Shown: positions 1 through 64,000 of the stretch, piece by piece
How positions within the stretch are numbered: position 1 is the stretch's first letter
How the letters are laid out: each line of letters opens with the position of its first letter
Assembly: GCA_002938205.1 (NCBI GenBank)
Contig: PTKZ01000006.1
Span: forward strand, 4,805-68,804
Reading direction: 5' to 3'
DNA: 64,000 nucleotides
Origin: Alphaproteobacteria bacterium MarineAlpha5_Bin5
Lineage (GTDB): Bacteria > Pseudomonadota > Alphaproteobacteria > HIMB59 > GCA-002718135
The notes under the pieces: model-generated
Seen by the model: the letters and a program-made list of their open reading frames with translations, nothing else
What the model was told of the DNA's origin: nothing
Database searches by the model: none
Made by a program: the position numbers and the translations under genes

Positions 1-862
1 TATCTTTAGCTTCAATTATAATTTCTTTATCATATTTTGCCCCTTCATCTGATGGAAGTGATTTCCAAAATTCTACTGCTTTATCCCAATTTTTCCCTGT
101 AGGGGCATAAGGTCTACCCTTGATATATTCAAAAGTAGTCTGATCTGGTGAAATTAATCCAGCTCTCGCTCCAGCTTCAATACTCATATTACAAATTGTC
201 ATTCTACCTTCCATCGAGAGATTAGAGATAGATTCACCAGCGTATTCAATTACATAACCTGTGGCACCTGCTGTTCCTATTTTCCCTATAATGTGTAGAA
301 TAATGTCTTTAGCTGTGACACCTGTTTTTAATAAACCATTTACAACTATACGCATATTTTTTGCAGGATTTTGAATTAATGTTTGTGTTGCAAGAACGTG
401 CTCTACTTCGCTAGTACCAATACCAAATGCTAATGCACCAAATGCACCATGAGTTGCAGTATGACTATCGCCACATACTATTGTCATTCCAGGCTGCGTT
501 ATACCCTGTTCAGGTCCTACTATGTGCACTATACCTTGCCTGCTATCTAAAAGAGGGAATAGGGTAACATCAAAATCTTTACAATTTTTTTCAAGTGTTT
601 CAACTTGTATTCTACTTTCTTGATTTTCAATTCCCTTAGTTCTGTCAGTAGTTGGAACGTTATGATCTGCAACAGCAAAAGTGCTTTCTGGTCTTCTAAC
701 TTTGCGATTAGAATTTCTTAAACCTTCAAATGCTTGTGGACTTGTAACTTCATGAACAAGATGACGATCAATGTACAAAAGACATGTTCCAACTTCTTGC
801 TGATCAACAAGGTGGTGTAACCAAATTTTATCAAATAATGTTTTTGGATTATTTTTTTTCAT
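1..862 (-). CDS. leuC: 3-isopropylmalate dehydratase large subunit, N-terminal ~287 aa (3' end runs off the window)
   Basis: My own minus-strand translation from the ATG at 862 gives [48 protein letters not shown]...[21 protein letters not shown], the aconitase-family LeuC pattern. It is absent from the ORF track because it has no stop in the window. Its start overlaps the rplS 3' end by 14 nt. Confidence 0.9.
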
Positions 863-1382
863 CCGAGTTGTTTTCGGCTTCTTGGTTTTTTTCTGCTTTT
901 GGTTTCTCTACAGGTTGTGGTTCGTCTCCTGGTTTAGATTCTGTTTCTTGAATATTTTCAGTTGGTTGAACTTCTTCTTGCAGTGTTTGTTCTACAAAGT
1001 CATATTGATCTACTTCGTCACCTCGATCTCGATCAGCAATTCGAGCTCTTTTCCCTGTTCTATCTCGCAAATAATATAATTTTGCACGTCTTACGTCACC
1101 TTTTCTAATAACTTCTATTTTTTCAATAATTGGACTAAATAAAGGAAATACTCTTTCAACACCCTCTCCGTGAGATATTTTTCGAACAGTAAATGTTGAA
1201 TTAACAGAATTATTTTTTCTTGCAATACACATTCCCTCAAAAGCTTGTAATCGTGATTTATCACCTTCAGTAATTTTAACTGTTACTTTTAAAGTATCTC
1301 CTGGACGAAAAGTTGGAATACGTTTTTTTAAAGTTAATCTTTCTATTTGATTTTTTTCAAAAGTTTCTAATAAATTAGTCAT
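849..1382 (-). CDS. rplS: 50S ribosomal protein L19 with a ~55-aa acidic/Pro-rich C-terminal tail
   Basis: The first ~120 aa carry the bL19 pattern ([49 protein letters not shown]). The gene sits after trmD in the canonical operon. Confidence 0.93.
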
Positions 1383-2094
1383 CTTTTATTCCTGTTCCTT
1401 TGTAATACAAATCTGATCTATTAATTTTTGTTTTTTCAACAGATTTATCATATCTCCATTCTTTAATTTTTCTATGATTCCCAGAAGTTAGCACCTCTGG
1501 TACTTCATATAATCTATTATTAATATCCTTCCAAACCTTAGGCCTTGTATATTGAGGATACTCCAGAAGGTTATCAGAAAAACTCTCTTCTAATAAACTT
1601 TCCGATTGCCCTAATACTCCAGGAATGAGGCGAATACAACCTTCAAGTAATACTTGAGCTGCTATTTCACCACCTGCTAAGACATAATTACCTATGCTCA
1701 GTTCTTCAAAGTTAAAAACCTCAATTGCTCTTTGATCAACGCCTTCAAAACGACCACAAAGTATAACTAATTCATTAAATTTAGATAAAATGCCAAGTTT
1801 TTCTTGATTCAATAGCTCTCCTGAAGGAGTTAAATAAATACGTTTGCTGTTTTTTTTAGGATCAATATTAATTGATAAAAGAGCTTTTTCTACTACATCT
1901 GGTCTCAAAACCATACCAGGTCCACCACCAAAAGGCTCATCATCAATATTATTTCTGTGACCTATGCCAAATTTACGTAAATCAATAGTATCTATGCAAA
2001 ATTTTTTTTCCTCAAGTGCTTTACCAATTAATGAATAGCCTAGAGCACCAGGAAACATCTCTGGGTATGCTGTTAGTATTTTTATATTAAGCAT
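1375..2094 (-). CDS. trmD: tRNA (guanine37-N1)-methyltransferase
   Basis: [16 protein letters not shown] and [13 protein letters not shown] match TrmD, and the rimM-trmD-rplS order is canonical. Confidence 0.93.
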
Positions 2095-2681
2095 TACGAA
2101 AGGATTCCTTTAATTGGATTAACAATAACAATTTTCTTATTTAAATTAACTGAAATTAGATTTTCTTCGTTCATTGGAATATAAATATTTTTATTTTTAT
2201 ATTTAGTTTCTAATAAATTTCCTGCTCCAAAATTCTCAACATTTAAAACATTACCAATAAATTGACCATCATTTAAAAATATTTTGCATATTAATAAATC
2301 ACTTACTAAATATTCTTTAAAGTGATCTTTGGATAATTTATTTTTATAACAATAAATTTTTTTATTTTTTAATAACTCTGCTTCATTACGTGAGTTACAA
2401 CCAAGAGGGTGAGCGACACATTTATTACTTCTAATCATAATTTTTTTAAACTTCCATTTAATTAATCGATCAAAACTTAAATATTCACCAATAGATTTAA
2501 ATATTTTAAAATTTGATGTTAGAACTTTAATCTTAATCTCACCCTTAAGACCCAAAGGTGCACCAAATGTTCCGATATGGATAATTTTTTGTTTATAAAT
2601 TTTACTCAGCTTTTTTACTATCTCCTTTAGTAGTATTTTTATTTTCTGGCTTTTTCTGAGTTGGTTTTTCTTCTGCAGCAT
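2094..2681 (-). CDS. rimM: 16S rRNA processing protein RimM
   Basis: [20 protein letters not shown] is the RimM N-terminal motif, and the gene lies between rpsP and trmD. The ATG at 2681 overlaps rpsP by 80 nt. The real start may be a non-ATG codon near 2600, so the 5' end is uncertain. Confidence 0.8.
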
Positions 2682-3159
2682 CTTTTTTCTCAGCTGGTTT
2701 GTCTGCTACTACTTTTTCTTCTGCAGCATCTTTTTTCTCAGCTGGTTTGTCTGCTACTACTTTTTCTTCTGCAGCATCTTTTTTCTCAGCTGGTTTGTCT
2801 GCTACTACTTTTTCTTCTGCAGCATCTTGCTTTTTAGCTTCATCTAATTTTTCTTGGGTCTTTTTTCTAGGTAGATGTTTTTTTGTTTTTTCAGTTATTA
2901 CAGGTTTCTCTACAACTCCTAATTTACTAAGAAAAAGTATTACCCTATCTGAAGGTTTAGCGCCTTTAGCAATCCATTCTTTTGTTTTTTCTATATCGAT
3001 TTTAACTCTTTCTGGATTATTTTTTTCTAGCATTGGATTATAAGTTCCAACTTGATCAATAAATTTTCCATCTCTTGCACGTCTTGAATCGGCAACTATA
3101 ATGCGATAAAAAGGTCTCTTTTTAGCTCCTCCTCTAGATAATCTTATTCTTACAGGCAT
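2602..3159 (-). CDS. rpsP: 30S ribosomal protein S16 with a ~100-aa Lys/Glu/Ala repeat tail
   Basis: [42 protein letters not shown] is the bS16 domain. The tail contains ([16 protein letters not shown]) x3. Confidence 0.93.
2671..2828. repeat. 48-bp perfect tandem repeat, 3 full copies plus a partial 4th, in frame inside rpsP
   Basis: The plus-strand unit ttctgcagcatcttttttctcagctggtttgtctgctactactttttc starts at 2671, 2719 and 2767, with a partial copy at 2815. A degenerate copy sits at about 2650-2670. Confidence 0.95.
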
Positions 3160-3170
3160 ATTTTTCCTTT

Positions 3171-4535
3171 CTAGTTAAATTTTTGAGGAAAGTTTCCTTG
3201 CATTTTTTGCAATAAATCATTGGGTAATCCTCCTTTACCCATTGACTTCATTCTTTTCATCATTTTTTGTGATTGAAGAAATTGTTTTAAAAGTTTGTTT
3301 ACATCTTGAACACGAGTACCTGAGCCTTTTGAGATACGTATTTTTCTTGATGCTTTAATTAAATTTGGATTTGATCTTTCTTTCTTTGTCATAGAATTTA
3401 TTATTGCAACTTGATGATTAATTAGAGAATCCGAGATTTTATTTTCGGCCATCATTTTTTGTGCTTTAGAAATACCTGGAAGCATTGACATAATTCCTGA
3501 AACTCCTCCCATTTTCCCCATCTGTTTTAACTGTTTTGCAAAATCATCTAGATCAAAATTACCTTTAGCTATTTTTTTTGCTAAAGATTCCATTTCTTCT
3601 TGATCTACATTTTCAGATGCCTTTTCAACTAAAGAAACTATATCACCCATCCCAAGTATCCTTTGTGCAATACGATCAGGATAAAATATTTCAAAGTTTT
3701 CTAATTTTTCTCCAAGGCCTATAAATTTTATTGGTGCTCCTGTAATTGTTTTTATAGATAAAGCGGCACCACCTCGACTATCACCATCTATACGTGTTAA
3801 GATTGAACCAGTTATTTTTACAGCTTCACTAAAACTTTTAGCCACATTAGCTGCATCTTGTCCTGTTAGTGCATCAGCAACAAGTAAGGTTTCATTTGGT
3901 TGAAAACTCTTTTCAATTTCAACTAGTTCAGCCATTAACTCTTTTTCAACAACTTGCCTTCCTGCTGTATCTAATAAAACAATGTCGTATAGATTTTGTG
4001 ATGAATATTGCAGTGATTCATTTACAATTTTAATTGGTGACTTTAAATCGTGTGTAAAAAAATCAACTTTAACTTGGTCAGCTAAAATTTTTAGCTGTTC
4101 TTGTGCTGCTGGTCGATAAATATCTGTAGAAACTAAAAGAATTTTTTTCTTTGAGTTATTTAAAAGGTGTTTTGCTAACTTTGCTATAGTAGTTGTTTTC
4201 CCGGAACCTTGAAGACCGCATAATAGAATTTTTGTTAAAACTGATGATTTAATATTTAACGGTTGGTTTTCAGAACCTAGAATTGTTATTAATTCATCTT
4301 GAACAAGTTTAATGATCATTTGATCTGCTTTAACTGATTTTAAAACCTCTTGTCCTAAAATTTTTTCTTTAACTTTATCAATAAATTCTTTAACAACAAT
4401 TAATGCAACGTCGGCTTCTAATAATGCAATACGAATTTCTCGCATTGTAGCATCTAGATCAGACTCTGAAATAACAGCTTTACCTCTTATACTTCTTACT
4501 ATTTTTTCAAATTTATCATTCAATGTATCAAACAT
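3171..4535 (-). CDS. ffh: signal recognition particle protein (SRP54 homologue)
   Basis: [10 protein letters not shown] and DTAGR mark the GTPase domain, and the C-terminal M domain is Met-rich ([16 protein letters not shown]). Confidence 0.95.
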
Positions 4536-4731
4536 AGTTCTCCAATAGCAATTCTACACCAGGGCACGAAACTCGTGGGCTGATGAACCTATCACAATTG
4601 TAATAAGCTTTTTAACTTAACAATCTAGGATTTATAGAACACCCTCTATTTCTTGTATTCATTAAAGTCAAGATTTGATAAAAATATAATTTTTTCAAGA
4701 AAACTAAGTGAATCCAAGGTATAGAGCCGAT

Positions 4732-5547
4732 ATGCAAAAAATAGAATTTATAAAAATGCATGGTTTGGGGAATGACTTTGTAATTATTGATAGACGTAAA
4801 AATTCAATACCGATAACAGAAAGCTTAATCATTAAATTAAGTGATAGAAAAATTGGAGCTGGTTGTGATCAAGTAATCACTATCAATTCACCAAAGGGGA
4901 AAGAAGATTCTATTATCGAAATCTTTAATTCAAGTGGTGATAAAGCTGAAGCATGTGGAAATGGTACACGTTGTGTAGCAAAATTACTTTTTATGGAGAG
5001 TAATAAAATTTCACTTAATATTATGACAGATGCTGGTACTCTAAAGGCAACTCGCAAAGATGAAAAAAATATAAGTGTAAATATGGGCAAAATTTCAACT
5101 AAATGGAATAAAATTCCGCTTCAAAAAAAAATGGATACATTAAATATTCCAATTAATGTTGAAAATTTTAGTGCTGGTGTTGCTGTAAATATTGGTAATC
5201 CTCATATAGTTTTTTTTGGAGATAATGTTAATAATATAGATTTGAGTTCTTTAGGACCTAAAATAGAAAATCATAAATTTTTTCCAGAAAAAACAAATGT
5301 TGAATTTATAAAAGTAATTAATTCAAAAACTATTCAAATGAAAGTTTGGGAAAGAGGGGCTGGAGCTACCCTTGCTTGTGGAAGTGGTGCATGTGCAGCT
5401 GTTTTTGCTGGTATGAAAAAAGGTCTAGTTACTAATGAAGTAGAAGTAATTTTAGAAAGAGGATCTTTACATGTTTATATTAAAAATAATGAGGCAATAA
5501 TGACAGGTCCTGCTGAAATTAGCTATATCGGAAATATTGAATTATAA
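4732..5547 (+). CDS. dapF: diaminopimelate epimerase
   Basis: MHGLGNDFVIID is present, with both catalytic Cys contexts (ACGNGTRC, ACGSGACA). I trimmed the start from the GTG at 4708 to the ATG at 4732, which gives the family-typical N-terminus. Confidence 0.9.
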   Translation: MQKIEFIKMHGLGNDFVIIDRRKNSIPITESLIIKLSDRKIGAGCDQVITINSPKGKEDSIIEIFNSSGDKAEACGNGTRCVAKLLFMESNKISLNIMTDAGTLKATRKDEKNISVNMGKISTKWNKIPLQKKMDTLNIPINVENFSAGVAVNIGNPHIVFFGDNVNNIDLSSLGPKIENHKFFPEKTNVEFIKVINSKTIQMKVWERGAGATLACGSGACAAVFAGMKKGLVTNEVEVILERGSLHVYIKNNEAIMTGPAEISYIGNIEL

Positions 5548-5548
5548 T

Positions 5549-6808
5549 ATGTCAAAAAAAACAAACATAGTAAATTTGGGATGTCGATTAAATTTATATG
5601 AAGGTGAGATAATAAAAAATCATGCAATTAATCATCAACTAAAAAATGTTACAATTATAAATTCATGTGCTGTGACAGAAGAAGCTGAGAAAAAAGTAGC
5701 GTATGAAATTAGAAAAGCAAAAAAAAATAAACCAAAAAATAAAATAGTTCTTACAGGTTGTGCTGCACAAATAAATCCAAAAAAATATAAATTGTTTAAA
5801 GAGGTTGATCTAATTGTTGGTAATAAAGAAAAATTATTATCACAAACTTGGAAAGATATTGATTATTCAAAAACTTTGCAATTAAGTAATATTTTAGAAG
5901 AAACTTCTGTTGTGCCAGCAAGTGTAGACAAATTTGAAGGTAAGTCTAGAGCTTTTATTGAAATACAACAAGGATGTAATCATCGATGCACCTTTTGTAT
6001 TATTCCTTATGGGAGAGGAAACAATAGAAGTGTACCTGCTGGTGATATAGTAAATCGTATACAAAATATTGTAAATAATGGCTATAAAGAGGTTGTTTTA
6101 ACTGGTGTAGATATTACTGATTATGGGAAAAACTTACCTGGAAGACCAAGTTTTTCTAATTTAATAGAACGTATTTTAAAATTGGTACCAGGCTTAAAGC
6201 GATTACGTCTTTCATCAATTGACTGTGCTGAAATTACTGATGATTTTTGGCATTTGTTATCTGAAGAAAGACTGATGCCTCATTTTCATTTAAGTCTTCA
6301 AGCAGGAAACAATCTTATATTAAAACGTATGAAAAGAAGACATACACGTGAACAGGCTATAGAGTTTTGTAATAAAGTTTTATCTATGAAAAAAGATGCA
6401 ACATTTGGAGCTGATATAATTGCAGGATTCCCTACAGAAACTGATAAAATGTTTGATGATTCTATAAGATTAATTAAAGAATGCCATTTAACACACGTAC
6501 ATGTTTTTCCTTATTCTTCTAGAGAAAAAACTGCGGCTGCACATATGCCTCAAGTAGAAAAAAATATTATAAAAAAAAGAGCTAAAGAATTAAGAAAAAA
6601 AGGTGCTGAGCAGATGAATAAACATTTATTAAATATAATTGGAAATAAGGATGAAATATTAATTGAACAAACAAATGAAACTATTTCTAAAGGAAAAGGT
6701 CAAAATTTTATAAATGTTAAACTAAATGAAAAGATTGATGTAGGTAAGATTGTTCGCTGTATTTATACTGGTATAAAAGATGATATATTATTAGCAAAAA
6801 GAATATGA
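5549..6808 (+). CDS. mtaB: radical-SAM tRNA methylthiotransferase, MtaB-like
   Basis: The protein has CNHRCTFCIIPYGRG (radical SAM), an N-terminal MTTase domain (NLGCRLN) and is ~420 aa. The dapF-mtaB-ftsY order is typical of Alphaproteobacteria. The start was moved to the ATG at 5549, 2 nt after the dapF stop. Confidence 0.75.
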   Translation: MSKKTNIVNLGCRLNLYEGEIIKNHAINHQLKNVTIINSCAVTEEAEKKVAYEIRKAKKNKPKNKIVLTGCAAQINPKKYKLFKEVDLIVGNKEKLLSQTWKDIDYSKTLQLSNILEETSVVPASVDKFEGKSRAFIEIQQGCNHRCTFCIIPYGRGNNRSVPAGDIVNRIQNIVNNGYKEVVLTGVDITDYGKNLPGRPSFSNLIERILKLVPGLKRLRLSSIDCAEITDDFWHLLSEERLMPHFHLSLQAGNNLILKRMKRRHTREQAIEFCNKVLSMKKDATFGADIIAGFPTETDKMFDDSIRLIKECHLTHVHVFPYSSREKTAAAHMPQVEKNIIKKRAKELRKKGAEQMNKHLLNIIGNKDEILIEQTNETISKGKGQNFINVKLNEKIDVGKIVRCIYTGIKDDILLAKRI

Positions 6809-7719
6809 GTTTATTTTCATATTTTAAAAAAAATCTCAACAAAACTTCAAATTTTTTGTCATCAAGCATTTCAAGCACCTTTCAAAACAAAAAAGTTGAT
6901 GCTGAAACATTAGAAGAATTAGAATCAATTTTAATTTCAGCTGATATCAGCATTGAAGTAGTATCAAAACTCATTGATTCAATTAGAAAAGTAAATATGT
7001 CTGATAATAATATTTCTAAAATTGTTTTTGAAACATTGGCTGCTGAAATTGAAAAAATTTTAAAGCCTAAAGAGCAATTATTAATTAATAAAAATAATTC
7101 AATTCCTAATATTCTTTTGTTTGTTGGAGTAAATGGCAGTGGTAAAACAACTACAATAGGAAAAATTGCAAGCAAAATAGGGGGAGATAAAAAAATTCTT
7201 ATAGCTGCCTGTGATACATTTAGAGCAGCGGCAGTAGATCAATTAAAAACTTGGGCTGAAAAAAACAAGAATGAGTTTTTTAAAGGAAAATTAAATCAAG
7301 ATCCTGCTAGTGTTGCATACAAAGCAACTGAAAAATTTATTAATGAAAAATACGATTACTTAATAGTAGATACTGCGGGAAGATTATCAAATAATACTAA
7401 TCTTATAAATCAATTAGTTAAAATTAAAAATGTTATTGGAAAAATTATTGATGCAAATCAAATAAAAACTATTCTTGTGCTAGATGGAACCAATGGCTCA
7501 AACATGATTAAACAAGCGGAAATATTTAGTCAAACACTTGGTGTTTCTGGAATTATTATTACAAAATTAGATGGAACAGCTAAAGGTGGAGCCTTGATTT
7601 CAATTGCAAATAAATATGAAATACCTATAAACTATGTTGGTCTTGGAGAAAATGTTGAAGATCTTGCAGAATTTAGCTCAAAAACATATTCAAGATCAAT
7701 TTTGAATTTAGGAGAATAG
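6805..7719 (+). CDS. ftsY: signal recognition particle receptor FtsY
   Basis: [19 protein letters not shown] and TKLDGTAKGG are the SRP GTPase motifs. Confidence 0.93.
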   Translation: MSLFSYFKKNLNKTSNFLSSSISSTFQNKKVDAETLEELESILISADISIEVVSKLIDSIRKVNMSDNNISKIVFETLAAEIEKILKPKEQLLINKNNSIPNILLFVGVNGSGKTTTIGKIASKIGGDKKILIAACDTFRAAAVDQLKTWAEKNKNEFFKGKLNQDPASVAYKATEKFINEKYDYLIVDTAGRLSNNTNLINQLVKIKNVIGKIIDANQIKTILVLDGTNGSNMIKQAEIFSQTLGVSGIIITKLDGTAKGGALISIANKYEIPINYVGLGENVEDLAEFSSKTYSRSILNLGE

Positions 7720-7721
7720 TA

Positions 7722-8264
7722 ATGAAATCTATTTCTAAGCTTTTAATTGATATAGGGCCTTTGGCTGTTTTTTTTGTTTTTTACACACGTAGTGGATTAC
7801 AGGCCGCAATATTGCCTCTTATGATAGCAACTGTAATAGCTGTTATTTTTTCTTATATTTTAGAAAAAAAAATTCCTATTATGCCCACTCTTGGAGCAAC
7901 AATAGTTCTAATCTTTGGAGGGTTAACGATTTATTTTAACGATGAAACTTTTATAAAAATGAAGCCTACAATTATCAACATTGTGTTTGCTATAATTCTT
8001 TATGTTGGCACCAAAGTAAAAGGACCAATACTTAAATATCTTTTAGGTGCAGCAATAAAACTAGAAAATAAAGGCTGGCAAATATTAACGCAAAGATGGA
8101 TTGCTTTTTTTATAGCTCTTGCAGTTTTAAATGAAATTGTTTGGAGAACACAAACGACAGATATTTGGGTGAATTTTAAGGTTTTTGGTATTCTGCCTAT
8201 TACATTTATTTTTACAATGACACAATTTCCATTAATAAAAAAATATCAAATTGAAAAAAACTAA
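7722..8264 (+). CDS. yciB: intracellular septation protein A family membrane protein
   Basis: A 180-aa multi-TM protein with a family-typical N-terminus (LLIDIGPLAVFF). It follows ftsY, as in many proteobacteria. Confidence 0.7.
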   Translation: MKSISKLLIDIGPLAVFFVFYTRSGLQAAILPLMIATVIAVIFSYILEKKIPIMPTLGATIVLIFGGLTIYFNDETFIKMKPTIINIVFAIILYVGTKVKGPILKYLLGAAIKLENKGWQILTQRWIAFFIALAVLNEIVWRTQTTDIWVNFKVFGILPITFIFTMTQFPLIKKYQIEKN

Positions 8265-9457
8265 ATTTTTTTATCTTTAAGTGCTTTAATCCCAGGAGAT
8301 TCATTCCCCTCAAGCCATTCTAAAAAAGCACCACCTGCATTAGAAATATATTTAAAACCTTCTTCAGCATTAGCAGATGTAATTGCGGATACAGTATCGC
8401 CTCCACCAGCTAATGCATCAATATTTAAACTTTTTGAATATTTATTAATAGTATGAGCGATTTTCATAGTACTTATATCAAAAGGTTTGTGCTCAAATGC
8501 ACCTAAAGGACCATTCCAGAGTAACATTTTAGATTTTAATATTTCATTGCAAATAAAATTAGTTGTTTTTTCTCCTAGATCTAAAATCATATGATTCTTT
8601 AATACTTTATTAACATTACATGTTCTGATATTTATTTTATCACTAACATTATTGGAACACATAACATCAATAGGAAGAATTAATTTACAATTAAATTTAT
8701 TAGCTTTAGACTGAATATCTTTTGCAATATTAGTTAATTCTTTTTCGACTAATGAATTGCCCAATTGATAATTATTTGATAACAAAAAAGTATTTGCCAT
8801 AGCACCTCCAATTACAATGGTGCTAAAGAGCTCAATCAAATTATTTAATAATTTAATTTTTGTTGAAACTTTTGAGCCCCCAATAATTGCTATATTAGGT
8901 TTTTTTACATTCTTTAAAAATATATCAATATTATGAATTTCTTTTAAAAGATGATCTCCAGCTACTCCAGGTAGAAATTTTGTAATACCTGAAATTGATG
9001 TATGATTACGATGTGATGCAGAAAAAGCATCGTTTACAAAAACATCAAAATGATTTGAAATTTTTTTAGCAAAATTAAGATCTAATTTCTCTTCTTCAGG
9101 ATAAAAGCGTATATTTTCTACAAGACAAATATCTCCAAAATTTAGTTCATCCAATTTTTTAATAATAGATTTTGAATTTAAGTTTTCTAAAAAAAAAATT
9201 TTTTTAACTCTATAAATTTCCTCTAAAAAAGGAATTAGAAATTTAATTGAATACTTTTTGTTAACTTCTCCTTTTGGCCGTCCAAAATGAGTAATAATAA
9301 AAATTTTATTATTCTGATTTAAAAGTTTTTGTATAGATTGATTCACGGCTAATATTCTAGAAAAATCTGAAATTTTCCCATCTATTACTGGAACATTTAA
9401 ATCTGCTCGAAACAAAACTTTCTTGTAATTAATGCTAAAATTTTCTAAATTTTTCAT
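8261..9457 (-). CDS. pgk: phosphoglycerate kinase
   Basis: The 398-aa protein carries RADLNVPV, FGRPKG, GGGDT and GGAFLEWLEG. Confidence 0.93.
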   Translation of the reverse strand: MKNLENFSINYKKVLFRADLNVPVIDGKISDFSRILAVNQSIQKLLNQNNKIFIITHFGRPKGEVNKKYSIKFLIPFLEEIYRVKKIFFLENLNSKSIIKKLDELNFGDICLVENIRFYPEEEKLDLNFAKKISNHFDVFVNDAFSASHRNHTSISGITKFLPGVAGDHLLKEIHNIDIFLKNVKKPNIAIIGGSKVSTKIKLLNNLIELFSTIVIGGAMANTFLLSNNYQLGNSLVEKELTNIAKDIQSKANKFNCKLILPIDVMCSNNVSDKINIRTCNVNKVLKNHMILDLGEKTTNFICNEILKSKMLLWNGPLGAFEHKPFDISTMKIAHTINKYSKSLNIDALAGGGDTVSAITSANAEEGFKYISNAGGAFLEWLEGNESPGIKALKDKKI

Positions 9458-9602
9458 AAACTATTCACATTATTATCAAAAAAATGAAGTTTTCATTGAT
9501 TTTTTTGAAAAAATGGCAGTTTTGTATTTATTCACTTATATATTTAGTATATTATCTTTACTATAGACTACTATATATAGATTCTTAGAAAAAGGAAAAG
9601 CA

Positions 9603-10076
9603 ATGTCATGGAATGAAGAAAATGTTGAAAGATTAAGGGAGCTGTGGGATCAAGGTTTGCCAACAGCACAAATAGGTAAGTTACTTGGATTTACTAAAAA
9701 TGCAGTTGTAGGCAAAGCACATAGAATTGGTTTGGAGAGAAGGCCATCACCAATAAGACGAACAGCAGTCAAACCAGATAGAAAAAAAGCTCGTTCTCCA
9801 ACAATGCCCAAGCTTAATTTTGAAACCATTAAAGAGAATGTTGATGATACATCTAAATTAAATCATACTTTTCGGCCTATTGTAAAAAATATATTTGGCA
9901 ATGTTGCTAAAAGGGGATGCGAATGGCCTGAAGGACATCCTGATGAAGTTGATTTTCGTTTCTGTGGTAAAGATAGGTTTGAAGATAAACCTTATTGTTT
10001 AGATCACTGCGCAGTTGCTTATGTATTACCTGAAAAAGAAGAGGCTGAAAGACAACAAGCGAATACCAGAATTTAA
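9603..10076 (+). CDS. gcrA: GcrA cell-cycle regulator
   Basis: MSWNEENVERLRELWDQGLPTAQIGKLLGFTKNAVVGKAHRIGL is the GcrA N-terminal domain, and the conserved Cys/His-rich C-terminus (CEWPEG...FCG...YCLDHC) is present. Confidence 0.9.
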   Translation: MSWNEENVERLRELWDQGLPTAQIGKLLGFTKNAVVGKAHRIGLERRPSPIRRTAVKPDRKKARSPTMPKLNFETIKENVDDTSKLNHTFRPIVKNIFGNVAKRGCEWPEGHPDEVDFRFCGKDRFEDKPYCLDHCAVAYVLPEKEEAERQQANTRI

Positions 10077-10116
10077 TAGAATTAATTTTTTTTGCTGATA
10101 CTTATCTGATAAGTTT

Positions 10117-11367
10117 ATGAGTGAAAAAAAAAATCCGTCTATATTTACCCCTGTATTAATTGGTGGTAGTTTAATTTTACTTATAAGCTTTGCAATACGT
10201 TCTACTTTTGGTTTATTTCAAATCCCAATTGCAGAACAATTTATGTGGGCACGTTCGGAATTCTCACTTGCAATAGCTATACAAAACTTAGCTTGGGGTA
10301 TTGGAACTCCAATTTTTAGTGCATTTGCAGAAAAATTTGGTGACAGAAAAGCAATCACAGTCGGTCTTTTATTGTATGCGCTAGGTGTTTTTATCAGTAG
10401 TACTGCATCTTCACCAGAAGCTCATCAATTTTTAAATGTAATAATAGGTTTTGGAATTGCAGGTAGTGGTTTTGGTCCTATATTGGCTGTTGTTGGGCGC
10501 TCTTCATCTCCAGAAAAAAGATCTCTAGCTCTTGGAGTTACAACTGCTGCGGGATCAGGTGGACAAGTAGTAGGTCCTCCTCTAGCCGCTATACTTTTAA
10601 ATACAATGCAATGGTCTTCGGTATTTATTGTTTTTACAATAATTAGTTTGCTAACTATAATATTAGTTCCTCTATTAAAAACTACCCCAACAAAAACTAA
10701 AAATAAAATTGAAGAAAATCTTAGTGATGCATTAATTGATGCAGCAAAAGATCCCACCTATATTATGCTATTTTTAGGATTTTTTTCTTGTGGTTTTCAA
10801 TTAGCTTTTATTACTGCTCATTTCCCTGCATTTATAGCTGAAGCAAGTAGTCCAATTATACAAGGAAGTCTAATCAGTTTTGTTTGTAATTCTGTTACTT
10901 CGTTAGGTGCTCTTTCAATAGCTTTAATTGGTTTATTCAATATAGCAGGTTCAATAGTTGCTGGAGCTATGGGGAAAAATTTTACTAAAAAATATTTACT
11001 TTCAATAATTTATACTGGCCGAACAATCGCAGCAATATTATTTATTATGTTACCAATAACTCCAAATTCGGTTGTAATTTTCTCAATTGTAATGGGTTCA
11101 TTATGGTTAGCAACAGTGCCTCTAACTTCAGGAATTATTGCATATATTTATGGACTAAAATATATGGGTACTCTTTATGGAATTGTTTTTCTATCTCATC
11201 AAATAGGTTCATTTGTAGGTGTTTGGTTAGGTGGTTTATTTTATGACATTTATGGAAGTTATAATGTTGTATGGTGGGTTGGTATTGGGGTTGGTGCTTT
11301 CTCAGCAATTATACATTTACCTGTTAAAGAAATTCCATTATCAGAAAGAAAATTAAAAATAGCATAG
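10117..11367 (+). CDS. MFS transporter
   Basis: A 416-aa protein with ~12 hydrophobic segments in a 6+6 layout around a central hydrophilic loop. This is a family-level call only. Confidence 0.7.
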   Translation: MSEKKNPSIFTPVLIGGSLILLISFAIRSTFGLFQIPIAEQFMWARSEFSLAIAIQNLAWGIGTPIFSAFAEKFGDRKAITVGLLLYALGVFISSTASSPEAHQFLNVIIGFGIAGSGFGPILAVVGRSSSPEKRSLALGVTTAAGSGGQVVGPPLAAILLNTMQWSSVFIVFTIISLLTIILVPLLKTTPTKTKNKIEENLSDALIDAAKDPTYIMLFLGFFSCGFQLAFITAHFPAFIAEASSPIIQGSLISFVCNSVTSLGALSIALIGLFNIAGSIVAGAMGKNFTKKYLLSIIYTGRTIAAILFIMLPITPNSVVIFSIVMGSLWLATVPLTSGIIAYIYGLKYMGTLYGIVFLSHQIGSFVGVWLGGLFYDIYGSYNVVWWVGIGVGAFSAIIHLPVKEIPLSERKLKIA

Positions 11368-11395
11368 TGTTATCTTATGGTATTTTTTCTTTCCT

Positions 11396-11596
11396 TTGAC
11401 TTTAATTTTATCAAGTTCTCTAGGGTTTTTTTTAACTAGTTGGACTTTTGCTCCATTTGTATGGGTATTAATTATTGTGCCCATAATTGATTTAATTTTA
11501 TCCAATTTAAAAAAAGAAAAGCAATTTAATTATACAGTTATGATAATGATATCTCTAGTTCTTCCAATATGGTTTAAAATAAAGAATCAAAAATAA
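11396..11596 (+). CDS. hypothetical small membrane protein (TTG start); possibly non-functional
   Basis: A 66-aa ORF with two hydrophobic segments and no recognisable RBS. It lies at the left edge of the accessory patch. Confidence 0.25.
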   Translation: MTLILSSSLGFFLTSWTFAPFVWVLIIVPIIDLILSNLKKEKQFNYTVMIMISLVLPIWFKIKNQK

Positions 11597-11683
11597 AATA
11601 ATTTAATCAATGTAAAAATAGTTAATGATTTTTCAAAATAATAAAGTTTGAAATTTTTTTAAAAAAAATATTTATTTAGTTTA

Positions 11684-12553
11684 TTAATCAACTACAATTT
11701 CCTTATAAATATTTTTGATAATTGAATCTTCTATCATTGAAACAGTAATTTTACTCATACATTTTTTACAATGATCACACTCATGAGAAAAAACTCCACA
11801 TGGAGATCCTTCAATATCTATATAGATATTATCATGAAAATCATAACCAGTAACTTGAGGAGTTATCCACCCTCCAAAAATAATTACTCCAGGCTTATTT
11901 AGTGCGGCAGCTGCATGTCCAAAACCACCCTCAGGTCCAACATAGATATTACAAAATTTCATTACTGAACAAGCTTGTCTAAAATCACTATCAAAACTAA
12001 AAATCCCATTGTACTTATTGCTTTTTTTATGAAGAGGTTGAATAATTAAATAATTTTTTTTTAATTTCTCTACCAAGGATAGCCAATTTTGATGGCCCCA
12101 ATCTTTATTAACATGCTTAAATCCCATTCTTGGGTCGTTTATTTTTAAAGACGTTGTTTCTATAAATATAATACCCTTATACTTATAATTATAATTTTTA
12201 TTCCAAAAAGATTTAGAATCTTTAAGTATTTTTTTTGCATAAACTATCTCATTTTTAGAGAAATACAATTCTCCAGGCGTAGGTTTAAAATTAAAATTCC
12301 AAATATTTTTTCCTTTAACAGTTTTCCCCCAATTTATATGCGGCCTATTTCCAGGATGGCTATTAACAAAATAAACTGCTTTATTTTTATCAATTTTTTT
12401 TGGATCCATAATAATATTGGGATTATTTAAAAAAATTATTGATTGAGTTATTATTTTTTTTTTAAAATTACCAACAACTATCTGTCTATCAGGAAATTTT
12501 TGTTTTTGTATTTTGGCAATTCCAGTTGCCATTAATTCATCGCCATAACCCAT
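11684..12553 (-). CDS. glycosyltransferase family 9 (heptosyltransferase-like) protein
   Basis: N-terminal GYGDELMATG and C-terminal VGPEGGFGHAAAALNKPGVIIFGG resemble the GT9 DSGPMHLAAALG.P motif. Confidence 0.55.
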   Translation of the reverse strand: MGYGDELMATGIAKIQKQKFPDRQIVVGNFKKKIITQSIIFLNNPNIIMDPKKIDKNKAVYFVNSHPGNRPHINWGKTVKGKNIWNFNFKPTPGELYFSKNEIVYAKKILKDSKSFWNKNYNYKYKGIIFIETTSLKINDPRMGFKHVNKDWGHQNWLSLVEKLKKNYLIIQPLHKKSNKYNGIFSFDSDFRQACSVMKFCNIYVGPEGGFGHAAAALNKPGVIIFGGWITPQVTGYDFHDNIYIDIEGSPCGVFSHECDHCKKCMSKITVSMIEDSIIKNIYKEIVVD

Positions 12554-12782
12554 ATTATAATAAAGTTTTCATTTAATTATACAATATCCAGTTGAAGATG
12601 TAAAAATTTTTAATTTTAATTTATTTCAAAAGTAGTAAAGTATCTTTTTATTATGTAAAAATATTTAGAGCTATTATGAAAAAATTTCATTTTTTATCTA
12701 TAATCTACTTATTATTATGATTTTTTTTAATAAAAGATTTAATATTTGGACAAAAAATTTGTAAAAACAAAATTTAATTGAA

Positions 12783-13658
12783 GTGGACCTTATCATAAGC
12801 ACCTTAAGTTATTTAATTGTTTATAATTTAAATAATAATAAGTGGTACACAGTTCATAAAAATGATGGTCCTTATTATGGAATAGCACAATATAAAAAAA
12901 ATATTATAGTGGGAAAAAGGAATGGTAATAATTTAATTAACTCTTATGCAACTTTCTTAGTTTATGATTATAAATTCAATTTAATTGAGGAATTAAACCC
13001 AACTCTTCCGATTAGAGATTTACATGGAATTATGGTTCTTAATGATAATTTGTGGGTAACTAGTACATTCGATAATATTATAGGTATTTATAACTTTATT
13101 AGCAAAAAATGGCAATGTTGGAAACCAAGTAAAAAGAAAAATGATATTAAAGAAATTAATGCAAAATTAATAAGCAACATACTAAAAAACAAAACTAAGG
13201 GGGACAAACACTATAATACAATTGGTTTTAATAATGGTTATTTGAACTTAGTTGCTCATAATTGGGGTAAAAGTGAAATATTTTTTTATAAATTAAATAA
13301 TTTAGAGTTTTTCAAAAAAATATATCTAGGTCAAAAGTCACATAATATCTGGTATAATAATAATGAAATATTCACTTTATCTTCAGATACTGGAGAAATA
13401 ATATCTTCTGAAAATTTTAAACTAACCATAACTGAATATCCGAGAGGTTTTGCAAAAGGCAATGATAGAATCTATGTAGGAGTTAGCACTAAAAATAGTT
13501 TACCTGGGAAAAAAAGGGATAGATATAATAGTTCCTTTTATGTTGTTTCTTACAATCATGATTTTAAAGACCAAAAAAATTATTTTTTTAAAAATCTCGG
13601 TGATATAACTGATATATTTTTTTCTAAAAATCTAGAATATAAAAAATCTAGAATATAA
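12783..13658 (+). CDS. hypothetical protein, possibly DUF4915/TIGR03032-like repeat protein
   Basis: GTG start, 291 aa. Spaced segments (DLHGIMVLNDNLWVTST, DKHYNTIGFNNGYLNLVAH, SHNIWYNNNEIFTLSSDTGEI, YPRGFAKGNDRIYVGVS) match my memory of that family's pattern. This was not checked by search. Confidence 0.4.
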   Translation: MDLIISTLSYLIVYNLNNNKWYTVHKNDGPYYGIAQYKKNIIVGKRNGNNLINSYATFLVYDYKFNLIEELNPTLPIRDLHGIMVLNDNLWVTSTFDNIIGIYNFISKKWQCWKPSKKKNDIKEINAKLISNILKNKTKGDKHYNTIGFNNGYLNLVAHNWGKSEIFFYKLNNLEFFKKIYLGQKSHNIWYNNNEIFTLSSDTGEIISSENFKLTITEYPRGFAKGNDRIYVGVSTKNSLPGKKRDRYNSSFYVVSYNHDFKDQKNYFFKNLGDITDIFFSKNLEYKKSRI

Positions 13659-13721
13659 ATTGATATGATTATCTCATTCAATTAAAATTTAACAGTATTA
13701 GAAAAAAAATTTTCAGTTTGA

Positions 13722-13831
13722 GTATATTGTGATCTGTAAGGCAATATAAAAACTTAAGATAAATTTTTTGGCAGTTTAATTGTCCTGCCCAGCGAGATTC
13801 GAACTCACGACCCCCAGATTAGGAATCTGGT
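13722..13831. repeat. 110-nt direct repeat, copy A (tRNA-Arg downstream flank plus degenerate 3' half of the tRNA)
   Basis: It aligns by hand to 15359-15468 with 9 mismatches in 110. Confidence 0.9.
13781..13831 (-). pseudogene. orphan 3' half of tRNA-Arg(CCU): anticodon stem-loop, T arm and a mutated acceptor strand, no CCA
   Basis: tgtcctgcccagcgagattcgaactcacgacccccagattaggaatctggt compares with the intact gene at 15418-15468. Homology stops on the 5' side of the anticodon stem. Confidence 0.85.
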
Positions 13832-13978
13832 CTTACCTCCTGTGATTTTTTTATTTTCTTAAATACTTTGGTTTTTACTCCTCCCGATTGTTTAAATTAA
13901 TGCAAAAATACATGTGCAGTGTGACAGGAGTGTGGTCAAAAATTTTACTAACTTTTAAAAAATTTCTCTTCTTTAAAT

Positions 13979-14899
13979 TTAAATAATTAGTTCTGAAATT
14001 GCCTTAATATGTGAAGGTTTAATTTCACAACAACCTCCTAAAATTGTTGCTCCTTCATTCATAAAATTTTTAACAACATTAAAAAAATGTTTTTCGTTTA
14101 AATCTTTATTTATACCTAATATTTTATTTGGGTTACCTTCTGTGCCCCAACTATCTGCTGATGTAACGACATAGTTATCAGGAATTTTGTTAAAGGCATT
14201 CAGTTTAAAGCCATAAGGTAAATTAAGTGTTTTTAATTCATCTTTTACTAAATCGTAAGCTGTAGGTGAAACACAAGCAGTTAGAATTCCAAGCAATTTG
14301 TCATGCTTAAAGTCATGAACAATCTGTGTAATGTTTTCTCCCGACGGTAACTTTCCATTATCTTTTACATGCACTCCTACTAAAACTGGCAAATTATATT
14401 TATCAATTGACTCAAGAGCAATCTCACATTCTATTCCACTGCCCATCACATCTAAATAAAAAAAATCAATATCATCTTTAAGAAAAAAAGCTTGTTCCTT
14501 AAATCTTAATGTAACTTCTTGTAAATCATCTCCTAAATTTGCACTGTAGGTTTGTTTTTGATTAGGCAGTCCTCCTGCGATAAGAATATTTTTTTTAGAT
14601 ATATCTCGAGCTCGTAAAGCAAGCTCAACCGCCTTTTTATTAATTTTTTCAAAATACTCTAGACAATTATTTTGAATTAATCTTCCTTTCCTGGAGGTGA
14701 AAGTATTAGTAACAATTATTTCTGCTCCAGAGTTTATAAAATCAAGATGTGTGTCAATTATCAGCTGATGATATTCTTCTTTAATTAATGCTTCGGCAGA
14801 CCAAAGAGTTCCGCGTGGCTTCAAACCTCGATTTAGAAGTTCTTGTCCCATGCCACCATCTAAAATTCTTGTTTTTAAAAAAAAATTTTTATCCACCAT
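13979..14899 (-). CDS. homocysteine S-methyltransferase family protein
   Basis: DGGMGQEL, VTNTF and the C-terminal GGCCEIKP zinc-ligand Cys pair fit the S-methyl_trans domain pattern. Confidence 0.8.
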   Translation of the reverse strand: MVDKNFFLKTRILDGGMGQELLNRGLKPRGTLWSAEALIKEEYHQLIIDTHLDFINSGAEIIVTNTFTSRKGRLIQNNCLEYFEKINKKAVELALRARDISKKNILIAGGLPNQKQTYSANLGDDLQEVTLRFKEQAFFLKDDIDFFYLDVMGSGIECEIALESIDKYNLPVLVGVHVKDNGKLPSGENITQIVHDFKHDKLLGILTACVSPTAYDLVKDELKTLNLPYGFKLNAFNKIPDNYVVTSADSWGTEGNPNKILGINKDLNEKHFFNVVKNFMNEGATILGGCCEIKPSHIKAISELII

Positions 14900-14988
14900 A
14901 ATTTATTACTATTTTAACAAGATAATTATAAATTTAATCTTTGTATATTAATATCATACATATAATTTAATTCTAAAAGGAGATTGAT

Positions 14989-15339
14989 ATGGCTTTTAAA
15001 TTATTCAATCAAATCACAAATGAAGAACTACCTTCTATGGAAGTTGAAGGGGTTAATGCTTATCTTAAGGATTTTTCTGTTTCACAAGACTCTAATAAGC
15101 CTATAACAAGTGGCTTGTTTCGCTTAAAAGCCGGTGAATCACTAAAATATACTTATACTTATCATGAAATGAAATTCATAGTTGATGGAAGCTTTACTTT
15201 AGAAGATGAAACTGGACAAAAAGAAACTGTAAAAGCAGGTGATTTGCTGTACTTTCCAAAAGGAACAGAAATGACATTTACAACAGACGACTTCGGTTTA
15301 GGATTCTTTTGTGGTCAACGAGGTGAAGGAGAAGCATAA
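14989..15339 (+). CDS. small cupin-domain protein (DUF861/EutQ-like)
   Basis: A 116-aa single beta-barrel pattern (HEMKFIVDGSFTLEDETGQKETVKAGDLLYFPKGTEMTF). There is no obvious HxH metal motif. Confidence 0.5.
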   Translation: MAFKLFNQITNEELPSMEVEGVNAYLKDFSVSQDSNKPITSGLFRLKAGESLKYTYTYHEMKFIVDGSFTLEDETGQKETVKAGDLLYFPKGTEMTFTTDDFGLGFFCGQRGEGEA

Positions 15340-15358
15340 AATAATTTCCTCAGTGTGG

Positions 15359-15468
15359 GTATATTGTGGCCAGTAAGAAAATATAGAAACTTAAGATAAA
15401 TTTTTTGGCAGTTTAATTGGCGTGCCCGGCGAGATTCGAACTCACGACCCCCAGATTAGGAATCTGGT
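15359..15468. repeat. 110-nt direct repeat, copy B (downstream flank plus 3' half of intact tRNA-Arg copy 1)
   Basis: See copy A at 13722-13831. Confidence 0.9.
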
Positions 15469-15494
15469 GCTCTATCCTACTGAGCTACGGGCAC
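15418..15494 (-). tRNA. tRNA-Arg (anticodon CCU), CCA encoded
   Basis: The reverse complement is GTGCCCGTAGCTCAGTAGGATAGAGCACCAGATTCCTAATCTGGGGGTCGTGAGTTCGAATCTCGCCGGGCACGCCA. It folds by hand into a cloverleaf: acceptor GTGCCCG/CGGGCAC, D stem GCTC/GAGC, anticodon stem CCAGA/TCTGG with loop TTCCTAA, T stem GTGAG/CTCGC with loop TTCGAAT. Confidence 0.9.
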
Positions 15495-15640
15495 TGCTTG
15501 TTTTTCAAAACTTTTTCTAGTCCGACTGAACTTTAAAAAGTTCATGGTACCACCATTTTTTCAAAATAACATATATTACAGAGAATGGCGATGGATTTAC
15601 TATCAACATTCCTCGTGGTTGGTGGTAGAATAAGAATGAA

Positions 15641-16636
15641 ATGAAAGTTGATTTAAATAAATGGTACAGATGTAAAGTTGATAAAGAAACATATAAAAGT
15701 TTAACAAAAAAATCTGATTATCTTGGTCTGAGACATGTTTTGACCTGGTTGTTTTTTTTAATTTTGATTGGTTATTTTGCTTTTATAACTTGGGGTACAT
15801 TGTGGTCTTTTTTTTGGTTTTTTATATATGGAAATATATTTATGGCATGTGACCCAATTCGACATGATTGTCAGCACAATTTAGCCTTTAAATCAAAATG
15901 GTTAAACACATTTTTTTACCAATTAACTTCCTTTATGTTTAGTTATGAACCTGTGCGTTGGAGGTGGAGCCATTTTAGACATCACAGTCATACTCTATCT
16001 GTCGAAGGAATTTATGATCACGAAATACAAATTACTAAACCTACTGATTTATTCTTAGTTCTTTTAATGCATATTCCTGGAGGAAATATCTTAATTATTC
16101 ATAAAACTTTTCTATTTTTTCATTTAGAAACAATTAAACATGCTATTGGAATAGTTACACCAATAATGGAAGATTGTATCCCGGCAAAAGAAAGATCTAA
16201 ATGTTGGGTTTCAGCTCGAATTCATGTTTCTTTATGGATTTTAATAATAAGTTCTTCATTTTTCTTTCAAACTTGGCTTCCTGCACTTTACTTACTTTTA
16301 CCATTTGTTTATGGAACTACATTTATGCAAACCATACATTTTATGCAGCATGCAGGTTTAAAAAATAATGTGAAGGATCATCGTTTATCTGTGAGAACAG
16401 TTAAATTGAATCCTATTTTTAGCTTTTTAAATTGGAATATGGAATATCATTTGGAACATCACATGTTTCCAACTGTTCCTTCTTATAATTTAAAAAAATT
16501 AAATAAAGTTATAAAAGATCAATTACCAAAACCCAAAAAAGGGATATTTGATGCTTATAAAGAAATTATTCCTACTTTAATTAAACAATCAAAAAACCCT
16601 CATTATATTTTAAATGTAGATTTGCCCAAAACTTAA
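15641..16636 (+). CDS. fatty acid desaturase family membrane protein
   Basis: Three His boxes (HDCQH, HFRHHSH, HLEHHMF) are interspersed with TM segments. Confidence 0.8.
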   Translation: MKVDLNKWYRCKVDKETYKSLTKKSDYLGLRHVLTWLFFLILIGYFAFITWGTLWSFFWFFIYGNIFMACDPIRHDCQHNLAFKSKWLNTFFYQLTSFMFSYEPVRWRWSHFRHHSHTLSVEGIYDHEIQITKPTDLFLVLLMHIPGGNILIIHKTFLFFHLETIKHAIGIVTPIMEDCIPAKERSKCWVSARIHVSLWILIISSSFFFQTWLPALYLLLPFVYGTTFMQTIHFMQHAGLKNNVKDHRLSVRTVKLNPIFSFLNWNMEYHLEHHMFPTVPSYNLKKLNKVIKDQLPKPKKGIFDAYKEIIPTLIKQSKNPHYILNVDLPKT

Positions 16637-16707
16637 CAAAAATTGGAATGAGTAACTTATAGCAGATTAGGAATCTGGTGCTCTATCCTAGTATTAAATA
16701 TGGACAC
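16621..16707. repeat. 87-nt direct repeat, copy 1 (about 42 nt of non-tRNA sequence plus the 5' half of tRNA-Arg)
   Basis: It aligns by hand to 18866-18952, sharing tttg..caaaacttaac and aatga..taa.ttata blocks followed by the tRNA 5' half. It includes the desaturase stop codon. Confidence 0.7.
16663..16707 (-). pseudogene. orphan 5' half of tRNA-Arg(CCU)
   Basis: cagattaggaatctggtgctctatccta is a 28-nt exact match to the intact genes. The remainder, up to ..tggacac, is degenerate. Confidence 0.85.
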
Positions 16708-16709
16708 GA

Positions 16710-17561
16710 TTAATTCATCTGAATATACATAGATGTCAGTAAATGACTTTGATTAAGATAAGGAAAATTATTTTTTAAAATATCAAAATAATATAATTGC
16801 AAATATTTTCCTGCATAGATTATTTTATATCTATTATTATACAATAAAAAAGAATGGACCATATAACTTTCATTCCAAAATGAATTTCTTTTTTTGTTTT
16901 CTATTACATCTTTTGAATAATTTTTTGGAAAATGAATATCATGCCAGTGAATAATTGCTCCTTTATTTTTGATAATGGGAATAACTTCTAATATTTCAAA
17001 GTTAACATCACTTTCAAATTTCGAGATATGAGATGAATCAATAAATAGAAAATCTAAATCTTTAAAAAAGTCTAATGGCATATCTTGTATTTTTTTATTA
17101 ATAATTTCAAAGTTATCACTAATTTTTGATTTAAAAATTTTATTATATGGATTAATAGAGAATAGATTGCCCTCAAATCCTTTTTTTTTATTTTCATTAA
17201 GTGCTTTTAAAATAATTTTTGTAGTATCGCCTGATCCAATTTCAACAATTTTTTTTGGTTTTTTTTGTCTTATAAAAGCATACAGCATAAATGAATCTAC
17301 TAAAGAAAGACCATCATTTTTATAAGGGATGAATTCATGTGAAAAATTTTTACATAAAATATTAATATTAGCTATTTGATACTTAATATTAAGATTAACA
17401 CCATCTGTTTTGAATACTTTTTCGTAATCTTTATTTTGAATTTCATATAAATCAGGAATTGGAGAATAAAAATGTGCTCTAGTAATATGAATTTTAAAAT
17501 ATTTTTCAAAAAATAAAAAAATAAAATTATAAATATTTAATATTAATTTTTTCATCATCAC
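16710..17561 (-). CDS. class I SAM-dependent methyltransferase (CmcI/Methyltransf_24-like)
   Basis: Motif I is IVEIGSGDTT, and LFIDSSH followed by GAIIHWHDI is typical of that subgroup. Confidence 0.6.
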   Translation of the reverse strand: MMMKKLILNIYNFIFLFFEKYFKIHITRAHFYSPIPDLYEIQNKDYEKVFKTDGVNLNIKYQIANINILCKNFSHEFIPYKNDGLSLVDSFMLYAFIRQKKPKKIVEIGSGDTTKIILKALNENKKKGFEGNLFSINPYNKIFKSKISDNFEIINKKIQDMPLDFFKDLDFLFIDSSHISKFESDVNFEILEVIPIIKNKGAIIHWHDIHFPKNYSKDVIENKKRNSFWNESYMVHSFLLYNNRYKIIYAGKYLQLYYFDILKNNFPYLNQSHLLTSMYIQMN

Positions 17562-17646
17562 CTCAATATATCGTCTACTTTTAAATGCATATACTAAAAT
17601 TCAGTGAGGCATGGATAGAGTCGACTGGTTAATTGTTATTTTTTAC

Positions 17647-17720
17647 CGTGCCCGGCGAGATTCGAACTCACGACCCCCAGATTAGGAATCTGGTGCTCTA
17701 TCCTACTGAGCTACGGGCAC
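17647..17720 (-). tRNA. tRNA-Arg (anticodon CCU), second copy identical to 15421-15494; CCA not encoded
   Basis: The 74 nt are identical to copy 1 from the discriminator to the 5' end. The 3' flank reads GTA instead of CCA. Confidence 0.88.
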
Positions 17721-17886
17721 GCCTTGTACATGCTAGATAATTTCAACCTTAGAGATTTACCATTTAAATTTGAGTATCACATAAGTACCACAAATCTAAT
17801 TGTGAATTTATCATAAGATTTATTATTGAGCGAGTTTGTTTTATTTAATTCACTCTTACGTAAGAGATCAGTGTAAAAAATAGAAG

Positions 17887-18744
17887 TTAATGAGTCATTT
17901 TATTAAAAACATAAGTATTAAATAAGTATTTAAGAAATGTTAAAAGATAAAAATAATTACTTTTTTTTAATATATTTTTAATTCTAAAACTTTTAACTCC
18001 CAATGGAAAAAAAGGGATAAAGCAAGTACCATGATAAGAATATTTTACTTTTTTAAAATTATTATGTTTTAAATTATTTAATATTTTTTCTAAATTTATG
18101 TCATTAATATAGTAATCCATATAATAAGATAGTCTTTGAATATTTGAAGGAGAGCTAATTTTATTAACACCGTGAAATGAAACTGCCGAATGTATAAAAA
18201 TTATTAATCGATTTGGTAGGGGTTCAATTTTTTTAATAATATTTAAACCACATTGATCGAATAGCAATGTCTCCCCTCCCCAAGATTTTTCCCAAGTTGG
18301 AGAACAATAGTAAATTGCATTTGCAATATGCAAATCTCCATATTTAGAATGTGAATGATCAACATGAGAACCTAGAACACCTTCGTTGTTCATGCTATGA
18401 AAAGGGTAATAACCTCCATAATTTTCCCATTCACTCAATGATATTACTTTCATATCGCCAATAAATTTTTGAATTAATTTGATAAATGAATTACCTCCTA
18501 AAATATCTACTGGGTATCTAGAATATTTTGTAAGATCTTTATCTCCATAAACTTTTTTGTTTAATTCTAAGTATGTGCTAAAATTCTTCTTTATATTTTT
18601 TAATCCCCCTGCATTTTGAAATTCTTTATTTATACTTAAGAAAAGTTCTTCAGACAGGAAATTATCAATTACTACATGTGGAAATGGGTGGATATTCCAT
18701 TCTAAATTTAATTTTTCAATTTCTTTGTTCAATGTTTCAATCAT
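17887..18744 (-). CDS. 2OG-Fe(II) oxygenase superfamily protein
   Basis: GSHVDHSH supplies the HxD motif, with a distal His in SFHGVNKI and GGETLLFD between them, fitting a double-stranded beta-helix hydroxylase. Confidence 0.6.
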   Translation of the reverse strand: MIETLNKEIEKLNLEWNIHPFPHVVIDNFLSEELFLSINKEFQNAGGLKNIKKNFSTYLELNKKVYGDKDLTKYSRYPVDILGGNSFIKLIQKFIGDMKVISLSEWENYGGYYPFHSMNNEGVLGSHVDHSHSKYGDLHIANAIYYCSPTWEKSWGGETLLFDQCGLNIIKKIEPLPNRLIIFIHSAVSFHGVNKISSPSNIQRLSYYMDYYINDINLEKILNNLKHNNFKKVKYSYHGTCFIPFFPLGVKSFRIKNILKKSNYFYLLTFLKYLFNTYVFNKMTH

Positions 18745-18865
18745 AGATTAATGTTATTTATTAACTATTTACACTAACGCTGTTAAAAAGAAAGATAAGA
18801 TTTGTATTCTTATTTTTAAAAGAGGATGCAACTTTTTTTTGATATATGTTTCCAATAATTAAATT

Positions 18866-18952
18866 TTTGTTCAAAACTTAACTTTTCCCAAATGAAATAA
18901 TTATAACTCCGGTTTAGGAATCTGTTGCTCTATCATACTAAGATACGGACAC
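18866..18952. repeat. 87-nt direct repeat, copy 2 (non-tRNA block plus a degenerate 5' half of tRNA-Arg)
   Basis: See 16621-16707. Confidence 0.7.
18911..18952 (-). pseudogene. degenerate orphan 5' half of tRNA-Arg(CCU)
   Basis: ggtttaggaatctgttgctctatcatactaagatacggacac compares with agattaggaatctggtgctctatcctactgagctacgggcac. Confidence 0.75.
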
Positions 18953-19018
18953 TTAATTAAATATATTATAAATAAATCAATTGTTGAAACATATATCTAA
19001 TGTAGTTAAAATTAATAT

Positions 19019-19717
19019 ATGAAAAAAATTGCTGCTTTTATTGCATCTGGAAGTGGAATGGGCGCAGATGCTGCAAAACATTTATCATCAAAAGGATATG
19101 AAATAGGAATTATGTCCTCATCTGGTAAAGGTGAAGAGCTTGCCAAAAAACTAAATGGGGTGGGATTTACCGGCTCTAATCTTTCAACTAAAGATATTGA
19201 AAATTTTATTAATAAAGTATCTTCAAAGTTTGGAAAAATTGATGTACTTGTAAATAGTGCTGGTCATGGACCAAAAGGGGAGATATTAGAAATTTCAGAT
19301 GATGAATGGATTAGTGGAATGGAAGTCTACTTTCTCAATGTGGTTCGTCCAATCAGATTAGTTACACCAATTATGCAAAAACAAAAAAATGGTTCTATCA
19401 TAAATATTTCAACTTTTGCAACATTTGAACCTGAGTCAGCTTTTCCTACCTCTGGTGTTTTTCGTGCGGGACTTGCCTCTTTTATAAAACTTTATTCAAA
19501 CAAATATGCAAAAGACAATATAAGAATAAATAATATATTACCGGGATTCATTGATAGTCTTCCAGAAAAAGAAATTTTTAAAAAAAGAATTCCTTTACAA
19601 AGATATGGGAAAGTTAGTGAAATTTCCGCTGTTGTTGAATTACTTGCCTCTGAAGGTGGATCCTACATTACTGGTCAAAATATACGTGTTGATGGTGGTA
19701 TTACTAAATCTGTTTAA
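19019..19717 (+). CDS. short-chain dehydrogenase/reductase family protein, atypical active site
   Basis: It has a Rossmann N-terminus (ASGSGMG), NSAG and the C-terminal ITGQNIRVDGG. By hand alignment, F-R-A-G-L sits where Y-x-x-x-K is expected. Confidence 0.7.
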   Translation: MKKIAAFIASGSGMGADAAKHLSSKGYEIGIMSSSGKGEELAKKLNGVGFTGSNLSTKDIENFINKVSSKFGKIDVLVNSAGHGPKGEILEISDDEWISGMEVYFLNVVRPIRLVTPIMQKQKNGSIINISTFATFEPESAFPTSGVFRAGLASFIKLYSNKYAKDNIRINNILPGFIDSLPEKEIFKKRIPLQRYGKVSEISAVVELLASEGGSYITGQNIRVDGGITKSV

Positions 19718-19753
19718 TTATATTTTTTTTTCTTTATTTAATAATTTACTTTT

Positions 19754-20743
19754 ATGTTGAATAAAAAAATAGATAGAAAATTTTGTGTAGCTCCTATGAT
19801 GGGATATACCACTCCTTATGCAAGGCAGTTATATAGAATTTTATCAAAAAAGACTTTTTTATTTACAGAAATGATTGCTACTAAAACTATGATTCATTCT
19901 AAAAATGCTCAAATGATTATTCGCAATAACAATCAAAATCCAATTGCCTTACAAGTTGGAGGTTCAGATTTAAAAGAATTAAATAAATGTTCAAAAATTG
20001 CTTATGAATTAAATTATGATGAAATTAATCTAAATGTTGGATGCCCTAGCAAAGCTGTACAAAAAGGTAGTTTTGGTGCTTGCTTAATGCGTGATAAAAT
20101 TTTGGTAAGACAATCTTTAGAATCAATGCAAATTAATAAAAATATTGAAGTTTCATTAAAGTGCAGAATAGGACTTGGTAAAGAATTAAATTATGATTTT
20201 TTTGAAGAATTTATAGATGAGATAATAAAAAGTGGAATTAAGATTGTATATGTACATGCTCGTAATGCTATTTTAAATGGAATTAGTCCAAAAGCTAACA
20301 GAAATGTACCTCGTTTAAAATATGATTTTGTAAAAAAAGTACAATCCAAATATCCTTCTGTAACTTTTGTTTTAAATGGAGGCATTAATAGCATTGATAA
20401 AGCTTTAAAATTAAAAAATGAGTACGATGGCGTTATGTTAGGGAGATTAATTCAAAATAATCCATTTTGTTTAAAAAATGTTGATGAACTTTTTTATAAT
20501 TGTAAAGAAAAATATCAAATTAACGAGAATACTGTTCACGATTATTTCAATTTTATAAAACCAAACGTTGGTAATGATTCTATATTTAGATTGATGAGCC
20601 CTTTGCTTCAAATTTTTTTTGGAATCCCAAACAGTAAAGAGTTTAAATCAAAAATTCATAACATTATGCAAAAACAAAAAGTTGATCTATTAGAAAATAT
20701 TTTCCTCGATTTTATAAAAAAACAAAAAATTTTATTAAACTAA
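19754..20743 (+). CDS. dusA: tRNA-dihydrouridine synthase A
   Basis: CVAPMMGYTTPYARQLYR and NLNVGCPS are present, and the length (329 aa) is DusA-like. Confidence 0.8.
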   Translation: MLNKKIDRKFCVAPMMGYTTPYARQLYRILSKKTFLFTEMIATKTMIHSKNAQMIIRNNNQNPIALQVGGSDLKELNKCSKIAYELNYDEINLNVGCPSKAVQKGSFGACLMRDKILVRQSLESMQINKNIEVSLKCRIGLGKELNYDFFEEFIDEIIKSGIKIVYVHARNAILNGISPKANRNVPRLKYDFVKKVQSKYPSVTFVLNGGINSIDKALKLKNEYDGVMLGRLIQNNPFCLKNVDELFYNCKEKYQINENTVHDYFNFIKPNVGNDSIFRLMSPLLQIFFGIPNSKEFKSKIHNIMQKQKVDLLENIFLDFIKKQKILLN

Positions 20744-21270
20744 AAGGGTATCTGATACGAAAAACTAATTATTTCAACGCCTGGATTTTTATTACCAATG
20801 TTGGCGTTTGATATATGTCCAAATGAAGTAGCAATTCTATTATTGTTTTCCAATTTATAACTTATTTCTAAAGTTGTTCTAAATTCAATATTATTACCTA
20901 ATTTTTTACCATCTCCATCATCGTAATAGCCTACACCAAAACTTGGCGTAAATACGTAATCCGATTCTTCACCAGTAAATAATTGTCCAAGATTATCTTC
21001 TAAATATATTCCAACAATAAAATACGAAGCTGAATCAGAAGTGATTTCAATTCCGGTAAATGGTTTTAGATAAAAAAAATTATCTTCTTCTGGCCCTATA
21101 TCAAAAAGTGTTTTATCAAAACGTCTCTCATAACGAAAATCTGTAGCTTGATTTGAAGATGATCCATCAAATTTTACATCAAAAAATCCAATACCAAAAA
21201 CATCATAGCCTCCTGTTAATGCAGGAAAAGACCACAAAAAGGAAAATAAAAAAAATAAAAAATTTCTCAC
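20740..21270 (-). CDS. outer-membrane acyloxyacyl hydrolase / lipid A 3-O-deacylase (PagL)-like protein
   Basis: It has a signal peptide, a beta-barrel-like alternating pattern, a C-terminal FGHISNANIGNKNPGVE (the HxSN motif) and a terminal aromatic residue. Confidence 0.55.
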   Translation of the reverse strand: MRNFLFFLFSFLWSFPALTGGYDVFGIGFFDVKFDGSSSNQATDFRYERRFDKTLFDIGPEEDNFFYLKPFTGIEITSDSASYFIVGIYLEDNLGQLFTGEESDYVFTPSFGVGYYDDGDGKKLGNNIEFRTTLEISYKLENNNRIATSFGHISNANIGNKNPGVEIISFSYQIPF

Positions 21271-21315
21271 TCTTTTACAATAAGTGAAAAATTAAAAGTA
21301 TCAAACATATTTAAA

Positions 21316-22128
21316 CTATTTAGACTCAAATAAATCTATAATATCTCCTTTTTCACTAAAAATCCCTGCTAATACCTTCATATTATTCAATGGTTGTTTA
21401 AATAGTGTACAAACAACATCATTTTTTAATTTATCAAAATTATATTTATGTTCTGATTGATATCCACGAACAATTCTTTGAAAAGAATTATATGGCTTAT
21501 TAATTTGTGAAAAATTTTGATATCCCCACCAAAAACAATCATTTTGAGCAGACAAAGGTCTAGATATGTCTACACCTCTGTTTACAAAAAGAATTTTTTT
21601 TGTTTGAGAAAATGCTGCATGTTTTAAATTAGAAAAATATTCTTTATGACCAGGTATAGACGCAATATAAGAATTTAATTTTGATGTCCATTTTGAAATT
21701 TTTATTGTTCCTTGAGAAGCAATATTTCTTATATCTTCTGGATCAAGATCATAAGATTTAATAGTATTGTCAACACCATGACTAAACATCCATTCAATTA
21801 TTTCTTTTGGATTTGGTGCAGTTTGTAATTGTTGCAGTTTAGTAAACATCTCTTCCTGTGCCCCTCTTAAAAACACTATATCGTCTGAATCCAATTCATA
21901 TTTTGCCATCAATTTAAAACGTAGTCTAATAACTTTAGAGAGAGTATTCTTTGCATCATTACCCAAACCTATAATATTACCTAAAAAAATTAATTTATCG
22001 TCAGTTTGAAAATTTTCAATAATATATTTTTTTATTGAATTAAATGAATTTATATTTGAATGAATCGAGCCAACAGCCCAAATTCTATTAGCTTTTTTAA
22101 ATTCAATAAAATTTGAAAGATTACTCAA
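21316..22128 (-). CDS. lambda-phosphatase/ApaH-like metallophosphoesterase fold protein with substituted metal-ligand motifs (likely pseudoenzyme)
   Basis: The collinear motif positions read GSIHS (for GDxHG), GNIIGLG (for GDxxDRG), RGAQEE (for RGNHE), WMFSHGVDNTIKSY (for W..NGG..T..SY) and FVNRGV (for FVHAG). Confidence 0.5.
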   Translation of the reverse strand: MSNLSNFIEFKKANRIWAVGSIHSNINSFNSIKKYIIENFQTDDKLIFLGNIIGLGNDAKNTLSKVIRLRFKLMAKYELDSDDIVFLRGAQEEMFTKLQQLQTAPNPKEIIEWMFSHGVDNTIKSYDLDPEDIRNIASQGTIKISKWTSKLNSYIASIPGHKEYFSNLKHAAFSQTKKILFVNRGVDISRPLSAQNDCFWWGYQNFSQINKPYNSFQRIVRGYQSEHKYNFDKLKNDVVCTLFKQPLNNMKVLAGIFSEKGDIIDLFESK

Positions 22129-22131
22129 TAT

Positions 22132-22635
22132 TCACTTATTTTTTAATATTGTTTCAATTTTTTCTGTAGATTGAAAGTAATCCGTTTTTTCAACAGCAGC
22201 AATTTCCCTTGCAAGTCTCTCTATTGCAACTTGAAACATTTGTCTTTCACTATAAGATTGTTCTGCTTGACTATTTTTTCTAAATAAATCTCTTACTACT
22301 TCTGCGATCTTTACTGGATCACCTGAAAATATTTTTGCATCATATTCTTGAGCTCGTCTACTCCACATTATACGTCTAATCTTAGGCCTAAGCTTAAGAG
22401 TATCATAAACTTGTTCAATAAATTTTTTTGAAGAAATTTTCCTTAAACCAACTTCATCTTGTTTATCTAAAGGAACACGTATTGTGAGCTTAGCTTGCTC
22501 CATTTTAACTACATAAAATTTAGTTTTTATACTTGACACTTCCATTGACTCAATTTTTATTATCTCTCCAACTCCATGTTTTGGATATACAACAACTTCT
22601 CCAATTTTAAATTCAGATATTTTTTTATTGCTCAT
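22132..22635 (-). CDS. carD: CarD/CdnL family transcriptional regulator
   Basis: FKIGEVVVYPKHGVGEI is the N-terminal RNAP-interaction domain. The protein is 167 aa and sits next to fdxA. Confidence 0.88.
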   Translation of the reverse strand: MSNKKISEFKIGEVVVYPKHGVGEIIKIESMEVSSIKTKFYVVKMEQAKLTIRVPLDKQDEVGLRKISSKKFIEQVYDTLKLRPKIRRIMWSRRAQEYDAKIFSGDPVKIAEVVRDLFRKNSQAEQSYSERQMFQVAIERLAREIAAVEKTDYFQSTEKIETILKNK

Positions 22636-22968
22636 CTATTTCCCTGGTTTTTTGCTAAAGTGATTTTCAAATTTATTATCAACATTTTCCCAATCTTTTG
22701 CATCTGATGGCGGTTCTTTCATCTCTGTAATTACAGGCCAAATTTCTGCATATTTTCGATTTATTTCTGCCCATTTTTCCATGCCGTCTTCATTATCTGA
22801 ATGAATAGCATCAACGGGACATTCAGGTTCACATACTCCGCAGTCAATACATTCATCAGGATGTATGACTAACATATTTTCACCTTCATAAAAACAATCA
22901 ACCGGACAAACTTCTACACAATCCATATGTTTGCATTTAATACAATTTTCATCTACAACATATGTCAT
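22636..22968 (-). CDS. fdxA: 7Fe ferredoxin
   Basis: [18 protein letters not shown] and [16 protein letters not shown] are the cluster-binding motifs. Confidence 0.9.
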
Positions 22969-23477
22969 TTATTATCCCTTGATTGTAATTTTCTTTGCGC
23001 TCTAATTTTAGCATTACCACAATTTACATCTGAAATATATAAGAGTCCAGCTAGTCTTCTTATAAGGCTTGATTCAAAATCATGTATTTTGTTATCTGAT
23101 AAAATTATCTCCCATAAAGTTTCAATTAATAAAAGCTTTTTATCATCAGAGAAAATCTTATTAATTTTTGATGTATAATAATGCAAAGAACGAGAACTAT
23201 CTTTATTTTGTAGAGAATTATTTAAAATATTTTCAACAACAGCTTGATCTTCATTAAAAGTATTAATTAAACTATAAGAAATTTTATCAAGTTCTTCTTG
23301 TGAAATATTTCCGTCAGTATTTGCCGCTTCAATCATTAGACCAACAAGTACAACCAAATCATTGTTTGAATCTAGTGCATTAGAAACTTCACTATTCTCA
23401 AATAATTTTTTTAACGATCTCAGCAATGTATTACCTAAATTTAAAAACTTTCTAAAGTAGTTTTTCCAAAACTGCAA
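22965..23477 (-). CDS. TerB-like / DjlA N-terminal-like domain protein
   Basis: [23 protein letters not shown] and a second helical repeat ([24 protein letters not shown]) fit the TerB-type two-repeat pattern. Confidence 0.4.
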
Positions 23478-26019
23478 AAGGAGAATTTGGATCTGCCTTA
23501 CTTTCTTTATTATGAGGTTTTTTATTTTTTATTTTTTTTGATTTTATAACAATATTTTTTTTGGGAAGAGGCTTTATTTTCCTTATTTTCTTTTTTTGAC
23601 TAATAAAAAATAATTTTTTTTCATTAGTTAAATTTATACCATCAAAGCCACAAAATAATAAAATTTCTTTTAATTGATTACTATTACAGCCAACTGGATT
23701 CATTAAATCAGCTGATTCTAAAAAAGGACCATTTTTAATTTTTTGTCTTGCAAGGAAAAATATTCTTTCAAAAACATCAACTCTAAGTGCAATATTATCT
23801 AAATTTATATATCCTATTGATGACCAATAAGCTTCAGGCATTTTAATTTCGGGAACAAAAGATACTCTCCCATTTTTTGGCAACTGTAATGTGCCATTAT
23901 AAGTAAAATCATTAAACAGTGACCACAAAACAGCACATAATTCCATAGATGATTTTTTTAATAAATTTGGCATGAAAAAAAACTTTGCACCAATTCGAAT
24001 ACCAAGTTTTGATAAAGTATTTTTATTGTCTAAATTTATATTTTTTAAAAAATTACTAAATTCAAAGGTTGGTAATGTGCCAAGTTTTTCAAATAAATTA
24101 AATATGATTGCTCTTAGTTCAGATGGTATCTTTTCATCCATTGTGTCATTTACTGGTTTTAAATCTTCTTTTATCTTTATATCTATCCAATTTTGTAATT
24201 TAGCAGAAACCAATAATTTATTTTCAGTAGATAAAAACTCAGAATTCAAAGTTTCAGCTATTGGAGAATAAATTTTATTACCTTTGCTTAAAAAACCAAT
24301 AGGCTCATCTCCCCAATAAATTTTAATTTTTTCACTTAAATTTATTGAAACAATATCCCCTAAATTAATAGATTCATTTGGTGCATTTAAAAAATTGCTT
24401 ATTTTTTCTTCAATCATATTTCGCATTGATTTTTTAACATGATTCAATAAAAAAAAAGAATCAGAAATTTCTTTTTGATCTATTATTAATGTAAATCCGG
24501 CTAATTTTCCGTATTTTTTTTGATTTATTTTTATATTTTTATTTTGATCAATTTCAATAACTGGTTCAATTCCTTCATTATTTTTTTTAATAAAATATCC
24601 TGAATTAGTATCTATAAATCTATTAGTAAGAGCAATATGTAAATTGTCAGATAAATCATTTTCTATTTGAAGTGTTTTTTCTTGCCAAAATATAGAGTTA
24701 GTTAACCAATTCTGATGATTTGATATATAGGTCCAAGTTCTTATTTGTCCAATTTTATTAGATAATTCTGTAATATCTCCATTAAAATTATCAAGAATCA
24801 TTATTTTTTTTTGTAGCCATTCTTCTGGGATCTTATGGTCATTTTTTATTAAAAGTAAAAAAATAGTTTTTAAGAAATTCAAATAAATATCATTAAATAT
24901 TTTTTGAAAATCAGGTATTCTACAAACATCCCACAAAAGTCTAATACTTTTTTCATTATCTAGAAAATTTTTTACTTCACTATCTTCAATTAAATTTCTA
25001 AAATTAACTTCATCTATCGCATTTTTTTTGTGTATAAAACAATCTTTAACTGGAAAAGCTTTTAAACTTCCTAAAACATTTTCTACAGAACTAAAATCAA
25101 TAGATGAATTTCTCCAATAAATTTTTTGTATTGAATCAAAAGTATGATTTTCTACTGCTAATATAATTTTTTGATCTAATACTCCTGAATCTTTAGTAGT
25201 GCCGAAAGTACCATTATTTTGATAACGCCCTGCTCTACCTGCTATTTGAGCAATTTCAGATGTTAACAAATTACGATTATATTTTCCATCAAACTTTTCT
25301 AATGATGAAAATACAACATGATTAATATTTAGATTTAAACCCATTCCTATAGCATCAGTTGCAACTAAAAATTCTACTTTTTTATCTTCGTATACTTCAA
25401 CTTGAGCATTTCTTGTTTTTGGACTTAGAGATCCTAAAACAACTGCAGCACCTCCTCTATGAGATCTTAAATTTTCTGCAATTTCGTAAACTTTATTTAC
25501 ATTAAATGCTATGACAGCTGTGCGAGGTAAAAGTTTTGAAAAATTATGTTTTGAAGAGTAAGATAATTTAGAAAATCGATCTTTTTGTTCAATTTTAATG
25601 TTTGGATATAATTCTAATAAAATTTGTTTAATTGTTAATGAGCCTAAAAAAATTGTTTCATAAAATCCTCTTGAATTAAGAATTCGATCAGTAAAGATGT
25701 GTCCTCTTTCATAATCTGCGGCTAATTGAATCTCATCTATTACTACACATTCTGACATTATATCTGTTGGCATTGATTCAACAGTGCAGAAATAGTATTT
25801 TGCTTCTTTTGGTAATATTTTTTCTTCACCCGTAATAAGGGCTGCATTATTGAGACCAACCCTTTTTACTGCTTTGTCATAGTTTTCTCTTGCTAATAAA
25901 CGTAAAGGAAATCCAAAAATCCCAGAATTATAAGTCAATAATCTTTCAAAAGCTAAGTATGTTTTACCTGTATTGGTAGGACCTAGTATTGCTAATAAAT
26001 TTTCATTACCTTCATTCAC
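23452..26019 (-). CDS. SUV3-like ATP-dependent helicase
   Basis: GPTNTGKTY (Walker A), VIDEIQ (motif II) and QIAGRAGR (motif VI) are present, with a long C-terminal extension ending in a Lys-rich tail. Confidence 0.75.
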   Translation of the reverse strand: MNEGNENLLAILGPTNTGKTYLAFERLLTYNSGIFGFPLRLLARENYDKAVKRVGLNNAALITGEEKILPKEAKYYFCTVESMPTDIMSECVVIDEIQLAADYERGHIFTDRILNSRGFYETIFLGSLTIKQILLELYPNIKIEQKDRFSKLSYSSKHNFSKLLPRTAVIAFNVNKVYEIAENLRSHRGGAAVVLGSLSPKTRNAQVEVYEDKKVEFLVATDAIGMGLNLNINHVVFSSLEKFDGKYNRNLLTSEIAQIAGRAGRYQNNGTFGTTKDSGVLDQKIILAVENHTFDSIQKIYWRNSSIDFSSVENVLGSLKAFPVKDCFIHKKNAIDEVNFRNLIEDSEVKNFLDNEKSIRLLWDVCRIPDFQKIFNDIYLNFLKTIFLLLIKNDHKIPEEWLQKKIMILDNFNGDITELSNKIGQIRTWTYISNHQNWLTNSIFWQEKTLQIENDLSDNLHIALTNRFIDTNSGYFIKKNNEGIEPVIEIDQNKNIKINQKKYGKLAGFTLIIDQKEISDSFFLLNHVKKSMRNMIEEKISNFLNAPNESINLGDIVSINLSEKIKIYWGDEPIGFLSKGNKIYSPIAETLNSEFLSTENKLLVSAKLQNWIDIKIKEDLKPVNDTMDEKIPSELRAIIFNLFEKLGTLPTFEFSNFLKNINLDNKNTLSKLGIRIGAKFFFMPNLLKKSSMELCAVLWSLFNDFTYNGTLQLPKNGRVSFVPEIKMPEAYWSSIGYINLDNIALRVDVFERIFFLARQKIKNGPFLESADLMNPVGCNSNQLKEILLFCGFDGINLTNEKKLFFISQKKKIRKIKPLPKKNIVIKSKKIKNKKPHNKESKADPNSPFAVLEKLL

Positions 26020-28664
26020 TAAATTTTTTCATTTTTTTTTACAATTGTGTTTAAAACATATTGAAGAATGCCGCCTTGTTTGTAGTAATCAAGTTCTTTA
26101 ATAGTATCAATTCTACACTTCAATTTTATAAGTTTTGTTTTTTTAGATATAATTTCACATTTTATTTCTATGTTTGGTTTTAAATTATTAATACCAAGTA
26201 TAGTTATTTTTTCATTTCCTGTTATATTAAGTTCTTTTCGGTTCTGATTATTTGTGAATTCCAAAGGCAAAACACCCATGCCAATTAAATTAGATCGATG
26301 TATTCTTTCAAAACTTTCAGCTATAACAGCTTTTACACCTAATAATTTAGTACCTTTTGCTGCCCAATCTCTGGAAGAGCCTGTTCCATACTCCTTGCCA
26401 GCAATTACAACTAACGGTACACAGTGCTTAGCATATTCAATTGCAGCATCATATATTGACATTTCTTTATTTGAGATAAAAGACTTTGTAATTCCTCCTT
26501 CACTTCCTGATATAATTTCATTTTTAATTCTAATATTAGCAAATGTTCCTCTCATCATTACTTCATGATTGCCTCTTCTTGAGCCATAAGAATTGTAATC
26601 CTCCTTATTTACTTGTCTTTCTTTAAGATAGATCCCAGCTGGACTTTCAGACTTAATTGAACCTGCAGGTGAAATATGATCGGTGGTTACACTATCTCCT
26701 AACAAAGCTAATATTCTTGCTTCTTTAATTTCTGCAATATGCTCATCATTTTTTTCAAAGAAAGGAGGGTGTTTTATATAAGTGCTTGTTGGATTCCATA
26801 AGTATGTATTATCTTTAACATTAGTTATAGATTTCCAATTTTTATCACCTTCATAAATTTCATTATATCTTTTTACAAACATATCAGATGATAAAAATTT
26901 ATTAATAATATTATTTATTTCAGAGGTTGATGGCCATATATCTTGTAAAAAAACATCATTACCTTTTGTGTCAATTCCAATTGGATCAGTTAAAATATTA
27001 ATATTGATATTTCCAACTAAAGCGAAAGCCACTACTAGCGGTGGTGAAGCTAAATAATTAGCTTTTACCTCTTGATGAACTCTTCCTTCAAAATTTCTAT
27101 TTCCAGAGAGTATAGAGCATACAGCTAATTTTTTATTGCTTATTTCTTTTGTAACCCATTCATCTAATGGGCCAGAATTTCCAATACAAGTCGTACAACC
27201 ATATCCGACTAGATTAAAACCTATTTTATCTAAATATTGGCTTAAGTCAGCTTTATTTAAATAATCAGTTACAACTTTGCTGCCTGGTGCTAAACTTGTT
27301 TTAACCCATGGCTTAACATTAAGACCTAACTCTACTGCTTTTTTTGCCAATAAACCAGCAGCAATCATAACGTTAGGATTAGAAGTATTAGTACAGCTAG
27401 TGATAGCAGCTATTACAATATCGCCTGTCTTTATTTCATTTTTAATTTTTTTAATATTATCAAAGTTAGAATAAAACTTACTAAAATTTTTTGACACATC
27501 TTTTAACAAAATTTTGTCTTGAGGTCTCTTGGGTCCAGCAATTGATGCTTTAATATCTTGAAGATCTAAACTCAAATATTCATCAAATATAAGCTCGCTT
27601 TTTTTATCAAGCCAAAGTTCTTGTTTTTTAGTATAGTCTTCGACGACTCTTATATGTTGAAAATCTTTGCCAGATAATTTTAGATAGTTTAATGTTTCTA
27701 TATCAGTTGGGAAAAAGCCACAAGTAGCTCCATACTCGGGGGCCATATTAGAAATAGTAGCCCTGTCGGGCAATGATAGTGTACTTAGACCTTCGCCATA
27801 AAATTCCACAAACTTACCAACAACACCATGTGCTCTAAGTAATTGTGTAATTGTTAAAACCAGATCTGTTGCGGTGATACCTTCTTTTAGCTTTCCTTTT
27901 AAATTTAGACCAACAACCTTTGGTATATTCATAGAAATTGATTGACCTAACATTGCAGCTTCTGCCTCTATACCTCCTACGCCCCATCCTAAAACTGAAA
28001 GTGCGTTAACCATAGTTGTATGACTGTCTGTCCCTACAACAGAATCGGGAAAAAGATAATTCTTATTATCAATAGTTTTTAACCAAATAGTTTTTGCAAT
28101 ATTTTCAAGATTAACTTGATGACAAATTCCTGCTCCTGGCGGAACTAGGTAAAAGTTATTAAATGAGTTTTGACCCCATTTTAGAAATTCATACCTCTCT
28201 TTATTTCGTTTAAATTCCTGGCTAACATTTTTCTTGTAAGAGTTATCATTTCCAAAACTATCTACCATAACTGAATGATCAATAATTAAATCAACTCTTG
28301 AAAGAGGATTAATTTTCTCTGGATCAATACCTCTATTTTTTAGCGCATTTCTCATTGCTGCAAGATCAGCAAGAGCTGGAACGCCTGTAAAATCCTGCAT
28401 AAGTACTCTCGTGGGAGCAAAAGCAATTTCAAAATTTTCCTTTCTGGTCTTCAAGTTAGAGCAGAAACTTTGAATCATATTCTTTGTTACAAAAATACCA
28501 TCTTCATTGCGAACCAAATTTTCTAAAATTATTTTAATGGAATTTGGAATTTTACTTAAATCAAAATCCAATTGTTCTGATAGAGATTTAAGATTAAAAT
28601 ATTTATAATTTTTATCATCAATCGATAAATTTGCCTCCAAATTAAAAGAATCTTGTGATTTCAT
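26019..28664 (-). CDS. acnA: aconitate hydratase A
   Basis: The 881-aa protein carries VGTDSHTTM, ITSCTNTSNP, CTTCIGNSG and GSSRDWAAKG. Confidence 0.95.
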   Translation of the reverse strand: MKSQDSFNLEANLSIDDKNYKYFNLKSLSEQLDFDLSKIPNSIKIILENLVRNEDGIFVTKNMIQSFCSNLKTRKENFEIAFAPTRVLMQDFTGVPALADLAAMRNALKNRGIDPEKINPLSRVDLIIDHSVMVDSFGNDNSYKKNVSQEFKRNKERYEFLKWGQNSFNNFYLVPPGAGICHQVNLENIAKTIWLKTIDNKNYLFPDSVVGTDSHTTMVNALSVLGWGVGGIEAEAAMLGQSISMNIPKVVGLNLKGKLKEGITATDLVLTITQLLRAHGVVGKFVEFYGEGLSTLSLPDRATISNMAPEYGATCGFFPTDIETLNYLKLSGKDFQHIRVVEDYTKKQELWLDKKSELIFDEYLSLDLQDIKASIAGPKRPQDKILLKDVSKNFSKFYSNFDNIKKIKNEIKTGDIVIAAITSCTNTSNPNVMIAAGLLAKKAVELGLNVKPWVKTSLAPGSKVVTDYLNKADLSQYLDKIGFNLVGYGCTTCIGNSGPLDEWVTKEISNKKLAVCSILSGNRNFEGRVHQEVKANYLASPPLVVAFALVGNININILTDPIGIDTKGNDVFLQDIWPSTSEINNIINKFLSSDMFVKRYNEIYEGDKNWKSITNVKDNTYLWNPTSTYIKHPPFFEKNDEHIAEIKEARILALLGDSVTTDHISPAGSIKSESPAGIYLKERQVNKEDYNSYGSRRGNHEVMMRGTFANIRIKNEIISGSEGGITKSFISNKEMSIYDAAIEYAKHCVPLVVIAGKEYGTGSSRDWAAKGTKLLGVKAVIAESFERIHRSNLIGMGVLPLEFTNNQNRKELNITGNEKITILGINNLKPNIEIKCEIISKKTKLIKLKCRIDTIKELDYYKQGGILQYVLNTIVKKNEKI

Positions 28665-28860
28665 TATTATATTTTGAAAATCTTTTAATTATAAATAATA
28701 TGTAGAAGTATTTTTGTATAGGGTTAATGTTAAATAATTATTAGTTTTCTGCGAAAAAAATTAACTTATTTAATTTTTTTTTATAATTAAATAATAAAAA
28801 AATAATTTTTGATAAGAAACAATTTTATTTTACAATTATTTTAATAACTTGTGTAAATTG

Positions 28861-28890
28861 TTGACTTTCTGCGTAAGTTTTGGGAATAAA
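28861..28890 (+). promoter_or_regulatory. possible sigma-70-type promoter for the basic-protein gene
   Basis: A TTGACT hexamer at 28861-28866 is followed 18 nt later by AATAAA at 28885-28890. This is hexamer matching only. Confidence 0.3.
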
Positions 28891-28973
28891 AGAAAGCCTT
28901 TTATGTTTATCACTTTTTTAAAGTGATGATGGAGGGGGGTTCCTCCACATTAACCCATTACAAGGAGCATTAA

Positions 28974-29177
28974 ATGGCAAAGAAAAGAAGAAAGGCTGCA
29001 CCAAAGAAGAAGAAGCGCGCAGCACCTAAAAGAAAAAAAGCAGCACCTAAAAGAAAAAAAGCTGCTCCTAAGAAAAAGAAAAGAAGAGCGGCACCTAAAA
29101 GAAAAAAAGCTGCTCCTAAGAAAAAGAAAAAAGCAGCTAAGAAAAAGAAAAAGGCTGCAAAAAGAAGAAGAAGATAG
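28974..29177 (+). CDS. 67-aa extremely basic Lys/Arg/Ala/Pro repeat protein (histone H1-tail-like), putative nucleic-acid-binding
   Basis: SD AAGGAG at 28962-28967 lies 6 nt before the ATG. Every residue after Met1 is K, R, A or P, in AAPK(R/K)KK repeats. Two stem-loop/T-tract terminators follow. Confidence 0.65.
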   Translation: MAKKRRKAAPKKKKRAAPKRKKAAPKRKKAAPKKKKRRAAPKRKKAAPKKKKKAAKKKKKAAKRRRR

Positions 29178-29196
29178 GTTATCTTTAATTTCTTGC

Positions 29197-29226
29197 AGAA
29201 AACTTAATGTGAGTTTTCTTTTTCTT
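29197..29226 (+). terminator. stem-loop plus T-rich tract
   Basis: An 8-bp stem, agaaaact (29197-29204) / agttttct (29212-29219), with a 7-nt loop, is followed by ttttctt. Confidence 0.45.
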
Positions 29227-29246
29227 ATCTTGTTAAGAAAAAACAT

Positions 29247-29274
29247 AAAAAACGGGGTTCGCCCCGTTTTTTTT
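29247..29274. terminator. GC stem-loop flanked by A- and T-tracts (intrinsic terminator, potentially bidirectional)
   Basis: The sequence reads aaaaaacggggttcgccccgtttttttt. Confidence 0.65.
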
Positions 29275-29310
29275 ATTGTTGTTAATTATAAAATTGCATA
29301 GATAAAACAA

Positions 29311-29919
29311 ATGCTTCTTTTAAATAATCTAGAATTCAAACGCTCAGAGAAAACTATTTTTGAAAATATTAGTTTTTCAGCAAATTCTGGAAAAATTATT
29401 TTGCTTAAAGGTAGTAATGGATCTGGGAAAACGACGCTTATTAAAACTATAATTAATATTTTAGAGCCAACAAATGGTGAAGTATTTTGGATGGGAGAAA
29501 AAATTAAAAAAAATATTTTTAATTTTTATAAAAATACCACCTTTATTATGGATAAAACAACATCCGCTGCAAATCTAACTATAATGGAAAATATTTCATT
29601 CTGGAAAAATTTATCTTTATCTAAAATCAAAAAAGATGAAGTGATAAGATTATTAAATATTCTAGAATTAACAAAATATCAAAATACAAAAGTTATGTAT
29701 CTTTCAATGGGAGAAATAAAAAAATTAGAATTAACTAGATTAATAATAGAAAAAAAAAAATTATGGATTCTTGACGAACCCTATAATAATCTAGATTCTA
29801 GTTCAATTGAAATAATAAGCCAAACTTTTGCAGATCATGCTGATAAGAAAGGTATTATATTATTAGCATCTCATTATGAACCGAATATTAAGGACCTTGA
29901 AATTTTTAATCTGAACTAA
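29311..29919 (+). CDS. ccmA: heme exporter ATP-binding protein CcmA
   Basis: GSNGSGKTT (Walker A), the ABC signature region and its position as first gene of the ccm cluster. Confidence 0.85.
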   Translation: MLLLNNLEFKRSEKTIFENISFSANSGKIILLKGSNGSGKTTLIKTIINILEPTNGEVFWMGEKIKKNIFNFYKNTTFIMDKTTSAANLTIMENISFWKNLSLSKIKKDEVIRLLNILELTKYQNTKVMYLSMGEIKKLELTRLIIEKKKLWILDEPYNNLDSSSIEIISQTFADHADKKGIILLASHYEPNIKDLEIFNLN

Positions 29920-29921
29920 TT

Positions 29922-30593
29922 ATGCAGTTAATTAATAAAATAATAATTTTTTTTGTAAAAGAATTTAAAATATCTATAAAAAATTTAAGTGATTTATTTA
30001 CTAATATTGTTTTCTTTTTTCTTTCTATTTTTATTTTTATTTTTTCAATTGGACCTGACAAACAAGTTTTAAGTACGTTTGGCATAGGCATACTTTGGGC
30101 ACTACTTCTTCTTAGCTCGACATTGTCACTAAAAAAATATTATCATGATGATTTTAACAATGGTTCCTTAATTATAATGCACATGGGCGGTTTGAGTTAT
30201 GAATTTATAGCAATATTAAAAATTATATCACATTTTATATTTGTTCAATTACCTTTTTTAATTACAATACCAATTGCTAGTCTTTTTGTTAATCTTCCTT
30301 ACAGCAAAATAATATTATTACTTATAAGTTTTTTTATTGGATCTTTAGTTTTATCTTGTTTAGGATCTATTGCAGCTTCTATGAATTTGCTAAATAAAAG
30401 AAACTTTACCCTAAGCAGTTTAATTGTTATGGTTTTTAGCATACCTGTGATAATTTTTTCAGTTGGATTAGCACAATCACAAGAGAATATACTTTCATTA
30501 CTGAACATATTATTCGCAATCCTCTTAATTTTTATTTCAATATCTCCGTGGACTAGTGCTGTTTGTATAAGACTTGCTCTAGCTAATAGTTAA
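29922..30593 (+). CDS. ccmB: heme exporter membrane protein CcmB
   Basis: A 223-aa protein with ~6 TM segments, lying between ccmA and ccmC. Confidence 0.8.
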   Translation: MQLINKIIIFFVKEFKISIKNLSDLFTNIVFFFLSIFIFIFSIGPDKQVLSTFGIGILWALLLLSSTLSLKKYYHDDFNNGSLIIMHMGGLSYEFIAILKIISHFIFVQLPFLITIPIASLFVNLPYSKIILLLISFFIGSLVLSCLGSIAASMNLLNKRNFTLSSLIVMVFSIPVIIFSVGLAQSQENILSLLNILFAILLIFISISPWTSAVCIRLALANS

Positions 30594-31289
30594 ATGCTTG
30601 GTTTTTTAATTAACCCCAATAAATTTAATAAATTAACAGACATTATTCTAAAGCCATTATTTTATTTAACTGCTGTTATTTTTTTAATCGGATTAATATT
30701 AATCTACTATTCTCCAAATGATTATCAACAAGGATCAACGGTAAGAATCATGTATATACATGTTCCTTCAGCTTGGTTAGCTTTGCTTACTTATTCAATT
30801 ATGACTATTTATAGTATTTTTGCACTTGCATTTAGAATACCCTTTGGCTTCATAATAAATAGTGCAGTAGCTCCAATAGGAGCTGTATTTACTCTAGTAT
30901 GTTTAGTGTCTGGATCACTTTGGGGTAAGCCAATGTGGGGCACATGGTGGGTTTGGGATGCTAGATTAACTTCAGTAGCTATATTATTTATTGTATATTT
31001 AATTATTATTTTCATAAATTATTCTTTTGAAAAAATAGAAGTAAAAGAGAAAATTATAGCTATATTTGTAGTAATAGGTTCAATTAATCTGCCTATTATA
31101 AAATTTTCAGTTGATTGGTGGAATACTCTGCATCAACCAGCAAGTATTAGCAAATTATCCTCACCATCAATAGATCCTTCAATGTTAAAACCACTAATTG
31201 CTATGACTTTAGCTTTTACCTTTATAGGTTTAATTATTGCAATACTAAGGATAAAAACTGAAATAATTCTTAGAAAAAAAAGTATATAG
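30594..31289 (+). CDS. ccmC: heme exporter protein CcmC
   Basis: It carries the WWD motif region WGKPMWGTWWVWDARLTS. Confidence 0.9.
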   Translation: MLGFLINPNKFNKLTDIILKPLFYLTAVIFLIGLILIYYSPNDYQQGSTVRIMYIHVPSAWLALLTYSIMTIYSIFALAFRIPFGFIINSAVAPIGAVFTLVCLVSGSLWGKPMWGTWWVWDARLTSVAILFIVYLIIIFINYSFEKIEVKEKIIAIFVVIGSINLPIIKFSVDWWNTLHQPASISKLSSPSIDPSMLKPLIAMTLAFTFIGLIIAILRIKTEIILRKKSI

Positions 31290-31354
31290 ATGTTTGAGAC
31301 CAATAGTCACAAAGGTAAGATATCTTTATTTAATTTTTTTGATAATAGATAGGG

Positions 31355-31456
31355 ATGTATTTTTGGTATATAGCGTCTACTTATTTTTTTGCATTCATTG
31401 CAATTTTTGGATTATTGATATTTTCATACTTAAAATACAATAAACTAAATAAATAA
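31355..31456 (+). CDS. ccmD: heme exporter protein CcmD (33 aa, single TM)
   Basis: My own translation gives MYFWYIASTYFFAFIAIFGLLIFSYLKYNKLNK. It is below the ORF-track size cut-off, lies between ccmC and ccmE, and its stop is 1 nt before the ccmE ATG. Confidence 0.6.
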   Translation: MYFWYIASTYFFAFIAIFGLLIFSYLKYNKLNK

Positions 31457-31457
31457 A

Positions 31458-31898
31458 ATGTCCCTCCGATTTCAAAGATTATTTTTGATATTGGTTACTT
31501 TTGTACTACTTTTAGCAGCTGTTTTATTAATTTTATTTAATTCGCAAAAAAATATTATTTTTTTTTACACTCCTTCAGAATTAATAAATGAAAAGCCAAA
31601 GGTAGGTCAAAATATAAGAATAGGAGGATTTGTTAAAGAAGATTCATTAAAAAAAATTACCATAAATTCTTATGAGTTTGAAATTACAGATAATAATAAT
31701 GCTATTTTTGTTTATTATAATGGTATTTTACCAGATCTTTTCAGAGAAGGTCAAGGAGCTGTGGTGGATGGGATTATAGAAAAACCATACACTATAAAAG
31801 CTACAAATATTTATGCTAAACATGATGAAAATTATATGCCTGCTTCAATTAAAGAGGATCTTGAAAAAAATAATCAATGGAAAAAAAATTATAAATGA
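31458..31898 (+). CDS. ccmE: cytochrome c-type biogenesis heme chaperone CcmE
   Basis: It has an N-terminal TM anchor, an OB-fold region and the heme-binding His context AKHDENYMP. Confidence 0.9.
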   Translation: MSLRFQRLFLILVTFVLLLAAVLLILFNSQKNIIFFYTPSELINEKPKVGQNIRIGGFVKEDSLKKITINSYEFEITDNNNAIFVYYNGILPDLFREGQGAVVDGIIEKPYTIKATNIYAKHDENYMPASIKEDLEKNNQWKKNYK

Positions 31899-33763
31899 GT
31901 TCACTTCTGGGTTTTATTTTTTTAGTTTTATCAGTTTTGTTAAGCTTTATAACAATTGCTTCAGAAATTTATAGAAAATTAGAATTCAAAAATTTTCTAA
32001 TTATTTCTAGAGCCTCAACTATATCAATTTTATTTTCTTTTTTATGTTTAGTCTATGCTTTTATAATTTCAGATTTTTCAAATTATAATGTATTTCAAAA
32101 CTCTCACTCAGATAAACCTTTAATATACAAAATAGCAGGGGCATGGGGCAATCATGAAGGATCTATTCTTTTGTGGATTTGCACAATATCCTTATATGGT
32201 TTCTTTTTTTCATTCCAATTAAATGTGGAAGAAAATTTTAAAAGACTTACTTTAGCTATTCAACATACTTTGTATATTTTTTTCTCTATTTTTGTTATCT
32301 TAACTTCAAATCCTTTCTTAATTAATTCTATTAATGTGAATCAAGGGCTGGGTTTAAATCCGATTCTTCAAGACCCTGCACTTGCGATTCATCCTCCTCT
32401 ACTTTACTTTGGTTACGTTGGATACTCCTTGGTTTTTAGTTTTGCAATAGCAGTACTCTTAAAAAAAAATACAAATAATCATTGGGTGCCAATCATAAAA
32501 AAATGGTCTTTAATTAGTTGGACTTTCCTAACTAGCGGAATAGCTCTTGGTTCATACTGGGCTTATTATGAGTTAGGTTGGGGAGGCTGGTGGTTTTGGG
32601 ATCCAGTAGAAAATATATCATTAATGCCTTGGATTGCAGGTTTAGCATTAGTTCATTCTTTATTCATGGCTCGTGGAGAGAGAATATTAAAAAAATGGAT
32701 TATTTTTTTATCTATTCTATGTTTTTCATTAAGTATTTTTGGAACTTTTTTAGTTCGCTCTGGTATACTAACAAGTGTACATTCTTTTGCCACTGATGCT
32801 TCAAGAGGTTTATTTATATTACTTATTTTCTTTCTAATAACTGGATTTGGTTTTTTAGTTTTTCTAATTCGCGCACCAGAAAATGAAAGGCCTTTGGATC
32901 TTATGTTTATAAACAAGACTTCAGCTTTAATTATAAACAATGTTCTAATGATGATTGCAACAATAACAATTCTTCTAGGAACTATTTATCCTATTTTTAT
33001 AGAAATTCTAACAAATAAAAGAATTTCAGTTGGTGGTCCTTATTTTAACTCAACTGTAATACCTATTTTGCTACCTGGTTTTTTATTGATGAGTATTGCG
33101 CCAATTTTATCTTGGCAATCAAACAAAATTAAAAAAACAAAATTGTATGTTTTCTCGTTTTTATTATTAAGTATTATAATTCTAGCACAATCATATTTTA
33201 CTAATTTTAATACTTGGGGCTTCCTGGGAATTCTTCTAGGCACTTGGATTATTGTGGCATCAATTATCGCAATAATTACTTCACATAAATTGGTTCTAAG
33301 TTTTAAATATTTAAAAAATATCAATGCCTTTATCGCTCATATTGGAGTTGGTATTTTAATTTTAGGAATAACTTTCTCAAGTATTTTTAAAATAGAAAAC
33401 AATTTTTTTATCGAAGAGGGTGAAGAAATGAAACTGATTGATAATACAATAATTAAATTTGAAGAAATTAAAATTACAAATGAATCAAATTTCCAATCTT
33501 TACGTGCTTTATTTTTAATAAAAAAAAATAATAAAAAAACAGCAAATATTCAGGCTGGTAAAAACTATTACTTTGTTTCAAAAACAATAACAACAGAAGC
33601 TGGAATATATCATGATTGGCTAAAGGATATATATATAGTGTTGGGCAATCAAGAAGATAATAAATGGTTTTTAAAAATTTATATAAATCCTCTTGTAAGC
33701 TTTATTTGGATTGGAATAGTTATTATGATTTTTGCAGGAATAATTGGAGTAATAAAAAAATGA
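31895..33763 (+). CDS. ccmF: cytochrome c-type biogenesis protein CcmF
   Basis: A 622-aa polytopic protein with the WWD motif WGGWWFWDPVEN. Confidence 0.92.
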   Translation: MSSLLGFIFLVLSVLLSFITIASEIYRKLEFKNFLIISRASTISILFSFLCLVYAFIISDFSNYNVFQNSHSDKPLIYKIAGAWGNHEGSILLWICTISLYGFFFSFQLNVEENFKRLTLAIQHTLYIFFSIFVILTSNPFLINSINVNQGLGLNPILQDPALAIHPPLLYFGYVGYSLVFSFAIAVLLKKNTNNHWVPIIKKWSLISWTFLTSGIALGSYWAYYELGWGGWWFWDPVENISLMPWIAGLALVHSLFMARGERILKKWIIFLSILCFSLSIFGTFLVRSGILTSVHSFATDASRGLFILLIFFLITGFGFLVFLIRAPENERPLDLMFINKTSALIINNVLMMIATITILLGTIYPIFIEILTNKRISVGGPYFNSTVIPILLPGFLLMSIAPILSWQSNKIKKTKLYVFSFLLLSIIILAQSYFTNFNTWGFLGILLGTWIIVASIIAIITSHKLVLSFKYLKNINAFIAHIGVGILILGITFSSIFKIENNFFIEEGEEMKLIDNTIIKFEEIKITNESNFQSLRALFLIKKNNKKTANIQAGKNYYFVSKTITTEAGIYHDWLKDIYIVLGNQEDNKWFLKIYINPLVSFIWIGIVIMIFAGIIGVIKK

Positions 33764-34284
33764 AAAAAATCATAATGATTACTCCTTTAATAGCTTTAAT
33801 TACAATTTGTAGTTTTGTATTAATATATATTCTGTCTGAAAGAAATCCTCAAAAACCCCCAAGCTCACTAATAAACAAAAACATTCCCTCATTTAATATT
33901 TACAATTTATATGATGAAAACAAAACTATTAAGAATTCTGATTTAAAAAATAAATATACATTAATAAATTTTTTTGCCTCTTGGTGTGCGCCGTGCAAAG
34001 TAGAACATCATCTTTTTTTTAAAATAAAAGAAGATAATCCTGATTTGTTTATTTTAGGTATTAATTATAAAGATAATGAAATAGATGCTAAAGATTATCT
34101 TATAAATGAAGGAAATCCATATTCTTTTGTTGGCATCGATGCAAATGGAAAAATTGGGTTAGATTTCGGTGTTTTTGGATTGCCAGAAACTTTTCTTATA
34201 AATAATAAAGGGGAAATTATTTTTAAACATATTGGCCCAATTACAGAACAAATTATATATGAGCAGATCAATCCATTATTATAA
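33760..34284 (+). CDS. ccmG: thiol:disulfide oxidoreductase CcmG/DsbE
   Basis: The thioredoxin motif FFASWCAPCKVEH is present. I trimmed the start to the ATG at 33760, which forms an ATGA overlap with the ccmF stop and gives a signal-anchor N-terminus (MKKIIMITPLIAL). Confidence 0.88.
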   Translation: MKKIIMITPLIALITICSFVLIYILSERNPQKPPSSLINKNIPSFNIYNLYDENKTIKNSDLKNKYTLINFFASWCAPCKVEHHLFFKIKEDNPDLFILGINYKDNEIDAKDYLINEGNPYSFVGIDANGKIGLDFGVFGLPETFLINNKGEIIFKHIGPITEQIIYEQINPLL

Positions 34285-34648
34285 AATTTTTTTTTATATT
34301 ATATTATTAGTTTCTTTAAACTTGCCACAAATAGTTTTTTCTAAAATTGCTTTAGATGAAGAAGTAAAAAAATTAACACTTCAATTGAGGTGTATGACTT
34401 GTCAAAATCAAAGTGTTTATGAGTCAGAATCGGAATTTGCAAAAGATATCACCAGTCTTGTAAAAAAAATGTTTGAAGAAGGAAAAGGTGAAGATGAAAT
34501 AAAATCTTTCCTTGTAGAGAGATATGGGGAGTACATTTTGTTTAAACCAAAATTTGATACAAAAAATCTAGTATTATGGCTATTTCCCTTTGTTTTATTT
34601 TTGGTTTTTTTCATTTTCTTTATTATTCGCTTAAAAAAAAATAGTTAA
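34259..34648 (+). CDS. ccmH: cytochrome c-type biogenesis protein CcmH/CycL
   Basis: The LRCMTCQNQS motif and a C-terminal TM segment are present. The start was trimmed to the ATG at 34259. Confidence 0.85.
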   Translation: MSRSIHYYKIFFYIILLVSLNLPQIVFSKIALDEEVKKLTLQLRCMTCQNQSVYESESEFAKDITSLVKKMFEEGKGEDEIKSFLVERYGEYILFKPKFDTKNLVLWLFPFVLFLVFFIFFIIRLKKNS

Positions 34649-34748
34649 AGGCTAGTATTTGATTTCTTTTTTTCTAATTAGAATATATTAACTTATTATA
34701 AATTATTCGATAATGATTATTTAATTATTTAATCAATAAGGAGGAAAT

Positions 34749-35582
34749 GTGAAAAAATTTTTACTTATCTTATTGTCTCTAGGTTTAATTAGTTTAGCAA
34801 CAATTAGTAATGCTAAATCAATTAGAATTGGAACTGAAGGTGCTTACCCACCTTGGAACAACTTAAACTCAGCAGGTGAGCTTGAGGGTGCTGAAATTGA
34901 TTTCGGAAATGAAGCTTGTGCTAGAATGGGTGTTGATTGTGAATGGGTAACTCAAGATTGGGATGGTATCATTCCTGCTCTTCTTCAAGGAAAATACGAC
35001 ATTATCATAGCTGGTATGTCAATTACTGAAGAAAGAAAACAAAAAGTAAACTTTACTACCGGTTATATGAACGATGGAGCAAGATTTTGGACTTTAAAAG
35101 ATAGTGCTCTCGCAGATATGGCAATTGCAGGAGTAACAAAAGTTAACATGAATAATGCTGGAGGAAAAGAACTAGCAGCTGTAGGCCAGTTGATTGCAGC
35201 ATTTGAAGGCAAAACTATTTGCGTTCAATCTTCTACAACTCATGCAAATTTTGCTTCTCAATATCTGTCAGGTAGTTCTGTAGTAAAACTTTATCAAACT
35301 GTTGATGATCACAATTTAGATTTAATAGCAGGTCGATGTGATGCAATTTTATCAGATGTGGCTTCAGCAATTGATTTTATGGAAACTGATCAAGGATCTG
35401 TTGCGGCATTTTCAGGACCAACTTTCTCAGGCGGCCCTTGGGGAGATGGAGTTGGCGGAGCAATTAGAAAAGAAGACACTGACATACTTGATATGTGGAA
35501 TAAAGTAATCGCTGAAATGGCAGCAGATGGCACTACCGCGGAAATCACAAAAAAATGGTTTGGCCGTGATATGTCAATGTAA
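34749..35582 (+). CDS. ABC transporter periplasmic substrate-binding protein, family 3 (polar amino acid/opine type)
   Basis: A strong SD (AAGGAGGA) precedes a GTG start. The protein has a signal peptide, IRIGTEGAYPPWN and DIIIAGMSITEERK. The region is locally higher in GC and is followed by a strong terminator. Confidence 0.8.
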   Translation: MKKFLLILLSLGLISLATISNAKSIRIGTEGAYPPWNNLNSAGELEGAEIDFGNEACARMGVDCEWVTQDWDGIIPALLQGKYDIIIAGMSITEERKQKVNFTTGYMNDGARFWTLKDSALADMAIAGVTKVNMNNAGGKELAAVGQLIAAFEGKTICVQSSTTHANFASQYLSGSSVVKLYQTVDDHNLDLIAGRCDAILSDVASAIDFMETDQGSVAAFSGPTFSGGPWGDGVGGAIRKEDTDILDMWNKVIAEMAADGTTAEITKKWFGRDMSM

Positions 35583-35605
35583 TATTTTTAAAGAATTAAT
35601 GATAC

Positions 35606-35636
35606 AAGAAGCGGCTCATGCCGCTTCTTTTTTTTA
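35606..35636 (+). terminator. intrinsic terminator
   Basis: A 10-bp stem in aagaagcggc tcat gccgcttctt is followed by a T tract. Confidence 0.8.
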
Positions 35637-35708
35637 CTTAAACTAAACAGATCTAACTACTTTAAATTATTATTTATTTAACTAAGTTTATACAATAATA
35701 TCCAAACA

Positions 35709-36938
35709 ATGAGTAAAGTAGCAATTATCGGTGCAGGCATAATTGGCATCTGCATTGCTCATTTTTTAAAAAAAGGCGGCCATCATGTAACTGTGTATGA
35801 TCAAAGTGATCCTGGAACCCAAACATCTTTCGGAAATGCAGGTCTATTTGCAGCTCATGAATGTATTACTGCTAACTCTCCTCATTTATGGAAAAATTTA
35901 CCAAGTATGTTACTTAACAAGAATAGTCCTTTGGTAATTGACTGGTTTTATGTTGCGAAACACCTACCATGGACAATTAGATTTTTAAGAAACTGTACTT
36001 CAGCTAGGGTTGAGCATATAGCAAAATCTCTAAGTTCATTTTCATCGCATGCAGAACTTGCTTATGAAGAAATATTTGGTGAAGTGGATGTATCAAATAA
36101 CATAGTCAATAAAGAACCAATTTTGCTTTATGAATCAAAGGAATTGTTTAAAAAAAATCAATATGCTCTTAATTTAAGAAAAAAAAATAATGTTCATTTT
36201 AATATAATCAGCAAGGAAGACATTACAAAAATAGAACCACATCTCGAATCTATATATTACAATGGAATAATTCTTAAGGGGGAGAGATTTACAAAATCTC
36301 CTTTATTAATAACAAAAAAAATATTTGATAATTTTATAAAAAACGGAGGTTGTTTTGTTAAATCAAAAATTAAATCTATTGTAAATAAAGATAATTCTCT
36401 TTTTCTTCAATATGAAGCAAAAGAAAAAGAGTTCGATAAAATAGTAATTGCCGCAGGAGTGTGGTCTAACATGTTAGCTCGTACAATTGGTGATAATTTT
36501 CCTCTTGATACTGAGCGAGGATATCACATAGAATTTGAAGATAGAAATAATCTTCTGACTCATCCAATAGGATGGGCTAAAACAGGTTTTTATATGACGC
36601 CAATGGAAGGCGGTATAAGGGCTGCGGGAACCGTTGAAATTGCAGGATTAAAAAAACCCATGAATAATGATATGCTATCTATGATTGAAAAAACTGCAAG
36701 ATCTATTTTGCCACAATTAGGAAAAGTCAAAAGTCAATGGATGGGATTTAGACCCACTCTGCCTGATTCATTACCAGTAATAGGCAAGTCACGAAAATGT
36801 AATAATGTTTATTATGCTTTTGGCCATCAGCATCTAGGTTTGTCTTTGGGTGCAGTTACAGGAAAAGTAATACGTTCATTAATTGACAAGAAAAATACAA
36901 ATATTAATATTGACGCACTAAATCCTTATAGATTTTAA
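35709..36938 (+). CDS. FAD-dependent oxidoreductase, D-amino-acid dehydrogenase (DadA)-like
   Basis: VAIIGAGIIGICIAHFL is the dinucleotide-binding fold, the length is ~410 aa, and the C-terminal region is GHQHLGLSLGAVTG. Confidence 0.7.
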   Translation: MSKVAIIGAGIIGICIAHFLKKGGHHVTVYDQSDPGTQTSFGNAGLFAAHECITANSPHLWKNLPSMLLNKNSPLVIDWFYVAKHLPWTIRFLRNCTSARVEHIAKSLSSFSSHAELAYEEIFGEVDVSNNIVNKEPILLYESKELFKKNQYALNLRKKNNVHFNIISKEDITKIEPHLESIYYNGIILKGERFTKSPLLITKKIFDNFIKNGGCFVKSKIKSIVNKDNSLFLQYEAKEKEFDKIVIAAGVWSNMLARTIGDNFPLDTERGYHIEFEDRNNLLTHPIGWAKTGFYMTPMEGGIRAAGTVEIAGLKKPMNNDMLSMIEKTARSILPQLGKVKSQWMGFRPTLPDSLPVIGKSRKCNNVYYAFGHQHLGLSLGAVTGKVIRSLIDKKNTNINIDALNPYRF

Positions 36939-36998
36939 AAAAATAATTTAATTTATGTTTTCAAACATAGATGATAATATAAAGAAATATCTTTAATT

Positions 36999-37283
36999 AT
37001 GAATTCTCTTCTTGGCCTTATCATTCAGATAATAAATCTTTATCAATTTGTATTAATAATTTACATTATTGCAACATGGTTGATTAGTTTTAATATTGTC
37101 AATACCTCCAATCGTTTTGTCTATAGTGTAATGACAGCACTATATCGTTTATGTGAGCCTAGTTTGCGATTCATAAGACAGTATTTGCCAAGCTTGGGTT
37201 CAATTGATATTTCTCCTGTAATTGTTTACTTGTTGTTATGGTTTTTAAAAAGTTTATTAATTGAGTATTGGCCGAGGTATTAA
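36999..37283 (+). CDS. yggT: YggT family membrane protein
   Basis: A 94-aa protein with two TM segments and a YggT-typical pattern ([18 protein letters not shown]...[11 protein letters not shown]). Confidence 0.7.
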
Positions 37284-38170
37284 TGACAAGCATTATTAAC
37301 GGAAAGGAAATTGCACAAAATCTTCGTGACAAAATTAAAAATGAAATCATTGAACTTAAAAATATATACAATTCTGTTCCAGGATTGGCGGTAGTTCAAG
37401 TTGGAAATGTTGCGGCCAGTAGTGTTTATGTTAAGGCAAAAACTAAAAGTGCTAATGAGGTAGGAATAAAAGTTTTTGATCACCATTTAGAGGAAAATAT
37501 AAACCAAGATGATTTGCTTAAACTAATTGAAAAACTTAATAACCAAATAAATGTAAATGGAATACTTGTTCAATTACCATTACCAAAACACATAAACGAG
37601 CAAATTGTATTGGATTCAATTGATCCATCAAAAGATGCTGATGGTTTTCATCCATTAAATGTTGGTAAACTATCAATAGCAAGCCATAATGATGAAAACT
37701 TGCTTATTCCTTGCACTCCTTATGGATGCTTACTTATGCTTAAAGAATTGGGAATTGAGCTATCTGGTAAAAATGCTGTTGTTATAGGGCGTTCAAATAT
37801 CGTTGGCAAACCTATGGCACAACTTTTGTTAAAAGAATCTTGTACCGTTACTATAGCTCATTCAAAAACTAATGATTTACCAAACGTATGTAAAAATGCT
37901 GATATACTAGTAGCGGCAGTAGGTAGACCAGAAATGGTAAAGGGGGATTGGATAAAAAAGGGAGCAATTGTTATAGATGTTGGTATTAATAGAATTGACA
38001 TTAATAAAGACGGAGAAATAAAAACTAAGTTAGTTGGAGATGTAAAATATTCTGAAGCGGAGAAGTATGCTTATGCGATTACTCCAGTTCCTGGCGGAGT
38101 TGGACCAATGACAATTGCTTGTTTATTAAGAAATACAACTATTGCATTCAAAAATTCTAATTTATCTTAA
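37283..38170 (+). CDS. folD: bifunctional methylenetetrahydrofolate dehydrogenase/cyclohydrolase
   Basis: [34 protein letters not shown] and PGGVGPMT are present. The start is the ATG at 37283, a TAATG overlap with yggT. Confidence 0.93.
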
Positions 38171-38173
38171 AAT

Positions 38174-39145
38174 TTAAATAAGATGTAATATTATTTCTTC
38201 CCATTTTTTTGTTATAACTTTAGGTGAATAAAATTGGTCAACATATCTTTGACCTTCAGTTATTTTTGAAATTGCTAAATCACTATTATTTTTTAGCCAA
38301 TGAAAACCATCTTTAATTTCTCCAAAATAAGTAATATCTTTAAATTCACTAAACTGCTTTACTTTGCTTAAAATAACAAACCTGCCAAGATTAATAGAAT
38401 CGATTATTCTATTTGAAGATTTTACTAGTCTTTCCTTGTCCTCGCTATATGGAATTATCACTATGTCTGAATTAATTATCTTATTATTATAATCTAAATC
38501 CCATAGGATATATTCGATATTAATATTTTTTATTTTTTGGGCATCAACATAAGTTTTTAATTCAGTAATAAAATTAGTTATAATTTTTAGATTAATTTTT
38601 AAACCAGTTTCATCAATTTTAGGAAGTTCATTTATTAGTGTATCATGATTTGAATTCATTCCAAACCAAACTGCATTAAATGGATAACAGATTTTTTTAC
38701 ATATTTTTTCTTTTCTAAATCGTAGCATATCAGGAACAACTTTTGCTATTCTATTAATATTTTTTTTTAAAACTAATGCCGCAGTATCAGTTTTAACTAC
38801 TATTTCATCTGAAAACTTAGCTATTGGCATATTAATTGTAGTATTATCTGTTTTGCTATTTGAATCAAAATTCCAATCATCAAATATTGATATTATTTTA
38901 ATTTTTTTTTCTTTGGCATATTTTAATAAATTTAAAACATGTGAATGAAATACTTTCGATACTATAATTATTTTAGGAGAAAATTTTTCTATAGTTTTTT
39001 TTACGTCATGATAATTTAAAAAAATACATTTTTTTATCCCTAAAATATCTGCAGGCATAATACCTCCAACTACATAACTTGGTATTCTATTTGGTGTAGG
39101 GTGACTAAAAACCCAAAGCACATGATTAAAGTTTTTATCTTTCAT
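38174..39145 (-). CDS. hypothetical protein, possibly a GT-B-type glycosyltransferase
   Basis: 323 aa. The C-terminal segment VKSSNRIIDSINLGRFVILS resembles the KS.NR...A...G.PV pattern of some GT1-like enzymes. The similarity is weak and unverified. Confidence 0.3.
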   Translation of the reverse strand: MKDKNFNHVLWVFSHPTPNRIPSYVVGGIMPADILGIKKCIFLNYHDVKKTIEKFSPKIIIVSKVFHSHVLNLLKYAKEKKIKIISIFDDWNFDSNSKTDNTTINMPIAKFSDEIVVKTDTAALVLKKNINRIAKVVPDMLRFRKEKICKKICYPFNAVWFGMNSNHDTLINELPKIDETGLKINLKIITNFITELKTYVDAQKIKNINIEYILWDLDYNNKIINSDIVIIPYSEDKERLVKSSNRIIDSINLGRFVILSKVKQFSEFKDITYFGEIKDGFHWLKNNSDLAISKITEGQRYVDQFYSPKVITKKWEEIILHLI

Positions 39146-39171
39146 AATAATTTTTAAAAAATAATTTTTAA

Positions 39172-40365
39172 TTATTTCTTAAAATTTTTTTTAAGTCTTA
39201 AAGCATTTATCTTAATAAACCCTTCTGCATCTTTTTGATTATAATCTCCTATTTCATCAAATGAAACTAAAGAAAGATCATATTTACTAAAAGGAGATCT
39301 TCTACCTAATATTATAACATTCCCTTTATAAACTTTTAATTTGACATCGCCGGTTACATTTTCTTGAGTTGAGTCAATAAGTTTTTGCATTGCTATTCTT
39401 TCAGACGAAAACCATAAACCATTATAAATTGTTTCGGCATATTTTGGCATAATCTCATCTTTTAAATGAGCTTCTCCTCGATCTAAAGTGATGCTTTCTA
39501 TAGCTCGACGAGCTTTTAAAAGTATTGTTCCGCCTGGAGTTTCATATACGCCTCTTGATTTCATTCCAACAAAGCGGTTTTCCACAATGTCTTCTCTTCC
39601 AATTCCATGATTAAATCCAAGATTATTTAATTTTAATAGCAATTGATCTGGCTTAAGTTTGTTTTCATTAATTGCAATAGGATCTCCATTTTTAAAAGAA
39701 ATTGTAAGTTCATCAGGTTCTGATTGTGCATTTTCTAAAGATTTTGTTCTTGAAAAAATGTATTCAGGTGCTTCTATCCAAGGATCTTCTAATATTTTTC
39801 CTTCTGAGGATGTGTGAAGTAAGTTAGCATCAGTGCTAAATGGCGCTTCTCCCTTTTTATCTTTCGGAACTTGTATCTGGTTTTTTTCTGCAAAATTAAT
39901 TAAGTCTGAGCGAGATTTTAATGTCCACTCTCTCCATGGTGAAATTATTTTTATTTTAGAATTAATTGCATAGTAACCTAATTCAAATCTTACTTGATCA
40001 TTCCCTTTGCCTGTTGCACCATGAGCAACTGCATCTGCTCCGACTTCTTCTGCGATTTCAATTTGTCTTTTAGCTATTAATGGTCTCGCTATTGCTGTGC
40101 CAAGAAAGTATGAGCCTTCGTATAAAGTATTTGCTCGGAACATTGGAAAAACATAATTGCGAACAAAATCTTCTTTTAAATCTTCTATAAAAATTTCATT
40201 TACTCCAAGTGCCTTGGCTTTATCTTGAATCAAATCTAGCTCTTCAATTTCTCCAAGATCGGCTGTAAAAGTCACTACTGGACATTGATAATTTGTTTGC
40301 AACCATTTGAGAATTACACTAGTGTCTAAGCCTCCAGAATATGCTAATACAATTTTTTTTGGCAT
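39172..40365 (-). CDS. argG: argininosuccinate synthase
   Basis: AYSGGLDTS (PP-loop), [13 protein letters not shown] and a length of ~397 aa. Confidence 0.95.
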
Positions 40366-40367
40366 AA

Positions 40368-40838
40368 TTAACAGTCTTTATTCAGTTGATTAATTGCTGA
40401 GGTAAAACCTTTTAATGTATAAGTATCATTTGTTAATGTTCCTCTGCTCGACTTTCCAGTTAAAATAAGATCTAACCCTTTTTTCATAGCATAAATAACT
40501 TTCTTATCATCGTCAGTCCAAGCTGTATCTGGGGAATCTTCTGTTGAATAAAAGTTATATTCACCTTTATCAATCTTAACTACAATATCTGATTCAAGAT
40601 TATAATTATATCCCGCTTCTACTTGAATTATATTCTCATCATTACCGATTAATTTGTAAACAATTATATAATTATCTCCTCTTTTTTTATTTTCTGGCAA
40701 ATCTGTTTTTAAAGGCAGGCTTCCTATATAGCACCAATCATCATCTTTAACAAAAGTCCACTTGCCCTTTTCAAGTGAATGGGCTGAAATTGGGATAATT
40801 AGTAAAATTAAAGCAATTATGCGATGTATATTTTTCAT
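40368..40838 (-). CDS. secreted hypothetical protein, possibly IalB-like
   Basis: It has a signal peptide ([15 protein letters not shown]) and a C-terminal [29 protein letters not shown], reminiscent of the IalB-family SLKGF..A motif. Confidence 0.35.
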
Positions 40839-40920
40839 TTTTTGATGTTCTAATTTATTATAACATTTGTATGAGTTTTTTTTAAGTATAAAAATATGGC
40901 AATAAAAATTAATAATAATT

Positions 40921-41916
40921 ATGTCTGATATTACAACCTATCTTACGCGTAATAATAATATTGAAAGTACTCATTCAATAAAATGTTTAATTGTAAATTA
41001 TTCAGGAAAAACAATTTATTCGACTAATAATGATGAAGATGTTATTTTTCCAAGATCAGCAATTAAAATCTTTCAAGCAATTCCTTTTGCAAGTTCAGGT
41101 GCTATAAAGAAATATAGTTTAAATAAAAAACAAATTGCATTATCATGCTCTTCACATATTGGTGAAGAATTCCACTTAATAGAATTATCTAATTGGTTTA
41201 AAAAATTAAAGATACCTTTACAATCTTTAAAATGCGGAATTCATAATCCTATAAATCTTGCATCATCAAATAAATTATTACTTTCAGGCTCTAAGCCAAA
41301 TCAGCTACACAACAATTGTTCAGGGAAGCATCTAGGGATGCTTTCAGCAACTATAATGAATAAATTAGACATTAAATCTTATTTAGATTTTACTCATCCA
41401 GTACAAAAGGATATAAGACGCAAGCTTGAAATTTTCTCTGAAAGTAAAATTAAAAAAAATAATTTTTCTTTAGATGGTTGTAGCGCTCCACAATATGGAC
41501 TTAAAATTAAAGATGTGGCAAGAGCACTTATAAACTTAAACAAAAGTATAAAAAATAAATTTAGTTATTCCGATATAATAATAAATTTAATGTCAGCAAT
41601 TCTAAATAATCCTAAATATATTGGAGGTACTAATAATTTAGATTCTGATTTGATATCTATTTCTAATAAAAAAATTTTTTGCAAAGGTGGGGCTGAAGGA
41701 ATATTTCTTTTTGTGCACTTAAAAAATAATATTGTGGGTGTTCTAAAGGTAAAAGATGGAAATCAGCGAGCATTACCTTCTTCCTTGATTGCAGTTTTGG
41801 ATAAATTAAAAATATTACCTAGTGAAAGAGTTCAAGCCTTAAAAAGAAAACAAATTGCTAAAATAAGAAACCATGCAGGTAATATAATTGGTTCTATATT
41901 TACAGAATTAAATTAA
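40921..41916 (+). CDS. asparaginase II family (PF06089-like) protein
   Basis: RSAIKIFQAIPF, CSSHIGEEFH and NNCSGKHLGML are present. Confidence 0.65.
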   Translation: MSDITTYLTRNNNIESTHSIKCLIVNYSGKTIYSTNNDEDVIFPRSAIKIFQAIPFASSGAIKKYSLNKKQIALSCSSHIGEEFHLIELSNWFKKLKIPLQSLKCGIHNPINLASSNKLLLSGSKPNQLHNNCSGKHLGMLSATIMNKLDIKSYLDFTHPVQKDIRRKLEIFSESKIKKNNFSLDGCSAPQYGLKIKDVARALINLNKSIKNKFSYSDIIINLMSAILNNPKYIGGTNNLDSDLISISNKKIFCKGGAEGIFLFVHLKNNIVGVLKVKDGNQRALPSSLIAVLDKLKILPSERVQALKRKQIAKIRNHAGNIIGSIFTELN

Positions 41917-41922
41917 TAAATC

Positions 41923-42792
41923 ATGAATTACAAATTAATTAAATTAATTAATAAATTAATTAAAGATGAAAAATTAATAAATATTAATGTTTTAGGCAAA
42001 ACTAGAAATAGAAAAATATTAAAAATTAAAACTAATAATAATAATTATATTCTCAAATTTTTTACGAAGCCAATGTTACATAAACCTATTGAAGCTGAAA
42101 AGAAAAATCTAATCTATTTTAAAAATAAGAATATTAATTTTTTTCCAAATGTATTTAATTACTCTAATGAATATTTACTATTGGAATATATTGATAATGA
42201 CGGCATTAGATCAAAAGTCGTTCAACAAGATTTTATTGAAAAATTAATAAAAATACACTCTTTTACTGCCGATAAATATGGTTTTGATTTTGTAACTAAT
42301 ATTGGGAGCAGTAAACAAATAAATACATTTAATACAAACTGGATTGATTTTTTTATTAATCAAAGATTCATAATTACTTTTGAACAAATTAATAAAAAAA
42401 ATCCAATGCCACGCAATATAAATATCGGCATTGAGAAAGTTATAAAACAAATTCATAACTTTTTACCCAAAAATCCTCCTTCTAAATTACTGCATGGTGA
42501 TATTTGGCCAGGCAATATTTTATATAAAAATCAAAAAGTAGTTAGCTTTATAGACCCTGGATCCTTATATGGTCATGCTGAGATGGAAATTGCATATTTA
42601 AAATGGATGGATAATAAATATTTTAATGATAGATTTCTTGACCAATATAGTGACATAAATAAAATTGAAAAAAATGAGTATTTCTCTTATGAGTTTATTT
42701 ACCAAATATATTTTTCATTAATAAATATAAACACTTGGAACAGAGCATATATTAAAGATCTAAATAATATGTTAAAAAATATTAGATTATAA
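41923..42792 (+). CDS. fructosamine/ketosamine-3-kinase family protein
   Basis: LLHGDIWPGNILY...FIDPGSLYGHAEMEIAYL is the kinase catalytic/activation pattern of that family. Confidence 0.7.
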   Translation: MNYKLIKLINKLIKDEKLININVLGKTRNRKILKIKTNNNNYILKFFTKPMLHKPIEAEKKNLIYFKNKNINFFPNVFNYSNEYLLLEYIDNDGIRSKVVQQDFIEKLIKIHSFTADKYGFDFVTNIGSSKQINTFNTNWIDFFINQRFIITFEQINKKNPMPRNINIGIEKVIKQIHNFLPKNPPSKLLHGDIWPGNILYKNQKVVSFIDPGSLYGHAEMEIAYLKWMDNKYFNDRFLDQYSDINKIEKNEYFSYEFIYQIYFSLININTWNRAYIKDLNNMLKNIRL

Positions 42793-42794
42793 TT

Positions 42795-44687
42795 ATGTGC
42801 GGTATTAATGGAATTTTATTTAAAAAAAATAATGTAGAATTTGAAAAAATCTACACTATGAATAAAATGTTGCAGCATCGTGGGCCTGATCAATCTGGTA
42901 GTATGCAACATAATAATCTACTATTAGGTCATACACGTTTATCTATCTTGGATTTATCAGAAAAAGGCTCCCAGCCTATGTCAAATGACGGTCGATATTG
43001 GATAATTTATAATGGTGAGGTTTACAATTATTTAGAAATAAAAGAAGAGCTACTAAGCAAAAATTATAAATTTTATTCAAGCACAGATACTGAGGTTGTT
43101 TTAAATGCATATGCTGAATGGGGGGAAAAATGTTTTGAAAAATTTAACGGAGAGTGGGCACTGGCTATTCTTGATAAAAAAGAAAATAATTTGATCATAT
43201 CCCGTGATGGCATTGGCTATAAACCATGTTATATTTTTGAGAATGAAGAATTTTTTTCATTTAGTTCTGAAATAAAGCCATTTTTTTGTTTAAAGAAATC
43301 ACTGAATTTTAATTCTGCTAATCTAGGCATAGCATCAGAATCTTTATTTTATAGCTCTAATACTATATTTGAAAATGTATCACAATTAACGCAGGGCAGG
43401 TTAATTAAAATAGATTTAAAAACTAATAAAAAACACTTAATAAGATGGGATTTTCCTCTTTCAAAATTACCAAAAATCAGTCCAAGTTATAAAGAAAATT
43501 CAGAAAATTATTTTGATCTTTTATATCAATCTACAAAATTAAGGTTGAGAAGTGATGTTGCTGTAGGAACTTCTTTGAGTGGGGGTTTAGATTCATCTGC
43601 AATCTTTTGTTTATTAAATGTTTTAGATTCAAACAATGAAACTGATCAGACTAAATTAAATTTAAGTCCCATAATAATAGATTATAAAGATATGAAGTCA
43701 AAAAAAGAAGCGTTGCAACTTTCACAAATTTATAAAAGAAAAAGCTTAGTAATTAACGATAAAGAAGAAAGCATAGAAGATACAAAAAAAATAATTTCAA
43801 AATTAGAGACAGCTGAAGAATTTTTTATGCAGTATAACTTATATCGAGCACAAAAAGAAAGAGGTCTTAAAATTAGTATAGATGGTCACGGCTCTGATGA
43901 ATTCTTAGGATACCCTCATTTTATGCCCGAACTATCAGTAGATATTTATAATAATCTAATTAATAACTATAATGCGATTATAGCTTTTGGTAACGATAAT
44001 GCAAAAATGAAGTTTAAAAAATTATTTGGTTTAAATGACAATATTTCAAATGAAATTAGTTTCAAAGCAACACCCAATACAACAAATTATTTTAATGAAT
44101 ATATAGATCACAAAGAATATGATATTTCTTATCAAATCATTAATGAAGATATAGAAAATTTGGATGATTATAGTTATTCTTTAAAATTTACTTATTTAAT
44201 TTCTTATTGTGGGTGGTTTCAATTTTTTCTTAATAAATGGGATAGAGCTTCAATGACAAATTCAATTGAAGTTAGAATGCCTTTTTTGGATCCAAGTGTT
44301 AGATTATTTGGATTGGCCTTAAATACGGAACATAAAATTAAAAACTCAAAATCAAAATCTATATTGCGAGATTCATTTGCAAAATATCTTCCTCAATCAA
44401 TATTGAGCCAAAACTATAAACAAGGACTTACACAACACAAGTTTGATTTTAATTCTTCAAAATATTTAGATTTTGTAAAATTGATTGTTTCAGAAAAAAA
44501 TTTTAGAGAAAACCATCTATGGGATATAAAAAAAATATCTAATGATATTAAACAAAATAAAAACGTAAACAAAATTTGGAGATTATGTAAATATTATTTA
44601 ATGTTAGAAGGTTTCAAAGAAAATTTTGAATCAATTGATAATTCAATTAAACATGAAGAGTCATTCAATCACTTGAGGGAAAGTTAA
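42795..44687 (+). CDS. asparagine synthase (glutamine-hydrolysing) family amidotransferase
   Basis: MCGI supplies the N-terminal nucleophile Cys, with HRGPD and the SLSGGLDSS PP-loop. Confidence 0.8.
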   Translation: MCGINGILFKKNNVEFEKIYTMNKMLQHRGPDQSGSMQHNNLLLGHTRLSILDLSEKGSQPMSNDGRYWIIYNGEVYNYLEIKEELLSKNYKFYSSTDTEVVLNAYAEWGEKCFEKFNGEWALAILDKKENNLIISRDGIGYKPCYIFENEEFFSFSSEIKPFFCLKKSLNFNSANLGIASESLFYSSNTIFENVSQLTQGRLIKIDLKTNKKHLIRWDFPLSKLPKISPSYKENSENYFDLLYQSTKLRLRSDVAVGTSLSGGLDSSAIFCLLNVLDSNNETDQTKLNLSPIIIDYKDMKSKKEALQLSQIYKRKSLVINDKEESIEDTKKIISKLETAEEFFMQYNLYRAQKERGLKISIDGHGSDEFLGYPHFMPELSVDIYNNLINNYNAIIAFGNDNAKMKFKKLFGLNDNISNEISFKATPNTTNYFNEYIDHKEYDISYQIINEDIENLDDYSYSLKFTYLISYCGWFQFFLNKWDRASMTNSIEVRMPFLDPSVRLFGLALNTEHKIKNSKSKSILRDSFAKYLPQSILSQNYKQGLTQHKFDFNSSKYLDFVKLIVSEKNFRENHLWDIKKISNDIKQNKNVNKIWRLCKYYLMLEGFKENFESIDNSIKHEESFNHLRES

Positions 44688-44692
44688 TTTTT

Positions 44693-45745
44693 TTAAACAC
44701 ATGGGTTAGGATCTGATAGATGAATATTCTCTATTTCTTCTAAAATTTCTTTAGATAATTTTATATCTATACTATCAATGTTTTCTTTAAGCTGTTTAAT
44801 TGAAGTAGCTCCAATAATATTACTTGTAACAAATGGTCTGTCATTAACAAAAGCATTAGCAAATGTTGAAGGTGCAATATTATATTTTTTTGATAATTTA
44901 ACATATTTTTCAATAGCTCTTTCTCCTCTTACAGTATGATGTCTTGAAAACCTTTTGGGCCATAAAGTATATCTTGCATTATGTGGATTTATATTCTCAA
45001 TATATTTCCCACTTAGTCTTCCGCCAGCAAGGGGTGAATATGCTAAGAGTCCACATTTTTCGCGAATTGCAACTTCAGAATTAGCAATATCAAAAACCCG
45101 ATTCACCAAACTATAAACATTTTGAATAGACATCATTCTTGGTAATTTTTTTTCTTTTGCTATCTCTAAAAATTTCATTGTTCCCCAAGGAGTTTCATTA
45201 GAAATACCAACATACCGAATTTTACCTGCTTTAACCAAATCATTTAAATTATTTAAAGTCTCTTCAATGGGAGTCCAATCAATGTCACTAGCATCAAACT
45301 CAAAATCTAATTTACCAAAAAGAGGTACTTTTCTCTCAGGCCAATGAAGTTGATATAAATCTATGTAGTCAGTTTTTAATCTTTTCAAACTTGCATTAAT
45401 TGCTTCATTGATATTTTTTTTATCAAACCCTAATTTAGCTGAACCTCCTCTAATCCATTCAAGGCCATCAGACTTTGATGCAATCTTTGAAGCAAGTATA
45501 ATATTGTTTCTATTTTTTTTCTCTTTAAACCAGTTTCCAATAATTTCTTCAGTTCTGCCATATGTTTCTTTTCTTGGCATAATTGAATATATTTCAGCTG
45601 TATCGAAAAAATTTACCCCCCTTTCAATTGCATAGTTCATTTGACTGAATGCATCATCCTGAGAATTTTGCTCTCCCCAGGTCATAGTTCCTAAACAAAT
45701 AACGCTTACATCAATGTCGGAGGTGCCTAATTTTCTATACTTCAT
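44693..45745 (-). CDS. aldo/keto reductase (Tas-like)
   Basis: LGTMTWGEQ, FDTAEIY, DLYQLHWP and a length of 350 aa. Confidence 0.8.
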   Translation of the reverse strand: MKYRKLGTSDIDVSVICLGTMTWGEQNSQDDAFSQMNYAIERGVNFFDTAEIYSIMPRKETYGRTEEIIGNWFKEKKNRNNIILASKIASKSDGLEWIRGGSAKLGFDKKNINEAINASLKRLKTDYIDLYQLHWPERKVPLFGKLDFEFDASDIDWTPIEETLNNLNDLVKAGKIRYVGISNETPWGTMKFLEIAKEKKLPRMMSIQNVYSLVNRVFDIANSEVAIREKCGLLAYSPLAGGRLSGKYIENINPHNARYTLWPKRFSRHHTVRGERAIEKYVKLSKKYNIAPSTFANAFVNDRPFVTSNIIGATSIKQLKENIDSIDIKLSKEILEEIENIHLSDPNPCV

Positions 45746-45816
45746 AAATATTTAATCGAAATGCCTTGAATTTGTATAATTTATAGCGATATTAGATTTA
45801 AATAAAAGGAGAATTT

Positions 45817-46569
45817 ATGGCTTTAGACTTTAATCAAAGATCTTTTACAAAAACAGCAGATCAGACAGCCATTGATCAAGGCTTAAGAGCTTATATGCTT
45901 AAAGTCTATAATTATATGACTTTGGGTTTGCTTATAACGGGTCTTGTTGCTTATATGTTTGGCAAAGCTTCAATTGTTACAAATGAACTTGGTCAAATAA
46001 TTGGAATCACTGCAATTGGTAATATGTTATTTAATTCACCCTTGCAATGGATAGTAATGCTAGCGCCACTGGGAATGGTTTTTTATTTAAGTTTTCGCAT
46101 AAATAAAATGAGTCTCTCTGCAGCACAAATAACTTTTTGGATTTTTGCTACTTTAATGGGCTTATCGTTAGCCTCAATCTTTATAGTTTATACTGGTGCG
46201 TCAATTACAAGAGTTTTTTTTATTTGTTCTGCTACTTTTGGAGCTATGAGTTTATATGGTTATACAACCAAAAGAGATTTAACTGCAATGGGTGGTTTTT
46301 TAATCATGGGACTGTTTGGTATAATTATAGCAAGTATAGTTAATATTTTCATGCAAAGCCCTGCTATGTATTTTGCGATATCAATTATAGGAGTAATAAT
46401 TTTTGTTGGGCTCACAGCTTATGATACGCAAAAAATAAAAAATATGTATTACGCAGCTGATTCAGAAACTCTAAGTGGTAAAAAGGCAATAATGGGGGCA
46501 TTAACATTATACCTCGACTTTATTAACTTATTTATTATGTTGCTTAGATTATTTGGTCAGAGAAGATAA
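45817..46569 (+). CDS. Bax inhibitor-1/YccA family membrane protein
   Basis: It has 7 TM segments, an N-terminal GLRAYMLKVYNYM and TAYDTQKIK. Confidence 0.8.
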   Translation: MALDFNQRSFTKTADQTAIDQGLRAYMLKVYNYMTLGLLITGLVAYMFGKASIVTNELGQIIGITAIGNMLFNSPLQWIVMLAPLGMVFYLSFRINKMSLSAAQITFWIFATLMGLSLASIFIVYTGASITRVFFICSATFGAMSLYGYTTKRDLTAMGGFLIMGLFGIIIASIVNIFMQSPAMYFAISIIGVIIFVGLTAYDTQKIKNMYYAADSETLSGKKAIMGALTLYLDFINLFIMLLRLFGQRR

Positions 46570-46604
46570 TTTTCTTTAAAATTAATAATTTGTTTTTATT
46601 ATTA

Positions 46605-46632
46605 CCCAGTCTTTAATAGACTGGGTTTTTTT
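46605..46632 (+). terminator. intrinsic terminator
   Basis: An 8-bp stem in cccagtct ttaat agactggg is followed by ttttttt, ending at the next ATG. Confidence 0.7.
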
Positions 46633-48423
46633 ATGAATGAAATGAATAATAAAATTAATTTAATATTAAAAAAATTCAATGAAGGTAATCAGCTTGAAGC
46701 TATTGCAGAAATTGAATCACTGTTAAATTTTGATAACACTAACACAGAATTACTTTTTGCATACGGAGTTATGGTTTCAAAACTTAATCAATTAGAAAAA
46801 TCAATAAAATGTTTTGAAAAAATTTTAAAAATTAAACCCAATCATGAAGAATCATTACAAAATCTCTATGTTAACTTATTAAAAATTAACAAATTTGATG
46901 AATCAATAATAATTATTAATAAATTATTAAACCAAAATCCAAAACACTATCAAGCTCTAAGAGATAAGGCTTATATTTTTTATTTAAAAAAGGATTATTC
47001 AAATGCAGATAAACTTATAAATAAAGCTATTAAAATCAAAGATAATGAGGTTTTTGGCATAAATCTTTTGGGATTAATATGTGTTGCAACTGATAAAAAT
47101 AAAATTGCTCTTAATACTTTTAAAAAAGCCATATTAATAAATAAGAATTATTTTGATAGTTACAATAACTTAGGTAAATGCTATTTTGATAACGAAGATT
47201 TAGAGAATGCATTTATTAATTTTAAAAAAGCACACAGAATAAATCCTAAATCAGAGCTTCCAATAATTAACATTGGAAATGTTCTCTCTCTAAAAGACAA
47301 ATATAAGATTGCAATTAATTTTTATAAGAAAGCATTAGAGATAAATCCTTTAAACAAATTAATACTTCCAAACATAGCAATATCTTATTGCAGATTAAAA
47401 AACTTAGAACAAGCGACTATATATTATTACAAAGCAAAAAAATTATCACCTGAAAATTATGATTTAGATTTATCTTATTCATATTTACTATTGTACAAAA
47501 AAAAATTTTCTGAAGCCTGGAAATTATTTGAATCAAGGTTAGAAACAAAGAAAGTAAAAAAGGCGAATATTTTTCATGAAAATATAAAGCATAAAATTTC
47601 TATCAAATCTAAAATTACAAGTAATGATAAAATACTAATAGTAAGAGAACAGGGCGTTGGAGATGAAATATTATTTAGCTCAATGTACAATGATTTGCTT
47701 AATAATTATAAAAATATTTCAATAGAAACAGATATAAGACTTATAAAAATATATGAGAGATCTTTTGGGAAGGGAATTTTTTTTCCTTCTGGGCATTTTT
47801 CATCATCTTTAAAAAAAATAGAGGATTTTAATAAAATTTTTTATGCTGGATCACTCACTAAATATTTCAGACCAAATGAAAATAGCTTTAACAAAAATTC
47901 ATATCTTCTTTCTGATAAAGTCAATGATAATAAATTTAAAAAAATTTTAGATAGGTTTAACCAAAATAAAAAAATTGGTCTATCTTGGAAAAGTGTTGTC
48001 AATATATACGGAAGACTAAAATCTTTAAAAATTGAAGATTTTACTCCATTATTTAGACAAAATAGAGCTTTTATTAATTTACAATATGGTAATGTTTTAG
48101 ATGAGATAGTGAACTTTAAACAAAATGGATTTGAGATATATAATTTTGAAAATGTCGATTTATTTAATGACTTTGAATCTGTAATTAGTATTCTTAAAAA
48201 TCTAGATTTATTTGTGACCGTTAGTAATTCAACTGCTCATTTAGCTGCAGCACTTGGTATACCTACAATAGTAATTTGTCCTAAAAAAACATCTACGTAT
48301 TACTATTGGGATTATAATGATGGTTTTACTCCTTGGTACAACAATGTAAGAGTTTTAAAAGTTCAAGGATCTATTAAAAAAACTATAAATCAACTAGACA
48401 TGTTAATTGATAAAATTATATGA
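46633..48423 (+). CDS. TPR-repeat protein with C-terminal GT9-like glycosyltransferase domain (paralogue 1)
   Basis: The N-terminal ~300 aa are TPR-like repeats. The C-terminal half carries REQGVGDEILF, GLSWKS, NLQYGN and VSNSTAHLAAALGIPT (compare GT9 DSGPMHLAAALG.P). Confidence 0.6.
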   Translation: MNEMNNKINLILKKFNEGNQLEAIAEIESLLNFDNTNTELLFAYGVMVSKLNQLEKSIKCFEKILKIKPNHEESLQNLYVNLLKINKFDESIIIINKLLNQNPKHYQALRDKAYIFYLKKDYSNADKLINKAIKIKDNEVFGINLLGLICVATDKNKIALNTFKKAILINKNYFDSYNNLGKCYFDNEDLENAFINFKKAHRINPKSELPIINIGNVLSLKDKYKIAINFYKKALEINPLNKLILPNIAISYCRLKNLEQATIYYYKAKKLSPENYDLDLSYSYLLLYKKKFSEAWKLFESRLETKKVKKANIFHENIKHKISIKSKITSNDKILIVREQGVGDEILFSSMYNDLLNNYKNISIETDIRLIKIYERSFGKGIFFPSGHFSSSLKKIEDFNKIFYAGSLTKYFRPNENSFNKNSYLLSDKVNDNKFKKILDRFNQNKKIGLSWKSVVNIYGRLKSLKIEDFTPLFRQNRAFINLQYGNVLDEIVNFKQNGFEIYNFENVDLFNDFESVISILKNLDLFVTVSNSTAHLAAALGIPTIVICPKKTSTYYYWDYNDGFTPWYNNVRVLKVQGSIKKTINQLDMLIDKII

Positions 48424-50210
48424 ATATAGCCAACAAGTTAAATGAAATTTTAAAAGAATATTCTTCAGGTAATAAAATTAATGCTTATAAAAAATTTAAA
48501 AAAATATTTTTAAAAAATAAAGAAAATAAACAATTACGATATAATATAGCTTTAATGCAAAATGAACTAGGTTTAGTTATTGAGGCTAAACAGAATTATG
48601 AATATTTAGTTAACAATCACTCATATTCTAAAGCAAAAATAAATCTTTATAATATATTTTTAAAAGAAGAAGATTTTGAAAAAGCATATAAACTTATAGT
48701 TAGCATATTAAAAGAAAACCCATCACTAGAATTACAAAAAGTTGACAAAGCCTTTGTATTATACAAATTAAATAAAATTAATGAGTCAATTATCGAATGT
48801 AAATCAATACTAAAAATAAATAATAAAAATATCCAGGCATTAAATATATGGGGTTTATGTTGTTTTGTATCAAAAAATTTTAATGAAGCTAATATTTTAT
48901 TTTTAAAAGCATTAAAGATAAATAAAGATGATATTGTTGTTTTAAATTCGCTTGGCAGATTAAATCATGAAATCAGAGAGTCAAAATTAGCAAAGAAATA
49001 CTTCTTACAAGCTTTAGAATTAAATTCAAATACATATCAAACATTAAATAATATTGCTGGTTTTTATTTAGAAGAAGGAGAATACAATAAAGCTATTAAA
49101 TACTATAAAAAAGCATACTCAATAAATTCAAAAAATAACATTATTTTAAATAATTTAGGTAAAGCTTATTTTAACTTAGATGAAATAGAAACGGCTGAGA
49201 AATATGTCCGCAAAGCATTATTAAAAGATAAAACAAATAATGATTTCAAAAAAACACTGTCTCTAATCTTACTTAGAAAACATGATTTTGAAAATGCATG
49301 GAAATATTTTGATGGTAGACTTGGGCTATCAGATTTTTCTTCTATAAATCATTCTTTTTCACTTATTGAAAAAAAATTATTATTAAAAAATAAACTTGAT
49401 TGGAATTCACATATACTTGTAATTAGAGAACAGGGTGTTGGGGATGAAATTTTATACGGATCTATGTATTTAGATATGTTGGAAAAATGTAAAAATTTAA
49501 CAATTGAATGCGATGAAAGATTATTACCTCTTTTTAAACATTCTTTTAACAAAAAATTTAAAAATAGATTAATAAAATTAGGAAGTGTTTCAACAAATAC
49601 TGATAAGCTAAAAAAATATGATAATACAATTTATGCTGGTAGTTTAGGCAAATTTGTTAGAAACAAATCTAGTTCTTTCCCTACTAATGCCTATCTTAAA
49701 AACATTGATAATTACAAAGATATAGAGTTAGATAAAATACTAAAAGTTAATACAAAACTTAAAGTTGGAATATCATGGAAAAGTTTTAAAAATAGATATG
49801 CAAAAGAAAAATCTTTAACTTTAGAAGATTTTAAAAATTTATTTAATTTAGAAAAAAATTGTCTATTTTTTAATCTTCAGTATGGTAACATTCATGATGA
49901 ACTTAATAAATTTATCAAAATAAGTTCTCATAAAATAATCACTCTAAAAAATTTAGACTTATTCAATAATCTAGTAGGTGTAGCAAATTTATTATCTAAA
50001 CTAGATATATTTATAACAGTTAGTAACAGTACAGCCCATTTAGCGGGCGCCTTGGGAGTAAAAACTTTATTAGTTAAGCCTATTAATCATGCATCTTATC
50101 ATTACTGGAATTATCCTGATTATAAAACTCCATGGTACAATAATGTAATGATGATAAATAAAAAAATGCTAAATAACAAAAAATTTGTTAGTAATTTTGT
50201 TTTAAATTGA
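48420..50210 (+). CDS. TPR-repeat protein with C-terminal GT9-like glycosyltransferase domain (paralogue 2)
   Basis: It has the same 596-aa length and the same motif order (REQGVGDEILY, GISWKS, NLQYGN, VSNSTAHLAGALGVKT, TPWYNNV). Its start forms an ATGA overlap with paralogue 1. Confidence 0.6.
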   Translation: MNIANKLNEILKEYSSGNKINAYKKFKKIFLKNKENKQLRYNIALMQNELGLVIEAKQNYEYLVNNHSYSKAKINLYNIFLKEEDFEKAYKLIVSILKENPSLELQKVDKAFVLYKLNKINESIIECKSILKINNKNIQALNIWGLCCFVSKNFNEANILFLKALKINKDDIVVLNSLGRLNHEIRESKLAKKYFLQALELNSNTYQTLNNIAGFYLEEGEYNKAIKYYKKAYSINSKNNIILNNLGKAYFNLDEIETAEKYVRKALLKDKTNNDFKKTLSLILLRKHDFENAWKYFDGRLGLSDFSSINHSFSLIEKKLLLKNKLDWNSHILVIREQGVGDEILYGSMYLDMLEKCKNLTIECDERLLPLFKHSFNKKFKNRLIKLGSVSTNTDKLKKYDNTIYAGSLGKFVRNKSSSFPTNAYLKNIDNYKDIELDKILKVNTKLKVGISWKSFKNRYAKEKSLTLEDFKNLFNLEKNCLFFNLQYGNIHDELNKFIKISSHKIITLKNLDLFNNLVGVANLLSKLDIFITVSNSTAHLAGALGVKTLLVKPINHASYHYWNYPDYKTPWYNNVMMINKKMLNNKKFVSNFVLN

Positions 50211-50903
50211 GTAAAATTTCTTTGATAGATATTCGTCTCTTTCAGTAATCCATTCTTTTGCAAATTCTACATCCTCCCATTCAGAGAACCATGGTCCACC
50301 TCTAGTATAATGAACAGCAAAAGGTTTGCCTGAATTATGATTTGAGGTCCATCCTTCTAACCAGTTCCATCTTTCATCTAAGGAGCCTATTTCTTCATCT
50401 TTTAGCCACTTGAATTGATGCAAAAATGCTCCTGTCTCATTATTAACCAAATTTGCTGTAAGTATTTGATTACTAGGATGTGAGCAATTAAACAAAATAA
50501 AACTAGACCAATTTTTTCTTGGATAAATAGTTTGTTTTTGACCATCCATTTTATGCTTCTCTTTTGGAGTATAATCATGTTGGACACAATAAACAGCTTT
50601 TGAAGAATCTATATTTTTTAGCAAATTTGCAATATCTGTTAAAAAAATAAAATCACAATCACAAAAAAGAGCCCAACCTTTAAAACTCATTAAAGTAGGT
50701 ACCAAAAACCTTGAATAAGTAAACTGAGTTGATGCAAGTGGGTCAACAGATCTAAAATATAATTTTTTTGCTATTAGCTCGTCAAGTTTTAAAGAATAAA
50801 TATTTGCTTTTATAGAAGATCGTTTTTTTAAAGAGTGCTTACAAACTCTATATGCTATATCTTCTTTTGAATCATAGCCTATGAAACAAGATAATTCTTT
50901 CAT
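50202..50903 (-). CDS. GT8-like nucleotide-sugar glycosyltransferase (DxD)
   Basis: FTYSRFLVPTLM..ALFCDCDFIFLTDI supplies the DxD motif and NWSSFILFNC is the NSG-like motif. The start was trimmed to the ATG at 50903, which forms an ATGA overlap with the hemY-like stop. Confidence 0.5.
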   Translation of the reverse strand: MKELSCFIGYDSKEDIAYRVCKHSLKKRSSIKANIYSLKLDELIAKKLYFRSVDPLASTQFTYSRFLVPTLMSFKGWALFCDCDFIFLTDIANLLKNIDSSKAVYCVQHDYTPKEKHKMDGQKQTIYPRKNWSSFILFNCSHPSNQILTANLVNNETGAFLHQFKWLKDEEIGSLDERWNWLEGWTSNHNSGKPFAVHYTRGGPWFSEWEDVEFAKEWITERDEYLSKKFYSI

Positions 50904-52207
50904 TTTGTATATAATTCTTGATTTATCATTTTTGGTCGTCTCCATTCAAGAGAATTAAAATAACCTGATTCTGACATAGTTGTCCAATTTTTTTGAGATA
51001 TATTGGTTATTTTACATATCCAATAATTTTCTAATTCCGCATTTTGTCCTCTTAATTTCCATGCTTCACTTTTTTGTTTATCGTTGAATTCACCCATTTC
51101 TATATCTGCCATAAATATACAAATTTCTCTAGTTGGATTTGTTCCAATTAATCCTTTGATATTATTTCTCGCTAACTGCCAATGATTTAAATATATAGCA
51201 AAATCTATTAAAAGTTTTTTTGACTCTTCATTGTTAATATTTTTATCAACTAATGATTTAATAAAATCTATATCATTTAAATTATTATTTTTTAAAACCT
51301 CGGTTATTACATTTCTTAATGAAGAACTTGGCTTATCAATCCAAAATTTTTTTATTATTTTTTTTATTTGAGAAAAGTTTTGATTTAATAATAATATTTC
51401 TAAATATAATTTAATATATGGTGGAAAATTTTTTTTCAATCCTAAGGCTTTTTGTATAAATTTTAAAGAATCTTTAAAATCACTATGCATTTTAATTTTA
51501 GCTATCTCATAAAAAGCAATAGATTTGTTTTCATTCGCAACTTGTGTTTCTATGATGCGGCTTGAGTATGCTTTATCAGAAATAAAAATTAATTGATTCC
51601 AGTTTTTTGTTTTGGCAATAATTTGTATTAAAGTCTCATATAGTTTTTCTATTCTTGGATTAAGTGAAAACAGTTTTTCACCATAAATAAAAGCATGATG
51701 AAAGTCTTGATTTCTTAAATTATGCTCCATTAAACCTCTATAACCTAGCGTTTCTGTATTTTTTCTTTTAATCATTTCTTCATATATAGAAGCAAGTTGA
51801 TCGTATTTTTTTTCAATTTTCAAAACTTCAGATTTAAGTAATAAAGATAAACCTGGATCTTCTTTTAAATAATTTGTCATTTTATTATTAGAAGATATAG
51901 CTAACTTATTATCCTTATTAGCGATTGCAATCATTGCATCTACAAAATAATTATAACCTTTTTGAAGACGTTTATATTTTTGTACAAATAAATATCTCTG
52001 AAAACTAAAACGTGTTTTAAAAAAAATATATTGAATAATATATAAAATAACTAAAAGAAAAGCGATTAAGGAAAAAAATAAATTTGATGAAAAAGAATAT
52101 TGATATTCACCTATATCAAAAGAAACAACAAATGTGTTTGATATAACAATAGAAACAATACCAATAATAATTGATATTTGTATTAAAAAAATAACAAGTC
52201 TAATCAC
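50900..52207 (-). CDS. hemY: HemY-like membrane-anchored TPR protein
   Basis: It has the HemY_N-type N-terminus (two TM segments flanking FDIGEYQYSFS), a helical-repeat body and a conserved C-terminal W.C....W...S..G.F.SLEW segment. Confidence 0.7.
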   Translation of the reverse strand: MIRLVIFLIQISIIIGIVSIVISNTFVVSFDIGEYQYSFSSNLFFSLIAFLLVILYIIQYIFFKTRFSFQRYLFVQKYKRLQKGYNYFVDAMIAIANKDNKLAISSNNKMTNYLKEDPGLSLLLKSEVLKIEKKYDQLASIYEEMIKRKNTETLGYRGLMEHNLRNQDFHHAFIYGEKLFSLNPRIEKLYETLIQIIAKTKNWNQLIFISDKAYSSRIIETQVANENKSIAFYEIAKIKMHSDFKDSLKFIQKALGLKKNFPPYIKLYLEILLLNQNFSQIKKIIKKFWIDKPSSSLRNVITEVLKNNNLNDIDFIKSLVDKNINNEESKKLLIDFAIYLNHWQLARNNIKGLIGTNPTREICIFMADIEMGEFNDKQKSEAWKLRGQNAELENYWICKITNISQKNWTTMSESGYFNSLEWRRPKMINQELYTK

Positions 52208-53108
52208 TATCTTTTATCTCGCTTAGTAAATTATTAAAATCAATCGCTATTCCAAGTTGCTTTACCGTTTCAATATAAAAAATATCAAAGTTATTTATTA
52301 ATTTTAATTTTTCATAAGATTTTTTGTATTCTTGATTTTCAATTAGTTTTTCAATATCTCTTATAATTAAAAGCTCTGAATCTGTTAAAACATTTTCTTT
52401 TGAGAATTTAATATTTATATAGGGTAAAATAAAAGTACTTATAAATTTATTAGAATTTTTATTTATCTTATTTCGAATATAGTCATTGCTCTCTTCTTCA
52501 AAACTATTTTCTATAAACTGATTACCCTTATACTGTTTATTTATTACTATGTTTAATTTTTCAAATATATGTGATTTATCGCTATTAGTAATTTTTTCTA
52601 AATAATTTAACTCATTATTAAAGTTTAAATTATTTTCAAACTTCAAAAGTATTAATTCAATTATATCTTTTTTTTGATTATAAAAATCTGATATCTCAGT
52701 CTTTGGAATCGCTAAATTTTTGTTTTTTTCATTAATTTTATTATTTAATTTTTTTACGTCTATAGAAAGATTTTGAAAATTAGTTTTTAATTCATTTAAC
52801 ATTTCTTCTATTGCTTTATTATTTTTATTATTATTTTCGTCTGTTGAAAAATCCTCTAATAAATTTTCAATTTTTTTTAATGATTGATCATTCAATTCTA
52901 TTTTTTTTGAAATATTTTGTATTTTATCGAAGTTTTGATTTATTGAATTTTGAATTTTATTATTATCTTCAACCTGATTTATATAAACATTTTCTTGCTT
53001 ATTATATCCAAGATAAAAGAAATACCCTAATGAGAACAGGGCGACCATAAGTATGAAACTTGTTGATATTTTGGAAAATATATAGAAATATTCTAATAAA
53101 TTTTTCAT
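52200..53108 (-). CDS. membrane-anchored coiled-coil protein, HemX/Mic60-like by architecture and position
   Basis: One N-terminal TM segment (ISTSFILMVALFSLGYFFYL) is followed by ~200 aa of Asn/Lys/Glu-rich coiled coil and a ~60-aa C-terminal helical domain. It lies immediately upstream of hemY-like and divergent from tsaD. Confidence 0.4.
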   Translation of the reverse strand: MKNLLEYFYIFSKISTSFILMVALFSLGYFFYLGYNKQENVYINQVEDNNKIQNSINQNFDKIQNISKKIELNDQSLKKIENLLEDFSTDENNNKNNKAIEEMLNELKTNFQNLSIDVKKLNNKINEKNKNLAIPKTEISDFYNQKKDIIELILLKFENNLNFNNELNYLEKITNSDKSHIFEKLNIVINKQYKGNQFIENSFEEESNDYIRNKINKNSNKFISTFILPYINIKFSKENVLTDSELLIIRDIEKLIENQEYKKSYEKLKLINNFDIFYIETVKQLGIAIDFNNLLSEIKDSD

Positions 53109-53170
53109 AGAAACTTTTTTAGCATTAATAGTCAGTTGTTTAACAGAAGAAATTAATATACGAAAAAATT

Positions 53171-54175
53171 ATGCTTGTTTTTGCAGTAGAAACTTCATGT
53201 GATGAAACATCAGTATGCATTATGAAGGACGATAAGACGATTTTGAGTCACATAATCTATTCTCAAGAAATTCACAAAAAACATGGAGGGGTAGTGCCTG
53301 AGCTAGCATCAAGGGCTCACTTAGAAATACTTCAAAACATAACAAAACAAGCATTTAAGAAAACTAAAATTAACCCAGGTGATATAGATATTTATGCTGC
53401 TACTTGTGGTCCTGGATTAATAGGTGCATTGTTAGTTGGTTCTACATTTACTAAAGCATTATCGATAGGCGCAAAAAAACCCTTTGTGCCAATAAATCAT
53501 TTAGAAGGACATTTATTTTCTCCAACATTTAATAACAAAATTTTATTTCCCCATCTTTCGCTTCTTATAACAGGTGGACATACGCAAATTTATTTGATTA
53601 ACAATAAACAAAAAATAACACTCTTGGGAGAAAGTATAGACGATGCAGTTGGAGAAGCCTTTGATAAGGTTGCAAAACTTCTCGGTTTATCATATCCAGG
53701 AGGTCAAGAAATTGAAAAAAAAGCTAAAAAAGGAGATGAAAATTTTTTTAAATTGCCACAACCTTTAATAAGTGAAGATAATTCTAACTTTTCCTTTTCT
53801 GGATTAAAAACATCAGTAAATTTAATTATTAAAAAAAATAAAATTAATTACAATTTTATTAACAATATGTCCGCATCGTTTCAAAAATGCATTGCAGATA
53901 TTCTGTCTGTAAAATTAGACAAAACAATTAAAAAATTAATTCAAGATAAAAAAAACTTATCATCCGTTTCTGTAGTTGGTGGTGTTGCCAATAATAATTA
54001 CATCAAATCCAAAATACTATCTATTACAAAAAAACATAATCTTAAATTAGTTATTCCTCCAAGAAAAATGTTATGTGACAATGCAGCGATGATTGCTTGG
54101 ACTTGTATTTATAAATATAGTAAGGGTGATGCAAATATATTTGTTGAACCTAATCCTAGGTTAACGATAAATTAA
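53171..54175 (+). CDS. tsaD: tRNA N6-adenosine threonylcarbamoyltransferase
   Basis: AVETSCDETS, the HLEGH metal site, ITGGHTQ and GGVANN are present. Confidence 0.93.
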   Translation: MLVFAVETSCDETSVCIMKDDKTILSHIIYSQEIHKKHGGVVPELASRAHLEILQNITKQAFKKTKINPGDIDIYAATCGPGLIGALLVGSTFTKALSIGAKKPFVPINHLEGHLFSPTFNNKILFPHLSLLITGGHTQIYLINNKQKITLLGESIDDAVGEAFDKVAKLLGLSYPGGQEIEKKAKKGDENFFKLPQPLISEDNSNFSFSGLKTSVNLIIKKNKINYNFINNMSASFQKCIADILSVKLDKTIKKLIQDKKNLSSVSVVGGVANNNYIKSKILSITKKHNLKLVIPPRKMLCDNAAMIAWTCIYKYSKGDANIFVEPNPRLTIN

Positions 54176-54179
54176 CAAT

Positions 54180-54599
54180 ATGAAAATAAATTACTGGTTA
54201 ATGAAATCTGAACCTTCTACTTGGTCATGGAATAATCAAGTAAAAGATAAAATAACAATGTGGGATGGGGTCAGAAACTATCAAGCTAGAAATAATTTAA
54301 TGAAAATGAAACAAAAAGATTTATGTTTCTTTTATCATTCTGTCACTGAAAAATCTATTGTGGGCGTCGTTGAAGTAATAAAAGAACATTATCCAGATCC
54401 AACTGATAAAACTGGAAGGTTTGTCGTAGTGGATGTCAAAACTAAATATAAATTTAAGAATCCGGTAAATCTTGAGCAAATTAAAAATAATCCAAAATTA
54501 TCTGATATCCCTCTTATAAAACAAAGTAGATTATCTGTGATGCCAATTAGAATCTCAGAATGGAATGCAATTATTAAAATATCTGAGAAACAACGGTGA
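54180..54599 (+). CDS. EVE (PUA-like) domain protein
   Basis: YWLMKSEPSTWSW, WDGVRNYQARNNL, CFFYHS and IVGVVEV are present, and the length is 139 aa. Confidence 0.8.
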   Translation: MKINYWLMKSEPSTWSWNNQVKDKITMWDGVRNYQARNNLMKMKQKDLCFFYHSVTEKSIVGVVEVIKEHYPDPTDKTGRFVVVDVKTKYKFKNPVNLEQIKNNPKLSDIPLIKQSRLSVMPIRISEWNAIIKISEKQR

Positions 54600-55456
54600 C
54601 AACAAAAATTTTATGGATTGCTTCTTATCCTAAAAGTGGCAATACTTGGATAAGATCAATTATATCTTCATTATTTTATACAAAAAAAGGCGACTTTAAT
54701 TTTAACTTATTGAATTTAATTGAATTGTTTGAGCAAAAGAAAAATTTTAATTTTGTTAATAATATTAATCAAGAAGATTACAAAAATTTGCATAAAATAG
54801 AAATTATATCAAAATATTGGTTAGAGGCTCAAAATTCTATAATTAATCAAAGACATTCAATAAATCCTATTTACAATGTCTTCAAAACTCATAATGCCAA
54901 TCTATTCGTCAATTCAAACATTTTTACTAAATCTGATTATACTGCAGGAATCATTTATTTAGTTAGAGATCCTCGTGAAATTGCTATTTCTTATTCGAAA
55001 CATATGGGGAAAGGCATAGACCAAACAATAGACATCATGCTTAATGAAAAAACTACTTTAAAACCTCCAAACGATTTTCCGACATCTATAATTTCAACAT
55101 GGGAACTACATTATAAAAGCTGGAAAAAAACCAATGCTCCAAAATTAATATTAAAATATGAAGACATGATAGAGAATACAAAAGAAACAATCGAAAGAAT
55201 TATAGTATTTTTATGCATCATTTTTCAAATAAAAAAAGACAGTTTTGAAAAAAAAATAAATAATATTATAAACTCTACCAATATTAATAAATTTAGGCAG
55301 CATGAATTAAAATTTGGTTTTGCTGAATCATCAAATAAATCTTATTTCTTTGGTAATGCAAAAAGAGATAGTTGGAAAAAAATACTTTCAAAAAAACAGG
55401 TCAAAAAAATTGAGGATAAATTTTATAACACAATGCGAGAAATTGGATATATATAA
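54596..55456 (+). CDS. PAPS-type sulfotransferase domain protein (paralogue 1)
   Basis: A GTG start forms a GTGA overlap with the EVE stop. The 5'-PSB motif is YPKSGNTW and the 3'-PB motif is YLVRDPREIAIS. Confidence 0.75.
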   Translation: MTTKILWIASYPKSGNTWIRSIISSLFYTKKGDFNFNLLNLIELFEQKKNFNFVNNINQEDYKNLHKIEIISKYWLEAQNSIINQRHSINPIYNVFKTHNANLFVNSNIFTKSDYTAGIIYLVRDPREIAISYSKHMGKGIDQTIDIMLNEKTTLKPPNDFPTSIISTWELHYKSWKKTNAPKLILKYEDMIENTKETIERIIVFLCIIFQIKKDSFEKKINNIINSTNINKFRQHELKFGFAESSNKSYFFGNAKRDSWKKILSKKQVKKIEDKFYNTMREIGYI

Positions 55457-55594
55457 TTGTAAATTTTTTATTGATATTTGCTTCAATTGTGATTAAATTT
55501 TAAATTATGGTAACAAAAAAAGCTGGATTAATAATTCAAAAGTTAATTTTGATGAATATATAAAAATGTATAATTAATCAATTGGTAACAATAG

Positions 55595-55765
55595 CGATTT
55601 GTTGATGTTAAGGCTAAAACTAAAATGAAAAAACCAATTAACCTTGAACAAATTAAAAACAACCACAAATTAAGCAAACTTGCCTTTATAAAACAAAGAA
55701 AGTTATTTGTAATGCCAATTTTAAAAAAAGAGTGGAATGAAATTATAAAAATTTCCGAAAATTAA
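55595..55765 (+). pseudogene. remnant of a second EVE-domain gene (C-terminal ~55 codons only)
   Basis: My own translation gives RFVDVKAKTKMKKPINLEQIKNNHKLSKLAFIKQRKLFVMPILKKEWNEIIKISEN. The intact copy reads RFVVVDVKTKYKFKNPVNLEQIKNNPKLSDIPLIKQSRLSVMPIRISEWNAIIKISEKQR. A stop lies immediately upstream at 55592. Confidence 0.8.
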
Positions 55766-55767
55766 TA

Positions 55768-56658
55768 ATGAGTAAACATATTTTCTGGCTTTCATCTTAC
55801 CCAAAAAGTGGAAATACACTTTTAAGAGCAATATTAGTTTCATTATTTTTTAATGATGAAGGCAAGTTTAGTTTTGATTTGTTAAAAAATATTTCCCAGC
55901 TTGAGCAAATAGAGCGATTAAGTTTAATAAAAAAAAACTATAAACATGATTTTGATAAAATTAATAATTTAGAAATATTATCAAAATATTTGTTAAAATT
56001 ACAAACTAAAAAAAATCTTGGATTTAGTGAAGATTTTGCTTTTTTTAAAACACATTTTGCTAACTCTATAATAAATAACAAACCATTTACTAAAGAAGAG
56101 AATATCAGAGGAATTGTTTATTTGTTAAGAGATCCAAGAGATGTTTGTGTTTCTTGGGCGAGACATTCAAATTTATCAATTGAAGATAGTGTTAATTTTC
56201 TAACGAATGAAAATGCTTGTGTGTCATGGGGAGGTAATACAAATTTATTCAAGCCTATAGTTCCAAAAGTTTTATTATCAAGTTGGGATAATCATATAAA
56301 TTCATGGACACTTAAACAATGGAATGTTCCTATATTAATAATAAAATATGAAGATTTAATTCATGATAAAAAAGAAACTTTAAATAAACTTGTATTTTTT
56401 TTTCACAAATACTACAAAATTAAAATTCAAAATATTAATGAAAAAATAAAAAATATAATGAAAACAACCACGTTTAATTCAATGAAAAAAGCAGAACAAA
56501 ATTCAGGGTTTGGGGAGGCAGTTAATGGTCCTTTTTTTGCAGTAGGTAGAAATAATCAATGGAAAGAAAAATTAACAAAAAATCAGATTATTTTTTTAGA
56601 AAATAAATTTAAGACTATTATGAAAAAATATAATTATAAATTAACCGTTGATATTTAG
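55768..56658 (+). CDS. PAPS-type sulfotransferase domain protein (paralogue 2)
   Basis: YPKSGNTL (5'-PSB) and YLLRDPRDVCVS (3'-PB) are present. The protein is collinear with paralogue 1. Confidence 0.75.
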   Translation: MSKHIFWLSSYPKSGNTLLRAILVSLFFNDEGKFSFDLLKNISQLEQIERLSLIKKNYKHDFDKINNLEILSKYLLKLQTKKNLGFSEDFAFFKTHFANSIINNKPFTKEENIRGIVYLLRDPRDVCVSWARHSNLSIEDSVNFLTNENACVSWGGNTNLFKPIVPKVLLSSWDNHINSWTLKQWNVPILIIKYEDLIHDKKETLNKLVFFFHKYYKIKIQNINEKIKNIMKTTTFNSMKKAEQNSGFGEAVNGPFFAVGRNNQWKEKLTKNQIIFLENKFKTIMKKYNYKLTVDI

Positions 56659-56686
56659 TTAATTTGCAAGTAAATTTTTTATTACA

Positions 56687-58609
56687 ATGGAAATTGATAA
56701 AGAATGGATAAATCAAGCAAAGGTTAATTCAGATAAATATGATCAAATGTATACTAAATCAATTGATCAAAATGAAGAATTTTGGGCAAAAGAAGGTAGA
56801 AGAGTTAATTGGATAAAAGATTATACAAAAATTAAAGAAGTTAAATATTCAAAAAGTAATGTTAATATAAAGTGGTTTTATGACGGTACTTTAAATGTTG
56901 CTTATAACTGTATTGACAGACATGCAAAAGTTAACCCGGAGCGCATTGCAATTATTTGGGAAGGAGATGATCCTAATAACGTAAAAAAAATCACATACAA
57001 AGAATTATTAGACAATGTTTCAAAAACTGCAAATGTCTTAAAAAAAATTGGTGTTAAAAAAGGTGATAGAGTAACGATATACTTAACTATGATACCTGAG
57101 CTTGCATATGTAATGTTGGCGTGTGCAAGAATTGGTGCTGTTCATTCTATTATTTTTGGAGGTTTTTCAGCTGATTCAATTTCAGGCAGAATATTAGATT
57201 GTAAATCAGAATTTCTAATTACAGCTGATGAAGGAGTTCGTGGAGGTAAAACAATACCACTAAAAAATATTGCAGATAAAGCGCTTGAAAAATGCCAAAA
57301 TGTAAAAAAATGCTTAATAGTAAAACGAACTGGGTGTGATGTTGCTATAAAAAAAGATAGGGATGTTTTTTTAGATGATGTGATTAACCAAGTTGATGAT
57401 GTTTGTGAGCCTATTGAAATGTCGGCAGAAGATCCGCTTTTTATACTTTACACATCAGGCTCTACAGGCAAGCCAAAAGGGGTTCTTCATACTTCAGGTG
57501 GCTATCTTGTCTATGCTTCTATGACACATGAATATATTTTTAATTATAACAAAGAAGATATATATTGGTGTACCGCAGATATTGGTTGGATAACAGGACA
57601 CAGTTACATAATTTATGGACCGCTATGTAATGGCGCTACTACATTGATGTTTGAAGGTGTTCCAAACTATCCTGATTTTTCAAGATTTTGGCAAATCATA
57701 GATAAGCACAAAGTAAATATTTTTTATACAGCTCCGACTGCAATCAGGGCTTTAATGCGTGAAGGTAACGATCATGTAAAAACAACAAATAGATCTTCTC
57801 TGAAGTTAATGGGAACAGTTGGTGAACCTATTAATCCTGAAGCATGGAAATGGTATTTTGAGATTCCAGGTAATTCTAGATGCCCTATTGTTGATACGTG
57901 GTGGCAAACTGAAACAGGTGGTATTTTAATTTCTCCTCAAACCGGGGCGATTAAACTAAAACCTGGTTCAGCTACTAAACCATTTTATGGAATTGAACCA
58001 TGTATAGTGGATAAAAAAGGAAAAGAACTTATGGGAGAGTGTGAGGGTATGCTCTGTATGAAAAGATCTTGGCCTGGCCAAATGAGAACTGTCTATGGAG
58101 ATCATAAAAGATTTATTGAAACTTATTTTTCACAATTTGATGGTAAATATTTTACTGGAGATGGTTGCCGTAGAGATGCTGATGGTTATTACTGGATAAC
58201 AGGTCGTGTTGATGATGTTATAATTGTCTCAGGTCATAATTTAGGAACGGCAGAAATTGAAAGTGCCTTTGTTGAACATTCGAAAGTATCTGAAGCTGCA
58301 GTTGTTGGATATCCTCATGATATTAAGGGAAATGGATTGTATTGCTATGTATCATTAAATACAGGTGAAGAAGCTTCAGATGAATTAAATAGGGAATTAA
58401 AACAATTAGTACGTGAAAAAATCGGACCCATTGCTACGCCTGATATAATTCATTTTACTTCAGGATTGCCAAAAACGAGATCTGGAAAAATAATGAGACG
58501 TATATTAAGAAAAATTGCAGCTAATGAACATGATCAGCTTGGTGATACATCTACTTTAGCTGATCCTGGAGTTGTTAATAATCTAGTAGAAAATAGAATG
58601 AATAAATAG
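56687..58609 (+). CDS. acs: acetyl-CoA synthetase
   Basis: [19 protein letters not shown] and TRSGKIMRR are present, and the length is 640 aa. Confidence 0.95.
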
Positions 58610-59161
58610 TTATCTTGGCTCCCAATGCTTTAAACATCTAGGTTCATATATATTGGCAGCACCTACTTTAGTTCTCTCTCCGCCTTCAGTTTTTCGAAAT
58701 GTCTTTGTTGCTTCCATTCCACAAACATTACAAAATCCATAAATTTTTAATATTTTATCAGATAATCCTAATACCATGGAAGATGTTTCCCAAGGCTTGC
58801 CTCTAGAATCTTGATCTAAGCCCGCACAGACAACATCTATACCTGCATCTAAAATTTTTTCTATATTTTTTATTGTATCTGACATTTCCATAAATTGTAT
58901 TTCATCCAAAAAAACAACATTATAGTTGTTCTTGTTAAATTCAAAATTATCTTTTACATGTTGCCAGTTTTTCATTGCAAAACAATCATGACTTAAATCA
59001 TTGTGAGTAATAATTTTACTCTGAGCATAACGATTATCAATAATAGGTTTTATTACTAATATTTTTTTATTTTGATGTTTTGCCCATAATATTCTTTTTA
59101 AAAGTTCACTAGTTTTACCCGCAAACATTGCTCCAACTATTGTTTCTAGAGTACCTCTCAT
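58610..59161 (-). CDS. tdk: thymidine kinase
   Basis: GAMFAGKTSEL (P-loop), FLDEIQF and the C-terminal zinc Cys cluster (CNVCG...CLKH). Confidence 0.9.
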   Translation of the reverse strand: MRGTLETIVGAMFAGKTSELLKRILWAKHQNKKILVIKPIIDNRYAQSKIITHNDLSHDCFAMKNWQHVKDNFEFNKNNYNVVFLDEIQFMEMSDTIKNIEKILDAGIDVVCAGLDQDSRGKPWETSSMVLGLSDKILKIYGFCNVCGMEATKTFRKTEGGERTKVGAANIYEPRCLKHWEPR

Positions 59162-59163
59162 AT

Positions 59164-60309
59164 TTAAAATACTTCGCTTTTTATTAAATTTTTAATATTC
59201 TTAATATTTATTGTTTTTACACAACCAACAGGATTTAACAAATAAAATAAATTATTTTTTTTAACTTCTCTTCTTTGAAGGCTATGAAAATTTTTTAAAC
59301 TTAAAATTTCTTTTTGATTAATACTAATTGATGAATAACATCCAACTTTATTATTAAATGAAAAAATGTCTACAAGACCACAGGCTGCATTACAAAAATT
59401 AGAACTAAATGTATTTTTAACTAATTTAATTTTTTTATAATTATTTAATAAAATTTTTCCTGATACACTAGTTTCAAGCAAAATACCTTTTTTACCTAGC
59501 AATTTAGCAACATGAAGTGGGCCGGAATCAACAAAAATACCAAAATCTATTTCTTCTATAGATTTGATTAAAGTATTTAAATTTTTTGGATTTTTTTTAA
59601 TATAATTTTTATAAATCAAACTTTTTTCAACAATTTTTGAAATATCAGAATTATCATCTAAAAATATTTCAATTTTAATCTTATTTTTTAAAAATAATAA
59701 TAATTCATTTATTACATTAATGGGCATAGTTCTAAGTGATGAAGTTGAAATAGGAAATATAGAAATTTTTTTTATTTTTTTATTTTTTATATATTTGTTT
59801 TCATAAAATTTTGTTTGTGGTACATTAAAAAAATTACAAACTTGTAAGACAATGTCTGATCTTAAATACTTTTGTGTTCTAAGAGATTCAACTTCAAGAG
59901 TAAAATGAAATATATTATCAAAACTATTTAAATCATTTTCTGAAATTAAAATCGGATAAAGAAATTTAATATTAAATTTTTTTTTGAATATAAATGAGTA
60001 TTTGTCAGCAAAAGCAACCCCGATTTTTTTAAATTTATTACTTTCGGAAATTGATTTAATTGCAAGGCCATACTCAATAGCATCTCCCAAACCTATTCTT
60101 GGAGGTAAACAAAACAATATATTTTTTTTTAAATTTCCAATTTTTTTTCTTTCTTCGTATTGTAAGTGATTAATTATTTTTTCCAATTTTTTTGAAGAAA
60201 GCTTTTTCCATAGAGTTGTGTTTTTGCTGAAATATGTCTTGTTATTTTCTATTTTTTGAGATTTAAATTGATTTGAGCTATCTTTTAATGAAAAACTGAA
60301 AAAAGGCAT
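59164..60309 (-). CDS. glycosyltransferase family 9 (heptosyltransferase-like) protein
   Basis: PPRIGLGDAI is the N-terminal GT9 motif, and VDSGPLHVAKLLGKKGILL is the C-terminal one. Confidence 0.6.
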   Translation of the reverse strand: MPFFSFSLKDSSNQFKSQKIENNKTYFSKNTTLWKKLSSKKLEKIINHLQYEERKKIGNLKKNILFCLPPRIGLGDAIEYGLAIKSISESNKFKKIGVAFADKYSFIFKKKFNIKFLYPILISENDLNSFDNIFHFTLEVESLRTQKYLRSDIVLQVCNFFNVPQTKFYENKYIKNKKIKKISIFPISTSSLRTMPINVINELLLFLKNKIKIEIFLDDNSDISKIVEKSLIYKNYIKKNPKNLNTLIKSIEEIDFGIFVDSGPLHVAKLLGKKGILLETSVSGKILLNNYKKIKLVKNTFSSNFCNAACGLVDIFSFNNKVGCYSSISINQKEILSLKNFHSLQRREVKKNNLFYLLNPVGCVKTINIKNIKNLIKSEVF

Positions 60310-60331
60310 TTGTAATTAATAATATAAAATA

Positions 60332-61603
60332 ATGAAAAAAAGCGTACAAATAAGATTAATAATTTTAGAAATTTTAATAGAAATTTATAAGAAGGGGATA
60401 AATTTTGAAAATAGTTACGAAAATTTAACTAAAAATAAAAATATTTCTAATAGTGATAGAGCTCTAATAAATAACGTATGCTTAAATAGTATGCGGCTAC
60501 AATTTCATATCAACAAAATATTGAGTAGTTTTTTAAAAAAAGAATCGAAACTTAATCAGCGCATATTGCTTTTAAGTGCAGTTACCCAGCTGATTTATTT
60601 AAATTTTAAAGAATATGCTGTAATTTATGATTCTGTAGAAGTTGCTAAAAAAACAAATATTTTCCCAGGATTAATTAATGCAGTATTAAAAAAAATTGCA
60701 TCTAATAAAAAAAAATTAATTAATACTTCAATAAAATTAAATGATTTGCCTAGGTGGTTTGTCAAAAATTCAACCAATCTAGATAAAAATGATATTAATA
60801 TTTTTTTACATACCTTTTACAAGGAACCAAATTTACATTTGGTTTTTAAAAACGAATCTTTTTTGAACATTTTTTCTGATAAACATGTAACAACTACAGA
60901 AAAATCTACATTTGTTACTAAAACTAAAAAAATTAATGAATTACCTAATTATAAAAAGGGAGAATGGTGGGTTCAAGACTTATCATCAATGTTACCTCTT
61001 TATTTAAGTCCAGAAATTTCAGGTAAAACAATTTTAGATTTATGTTCTGCCCCTGGAGGAAAGTCATTTCAAGCAATTTCAATAGGTGGCATTGTTCATG
61101 CCAATGATATTAATAAAAAAAATATTGATATTCTGAAATCTAATTTAAAAAGATTACGGTATAAAATTAAAATTAGTAATGAAAATGCTTTAGATATCAA
61201 TGTATCAAAAAAGTATGAAGTTATTTTAATTGATGCCCCATGTACTGCTGTTGGCACTATTAGAAGGAATCCAGAAATATTTTTCAAAAAAACACTACCT
61301 AAAATTAATCTTTTAACAACATTACAAAGAGGTTTACTTAAAAAAGCATCTTCATTATTAAAAAGCAATGGTATTATAATATATATGGTTTGTTCCTTTT
61401 TATATGAGGAAACAGAAGCGCATATAGATTATTTTCTTAAACAAAATAAAGAATTTTCTTTGTGTAAGTTTCAAAAATTAAAAAATCAAAAAAAAATACA
61501 GTCCTTAATTAATAATAAAGGATATATTCTTCATGCTCCTAAAACATATAAAGATCTTCTAATCGATGGTTTTTTTGCAGTAAAATTTAAAAAAAATGTT
61601 TAA
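60332..61603 (+). CDS. rsmB: 16S rRNA (cytosine-C5)-methyltransferase RsmB/Sun
   Basis: A NusB-like N-terminal domain is followed by DLCSAPGGKS and DAPCTAVGTIRRNPE. Confidence 0.85.
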   Translation: MKKSVQIRLIILEILIEIYKKGINFENSYENLTKNKNISNSDRALINNVCLNSMRLQFHINKILSSFLKKESKLNQRILLLSAVTQLIYLNFKEYAVIYDSVEVAKKTNIFPGLINAVLKKIASNKKKLINTSIKLNDLPRWFVKNSTNLDKNDINIFLHTFYKEPNLHLVFKNESFLNIFSDKHVTTTEKSTFVTKTKKINELPNYKKGEWWVQDLSSMLPLYLSPEISGKTILDLCSAPGGKSFQAISIGGIVHANDINKKNIDILKSNLKRLRYKIKISNENALDINVSKKYEVILIDAPCTAVGTIRRNPEIFFKKTLPKINLLTTLQRGLLKKASSLLKSNGIIIYMVCSFLYEETEAHIDYFLKQNKEFSLCKFQKLKNQKKIQSLINNKGYILHAPKTYKDLLIDGFFAVKFKKNV

Positions 61604-63143
61604 AAAATTATTAAAGAAAGTACAAAAATTAATTTTATTATTTTTTGTTATTATTAAATTTGATGGAAGAAAAAAAATAGAATTAAAAAATATAAATTTT
61701 AAACATATAGATTTTGTTAACTATAAACAAATAAAGCAGTATCTTTTTAAGGAAAATTTTTTTAATAATAAGTCCTATGTAGATTCCCATTCGTTTAATT
61801 TTTTGTTTTATTTACAAAAAATAGGTGGAAAATCAGGTATAGAAATTTCAAAAAACAAGATTTTTAATTGGTTTAGTCATTTTAAAAATAAATTAGAATT
61901 TCCCTGGGAAGGCAAATTGACCGCTCAGAGAATTTTAAGTATTTATTATAATTATGAATATATTAGCTCTGCACTATCTAACAAAGAAATATTGCTTTTA
62001 AATAAAATTATTTTTTTTCATATAAGACGATTATTTTCTGACTTTAATAGAAAATCACTAAATGAGATAAGCTCTTATGAAATAGTTGCTTTTACATTGT
62101 CAAAACTATTACTTGATCAATTTAATAAAGATATTTTATTTAAAATTGAAAAAATTATTGAAGCTCAGGTTGATTCCATTGGTATGCATAAAACTTATAA
62201 TGCTTTAGAACAGGCAAAGTTTATTAACAGCCTTAATGAAATAAAAAATATTTTGCTTTTTTTTAATATCAATGTTCCAGATAAAATTTCTTTTTCTATT
62301 TTAAACATGACCTCAATTTTAAACCAGTATGATCATGAAGATGGCACTATTGCACTATTTAATGGAGCCAATAACAATTATCAAATTCAGATACAGAATT
62401 TAATTAAAAAAGAAGGATTTTTAAAATCAAGAAAATTTATAGCTGATAATGGTATTGCTTTTTATATAGATAAAAAAAGAAGACTTTTTTTTGATGTTGT
62501 CCAACCAAATAATTTGAAATTAAGTAATAATCTTGGAGCGGGAACATTATCAATTGAAGTAAGTGCAAAAGGGGAAAAAATTATAACTAACTGTGGAGCT
62601 TCTGAAAGTTTTGGAAAAAATCCTGAATATCTCCGTTATAGTGCAGCACATTCTACAATTATATTAAAAAATACAAACATTAGTGAAATAAAGGCAAAAA
62701 ATCCTCATATTAAGTTTCCACAGGAAGTATTGTTTGAAAGTAATGAATTTGAAAAAACTACTGACTTTGAGGGTTCACATAATGGATATTTAAGAAAATT
62801 TAATAAAATAATTAAAAGGAAAATTACTTTTAATAAAAACGAAGATAAAATATTTGGGGAAGATTCTATCATTTCACCAAAGCTAAATAAAAACAAAACT
62901 ATATATCATATAAGGTTTCATCTTATGCCAGAAATTACAACCAATCTAACAAAGAATAAAAAAAACATTATATTAAAAACTAAAAAAAATAAGATTTGGT
63001 TATTCAAATCTAGTTCGTTACTAGAATTAGAAAAAAGTATATATATTGATAATAATACTACAAAAGAAACGCAACAAATAGTAATTAGGGGATCAACTGA
63101 CTTAACAAAAAAGATAGAAAAATGGTCATTAGAAGCAATGTAA
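61596..63143 (+). CDS. heparinase II/III-like family protein
   Basis: YSAAHSTIIL and EGSHNGYLRKFNKIIKRKITF...GEDSI fit the family's C-terminal pattern, and the rsmB-(this gene)-purH order is common in Alphaproteobacteria. Confidence 0.55.
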   Translation: MFKKLLKKVQKLILLFFVIIKFDGRKKIELKNINFKHIDFVNYKQIKQYLFKENFFNNKSYVDSHSFNFLFYLQKIGGKSGIEISKNKIFNWFSHFKNKLEFPWEGKLTAQRILSIYYNYEYISSALSNKEILLLNKIIFFHIRRLFSDFNRKSLNEISSYEIVAFTLSKLLLDQFNKDILFKIEKIIEAQVDSIGMHKTYNALEQAKFINSLNEIKNILLFFNINVPDKISFSILNMTSILNQYDHEDGTIALFNGANNNYQIQIQNLIKKEGFLKSRKFIADNGIAFYIDKKRRLFFDVVQPNNLKLSNNLGAGTLSIEVSAKGEKIITNCGASESFGKNPEYLRYSAAHSTIILKNTNISEIKAKNPHIKFPQEVLFESNEFEKTTDFEGSHNGYLRKFNKIIKRKITFNKNEDKIFGEDSIISPKLNKNKTIYHIRFHLMPEITTNLTKNKKNIILKTKKNKIWLFKSSSLLELEKSIYIDNNTTKETQQIVIRGSTDLTKKIEKWSLEAM

Positions 63144-64000
63144 AAAAATATGCTTTAATTTCAGTTTTTGATAAATCGAAATTGAAGTTTCTTTGTGAAA
63201 ATTTAAATAAACAGAATATTGGATTTATCTCAACTGGATCAACTTTTAAAAAAATTAGGAGTTTAGGTTTTGATTGTAAGGAGGTTTCAAAACTCATTAA
63301 TTTTAAAGAAATTTTAGAAGGACGAGTAAAAACATTACACCCAAAAATTCACGCATCACTTCTTTTTAAAAGAAATGTAAAATCTCACATTTCTTCTTTT
63401 AAAAAATTAAAATTTCCACAAATTAATTATGTTATAGTCAATTTATATCCATTTAAAAATACATTAAAAAAAACTTCAAATTATAATAAAATTATCGAAA
63501 TGATAGACGTCGGAGGTACAGCAATGTTAAGATCTGCTGCAAAAAATTTTGTTTCAGTTACAGCAGTCTATAGCCCTAAAGATTATAATCAATTAATTAA
63601 TAATTTAAATAAAAATGGGGGAAATACTTCACTTAAATTTAGAAAAAAAATGGCTGCTAAAATATATGAACATACATCTAAGTATGACAATCTAATTGCA
63701 AATTGGTTAAGTAAAAAAAATACAAAAAATAAAGAGAGGAAAATTAATTTAAAATATGGGGAAAATCCAAATCAAAGTTCATATTTTATAGCAAAAAATA
63801 ATAACACGATTTTTGATTGCAAAATAAGTGGTAAAAAACTGGGTTATAATAATATATTAGATGTAAATGAAGGATTGTGTTGTTTAGGTGAATTTAAAGA
63901 ACCTACGTGTATTATAATAAAACATAACAATCCATGTGGTGTTGCCTCAAGTACTGATATTAAAAAATCTTTTATAAATGCATATAACTCTGATACCATG
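63122..64000 (+). CDS. purH: bifunctional AICAR transformylase/IMP cyclohydrolase, N-terminal 293 codons (runs off window)
   Basis: My own translation from the ATG at 63122 gives MVIRSNVKKYALISVFDKSKL...STGSTFKKIRSLGF...EGRVKTLHPKIHASLL...DVGGTAMLRSAAKN. There is no stop in the window, so it is missing from the ORF track. Confidence 0.9.
   Translation, partial: MVIRSNVKKYALISVFDKSKLKFLCENLNKQNIGFISTGSTFKKIRSLGFDCKEVSKLINFKEILEGRVKTLHPKIHASLLFKRNVKSHISSFKKLKFPQINYVIVNLYPFKNTLKKTSNYNKIIEMIDVGGTAMLRSAAKNFVSVTAVYSPKDYNQLINNLNKNGGNTSLKFRKKMAAKIYEHTSKYDNLIANWLSKKNTKNKERKINLKYGENPNQSSYFIAKNNNTIFDCKISGKKLGYNNILDVNEGLCCLGEFKEPTCIIIKHNNPCGVASSTDIKKSFINAYNSDTM

Follow-up and report, generated by a model that had tools for sequence, protein, structure and literature searches.

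The window, that is, the whole 64,000-nucleotide (64 kb) stretch of MarineAlpha5_Bin5 DNA that was analysed, contains a block of small cargo genes interspersed with tRNA-Arg(CCU) genes and gene pieces, flanked by a core MFS transporter gene and a core SDR-Dus pair. Its lineage is perhaps HIMB59/MarineAlpha5-like and not Pelagibacterales sensu stricto (cf. GCA_002938235.1). The features are as follows.

10117-11367, plus strand: core MFS transporter (Pfam MFS_1 4e-39), left boundary of the island
11368-13701, unstranded: inserted segment with a GT9-like ORF and a 291-aa ORF, called the oldest inserted segment
11684-12553, minus strand: GT9-like ORF
12783-13658, plus strand: 291-aa ORF without a Pfam match
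13702-13780, minus strand: decayed P'-type arm, the flank downstream of the orphan 3' half, 88% identical to 15339-15417
13781-13831, minus strand: orphan 3' half of tRNA-Arg(CCU), tRNA positions 27-77, 3 substitutions in the acceptor arm
13832-13943, minus strand: P arm (attR side) of the HMT-cupin element, tandem CCACACT repeats at ~13917-13935
13979-14899, minus strand: homocysteine S-methyltransferase (HMT), cargo (Pfam S-methyl_trans 8e-46)
14989-15339, plus strand: small cupin, cargo (Pfam Cupin_3 6e-10)
15340-15417, minus strand: P' arm (attL side) downstream of tRNA#1, CCACAAT...CCACACTG at 15351-15371
15418-15494, minus strand: intact tRNA-Arg(CCU) #1, CCA encoded (ARAGORN; Rfam tRNA 68.9 bits)
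15495-15640, unstranded: conserved region from the tRNA#1 5' end to the first gene, GTACCAC repeat in the proximal ~60 nt
15602-15634: promoter-like 33-nt motif, distal part of the conserved region
15641-16636, plus strand: membrane fatty-acid desaturase, cargo (Pfam FA_desaturase 5e-29)
16663-16707, minus strand: orphan 5' half a, tRNA positions 1-42, 5' end scrambled
16710-17555, minus strand: SAM-dependent methyltransferase, cargo (Pfam Methyltransf_24 8e-11; 281 aa as called in public contigs)
17556-17645, minus strand: P' arm type B downstream of tRNA#2, arm motif degenerate
17646-17721, minus strand: intact tRNA-Arg(CCU) #2, CCA not encoded (ARAGORN, Rfam)
17887-18744, minus strand: 2OG-Fe(II) oxygenase, cargo (Pfam 2OG-FeII_Oxy_3 6e-11)
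18911-18953, minus strand: orphan 5' half b, the most decayed of the pieces, 66 nt from the core SDR
19019-19717, plus strand: core SDR (Pfam), right boundary of the island together with Dus
19754-20743, plus strand: core Dus (Pfam), right boundary of the island together with SDR

ARAGORN reports two minus-strand tRNA-Arg(CCT) genes in the window, tRNA#1 and tRNA#2, and an Rfam scan recovered only these two. When tRNA#1 with its flank was searched against the whole window by blastn and nhmmer, five significant matches were obtained, tRNA#1 itself among them. All five lie on the minus strand, and they comprise both intact genes, a 3' half with its flank, and a pair of 5' halves. tRNA#2 is 100% identical to tRNA#1 over 74 nt (17647-17720, blastn). 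The match at 13713-13831 (90.8%, 119 nt, E 1e-38, blastn) covers tRNA positions 27-77 and ~80 nt of downstream flank, and the full 3'-half repeat, 13702-13831 against 15339-15468, extends over 130 nt at 88%; ARAGORN does not report the orphan 3' half as a tRNA. Orphan 5' half a matches exactly over 28 nt (16663-16690, tRNA positions 15-42, E 1e-10), is degenerate as far as 16707, and is better kept in the close relative L224 (positions 3-43 at 92.7%), while orphan 5' half b matches over 40 nt (18914-18953, 87.5%, blastn E 8e-6, nhmmer E 3e-5). Beyond these five pieces, the best remaining matches of this query in the window have E values of at least 0.12, and none of the window's other intergenic gaps holds a tRNA piece above the shuffled null. 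The 3' piece starts at tRNA position ~26-27 and the 5' pieces end at ~42 and ~45-48; the segment they share is therefore the anticodon stem-loop. The initial annotation, which had been made from the sequence alone, is borne out on these points: blastn/nhmmer recover five same-strand pieces, of which ARAGORN and Rfam call the two intact genes, all three orphans are significant on alignment, the piece ends agree with the anticodon stem-loop as the sole segment common to the 3' and 5' types, and its calls for the genes in the intervals, in mixed orientation, match the Pfam assignments listed above.

The array that had been outlined at 13722-18952 is real, but as a delimitation of the full inserted block it is too small; the block is 11368-19018. 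The core MFS is 76-87% identical in relatives, and SDR-Dus is syntenic there. In eight species-level relatives (L003, L006-L008, L010, L011, L015, and L016), the MFS-SDR gap is 62-73 nt, with neither island nor tRNA at the locus; in L118, L170, L194, and L139 the tRNA lies 17 nt after MFS, and L187 has the order GcrA-tRNA-Dus without an island. Segment 11368-13701 is missing in all 80 of 80 species-level relatives and found only in same-population contigs, and a search beside MFS at its left end found no att remnant. HMT DNA homologs (83-86%) adjoin the same tRNA in L156, L148, and L157 with different neighbours or inverted, accompanied by the small cupin in L157 and lacking it in L156 and L148. 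Desaturase homologs (88-98%) lie mostly on 1-2 kb contigs, and L224 has the desaturase among different neighbours.

The geometry of the pieces recurs in a survey of 101 marine metagenome loci with tRNA-Arg(CCU). Of 38 internal orphan 3' pieces, 36 begin within tRNA positions 25-32 (mode 29), and 5' pieces end at 39-49. Adjacent pieces are co-oriented in 25 of 25 cases, with a median spacing of 867 nt. Relative to the intact gene, 3' orphans are found on its 3' side in 10 of 12 loci and 5' pieces on its 5' side in five of six, a geometry that the window obeys on both sides. Separately, the same tRNA-Arg(CCU) borders prophage contigs from high-GC bacteria that are unrelated, and in L098 the break falls at the anticodon stem.

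The sequences adjoining the tRNA pieces resemble the arms of integrase attachment sites. The flank family of 13702-13780 follows intact tRNAs and orphan 3' halves in ~24 metagenome pieces. The P arm at 13832-13943 has counterparts (78-88% identity) ahead of orphan 3' halves in L112, L171, L174, and L207, where the cargo is different, and the tandem motif of the P' arm downstream of tRNA#1 recurs 48-70 nt past the tRNA end in L147, L160, L110, L138, L112, L207, L188, and L202. Both arms of the HMT-cupin block bear the same tandem CCACACT motif, and YCACACTG has only two sites in the whole 64 kb, at 13917-13924 in the P arm and at 15351-15358 in the P' arm. Because both att arms are kept, each with this motif, at least this one block, HMT-cupin (13832-15417), is a CIME-like, integrase-less element. 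Flanking sequences of intact tRNAs in L202, L188, and L207 match the type B P' arm downstream of tRNA#2 at 79-87% identity. Another P arm, with tandem ACTGTAGTA repeats, is common to 23 of 38 orphan 3' halves in the metagenome loci; it is present both in the recombinase-bearing locus L190 and in integrase-less one-gene cassettes, and although non-coding it is better conserved than the adjoining ORF (0.88 vs 0.74). No conserved arm was found beside the 5' orphans. On the 5' side of tRNA#1, region 15495-15640 is 84-90% identical in ~10 loci with differing downstream genes, and its 33-nt promoter-like motif (TCAACA-17-TAGAAT with an upstream TG) occurs once in the window.

A Pfam scan together with precomputed Pfam marks found no Phage_integrase, resolvase, or transposase domain in the annotated ORFs of the 64 kb, a few of which have no Pfam match; tblastn of the window with a metagenomic integrase as query gave nothing, and no integrase, integrase fragment, or excisionase was found in the window. 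In a few of the 101 metagenome loci, tyrosine integrases adjoin pieces of the same tRNA: a P4-like integrase (Phage_integrase 4e-30 with Arm-DNA-bind_3) in L130, L117, and L203, and a second integrase type in L207 (2e-22). In L190, a weak integrase match and a resolvase lie beside the tRNA pieces, the T arm of the regenerated tRNA is foreign, and the native 3' half is 4.8 kb away. None of the fetched loci contains an integrase-bearing 5'-restoring element, and phage and IMG/VR contigs searched for the lineage's tRNA half or integrases yielded no carrier. The initial annotation's view that no recombinase is encoded in the window holds, and the tyrosine integrases beside pieces of this tRNA in L130, L117, L203, and L207 look cognate.

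Block 11368-19018 is likely a tRNA-anchored island: elements would have integrated site-specifically, one after another, into a single tRNA-Arg(CCU) gene, and all integrase modules would have been lost later. The crossover would take place at the anticodon stem-loop, at tRNA positions ~26-43. For growth on the 3' side, the P and P' arms of the attP would enclose the core followed by the 3' part of the tRNA, so that integration would regenerate the tRNA and displace the old 3' half towards MFS, which would explain the HMT-cupin element and, earlier, the GT9-like/291-aa segment. For growth on the 5' side, the attP would bear the tRNA 5' part or a whole tRNA copy, and integration would either leave the old 5' half on the SDR side or create a second intact gene, which would explain the 2OG oxygenase, methyltransferase, and desaturase blocks. 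As 5'-restoring and tRNA-duplicating attP types are both known from SAR11 pelagiphages (10.1101/410191), the orphan 5' halves and the second intact gene would be accounted for. Orphan 5' half b is probably the original native 5' half, since a position beside the core flank is what 5'-restoring insertions predict. After loss of the integrase modules, the cargo genes would remain between the att scars. The scars and where they lie, the arm repeats, the empty or differently filled sites of relatives, and the integrases at this site elsewhere are direct observations; the order of events, and the action of integrases instead of RecA at each junction, we infer. Against this reading count the lack of any integrase, integrase fragment, or excisionase in the window, the invariant array among the assemblies of its population, the 5' orphans without a conserved arm, the want of an integrase-bearing 5'-restoring element in the fetched loci and of a phage or IMG/VR carrier, the missing att scar beside MFS, and repeats long enough for homologous recombination. 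These data support the earlier proposals that recombination at the anticodon stem-loop left the pieces as scars and that a single attL/attR island does not fit.

The same cassette order is present in at least 10 independent metagenome or MAG assemblies (contigs covering any part of the array), and the full MFS-to-Dus order is spanned at 100% identity in L081, L082, L087, L208, L211, and L234, for which both the samples and the assemblers differed. Among the at least 10 assemblies of the population, none showed an excised, empty-site, or reordered variant, and variation in cassette order is seen only between lineages. This identity of order means that no ongoing turnover is seen; of the serial capture and turnover of small cassettes that had been suggested, the capture is supported and the turnover is not.

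The cassettes could instead be live, non-autonomous units of one or two ORFs with a complete split attP, still mobilised in trans by integrases that less common autonomous elements encode at other places in the genome or in the community, with the tRNA as an integron-like platform. The complete attL and attR with arm repeats around the HMT-cupin block would suit such units, as would the conservation of the P arm above the neighbouring ORF, the sharing of one P arm family by integrase-bearing and integrase-less units, and the conserved outward-facing promoter-like motif abutting the first gene. Moreover, ~0.8 kb one-gene cassettes enclosed by tRNA pieces turn up repeatedly beside different neighbours (c5 in 11 contigs; c73, c78, and c160). 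However, the c5 genes are 25-30% divergent from one contig to another, which suggests old cassettes and not a recent spread; the order is fixed within the population, no circular junction was observed, and one arm is missing in three of the four window cassettes. Continued mobilisation is the less likely reading.

Homologous recombination alone, by tandem duplication or unequal crossing-over between tRNA copies or by double crossover of foreign DNA in the tRNA repeats, followed by random deletional decay, is a still more doubtful source of the array. SAR11-type populations have high recombination, which counts in its favour, flank homology reaches past the tRNA, and the direct repeats of 74-130 nt at 88-100% are adequate RecA substrates, so some junctions could have been made or reshuffled in this way. 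But random decay would not place 36 of 38 orphan 3' starts within 8 nt, and it does not predict the exact overlap of 5' and 3' pieces at the anticodon stem-loop, the foreign T arm of the regenerated tRNA in L190, the tandem arm motifs at both cassette ends, or the integrases beside the pieces. It is very improbable that a true integron, or some other novel machine dedicated to cassette capture whose own class of recombinase is encoded outside the window, was at work: the small cassettes, fixed platform, missing local recombinase, and promoter-like motif at the platform edge give an outward resemblance, but neither IntI nor another recombinase was found, gene orientation is mixed, the cassettes are bounded by tRNA-derived att sites whose direct arm repeats are of the kind usual for λ/P4-type integrases, and ordinary Phage_integrase proteins are present at the same sites elsewhere. 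The integron likeness drawn in the initial annotation is thus an analogy only. A repeat-induced chimera joining unrelated fragments at tRNA repeats during assembly or binning is scarcely credible: many contigs do terminate at tRNA pieces and one (L209/L216/L230) changes context at window position 17499, but that break lies inside the methyltransferase gene rather than at a tRNA piece, and several independent assemblies span the full order at 100% identity.

Serial integration into one tRNA gene can be compared with several known systems. Integrons likewise form arrays of small cassettes at a fixed platform with a promoter-like element at its edge, whereas the window lacks IntI and attC-type boundaries and has tRNA-derived direct repeats with arm repeats and mixed gene orientation. 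KplE1 integrates at argW (tRNA-Arg CCU), and the Dehalococcoides ssrA islands have tandem ssrA repeats. Like the array, the ssrA (tmRNA)-anchored Dehalococcoides islands (PMC3146451) occupy one tDNA of a small genome in a site-specific manner. The KplE1 prophage of E. coli (PMC2951348) is comparable too, tRNA-Arg(CCU) being a recurrent target, but the units in both systems are larger and integrase-bearing. Islander-type tDNA islands (PMC4383910) share the tyrosine-integrase target inside a tRNA gene, including anticodon-loop sublocation sites, an intact gene with a co-oriented displaced fragment and an identity block from the anticodon stem on, and tandem repeats in the P and P' arms; in contrast, the window lacks an integrase, has units of only 0.9-1.6 kb, and contains both 3' and 5' fragments together with two intact genes. 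HTVC019P-type pelagiphages insert mid-tRNA in SAR11; HTVC120P restores a tRNA-Arg by a phage-borne 5' end, and others leave two tRNA copies (10.1101/410191). The likeness lies in mid-tRNA integration, including at a tRNA-Arg (compared at the level of the amino acid), and in an attP with a tRNA 5' end or a whole phage tRNA, which yields a displaced 5' half or two copies, although the window contains no phage genes and matches no phage record searched. Islands of the streamlined marine genome of Prochlorococcus, mostly free of elements and integrases, contain partial tRNAs and tandem elements (10.1101/2020.12.28.424599). These tycheposon-seeded islands share with the window the streamlined marine host, tRNA anchoring, scattered partial tRNAs, islands mostly without an element, and tandem elements with partial tRNAs between them, and L190 likewise pairs a tyrosine recombinase with a small serine recombinase; they differ in phylum, in elements of 10-20 kb that far exceed the window cassettes, and in that the window also has 5' orphans and shows no replication module or tycheposon-clade integrase. 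With these precedents in Prochlorococcus and the SAR11 pelagiphages, the redundancy that had been called unexpected in a streamlined genome is not so. Finally, integrative elements are known to decay to CIMEs and to accrete at att sites (Pavlovic 2004, Bellanger 2011, reviewed in PMC5704250): integration genes are lost while attL and attR are kept, and new elements enter the resident att site to form tandem arrays. The known cases are decayed ICEs and IMEs of Firmicutes at gene 3' ends and span many kb, whereas the window units, known from sequence, comprise one or two genes, their site is in the anticodon loop, and the host is an AT-rich marine alphaproteobacterium. The island-building route is already known in kind and is found here in miniature.

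The tRNA-Arg(CCU) array consists of two intact genes and three fragments, all on the minus strand. ARAGORN predicts two tRNA-Arg(CCT) genes on this strand, at 15418-15494 (tRNA#1) and 17646-17721 (tRNA#2), and Rfam returned the same two, and no further RNA family, for both a 9-kb region and the whole window. A search of the 64 kb with tRNA#1 and its flank as the query gave exactly five significant matches, the query itself included, while all remaining matches had E values of at least 0.12:

13713-13831, minus strand: 3' piece, 90.8% identity over 119 nt, E 1e-38
15418-15494, minus strand: tRNA#1, intact, the query
16663-16690, minus strand: match within 5' half a (16663-16707), 28 nt exact, E 1e-10
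17647-17720, minus strand: match to tRNA#2, 100% identity over 74 nt
18914-18953, minus strand: match to 5' half b, 87.5% identity over 40 nt, E 8e-6

Local alignment of the other intergenic gaps revealed no decayed tRNA pieces above the shuffled null. The direct repeat of 13702-13831 and 15339-15468 (130 nt, 88% identity), recovered by a repeat finder, identifies the leftmost piece as tRNA positions 27-77 with approximately 80 nt of downstream flank. The two 5' halves extend from position 1 to position ~42 and to positions ~45-48, respectively, so that the anticodon stem-loop is the sole segment common to 5' and 3' pieces, and the piece boundaries in the window lie at tRNA positions ~26-27 and ~42-48, a canonical crossover sublocation of integrative elements that target tRNA genes. 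Intact tRNA#1 is thus accompanied by a co-oriented displaced fragment, the 3' half at 13781-13831, which together with its flank is 88-91% identical to it. The description in the initial annotation of five same-strand pieces, with 5'- and 3'-type fragments sharing only the anticodon stem-loop, is confirmed, and the partial copies are significant in a proper alignment. tRNA#1 and tRNA#2 are identical over 74 nt apart from the 3' end, where tRNA#1 encodes CCA (15418-15420) and tRNA#2 lacks it, reading ...GGGCACG-GTA (17646-17650).

Pfam confirmed the five cargo genes, all of which are metabolic; the remaining annotatable ORFs of the window are housekeeping genes, a few ORFs have no Pfam match, and the composition of the island is not distinct from that of its surroundings. 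No integrase, resolvase or transposase domain was found by Pfam in any annotatable ORF of the 64 kb, and tblastn with an integrase recovered from a metagenome locus detected no integrase remnant in the window, in agreement with the absence of a recombinase reported initially. The array is therefore a remnant, not an autonomous island.

The extent of the insert was established from 80 species-level relatives (54-74% amino-acid identity), including the SAGs AG-4xx, MarineAlpha5 bins, HIMB59-LRMED-199 and SAR11-SAG-MED31, whose loci were fetched around Dus. The core order common to the relatives is PGK-GcrA-MFS ... SDR-Dus, with an MFS-SDR gap of 62-73 nt in 8 of the 80 and of 0.7-9 kb in others, and a tRNA-Arg(CCT) lies between MFS and SDR in only two of them (L014 and L079). 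On the basis of this MFS-SDR layout, the whole block from 11368 to 19018 (7.65 kb) is lineage-specific; the tRNA pieces are as originally described, but the inserted block is larger than the ~5 kb first assigned to the array. The relatives also differ outside the array: in the loci L003-L016, SDR and Dus are separated by an additional gene of ~0.8-1.5 kb that is absent from the window (19717-19754), and several of them have ~0.95 kb between a PagL-like gene and a 270-aa ORF that is likewise absent (21270-21316). These differences reflect gains or losses of genes on a small scale away from the tRNA array.

A metagenome scan with a pattern based on the lineage-specific 3' part of the tRNA recovered 101 marine loci with a GC content of 0.23-0.49, all but two of them at 0.23-0.37. 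Many have the neighbourhood of the window, which indicates that this locus is the native position of the tRNA in much of the clade. One contig (L187) reads GcrA-tRNA-Dus with nothing else; the tRNA stands 17 nt past MFS in five others (L118, L170, L194, L139 and L173); and L135 has the order GcrA, divergent tRNA copy, methyltransferase, tRNA, one ORF, SDR, one ORF, Dus. The tRNA is flanked on either side by accumulated variable DNA. The 101 loci contain 69 full tRNA copies and 38 internal orphan 3' pieces. As the scan pattern requires positions 34-70, the starts of 3' pieces are confined to positions 1-34, and within this range 36 of the 38 start at positions 25-32 (mode 29, n = 15) and almost none at 6-24. 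The 5' pieces end at positions 39-49 (five pieces) or 25-26 (two pieces). All 25 pairs of adjacent pieces are co-oriented, with a median spacing of 867 nt, and orphans are polarized with respect to the intact gene, 3' orphans lying on its 3' side in 10 of 12 loci and 5' pieces on its 5' side in five of six.

Recombinases are encoded beside the tRNA pieces at some of these related loci. In L130, with the order GcrA, one ORF, 3' half, integrase, a 383-aa P4-like integrase (Phage_integrase 4e-30, Arm-DNA-bind_3 3e-10) is located 119 nt from an orphan 3' half, and the same integrase is present in L117 and L203. A second integrase type (2e-22) immediately follows a 3' half in L207, and L197 retains an integrase remnant of 36 aa. 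L190 is a textbook case of integration with a regenerated tRNA and a displaced native 3' half: its tRNA is intact, with a 5' part identical to that of the window and a foreign T arm, and the contig also contains an element of 4.8 kb that encodes a resolvase and a weak match to an integrase, at the far end of which the native 3' half is found. Island-encoded tyrosine or serine integrases, absent from the window, are thus present only at the related loci L130, L117, L203, L207 and L190, and the proposal of a recombinase encoded elsewhere is consistent with this distribution. No relatives of the metagenomic integrases were found in IMG/VR. A prophage contig of an unrelated high-GC bacterium (L098, from IMG/VR, GC 0.55) breaks its tRNA-Arg(CCU) just past the anticodon stem, between …CCTAATCTGG and TGCACC, so that distant taxa make use of this sublocation as well.

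The flanks of the tRNA pieces sort into a few sequence families. In family 1, a P arm of ~85 nt precedes 23 of the 38 orphan 3' halves and contains a tandem ACTGTAGTA/ACTGTATCA repeat, the two copies of which change together; the recombinase-bearing L190 belongs to this family and carries the same repeat again in its P' arm. The family 2 P arm, found at 13832-13943 of the window and in three other loci (L112, L171 and L174), carries CCACACTC-CTG-CCACACTG, and its tandem motif is found again in the P' arms of tRNA#1 and of many other loci, 48-70 nt past the tRNA 3' end. The arm-type sites of heterobivalent tyrosine integrases are normally arranged as direct repeats in the two arms, and the tandem CCACACT motif, which is found at either end of 13832-15417 as well as in homologous arms at other loci, may constitute such integrase arm sites. 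The 64 kb contains YCACACTG at two sites only, 13917-13924 and 15351-15358; they lie on the tRNA strand, at the two ends of the block containing the homocysteine S-methyltransferase (HMT) and small cupin genes. This block (13832-15417) comes with tRNA#1, a P' arm, cargo, a P arm and a 3' half and has no recombinase, and it is therefore an integrase-less element with complete attL and attR, as in the definition of a cis-mobilizable element (CIME). Each of the other three blocks has only one recognisable arm. A decayed copy of the P' arm at 13702-13780, past the orphan 3' half, implies that the leftmost segment, with the GT9-like and 291-aa genes, is an older element of the same kind, into whose attL the HMT-cupin element probably integrated.

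One-gene blocks bounded by tRNA pieces are common in the metagenome loci. The commonest encodes c5, a cluster of ~200-aa ORFs with no Pfam match, found in 11 contigs; other blocks carry the gene of a DUF805 protein, a SAM methyltransferase, a DUF4328 protein or a MatE transporter, and tRNA pieces are also adjoined by genes for a fatty-acid hydroxylase, a polysaccharide lyase and a GST. None of these cassettes or adjoining genes encodes a recombinase; c5 itself was considered as one and rejected, having no Pfam match and the look of a secreted protein. Across c5 cassettes, the non-coding P arm has a mean identity of 0.88 vs 0.74 for the adjacent ORF, which suggests constraint on the arm. A recent spread of these cassettes can be dismissed because the c5 genes differ by 25-30% between contigs, and the cassettes are accordingly old. 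Two further clusters adjoin the tRNA or its pieces: c30 (L154, L137, L158 and L136), by eye a Dcm-type cytosine methyltransferase from its motifs, which hints at restriction-modification cargo, and c50 (L198, L185 and L176), a 229-aa membrane protein that appears rhodopsin-like by eye (RYIDW...PLQ motif).

Within its own population, the array does not vary. Exact-protein look-ups with SDR, desaturase, HMT and MFS retrieved contigs of this population from ten or more independent assemblies (Tara, JGI, ENA and the NCBI MAG GCA_002938235.1), several of which span the whole array, and all contigs covering any part of it show the same order at 100% identity, with one deviant. The array is genuine DNA whose order is fixed in this population. 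These look-ups revealed no cassette presence/absence variants, and same-population contigs contained no circular junction or empty site; the turnover of cassettes initially proposed is therefore not borne out at this level, the order being the same in at least ten assemblies. Many of the contigs stop at a tRNA piece, as expected for repeats of 74-130 nt. The deviant (L209/L216/L230, ERZ841987 NODE_5144) is 100% identical to 9641-17499 and then switches to EPSP synthase, IspDF and lipoyl synthase; since the break at 17499 falls inside the methyltransferase gene and not at a tRNA piece, it is a probable chimera, and otherwise a real rearrangement.

Between lineages, the content does change. The desaturase of L224 is 98-99% identical to that of the window, while the same contig carries a 500-aa ORF inserted between the flank next to the tRNA and the leader of the desaturase, a decayed tRNA copy (75-78% identity) and NmrA where the window has HMT-cupin. 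Decay of 5' half a has gone less far in L224 than in the window, with positions 3-43 at 92.7% (L224 3384-4541 vs window 15603-16707). HMT adjoins the tRNA without the cupin in L156 and L148, and with the cupin but inverted in L157. Desaturase homologs of 88-98% identity occur almost only on contigs of 1-2 kb, which fits repeats on both sides of the gene. Variation in cassette content is therefore seen between lineages, with most junctions at or near tRNA units.

These observations give good support to serial site-specific capture at one tRNA by a recombinase encoded elsewhere. The orphan 5' halves and the second complete gene had been regarded as obstacles to an integrase model, but known phage behaviours yield both: HTVC019P-type pelagiphages integrate mid-gene into SAR11 tRNAs, HTVC120P integrates into a tRNA-Arg and restores the gene with a phage-borne 5' end, and other phages of this type leave two tRNA copies or bring their own (10.1101/410191). 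An attP restoring the 5' end would strand the native 5' half on the upstream side, and an attP with a whole tRNA would leave two intact genes flanking the insert. The layout of the window matches this picture, with 5' half b, the most decayed, 66 nt from the core SDR, the 3' orphan towards MFS and the intact copies central. Related loci show comparable arrangements: L162 reads intact tRNA, MatE, intact tRNA; L135 and L179 have two tRNA copies each; and in L126 and L142 a 5' orphan is followed by 4.5-9 kb and then an intact tRNA. The evidence on the 5' side is weaker than that on the 3' side, because no conserved arm was found beside 5' orphans and the inserts behind the L126 and L142 orphans contain ABC-transporter genes and no integrase. 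Alternatively, the 5' orphans could have arisen when an integrase deleted the DNA between the core and a secondary site.

The searches gave no sign of a temperate pelagiphage remnant. Pfam found no phage structural or replication genes in the window, the lineage-specific 3' part of the tRNA had no match in IMG/VR, the conserved 5' part matched only prophage contigs of unrelated high-GC bacteria there, and blastn of the whole tRNA and each half against INPHARED (cultured and deposited phages) returned generic tRNA similarity only and no pelagiphage attP. An integron, to which the outcome had been likened, is rejected, as there is no IntI (no Phage_integrase domain in the 64 kb), the cargo orientation is mixed (-, +, +, -, -) and the boundaries are tRNA-derived direct repeats.

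The region upstream of the tRNA contains two further motifs. A nearly invariant 33-nt motif, CTCAACATTCCTCGTGGTTGGTGGTAGGATAAT, is present once in the window at 15602-15634 (within 15495-15640) and also in 16 other fetched loci. Its end lies 4-10 nt upstream of the ATG in many different genes, some next to the tRNA and others at other places in these islands. It reads TCAACA-17-TAGRAT with an extended -10, a layout that suggests leaderless transcripts; it is unrelated to any integrase gene and absent from Rfam and IMG/VR, and the 106 nt around it fold with z = -2.5. A promoter/terminator scan gave no enrichment over shuffles. Nearly all intact copies of this tRNA have a tandem GTACCAC(C) repeat 55-80 nt upstream, with two units at most loci, one at tRNA#1 (15540-15560) and a degenerate form at tRNA#2 (~17795-17815); GGTACCAC occurs once in the 64 kb. 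The repeat may function either as a promoter element of the tRNA or as an arm site.

It is conceivable, if rather unlikely, that the tRNA-Arg(CCU) locus serves as a platform for miniature non-autonomous cassettes that are moved in trans by the integrases of rarer autonomous elements, the first cassette being expressed from the conserved promoter-like motif. Each mini-cassette would comprise one or two ORFs and a complete split attP (P arm, anticodon-stem core with the tRNA 3' part, and P' arm), and the first of them would be transcribed from the conserved promoter next to the tRNA, which faces outward and is apparently leaderless. Such mini-cassettes, if real, would be a functional analogue of the integron built from tRNA att sites and would explain single-gene exchange by "MGE-free" streamlined genomes.

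Descriptions of SAR11-type and related streamlined marine alphaproteobacteria usually present them as nearly devoid of mobile elements, although their flexible gene pools are large. As a tRNA-Arg(CCU) hotspot, the locus offers a concrete and testable route of gene gain, in which single tailoring or transport genes are added on both sides of a tRNA by site-specific integration, and it supplies defined att cores, arm motifs and candidate integrases; the repeats break short-read assemblies exactly at these cassettes. Elsewhere in the window, an EVE-domain ORF and a sulfotransferase form a pair that is present twice in tandem (54180-56658), and further sulfotransferases and a 2OG oxygenase follow in low-GC stretches (0.18-0.24) from 58.6 to 64 kb and beyond (contig L092); together these are possibly a second flexible, surface-modification region.

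Among known systems, islands targeted to tRNA genes regenerate their target and displace a fragment of it (PMC4383910), and the window shares this mechanism with Islander-type islands but differs in having no integrase inside the island. To it the window adds tandem accretion and decay, as described for CIMEs, which lack integration and transfer genes and keep both attL and attR (PMC5704250), as 13832-15417 does without a recombinase. A literature search, although incomplete, found no description of such an array for SAR11/HIMB59-type genomes; a Pelagibacter preprint (2026) proposes tRNA-anchored phage insertion at the boundaries of the hypervariable region of that genus, one boundary being an Arg-tRNA (10.64898/2026.04.03.716430). 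The closest ecological parallel is the island and tycheposon picture of Prochlorococcus, in which islands, most of them without an element, contain dispersed partial tRNAs and fragmented integrases (10.1101/2020.12.28.424599). Integration at a tRNA, flanking full and partial tRNA copies and a recurrent island are shared with tycheposons, but the window has neither a recombinase nor a replication module (helicase/primase) and so is not a tycheposon. What is unusual here is the scale (0.8-1.6 kb, in many cases one ORF with complete att arms), the growth on two sides and the host clade, and the locus extends island building of the Prochlorococcus type to a second streamlined lineage.

Follow-up and report, generated by a model that had tools for sequence, protein, structure and literature searches.

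The locus analyzed here raises a question: in a streamlined ocean bacterium, how do single accessory genes come to accumulate at a tRNA gene when no recombinase is in view? Bacteria of the SAR11 type are usually described as nearly devoid of mobile elements. The locus lies in a window of 64,000 nucleotides (Alphaproteobacteria bacterium MarineAlpha5_Bin5, GenBank assembly GCA_002938205.1, contig PTKZ01000006.1, positions 4,805 to 68,804), in which two orphan 5' halves of tRNA-Arg(CCU) are interspersed with complete tRNA genes and stranded cargo genes. An earlier note on this window proposed that the orphan halves mark junctions left by integrating elements, which regenerate the tRNA from a 5' half that they carry themselves, and that a non-tRNA stretch of about 42 nt next to each half is the conserved end of one element family. 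The first proposal agrees with an integrase-bearing family that does precisely this in the same genus and in metagenomes; the second does not hold, for reasons given below.

The two units that define the array, 16621-16707 and 18866-18952, are both 87 bases long, confirming the positions and lengths first reported for them, and each contains an orphan 5' half on the minus strand. Half 1 (16663..16706) comprises an exact tRNA match of 28 nt (16663-16690) that runs on through a degenerate acceptor/D-arm as far as 16706, so that the entire tRNA 5' half is represented. Half 2 (18909..18952) is, as previously described, more degenerate, with 84% identity to the tRNA 5' half, and the host flank next to it matches that of a sister strain at 65/66 positions. 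Each orphan half has a complete tRNA downstream of it (tRNA1 for half 1, tRNA2 for half 2), all on the minus strand. In both halves the tRNA homology stops just 3' of the anticodon loop; in the window, G019 and G036 it ends 0-6 nt past the anticodon, and the junctions group on a single 17-nt hairpin. A relic of the tRNA 3' half, described below, begins at the first base of the anticodon stem, and the anticodon stem-loop is common to all five tRNA copies and pieces. Both units are probably displaced front halves of a tRNA-Arg gene, left by the insertion of islands into its anticodon loop.

The remainder of the array can be read from left to right. The 3' relic (13703..13831, minus strand) consists of the tRNA 3' half with the anticodon stem-loop and 83 nt of the adjoining 3' flank; with 89% identity over 131 nt, it repeats 15338-15468 in direct orientation. 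The first complete tRNA-Arg(CCU), tRNA1 (15418..15494, minus strand; ARAGORN; Rfam 68.9 bits), encodes its CCA, and its 3' neighbours (a cupin and a homocysteine S-methyltransferase) are conserved in relatives, with synteny in G035 and G037. Upstream of it lies a module that we designate U (15495..15640, minus strand), with a GGTGGTACCAT repeat at 15543-15556, followed by a fatty-acid desaturase gene (15641..16636, plus strand; PF00487, E 4.6e-29) that leads into unit 1. Beyond unit 1, a gene for a Methyltransf_24 protein (16710..17561, minus strand), not found in the 104 other genus genomes searched, precedes tRNA2 (17646..17721, minus strand), which is complete to the discriminator base, does not encode CCA and forms part of an 81-nt repeat (98%). 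A double repeat (GTGGTACTTATGTGATACTCA; 17768..17797, minus strand) lies 47-76 nt upstream of tRNA2. The third cargo gene, a 2OG-Fe(II) oxygenase (17887..18744, minus strand), has its best matches, at 27-31% identity, in three of the 104 other genus genomes; the contexts of its homologues are varied and have no junction in common. Unit 2 is followed by conserved host flank and a short-chain dehydrogenase (SDR) gene (18953..19717, plus strand), which mark the core-genome edge of the array. Rfam returns only the two tRNAs in the window region, and the window holds no tyrosine recombinase. An integron cassette array was discarded as an interpretation on that account and because the boundaries are tRNA pieces, not attC-like hairpins. 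The same gene order is found in the ten contigs listed, which come from independent public assemblies; the array is real, and its cargo is accessory.

Relatives retain what the window lacks. In SAR11-like metagenome contigs and same-genus genomes, a tRNA-Arg 5' half and its anticodon loop are followed by a conserved arm of about 140 nt, here termed J, which terminates in a double GGTGGTAC repeat. About 25-80 nt past J begins the gene for a tyrosine integrase of 381-383 aa with an arm-binding domain, and at the far end of an intact island a repeat-bearing upstream module U is fused to the regenerated tRNA. In the metagenome scan, J directly follows the 5' half in at least 24 of 38 low-GC contigs, with nhmmer E-values for full-length arms down to about 1e-42, and an integrase comes next after J in 8 of these contigs; the three complete integrase copies scanned (381-383 aa) combine PF13356, PF14659 and PF00589. 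The ORF at L195:1077-2225 is an example of an intact integrase. Two contigs (L181 and L190) carry an orphan half with J and a full tRNA 1.5 or 4.6 kb downstream, and L198 bears two serial scars, the integrase of the first being truncated. The same integrase family (52% identity) recurs in G082, G086, G034, G073 and G003 behind a tRNA-Arg(ACG) 5' half and a homologous arm, and a scar of this kind is present on contig C14 of the window's own genome. Several contigs show U, 5' half, J and integrase contiguously, an arrangement that could correspond to an excised or attP form. The J arm was also considered as a group I intron, a reading rejected on finding no T-arm or 3' half within 700 nt after J, where the integrase ORF follows instead.

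Traces of both modules persist in the window. The only strong match to the U profile (E 8.5e-14) is the module upstream of tRNA1. U homologues in other genomes lie upstream of regenerated or displaced tRNA-Arg halves, and displaced halves beside integrases have a host-type upstream flank different from U; we read U as an element-borne arm that arrives with the new 5' half. The best J-profile match in the entire window, short (30 nt) and with an E-value of 0.025, is the double repeat upstream of tRNA2, and the same double repeat precedes the regenerated tRNA of contig L181 at a similar distance. We read this J-type repeat as a set of likely arm-type integrase sites of a second subfamily, and the GGTGGTACCAT and GGTGGTACTCAT repeats as putative integrase arm sites. 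That tRNA1 and tRNA2 carry two subtypes of the family's upstream repeat sits well with the earlier suggestion that two members of one family were involved. The arms of the tRNA-Arg(ACG) type match nothing in the window past the repeat in U. Next to the orphan halves themselves nhmmer detects no J arm, and the bases beside the loop show no likeness to J (p about 0.7). The window and the 92%-complete assembly lack both the J arm and an integrase of the J/U family; since relatives do possess the integrase, the window holds relics and not an element, and its attribution to the family draws on those relatives and on what is left of U and the repeats.

The site of unit 2 is informative in this regard. 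In L293-L295, whose SDR is 90% identical, the SDR is followed by 55 nt, the 5' half and a full J arm (E 2.8e-32) at that very site. A strain whose adjacent genes are 99% identical carries a 5' half there that is nearly intact, which makes it unsafe to take the greater decay of unit 2 as the mark of an older junction, as had been proposed, and renders the divergence of orphan halves an unreliable clock.

Outside the tRNA, the similarity between the two units holds up in part. The units share a 17-nt block A, TTTG(CC/TT)CAAAACTTAAC, on the plus strand at 16621..16637 in unit 1 and, as non-coding sequence, at 18866..18882 in unit 2, matching at 15/17 positions at the same offset. Matches of this quality in register (+-1) arise in 4 of 50,000 natural sequence pairs (p about 1e-4), and local alignment of the block in any register gives p about 0.005-0.009. 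A global alignment of the whole non-tRNA part (42/43 nt) yields p about 0.003, and this is due to block A alone. The spacers that complete it (16638..16662 and 18883..18908, 25-26 nt), which include the aatga..taa.ttata block aligned by hand at 11 of 15 positions, are as a whole similar only at chance level (p about 0.6-0.8); in them, the 15-17 nt beside the anticodon loop are marginally alike (p about 0.02-0.06), and the 9-10 nt separating the two blocks are unrelated between units. Alignment against background thus upholds 17 of the roughly 42 shared non-tRNA bases reported and leaves the others at or near chance. The spacers are not decayed tRNA 3' halves (p about 0.6-0.7), and neither they nor block A align globally with the natural 3' flank of the tRNA (p about 0.23-0.77), although AAACTTAA is found in both flanks at about equal offset, apparently a coincidence. 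On the other side of the units the flanks show no significant similarity (p about 0.13).

In unit 1, as the earlier note had recognized, block A lies over the end of the desaturase gene. It corresponds to the final five codons (DLPKT), the stop and 1 nt, the last 16 nt of the gene making up most of it. Orthologues of this desaturase (88-95% identity) sit in other contexts, and one of them (L162, 95% identical), with no tRNA piece near it, retains both these codons and the 11 nt after the stop; the codons are therefore native to the gene, and the first 11 nt of the unit 1 spacer travel with it. Only close orthologues share the block: it is not a C-terminal motif of the whole desaturase family, as the genes at 29 paralogue loci of the genus have other ends. 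All 29 loci are free of an adjacent tRNA piece. In contigs L167 and L224 the desaturase cassette is flanked on one side by an orphan half and the initial 18 nt of J and on the other by U with a 5' half, a layout matching the succession of unit 1, desaturase, U and tRNA1 in the window. The 14-15 nt beside the loop in the unit 1 spacer occupy the place that the first 18 nt of J take in L167; in the unit 2 spacer no relation to J is detectable.

These observations bear directly on the notion that one element family has a conserved end of 42 or so bases and left it at each of the two junctions. The in-register block, the p-value of about 0.003 for the entire stretch and the marginal likeness beside the loop are what would be expected of such an end. 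Against this, block A in unit 1 is native coding sequence that orthologues keep away from any tRNA piece, and the real end of the family, J, differs in sequence and cannot be detected beside either unit. Moreover, a search for block A together with the anticodon loop in 105 genus and 187 order genomes, the window's own being counted in both, returned this genome only, the pattern being in none of the 186 other Pelagibacterales genomes, and the other orphan-half junctions (G019, G036, J-type and K-type) lack block A. Absence from other genomes is an outcome that the earlier note had itself named as counting against its motif. We regard a conserved element end as largely refuted and very improbable. 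The short stretch that gives the appearance of one is mostly the tail of the neighbouring desaturase gene.

The block in unit 2 would then have arisen by chance or descend from the 3' end of a desaturase gene. The relic reading, which takes unit 2 for an older and decayed copy of the junction of the reduced cassette, composed of an orphan half, a short spacer and a desaturase 3' end, is one that we entertain tentatively and with some doubt. It accommodates the in-register block and the marginal loop-adjacent likeness, and at both mismatches in the block the plus strand reads C in unit 1 and T in unit 2, the direction expected of AT-biased decay; furthermore, the reduced desaturase cassette recurs beside orphan halves in L167 and L224. 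It is nevertheless post hoc, unit 2 has nothing related to the 11 nt that follow the stop and are shared by three desaturase contexts, and the 120 nt beyond contain no more desaturase relic in any frame.

We propose the following mechanism for the array. The attachment site of the element would be ordered as U module, the element's own tRNA 5' half, anticodon loop and J arm. Upon integration, one side would consist of the host 5' half, the loop, J, the integrase and the cargo, and on the other U and the element 5' half would join the host 3' half into a working tRNA. The regenerated gene could then be struck repeatedly, and after subsequent deletions orphan halves, single cargo genes and at least one intact tRNA would stand in an array, the integrases and J arms having been lost from the window. 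We infer that events followed this order, and recombination would have been catalyzed by the integrase family seen in relatives. The two units are probably attL-type scars, that is, tRNA-Arg(CCU) 5' halves severed at the anticodon loop by element recombination. The U module on tRNA1, the J-type double repeat upstream of tRNA2 and the full J arm of a relative at the unit 2 site together make it likely that the window preserves decayed, integrase-less scars of serial integrations by a J/U-type family with reversed (5'-half) polarity. What remains in the window is two orphan halves, U at tRNA1, a J-type repeat at tRNA2 and three stranded cargo genes. That tRNA2 is complete is unexpected from a pure chain of 5'-half replacements, and an extra event must therefore be assumed, either an element carrying a 3' half or a whole tRNA, or a homologous crossover in the 81-nt repeat. 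In G036, an orphan half lies downstream of a full tRNA, an order not expected under the simple model.

The array might also have arisen with no site-specific enzyme, through homologous or unequal recombination of tRNA repeats (Campbell-type circles from other SAR11 bacteria, tandem duplication or allele replacement via flanks). The locus has no integrase, its repeats exceed the tRNA (131 nt with 83 nt of flank, and 81 nt with the whole tRNA), and the window and L296, otherwise 99% identical, diverge exactly at the tRNA 5' end, all of which recombination would explain. It would not explain why junctions cluster at the anticodon loop across genomes, nor why integrase-bearing intermediates share the same junction, and it cannot create the first orphan half. 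We consider recombination by itself unlikely; homologous recombination probably acts alongside the integrase, not in its place.

Prophages offer another potential source. Pelagiphages of the HTVC019P type integrate in SAR11 hosts at a core in mid-tRNA, complementing the gene with an element-borne 5' part, HTVC120P does so at a tRNA-Arg, and integration sometimes leaves two tRNA copies (bioRxiv 10.1101/410191). Regeneration from the 5' half, which the earlier note called unusual, was in this respect overstated: it is rare in general, and already reported for these phages, including one tRNA-Arg case, and for other elements. The shared polarity, target and occasional two-copy outcome would be consistent with scars of such prophages. 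Yet a search of 50,697 phage records returned no match to the J arm, the best phage match of the integrase reaches 36% identity (an Aeromonas phage), and the cargo behind J arms consists of transporters and oxidoreductases, with no phage genes. Phage matches of the window's own cargo are weak or nil, and this tRNA half is in no IMG/VR contig, where a 26-mer had no match and a 20-mer matched high-GC tRNAs only. A phage origin was likewise rejected for the assembly's only integrase (contig C39), its matches being weak or absent. We give a pelagiphage source scarcely any credence.

Taken more broadly, the element family offers a mechanism for the accumulation of accessory genes at such a tRNA, pinpoints a candidate enzyme and its DNA arms, from relatives, and implies that the upstream region and 5' half of a tRNA can be foreign in origin. 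Small non-phage islands, consisting of an arm-binding tyrosine integrase with transporter or enzyme cargo, may be active in SAR11-type bacteria; with reversed polarity, they would insert at the anticodon loops of tRNA-Arg(CCU) and tRNA-Arg(ACG). The promoter-proximal region and the 5' half would be exchanged at every insertion, and serial hits followed by decay would lead to cassette-like arrays. Our confidence in this wider picture falls slightly short of even.

P4-like tyrosine-integrase islands resemble the family described here in carrying a PF13356, PF14659 and PF00589 integrase beside the attachment site and in being bounded by direct repeats of tRNA sequence. Classical islands of this type restore the 3' part of the tRNA, and a 3' fragment marks their far end; here, in contrast, polarity is reversed and the crossover falls at the anticodon loop. 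According to a citation in PMC6563490, Zhao and Williams (2002, J Bacteriol 184:859) described integrative elements whose recombination target is the 5'-distal part of a tRNA; these are alike in carrying the tRNA 5' part, displacing that of the host and placing the regenerated gene at the far end of the island; as far as that citation describes them, they differ in that host, integrase and arms are here SAR11-specific and the window has decayed scars only. The HTVC019P-type pelagiphages share SAR11 hosts, a mid-tRNA core, the 5' part on the element and a tRNA-Arg case with the family, which departs from them in having no phage genes, an integrase of the arm-binding (PF13356) island type and a J arm absent from the phage records searched. 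Finally, passages of two SAR11 studies describe tRNA-linked flexible genomic islands with partial tRNA repeats (Microbiome 2025, PMC11796062) and a model of tRNA-anchored hypervariable regions (bioRxiv 10.64898/2026.04.03.716430), both with canonical mobile elements nearly absent and an accretion model. Those passages do not report which half is repeated, an integrase family or arm sequences, whereas the relatives analyzed here supply the polarity, the arms and the integrase.

The window corresponds to positions 4805-68804 of contig C52 in an assembly of 1.58 Mb (92% complete) and has a G+C content of 27%. It harbors two complete copies of the tRNA-Arg(CCU) gene on the minus strand, tRNA1 (15418-15494) and tRNA2 (17646-17721), identical from the 5′ end through the discriminator base and with CCA encoded in tRNA1 only. 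The two 87-nt units singled out in the earlier note lie where it had placed them (unit 1, 16621-16707; unit 2, 18866-18952), and each contains an orphan tRNA 5′ half. Half 1 matches the tRNA exactly over 28 nt (16663-16690), as described there, with a degenerate continuation to the tRNA 5′ end at 16706, and half 2 (18909-18952) is a more degenerate, full-length 5′ half with 84% identity. A third relic (13703-13831) comprises the tRNA 3′ flank (83 nt), the 3′ half and the anticodon stem-loop, and is 89% identical over 131 nt to 15338-15468. The anticodon stem-loop is the sole overlap of all five copies and pieces, and one or two genes separate successive tRNA copies (homocysteine S-methyltransferase and cupin; fatty-acid desaturase; Methyltransf_24 protein; 2OG-Fe(II) oxygenase). 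Along the tRNA direction, the array runs from the host flank through half 2, 163 nt, the oxygenase gene, a repeat-bearing upstream region and tRNA2 to the methyltransferase gene, half 1, 25 nt, the desaturase gene (opposite strand), a module (U) upstream of the regenerated tRNA, tRNA1 and its conserved 3′ neighbors. The cupin and homocysteine S-methyltransferase genes at the 3′ side of tRNA1 are also conserved in a relative (G035), and the methyltransferase gene at the tRNA 3′ side is conserved in a complete sister-family genome too. Because the gene order of the window is kept in ten contigs from independent public assemblies (the ten displayed), the array is not an assembly artefact.

The earlier note had put the non-tRNA sequence shared by the two units at ~42 nt, a claim that is partly confirmed: the truly shared stretch spans ~17 nt, perhaps with a weak second patch. 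This stretch, block A (16621-16637 and 18866-18882), matches at 15 of 17 positions with the same spacing to the tRNA part in each unit, an agreement in register (±1) reached by 4 of 50,000 random pairs of natural window sequence. Against such a background, a local alignment with the score of block A in any register has p ~0.005-0.009, and the global alignment of the 42/43 nt (p ~0.003) is carried by block A alone. The spacer of 25-26 nt between block A and the tRNA part, where a second shared block had been proposed, is overall at chance level (p ~0.6-0.8); only its 15-17 loop-adjacent bases show marginal similarity (p ~0.02-0.06), and the middle 9-10 bases are unrelated. Similarity in the flank on the other side of the units is not significant. 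The 8-mer AAACTTAA occurs 12 times on the window plus strand, and its occurrences at 13750, 15387, 16629 and 18874, which fall in both tRNA 3′-flank copies and both units, lie 23-27 nt past the end of a tRNA piece; apart from this 8-mer, flank-to-unit alignments are not significant.

In unit 1, block A constitutes the last five codons and the stop of the desaturase gene, as the earlier note had seen, and these codons are native to that gene. The desaturase family of the genus has related C-termini (e.g. ..VDLPKEN or ..LSVPN), and the bases of block A are nearly unchanged in close metagenome orthologues. One of these, on contig L162 (protein 95% identical), keeps block A and 11 nt past the stop without any tRNA piece nearby. 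Since close orthologues keep it, L162 included, block A travels with the desaturase and not with the junction. No tRNA piece was found beside desaturase paralogues at any of 29 loci in the genus, and the pattern of block A plus anticodon loop is absent from 104 other genomes of the genus and 186 others of the order. The earlier note had taken the shared motif for the conserved end of an element family and had proposed a search for it in other SAR11 genomes; with the pattern found in no other genome of those searched, that reading is refuted on the note's own terms. The block A of unit 2 may tentatively be read as a relic of the desaturase 3′ end, left by an older, likewise reduced copy of the desaturase cassette, given that it is in register, that a weak second patch accompanies it and that both mismatches are C in unit 1 and T in unit 2 (window plus strand). 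However, the 11 nt past the desaturase stop, conserved in three desaturase contexts, have no related counterpart in unit 2, and its surroundings show no other trace of a gene; most of the remaining probability falls to a chance match. Under either explanation, block A is not a recombination site.

Most genomes of the genus carry a single tRNA-Arg(CCU). Orphan 5′ halves ending in or just past the anticodon loop also occur in G019 and G036, two other genomes of the genus, the arrangement in G036 being at odds with a simple integration model. In G019 (locus L058, contig C15, 4276-9077), the orphan half, which is decayed and terminates an ABC-transporter operon region, is immediately followed by the genes of a urease operon (ureD, A, B, C, F, G). 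Metagenome contigs were scanned for the tRNA 5′ half with a continuation other than the normal 3′ one, yielding 38 low-GC SAR11-like contigs. At least 24 of them share a conserved arm (J) directly after the 5′ half, with a length of ~140 nt and a terminal double repeat (GGTGGTACTCATGTGGTACTCA or GGTGGTACCATGGTGGTACCA). An integrase gene lies ~25-80 nt past J in eight contigs, and the three complete copies scanned encode tyrosine integrases of 381-383 aa with an arm-DNA-binding domain (PF13356, PF14659, PF00589); in other contigs J is followed by cargo without integrase (ABC transporters, oxidoreductase, MatE pump). Two contigs contain both element ends, with an orphan half and J followed by a complete tRNA 1.5 kb (L181) or 4.6 kb (L190) downstream, in line with the earlier proposal of elements that rebuild the tRNA with their own 5′ half. 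Contig L198 has two serial scars, the integrase of the first being truncated.

The same organization extends to tRNA-Arg(ACG), where three genomes of the genus (G082, G086, G034) have a 52%-identical integrase behind the 5′ half and a homologous arm, and G073 and G003 keep N-terminal integrase remnants. The window's own genome bears a scar at a tRNA-Arg(ACG) gene, outside the window (contig C14, 839-1063, minus strand). Here the 5′ half through the anticodon loop leads into a J-like arm and the double GGTGGTACCAT repeat, after which come the stretch of U nearest the tRNA and a second 5′ half cut short after its first 16 nt; a tRNA-Arg(ACG) gene was not detected in this assembly by ARAGORN. U, 5′ half, loop and J are contiguous in L204, L229, L248 and the second copies of L198 and L167 (followed by an integrase in L204, L229, L248 and L198), a configuration expected of an excised circle (attP) as well as of a tandem array; contigs this short fit either. 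A second junction type, in which the same 5′ half leads into other conserved sequence (aattatttaagg...), is seen in L171, L205, L220, L222 and L238 and may represent a separate family of elements using this site; L171 has a distant integrase-like match (28% identity) 2 kb past the junction. In L101 (IMGVR_UViG_2840493055_000001), a high-GC viral contig, the tRNA-Arg(CCU) 5′ half ends right past the anticodon stem and gives way to unrelated DNA; 5′-half junctions at this gene occur outside SAR11 too.

In the window, U occupies the 146 nt upstream of tRNA1 (15495-15640) and matches the module in relatives. U-like modules are found upstream of complete tRNA-Arg(CCU), of once-regenerated orphan halves (G036, L198, L167) and of tRNA-Arg(ACG), and U contains the same GGTGGTACCAT repeat. 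Because orphan halves beside integrases have a different upstream flank, with a TATAAT box, U is read as an element-borne module that would arrive with the new 5′ half. The U profile has no match upstream of tRNA2. Across the whole window, the J profile scores best (E 0.025) at 17768-17797, where the other subtype of the double repeat lies 47-76 nt before tRNA2, at about the position of the L181 repeat. The two tRNA copies thus bear two subtypes of the element family's repeat, which fits the earlier suggestion of two members of one family. Their place on both arms, together with the arm-binding domain of the integrase, suggests that the double repeats are putative arm-type integrase binding sites. 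The part of U near the desaturase start (15595-15633, ..caacattcctcgtggttggtgg..) recurs on several contigs of the genome G063 (five copies at 90-100% identity and two at 86-87%) and downstream of the L162 desaturase orthologue, and resembles a short dispersed repeat or a shared leader.

The site of unit 2 borders a short-chain dehydrogenase (SDR) gene (19019-19717). On contigs encoding a 90%-identical SDR protein, an orphan 5′ half lies 55 nt upstream of this gene and continues into a full J arm (nhmmer E 2.8e-32), half and arm standing exactly at the unit 2 site. In a more distant relative (L297; GCA_902576125.1, contig CACGUF010000004.1, 5693-7699), 57 nt separate the MFS transporter gene (window 10117-11367) from the SDR gene, and the whole 7.6-kb stretch with tRNA copies and cargo is absent; this contig is an empty site, without tRNA or island, so tRNA-Arg(CCU) does not keep one chromosomal position across the group. 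Contig L296 shares 98.96% identity with the window across SDR and dusA, matches it at 65 of 66 flank positions and has, at the unit 2 position, a near-intact 5′ half that agrees with half 2 at only 34 of 42 positions. Identity breaks exactly at the tRNA 5′ end, which argues that islands or their orphan halves are exchanged between strains. The greater decay of unit 2 had been taken as a sign of an older junction; the near-intact half of L296 at the same site makes decay no simple clock, and what stands is that unit 2 is topologically outermost.

Contigs L167 (desaturase 93% identical) and L224 reproduce the arrangement of half 1, desaturase, U and tRNA1: the cassette is bordered on one side by an orphan half that carries the first 18 nt of J and on the other by U plus a 5′ half, this second half being itself interrupted by another J-bearing element. 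From this layout, the desaturase cassette is a reduced element, with its integrase and most of J deleted. The unit 1 bases at the place of the 18 J nt of L167 are not J-like (p ~0.7), and the J profile detects no arm beside half 1 or half 2. Since integrase and J arm were looked for and are absent, the window is not an intact element, and we class it, from homology, as relics of J/U-type integrative elements, its scars probably tied to the integrase family by remnant homology and the same-site J arm in a relative. A complete tRNA2 would need one event beyond a pure chain of 5′-half replacements, which might be the arrival of an element with either the 3′ half or an entire tRNA, or a homologous crossover inside the 81-nt repeat. 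The only tyrosine recombinase in the 92%-complete assembly (locus L062, 2735-3793 of the 4.1-kb contig C39; 352 aa) lies beside a Sir2/cobB gene, a pairing also present in G019, and has no tblastn match to the J-family integrases.

Regeneration of the tRNA by an element's 5′ half, which the earlier note had deemed unusual, is rare but already documented: recombination at the 5′-distal part of tRNA genes has been described (Zhao and Williams 2002, as cited in PMC6563490), and among SAR11 phages those of the HTVC019P type integrate mid-gene into tRNAs and bring the 5′ part with them, one targeting tRNA-Arg, with two tRNA copies after some integrations (bioRxiv 10.1101/410191). SAR11 islands are reported to contain partial tRNA repeats and almost no mobile-element genes (PMC11796062), and for the main hypervariable region accretion anchored at a tRNA has been put forward as a model (bioRxiv 10.64898/2026.04.03.716430). 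This island-type integrase, its J and U arms and the polarity of the repeats were not found in the available text of these four sources. The best phage match of the J-family integrase is 36% identical. The J/U family differs from HTVC019P-type pelagiphages in its J arm, which has no match among 50,697 phage records, but resembles them in integrating mid-tRNA, in supplying the 5′ part from the element and in targeting tRNA-Arg.

Follow-up and report, generated by a model that had tools for sequence, protein, structure and literature searches.

How did a marine alphaproteobacterium come to carry two sulfotransferase (ST) genes in tandem behind a single EVE-domain gene, and why does the short spacer between them still encode the end of a second EVE protein? 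We examined this locus in the window, the whole stretch of 64,000 nucleotides analysed from contig PTKZ01000006.1 of Alphaproteobacteria bacterium MarineAlpha5_Bin5, and compared it with the corresponding loci of its relatives. All features given below with coordinates as genes or stubs read on the forward strand.

Anatomy of the locus

The locus begins with the core gene tsaD (53171-54175; PF00814, E 3e-82), whose place upstream of EVE is conserved. It is followed after 4 nt, on the same strand, by the intact EVE gene (54180-54599), a single-copy core gene of 139 aa that matches PF01878 (E 1.3e-46; 158.6 bits against a cut-off of 23) at profile positions 1-144 of 145. A 4-nt GTGA overlap joins EVE to ST1 (54596-55456), a PAPS-type sulfotransferase of 286 aa with a GTG start (PF00685, E 1.2e-21, 77.7 bits against a cut-off of 22). 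A spacer of 311 bp separates ST1 from the second PAPS-type sulfotransferase, ST2 (55768-56658; 296 aa; E 1.8e-24, 87 bits against the same model), which starts 2 nt past the stop of an EVE remnant at the end of the spacer. The acetyl-CoA synthetase gene acs (56687-58609; PF16177, PF00501 and PF13193), another core gene, forms the right boundary. An initial annotation of this DNA had described the arrangement from EVE to ST2, and each of its elements lies exactly where it was placed.

That annotation also recognised a copy of the EVE C-terminus at 55595-55765, and our alignments bear it out. This stub, which we call ψEVE, covers EVE residues ~84-137; it agrees with residues 84-136 of the intact protein at 36 of 53 positions (68%, E 8e-22) and with the intact 3′ end at 71-74% of nucleotides, with no indels, so the similarity is significant. 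Taken alone, ψEVE matches the EVE Pfam model at profile positions 95-144 only (E 8e-9, 36.1 bits). A stop codon lies just before it, and an in-frame ATG at 55625 opens a 46-aa ORF, both as annotated. The frame is free of disruptions over 171 nt, which does not differ significantly from the two disruptions in 88 nt of the neighbouring acs stub (p ~0.12 by hand calculation).

The upstream part of the spacer, which the annotation had left anonymous, proved to be a decayed acs leader followed by the start of acs. Positions 55457-55506 are an ST1-linked copy of the ST-acs intergenic leader (repeat family D4, 55444-55507 against 56621-56684, 72%), and positions 55507-55594 (ψacs) correspond, in decayed form, to acs codons 1 to ~29, supported by repeat family D3, by flank scores and by diagnostic sites. 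The stretch 55494-55592 as a whole has its counterpart at 56671-56773, that is, in the ST2-acs intergenic region and acs codons 1-29. Against the genome’s own acs, ψacs gives a local score of 62, compared with 24 +/- 3.7 for shuffled sequences (z = 10.4), and this is its top match in the whole window; the same pairing was recovered independently as family D3 at 75% identity. ψacs has suffered a 1-nt deletion near its start and carries an in-frame stop. The two stubs abut at a novel junction that links acs codon ~29-33 to EVE codon ~80-84, which the alignment ends place at 55590-55600 and no finer. A TTT at this junction is a possible microhomology that is not significant in DNA of about 25% G+C.

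The locus is thus a collinear tandem unit carried twice, with stubs of both flanking core genes in between. An independent repeat search found families D2, D1, D4 and D3 along 54429-56773, collinear and head-to-tail with spacings of 1172-1190 nt, and defined two units of ~1.18 kb, unit A (54429-55594) and unit B (55595-56773), each composed of an EVE 3′ end, an ST, an intergenic segment and an acs 5′ end. Unequal crossover leaves precisely this kind of trace, head-to-tail copies that meet at an acs|EVE junction, and one rival explanation has the 1.18-kb segment duplicated in situ within this lineage, after which either the two STs diverged to an extreme degree or one copy was replaced. That the closest protein match of ψEVE is the genome’s own intact EVE tail (68%, with the locus L087 next at 64%) also speaks for such a duplication. 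The version of this idea in the initial annotation, duplication of an EVE-ST operon with subsequent decay of the second EVE copy, finds no support in the spacer itself. A decayed full-length EVE would retain 5′ sequence, but comparison of the spacer with the EVE 5′ 250 nt scored 19, where shuffled sequences average 21.3; the EVE copy thus starts abruptly, at a breakpoint at codon ~80-84, and the unit never held a whole EVE gene.

Few other signals accompany the structure. A promoter-like TTGATA-N17-TAAATT occurs at 55471-55499 and again before the real acs at 56648-56676 (consensus matches only); counts in a promoter and terminator scan equalled the shuffle expectation, and the duplicated element is only a hint. 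No integrase, transposase or recombinase ORF is present in 50.9-60.3 kb, no meaningful inverted repeats were found at the locus, and EVE, ST1 and ST2 lack matches to PADLOC defence models at E <= 0.01.

The tandem layout is fixed in natural populations. At least 10 metagenome assemblies made independently contain it at >=99.77% identity, and so does a variant at 98.8%, in which the spacer is the fastest-evolving segment (2.6% vs 0.4-1.9%). We rejected an assembly artefact, as the stubs and the acs|EVE junction are found across independent assemblies, different assemblers and a diverged strain. As a test of selection on the ψEVE ORF, 10 contigs with an exact ST1 or ST2 were uninformative, showing zero spacer variation; in strain L085 (98.8%) five ψEVE substitutions fall 3/0/2 on the codon positions, a small number that is compatible with neutrality. 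No second EVE fragment occurs in any other genome of the genus.

The slot between EVE and acs across relatives

EVE was found as a single copy in 83 of 104 other genomes of the genus. In all relatives examined, tsaD lies directly upstream of EVE, and acs lies downstream of EVE or of the intervening ST gene or genes. Every slot-spanning locus that we examined, about 45, shares the backbone tsaD-EVE-[0-2 ST]-acs-tdk, and only PF00685-type genes occupy the slot. Among 26 species representatives of g1, the slot holds no ST in 15, one in seven and two in three, and a further, truncated locus holds at least one; the three loci fetched from the sister family f2 have none. An ST directly follows EVE in 29 of the 83 genus genomes (~35%), five of which carry two. 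The slot STs are 34-75% identical to each other, as against 69-80% for EVE and 77-86% for acs. The EVE-acs gap is a conserved variable slot that holds zero to two deeply diverged members of one ST family.

By far the closest relative is the sister species G081 (tsaD 80%, acs 86%, tdk 86%, orf302 57%), and its slot holds an ST2-type gene alone. The gap between tsaD and EVE measures about 38-50 nt in most relatives in the genus, and in G021 and L083 an additional gene lies between the two.

The initial annotation had pointed to a maintained translational coupling of EVE to the STs as a possible functional pairing. Stated in full, this explanation holds that EVE and the STs form a translationally coupled module kept by selection, in which EVE is the reader of a nucleoside or nucleic acid modified by the STs. 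Co-oriented STs directly after EVE are not unique to this genome; they recur both in the genus and in other Pelagibacterales lineages, and their spacing from EVE is often 0-8 nt or an overlap. The same comparison, however, shows EVE as the conserved neighbour of tsaD in relatives that lack STs: EVE is kept beside tsaD and acs without an ST in most of them, including the 15 g1 species and three f2 loci above. Start/stop overlaps and tiny spacers are the norm genome-wide (median gap 6 nt, 25th percentile -4), four of the six sulfotransferases of this genome are located elsewhere while EVE is single, and the nearest solved ST homologues act on small molecules. An apparent EVE-ST fusion in G022 (a 437-aa open frame) is interrupted at AAA TAG ATG, with the stop directly before the ST start. 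The linkage of tsaD to EVE is itself known. Bell, Wolf and Koonin (2020, PMC7641849) described an alphaproteobacterial operon TsaD->GpsA->YciI->EVE, divergent from hemC-hemD-HemX-like-hemY, and their survey of EVE neighbourhoods reports no sulfotransferase. Our locus resembles that operon in having tsaD directly upstream of EVE on the same strand and a divergent pair of HemX-like (orf302) and hemY-like (PF07219, weak) genes, and differs in the absence of GpsA and YciI between tsaD and EVE, making it a reduced form. A selected EVE-ST module thus seems to us extremely improbable. We infer instead that EVE is a bystander whose functional partner is tsaD, and that its adjacency to the STs is positional.

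A PAPS-dependent activity of the STs is predicted from their motifs. Both contain YPKSGNT, KTH, RDPR(E/D)xxxS and a C-terminal G..WK on inspection of the alignment, of which we take the first three, from SULT structures, to be the 5′-phosphosulfate loop, the catalytic His and the 3′-phosphate motif, respectively. By this measure, both STs keep PAPS-binding and catalytic motifs. The PF00685 match and the motifs are shared with PAPS-dependent Sulfotransfer_1 enzymes (cytosolic SULTs and the glycopeptide sulfotransferases TEG12, Teg14 and StaL), to which the similarity is distant; the nearest solved homologues in the PDB are small-molecule enzymes of these families, for example TEG12, StaL and the cytosolic SULTs, at E about 1e-8. 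A search for PAPS supply in this 92%-complete assembly found no CysN-CysC fusion and no Sat; the assembly carries aprM-aprB-aprA, a CysQ-like phosphatase (PF00459, 1e-52) and, as a weak match, a 164-aa APS-kinase-like gene (PF01583, 30.9 bits vs a cut-off of 21.1). ST1 would represent a second sulfotransferase gained, with a predicted difference in acceptor specificity. As a long shot, the STs might act on a nucleoside or tRNA-linked substrate of the TsaD (t6A) pathway whose product EVE reads, with the 46-codon stub serving as a translational-coupling leader for ST2; if so, the allelic diversity of the slot would be a diversification of nucleic-acid modification.

Lineage affinities of the two units

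ST1 and ST2 are only 35% identical in amino acids and 59% in nucleotides, and the phylogeny that the initial annotation had proposed as a check places them in separate, well-supported clades. ST1 falls with metagenomic STs (support 100/99), among them P0003, P0005, P0006 and P0010, which are 52-67% identical to it; the four to five members of this clade whose context was looked up are all single genes in a tsaD-EVE-ST-acs slot. ST2 is sister to P0123/L087 (support 99/97), and the single slot STs of L087 and G081 are 74-75% identical to it; for the G081 gene the values are 75% in protein, 78% in nucleotides and 66% at third positions. ST2 would accordingly be the native occupant of the slot, orthologous to the single ST of G081, and ST1 is probably an import.

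The acs pieces carry the same two signatures. The best matches of ψacs are the acs 5′ ends of the ST1-type loci L083 (score 75) and L079 (71), ahead of the genome’s own acs; about 38 other loci scanned score 43 or less, and L087, fetched later, scores 60. The intact acs 5′ end scores 117 against the ST2-type locus L087 and 55 or less against ST1-type loci. At diagnostic sites, the ratio of ST1-type to ST2-type states is 17:7 in ψacs and 7:22 in intact acs (Fisher p = 0.0009), where the preference of ψacs taken alone is modest (p = 0.064). By these scores and sites, ψacs and intact acs have opposite lineage affinities, ST1-type and ST2-type, respectively.

ψEVE adds a record of how it diverged. 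Its identity to the intact tail is 79/84/50% at codon positions 1/2/3 (Fisher p = 5.5e-5), and because its differences are biased toward third positions, it diverged mostly inside a functional gene of another lineage. Read in this way, the substitution pattern is that of purifying selection on part of a functional gene in a separate lineage. Three substitutions in the otherwise invariant KQSRLSVMP motif indicate relaxed constraint as well. At third positions ψEVE is 61% identical to the EVE tail of G081, compared with 50% to the intact tail and 52% to L083, and this 61% is at the level of the backbone’s third-position identity to G081 (tsaD 62%, ST2 66%, acs 58%). Diagnostic sites on the EVE side (15:20 in the remnant vs 19:14 in the intact tail, p = 0.33) show a trend in the predicted direction only. 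ψEVE is probably the displaced native EVE end.

These patterns bear directly on an in-situ duplication. The two functional STs differ from each other much more (35% aa) than do the copies at the ends of the unit, where the non-functional stubs still share 71-78% of nucleotides with their intact counterparts; each ST has closer single-gene orthologues in other lineages, ψacs and acs point to opposite lineages, and the third-position bias of the ψEVE differences is not a product of neutral decay after duplication. The ST divergence and the bias also argue against the operon duplication of the initial annotation, and we regard an in-situ duplication as very improbable. The second reading in that annotation, a cassette that inserted into EVE and brought a replacement 3′ end, fares better on the EVE side, where what survives as the remnant is probably the native end that was displaced. 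Its likening of the cassette to a tRNA island does not hold: the acs 5′ end is duplicated too, no recombinase is present, and the inserted segment is an alternative version of the same slot.

Origin of the tandem and its place among known systems

We consider it likely that two old ST alleles of one slot were stacked here by import of an ST1 block and an illegitimate join, which left the stubs behind. The ancestral arrangement would have been tsaD-EVE-ST2-acs, as still kept by G081, and since this closest sister species carries an ST2-type gene alone, the ST1 block was probably the part imported. Incoming DNA from a related lineage would have carried the alternative version EVE-ST1-acs. On its left side it would have recombined in or upstream of EVE; at its right end, acs codon ~29-33 would have been joined illegitimately to resident EVE codon ~80-84. 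Homology-facilitated illegitimate recombination is a possible route, and Campbell-type insertion of a circularised fragment [EVE 3′ end, ST1, acs 5′ end] would be equivalent. Either would give the order intact EVE, ST1, acs 5′ stub, displaced EVE 3′ stub, ST2 and intact acs, with both stubs as pseudogene scars.

Some observations weigh on the details of such an import. Homologous recombination is inefficient at flank identities of about 75-80%, which counts against it. Neither sliding identity nor diagnostic sites revealed a clear switch in tsaD or EVE that would mark the left, homologous breakpoint; the intact EVE shows no clear donor character (39 L083-like vs 30 G081-like sites, p = 0.34), so that breakpoint was not located. 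No closer donor of ST1 was found above 67% ST identity, and neither L083 nor L079 is the donor itself, both being related to it.

The structure is symmetric, and either direction of transfer gives it. In the opposite direction, a G081-like donor would have contributed [EVE 3′ end, ST2, acs...] to a native EVE-ST1-acs locus, and the two joins would trade places, the illegitimate one falling on the left and the homologous crossover within acs. Intact EVE is marginally nearer to ST1-type L083 (81% nt) than to G081 (78% nt), and the 4-nt tsaD-EVE gap is like that of ST1-type L080 and L082 and unlike that of most relatives in the genus, both of which suit this direction. Against this, the whole backbone (orf302, tsaD, full-length acs and tdk) is nearest to G081, which is ST2-type only; the divergence of ST2 from its G081 counterpart equals that of the backbone, as expected under vertical descent; and one extra replacement event would be needed. 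We therefore judge the import of ST2 unlikely, and we infer ST1 as the incoming allele.

Import of ST1 by a one-sided join recalls homology-facilitated illegitimate recombination, in which one homologous anchor is combined with one illegitimate join during natural transformation, as in Acinetobacter and Streptococcus. Shared features are the additive gain of DNA beside a homologous anchor, the partial duplication of the anchor region, and a junction of unrelated sequences (acs|EVE) with a possible 3-nt microhomology. Here, by contrast, the process is read from its scar only, and the incoming DNA is an alternative allele of the same locus. The term is also used in PMC2884548. Islands targeted to tDNA likewise leave behind a displaced 3′-end copy of the gene at the insertion point; unlike them, this locus lacks both an integrase and a tRNA, the neighbouring gene on the far side has its 5′ end duplicated as well, and homology to the resident locus extends through the entire inserted segment.

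The best fit is a Pelagibacterales metaparalog slot in which, as is rare, the scar of a recombination has been preserved. Such slots, or flexible genomic islets, lie between fixed core genes (Molina-Pardines et al. 2025, PMC11796062; Martin-Cuadrado et al. 2026 preprint, 10.64898/2026.10.07.757358). As in those, a small variable position lies between the same two core genes, here EVE and acs, is empty in some genomes and is otherwise occupied by one family (35-75% identity) with much more conserved flanks; integrases and transposases are absent, and the diversity is older than the species. The sulfotransferases of the EVE-acs slot are not mentioned in these papers (PMC11796062; 10.64898/2026.10.07.757358). 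The locus differs from the described slots in that two versions are stacked and pseudogene stubs of both flanking core genes are kept. According to the 2026 preprint (10.64898/2026.10.07.757358), how metaparalog variants become established ‘remains unresolved’, mobile-element genes being absent; the physical recombination scar seen here is evidence of the kind that is lacking by those papers’ own account.

The tempting idea of a new EVE-sulfotransferase system is removed as unsupported. In SAR11 genomes, many short intervals between fixed pairs of core genes are variable and hold one or another divergent member of a single gene family, and the scar shows a whole alternative slot version recombined in together with pieces of the flanking core genes, added rather than swapped. 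It also suggests how to search for further events, by looking for places where the downstream core gene, cut down to a 5′ stub, runs directly into a 3′ stub of the upstream one. The locus is a concrete, datable case of core-gene-anchored recombination building paralogue content in a streamlined SAR11-type marine genome.

Architecture of the tandem unit

The order of tsaD (53171-54175), EVE (54180-54599; PF01878, E 1.3e-46, full length), a sulfotransferase gene ST1 (54596-55456; PF00685 match), a 311-bp spacer, a second sulfotransferase gene ST2 (55768-56658; PF00685 match) and acs (56687-58609) agrees with the initial annotation, including the GTG start of ST1 in a GTGA overlap with EVE. The EVE remnant that it placed at the 3' end of the spacer (55595-55765) is also genuine: its stop-free translation is 68% identical to EVE residues 84-136 (E 8e-22) and on its own matches the EVE Pfam model (E 8e-9). 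The whole genome holds one full EVE gene plus this fragment. In the gene calls of public metagenome contigs, EVE begins at its second ATG (54201; 132 aa) rather than at 54180 (139 aa); the N-terminus of the relatives, M(K/S/N)xNYWL(L/M)KSEP, supports the ATG at 54180.

Upon examination of the spacer, we found that its first 138 nt bear no similarity to the EVE 5' part (score 19; shuffle mean 21), so that the EVE copy begins at a sharp breakpoint. Rather, a decayed duplicate of the leader between ST2 and acs and of acs codons 1-29 (56671-56773) occupies 55494-55592, and was overlooked in the first reading. This stub, ψacs, aligns with a score of 62 (shuffles, 24 ± 3.7; z = 10.4), is the top match within the window, and carries an in-frame stop and a 1-nt deletion close to its start. 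An independent repeat search returned four collinear families at spacings of 1172-1190 nt: D2 (54429 and 55601), D1 (55124 and 56314), D4 (55444 and 56621) and D3 (55524 and 56705). Formally, the locus is thus two head-to-tail units of ~1.18 kb, each comprising an EVE 3' end, a sulfotransferase, an intergenic segment and an acs 5' end, with a novel junction at 55590-55600 between acs codon ~29-33 and EVE codon ~80-84.

This arrangement is found well beyond one assembly. At least 10 independent contigs from marine metagenomes (Tara, JGI, NCBI), 99.77% identical or more, carry exact ST1 and ST2 in the same layout, including a 46-aa ORF within the remnant. A variant at 98.8% identity (L085) shares the layout, and there the spacer has diverged more than any of the genes (2.6% vs 0.4-1.9%). 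Misassembly could not generate decayed stubs or the acs/EVE junction.

The 46-aa ORF (55625-55765) remains open in the L085 strain. Its in-frame ATG corresponds to the Met of KYKMKKP in EVE of the closest sister species (G081) and of a metagenomic ST2-type locus (L087), indicating that this ATG is ancestral and not newly evolved. Translation of ST2 may depend on this ORF through termination-reinitiation 2 nt ahead of the ST2 start codon. A promoter-like TTGATA-N17-TAAATT lies upstream of both ψacs (55471-55499) and the real acs (56648-56676), the two being consensus matches only, of a kind that occurs at chance frequency in the region; transcription from a duplicated acs promoter may now continue across both stubs into ST2.

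The EVE-acs slot in relatives

Of the 104 other genus genomes, 83 have a single copy of EVE, and none contains a second EVE fragment. The backbone around it is conserved: a hemY-like gene and orf302 on one strand, tsaD, EVE and acs on the other, and tdk converging on acs. In relatives, the EVE-acs gap holds zero, one or two sulfotransferases and no other genes. Cross-referencing EVE and sulfotransferase coordinates placed a sulfotransferase immediately after EVE in 29 of 83 genus genomes, five of them with two; at three sister-family loci the slot held none. Slot sulfotransferases fall into several deep clades (~35-55% identity), whereas the flanks are far better conserved (EVE 69-80%, acs 77-86%).

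The initial annotation had raised a functional pairing of EVE with the sulfotransferases. Among relatives the two genes overlap by up to 8 nt or lie up to 70 nt apart, and the genome-wide intergenic gap has a median of ~6 nt and a 25th percentile of -4, which makes the GTGA overlap ordinary packing. Linkage of tsaD and EVE is already known from alphaproteobacteria (here GpsA and YciI are missing), and the survey describing that neighbourhood mentions no sulfotransferase (PMC7641849). Both points speak against a functional EVE-sulfotransferase unit.

The surroundings of the slot vary in other ways. The tsaD/EVE junction is variable in some lineages, with an extra 218-aa gene in one genome (G021; locus L039, 820-1476). 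In L083, a metagenomic ST1-type locus, EVE is immediately preceded by a SAM-methyltransferase-like gene in the opposite orientation (locus 3-434) that has no counterpart in this genome, and tsaD is absent from the 468 nt available upstream. Many genus genomes (G003, G061, G068, G069, G076, G078, G095, G097, G110, G113, G120) carry a second sulfotransferase ~9-15 kb from EVE, which appears to be a further sulfotransferase-bearing position in the same neighbourhood. In this genome, another member of the family lies ~4 kb past the window end (C52:71948-72820, minus strand), and further PF00685 matches lie at C52:69630-70331, C52:874-1449 and C12:4363-5175.

Origin and age of the two units

The nearest homologues of ST1 are metagenomic (52-67% identity), and a search for its donor found no close one, the best homologue being 67% identical. 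ST1 groups at 100/99 support with P0003, P0005, P0006, P0010, P0004 and P0016; P0020 falls outside. Slot context was checked for four of these six relatives, P0004 and P0016 being placed by tree only, and each of the four (loci L079-L084) is the sole sulfotransferase in a tsaD-EVE-ST-acs slot. A 48%-identical homologue in a 'MarineAlpha5' MAG is likewise located in the slot. ST2 instead pairs with P0123 (74% identity, support 99/97), the single slot gene of L087.

The acs 5' ends follow the same division. ψacs scores 75 against the acs 5' end of L083, 71 against L079, 62 against its own acs, 60 against L087 and at most 43 against all others; the intact acs 5' end scores 117 against L087 and at most 55 against ST1-type loci. 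At sites separating ST1-type from ST2-type flanks, ψacs splits 17:7 and intact acs 7:22 (Fisher p = 0.0009). On the EVE side, the counts of 15:20 for the remnant and 19:14 for the intact tail run in the predicted direction and are not significant (p = 0.33).

The initial annotation had offered a tandem duplication of an EVE-sulfotransferase operon with later decay of the second EVE. ST1 and ST2 share only 35% amino acid and 59% nucleotide identity; the non-functional stubs retain 71-78% nucleotide identity to their functional counterparts. Third-codon-position identity is 50% both between ST1 and ST2 and between remnant and EVE tail, the latter pair being 79-84% identical at positions 1 and 2 (Fisher p = 5.5e-5). 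The two EVE tails therefore diverged mostly under purifying selection, as functional genes in separate lineages. Together with the sharp EVE breakpoint, these divergences lend no support to operon duplication followed by decay, and they indicate that the tandem unit is not a recent duplication. The remnant has three substitutions within KQSRLSVMP, a motif unchanged in every EVE compared from the genus-level group; among three sister-family copies, one departs from it at a single residue. The substitutions mark a later relaxation of constraint on the remnant.

G081 is much closer than any other species (tsaD 80%, acs 86%, tdk 86%, orf302 57%; other relatives: tsaD at most 68%, acs at most 83%, tdk mostly 75-83% with 89% over one partial match, orf302 at most 42%), and L087 belongs to its lineage. 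The only sulfotransferase in the G081 slot is of ST2 type (75% identity) and starts 2 nt after the EVE stop, the same gap as between the remnant and ST2 here. At third positions, tsaD is 62% identical to its G081 counterpart, ST2 66%, acs 58% and the remnant 61%; the remnant's corresponding values are only 50% against the intact EVE tail of this genome and 52% against L083. Judged from one sister species and from third-position identities over 54 codons, the ST2 block and the remnant appear to have descended vertically, and the ST1 block, with ψacs, to have been imported. Intact EVE has 39 L083-like vs 30 G081-like diagnostic sites, which assigns it clearly to neither side, and neither sliding identity nor diagnostic sites revealed a left breakpoint in tsaD and EVE.

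Sulfotransferase function and the nature of the slot

Both sulfotransferases keep YPKSGNT, KTH, RDPR(E/D)xxxS and a C-terminal G..WK in the inspected alignment, motifs that we take from the SULT family to be, for the first three, the PAPS 5'-phosphosulfate loop, the catalytic site and the 3'-phosphate site. Among solved structures, TEG12, Teg14, StaL and cytosolic SULTs come nearest (E ~1e-8), and PADLOC defence models gave no match. Published descriptions of SAR11 hypervariable regions name sulfotransferases among surface-polysaccharide genes, and envelope modification would be the most plausible role.

The 92%-complete assembly encodes six PF00685 sulfotransferases, and neither a CysN-CysC fusion nor Sat was found in it; a ~640-aa CysN-CysC fusion is present in 44 of 105 genus genomes and stand-alone CysC in two. 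Outside the window, C1:101036-107609 holds a CysQ-like 3'(2'),5'-bisphosphate nucleotidase (PF00459, 1e-52) clustered with aprA, aprB and aprM, a small nucleotidyltransferase-like gene and a 164-aa P-loop protein at C1:106727-107221 with a weak APS kinase match (PF01583, 30.9 bits vs a cut-off of 21.1). In one possible PAPS route, AprBA would turn sulfite into APS, which this small kinase would then convert.

The initial annotation had alternatively proposed that a sulfotransferase cassette brought a replacement 3' end for EVE and displaced the native end. That logic is partly right: the remnant does look vertically inherited, but the acs 5' end was duplicated too. The event would be compatible with homology-facilitated illegitimate recombination or with Campbell-type insertion of a circularised fragment. 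In its constant flanking core genes, single family, deep divergence and lack of mobility genes, the locus fits the 'metaparalog' slots of Pelagibacterales, whose mechanism a 2026 preprint calls unresolved (10.64898/2026.10.07.757358). Beyond the slots described, it keeps a two-sided scar, and is a new and unusually informative example of a known slot type: the scar shows that an entire alternative version of the slot entered by recombination together with its flanks of core-gene sequence, as an addition and not as an exchange.
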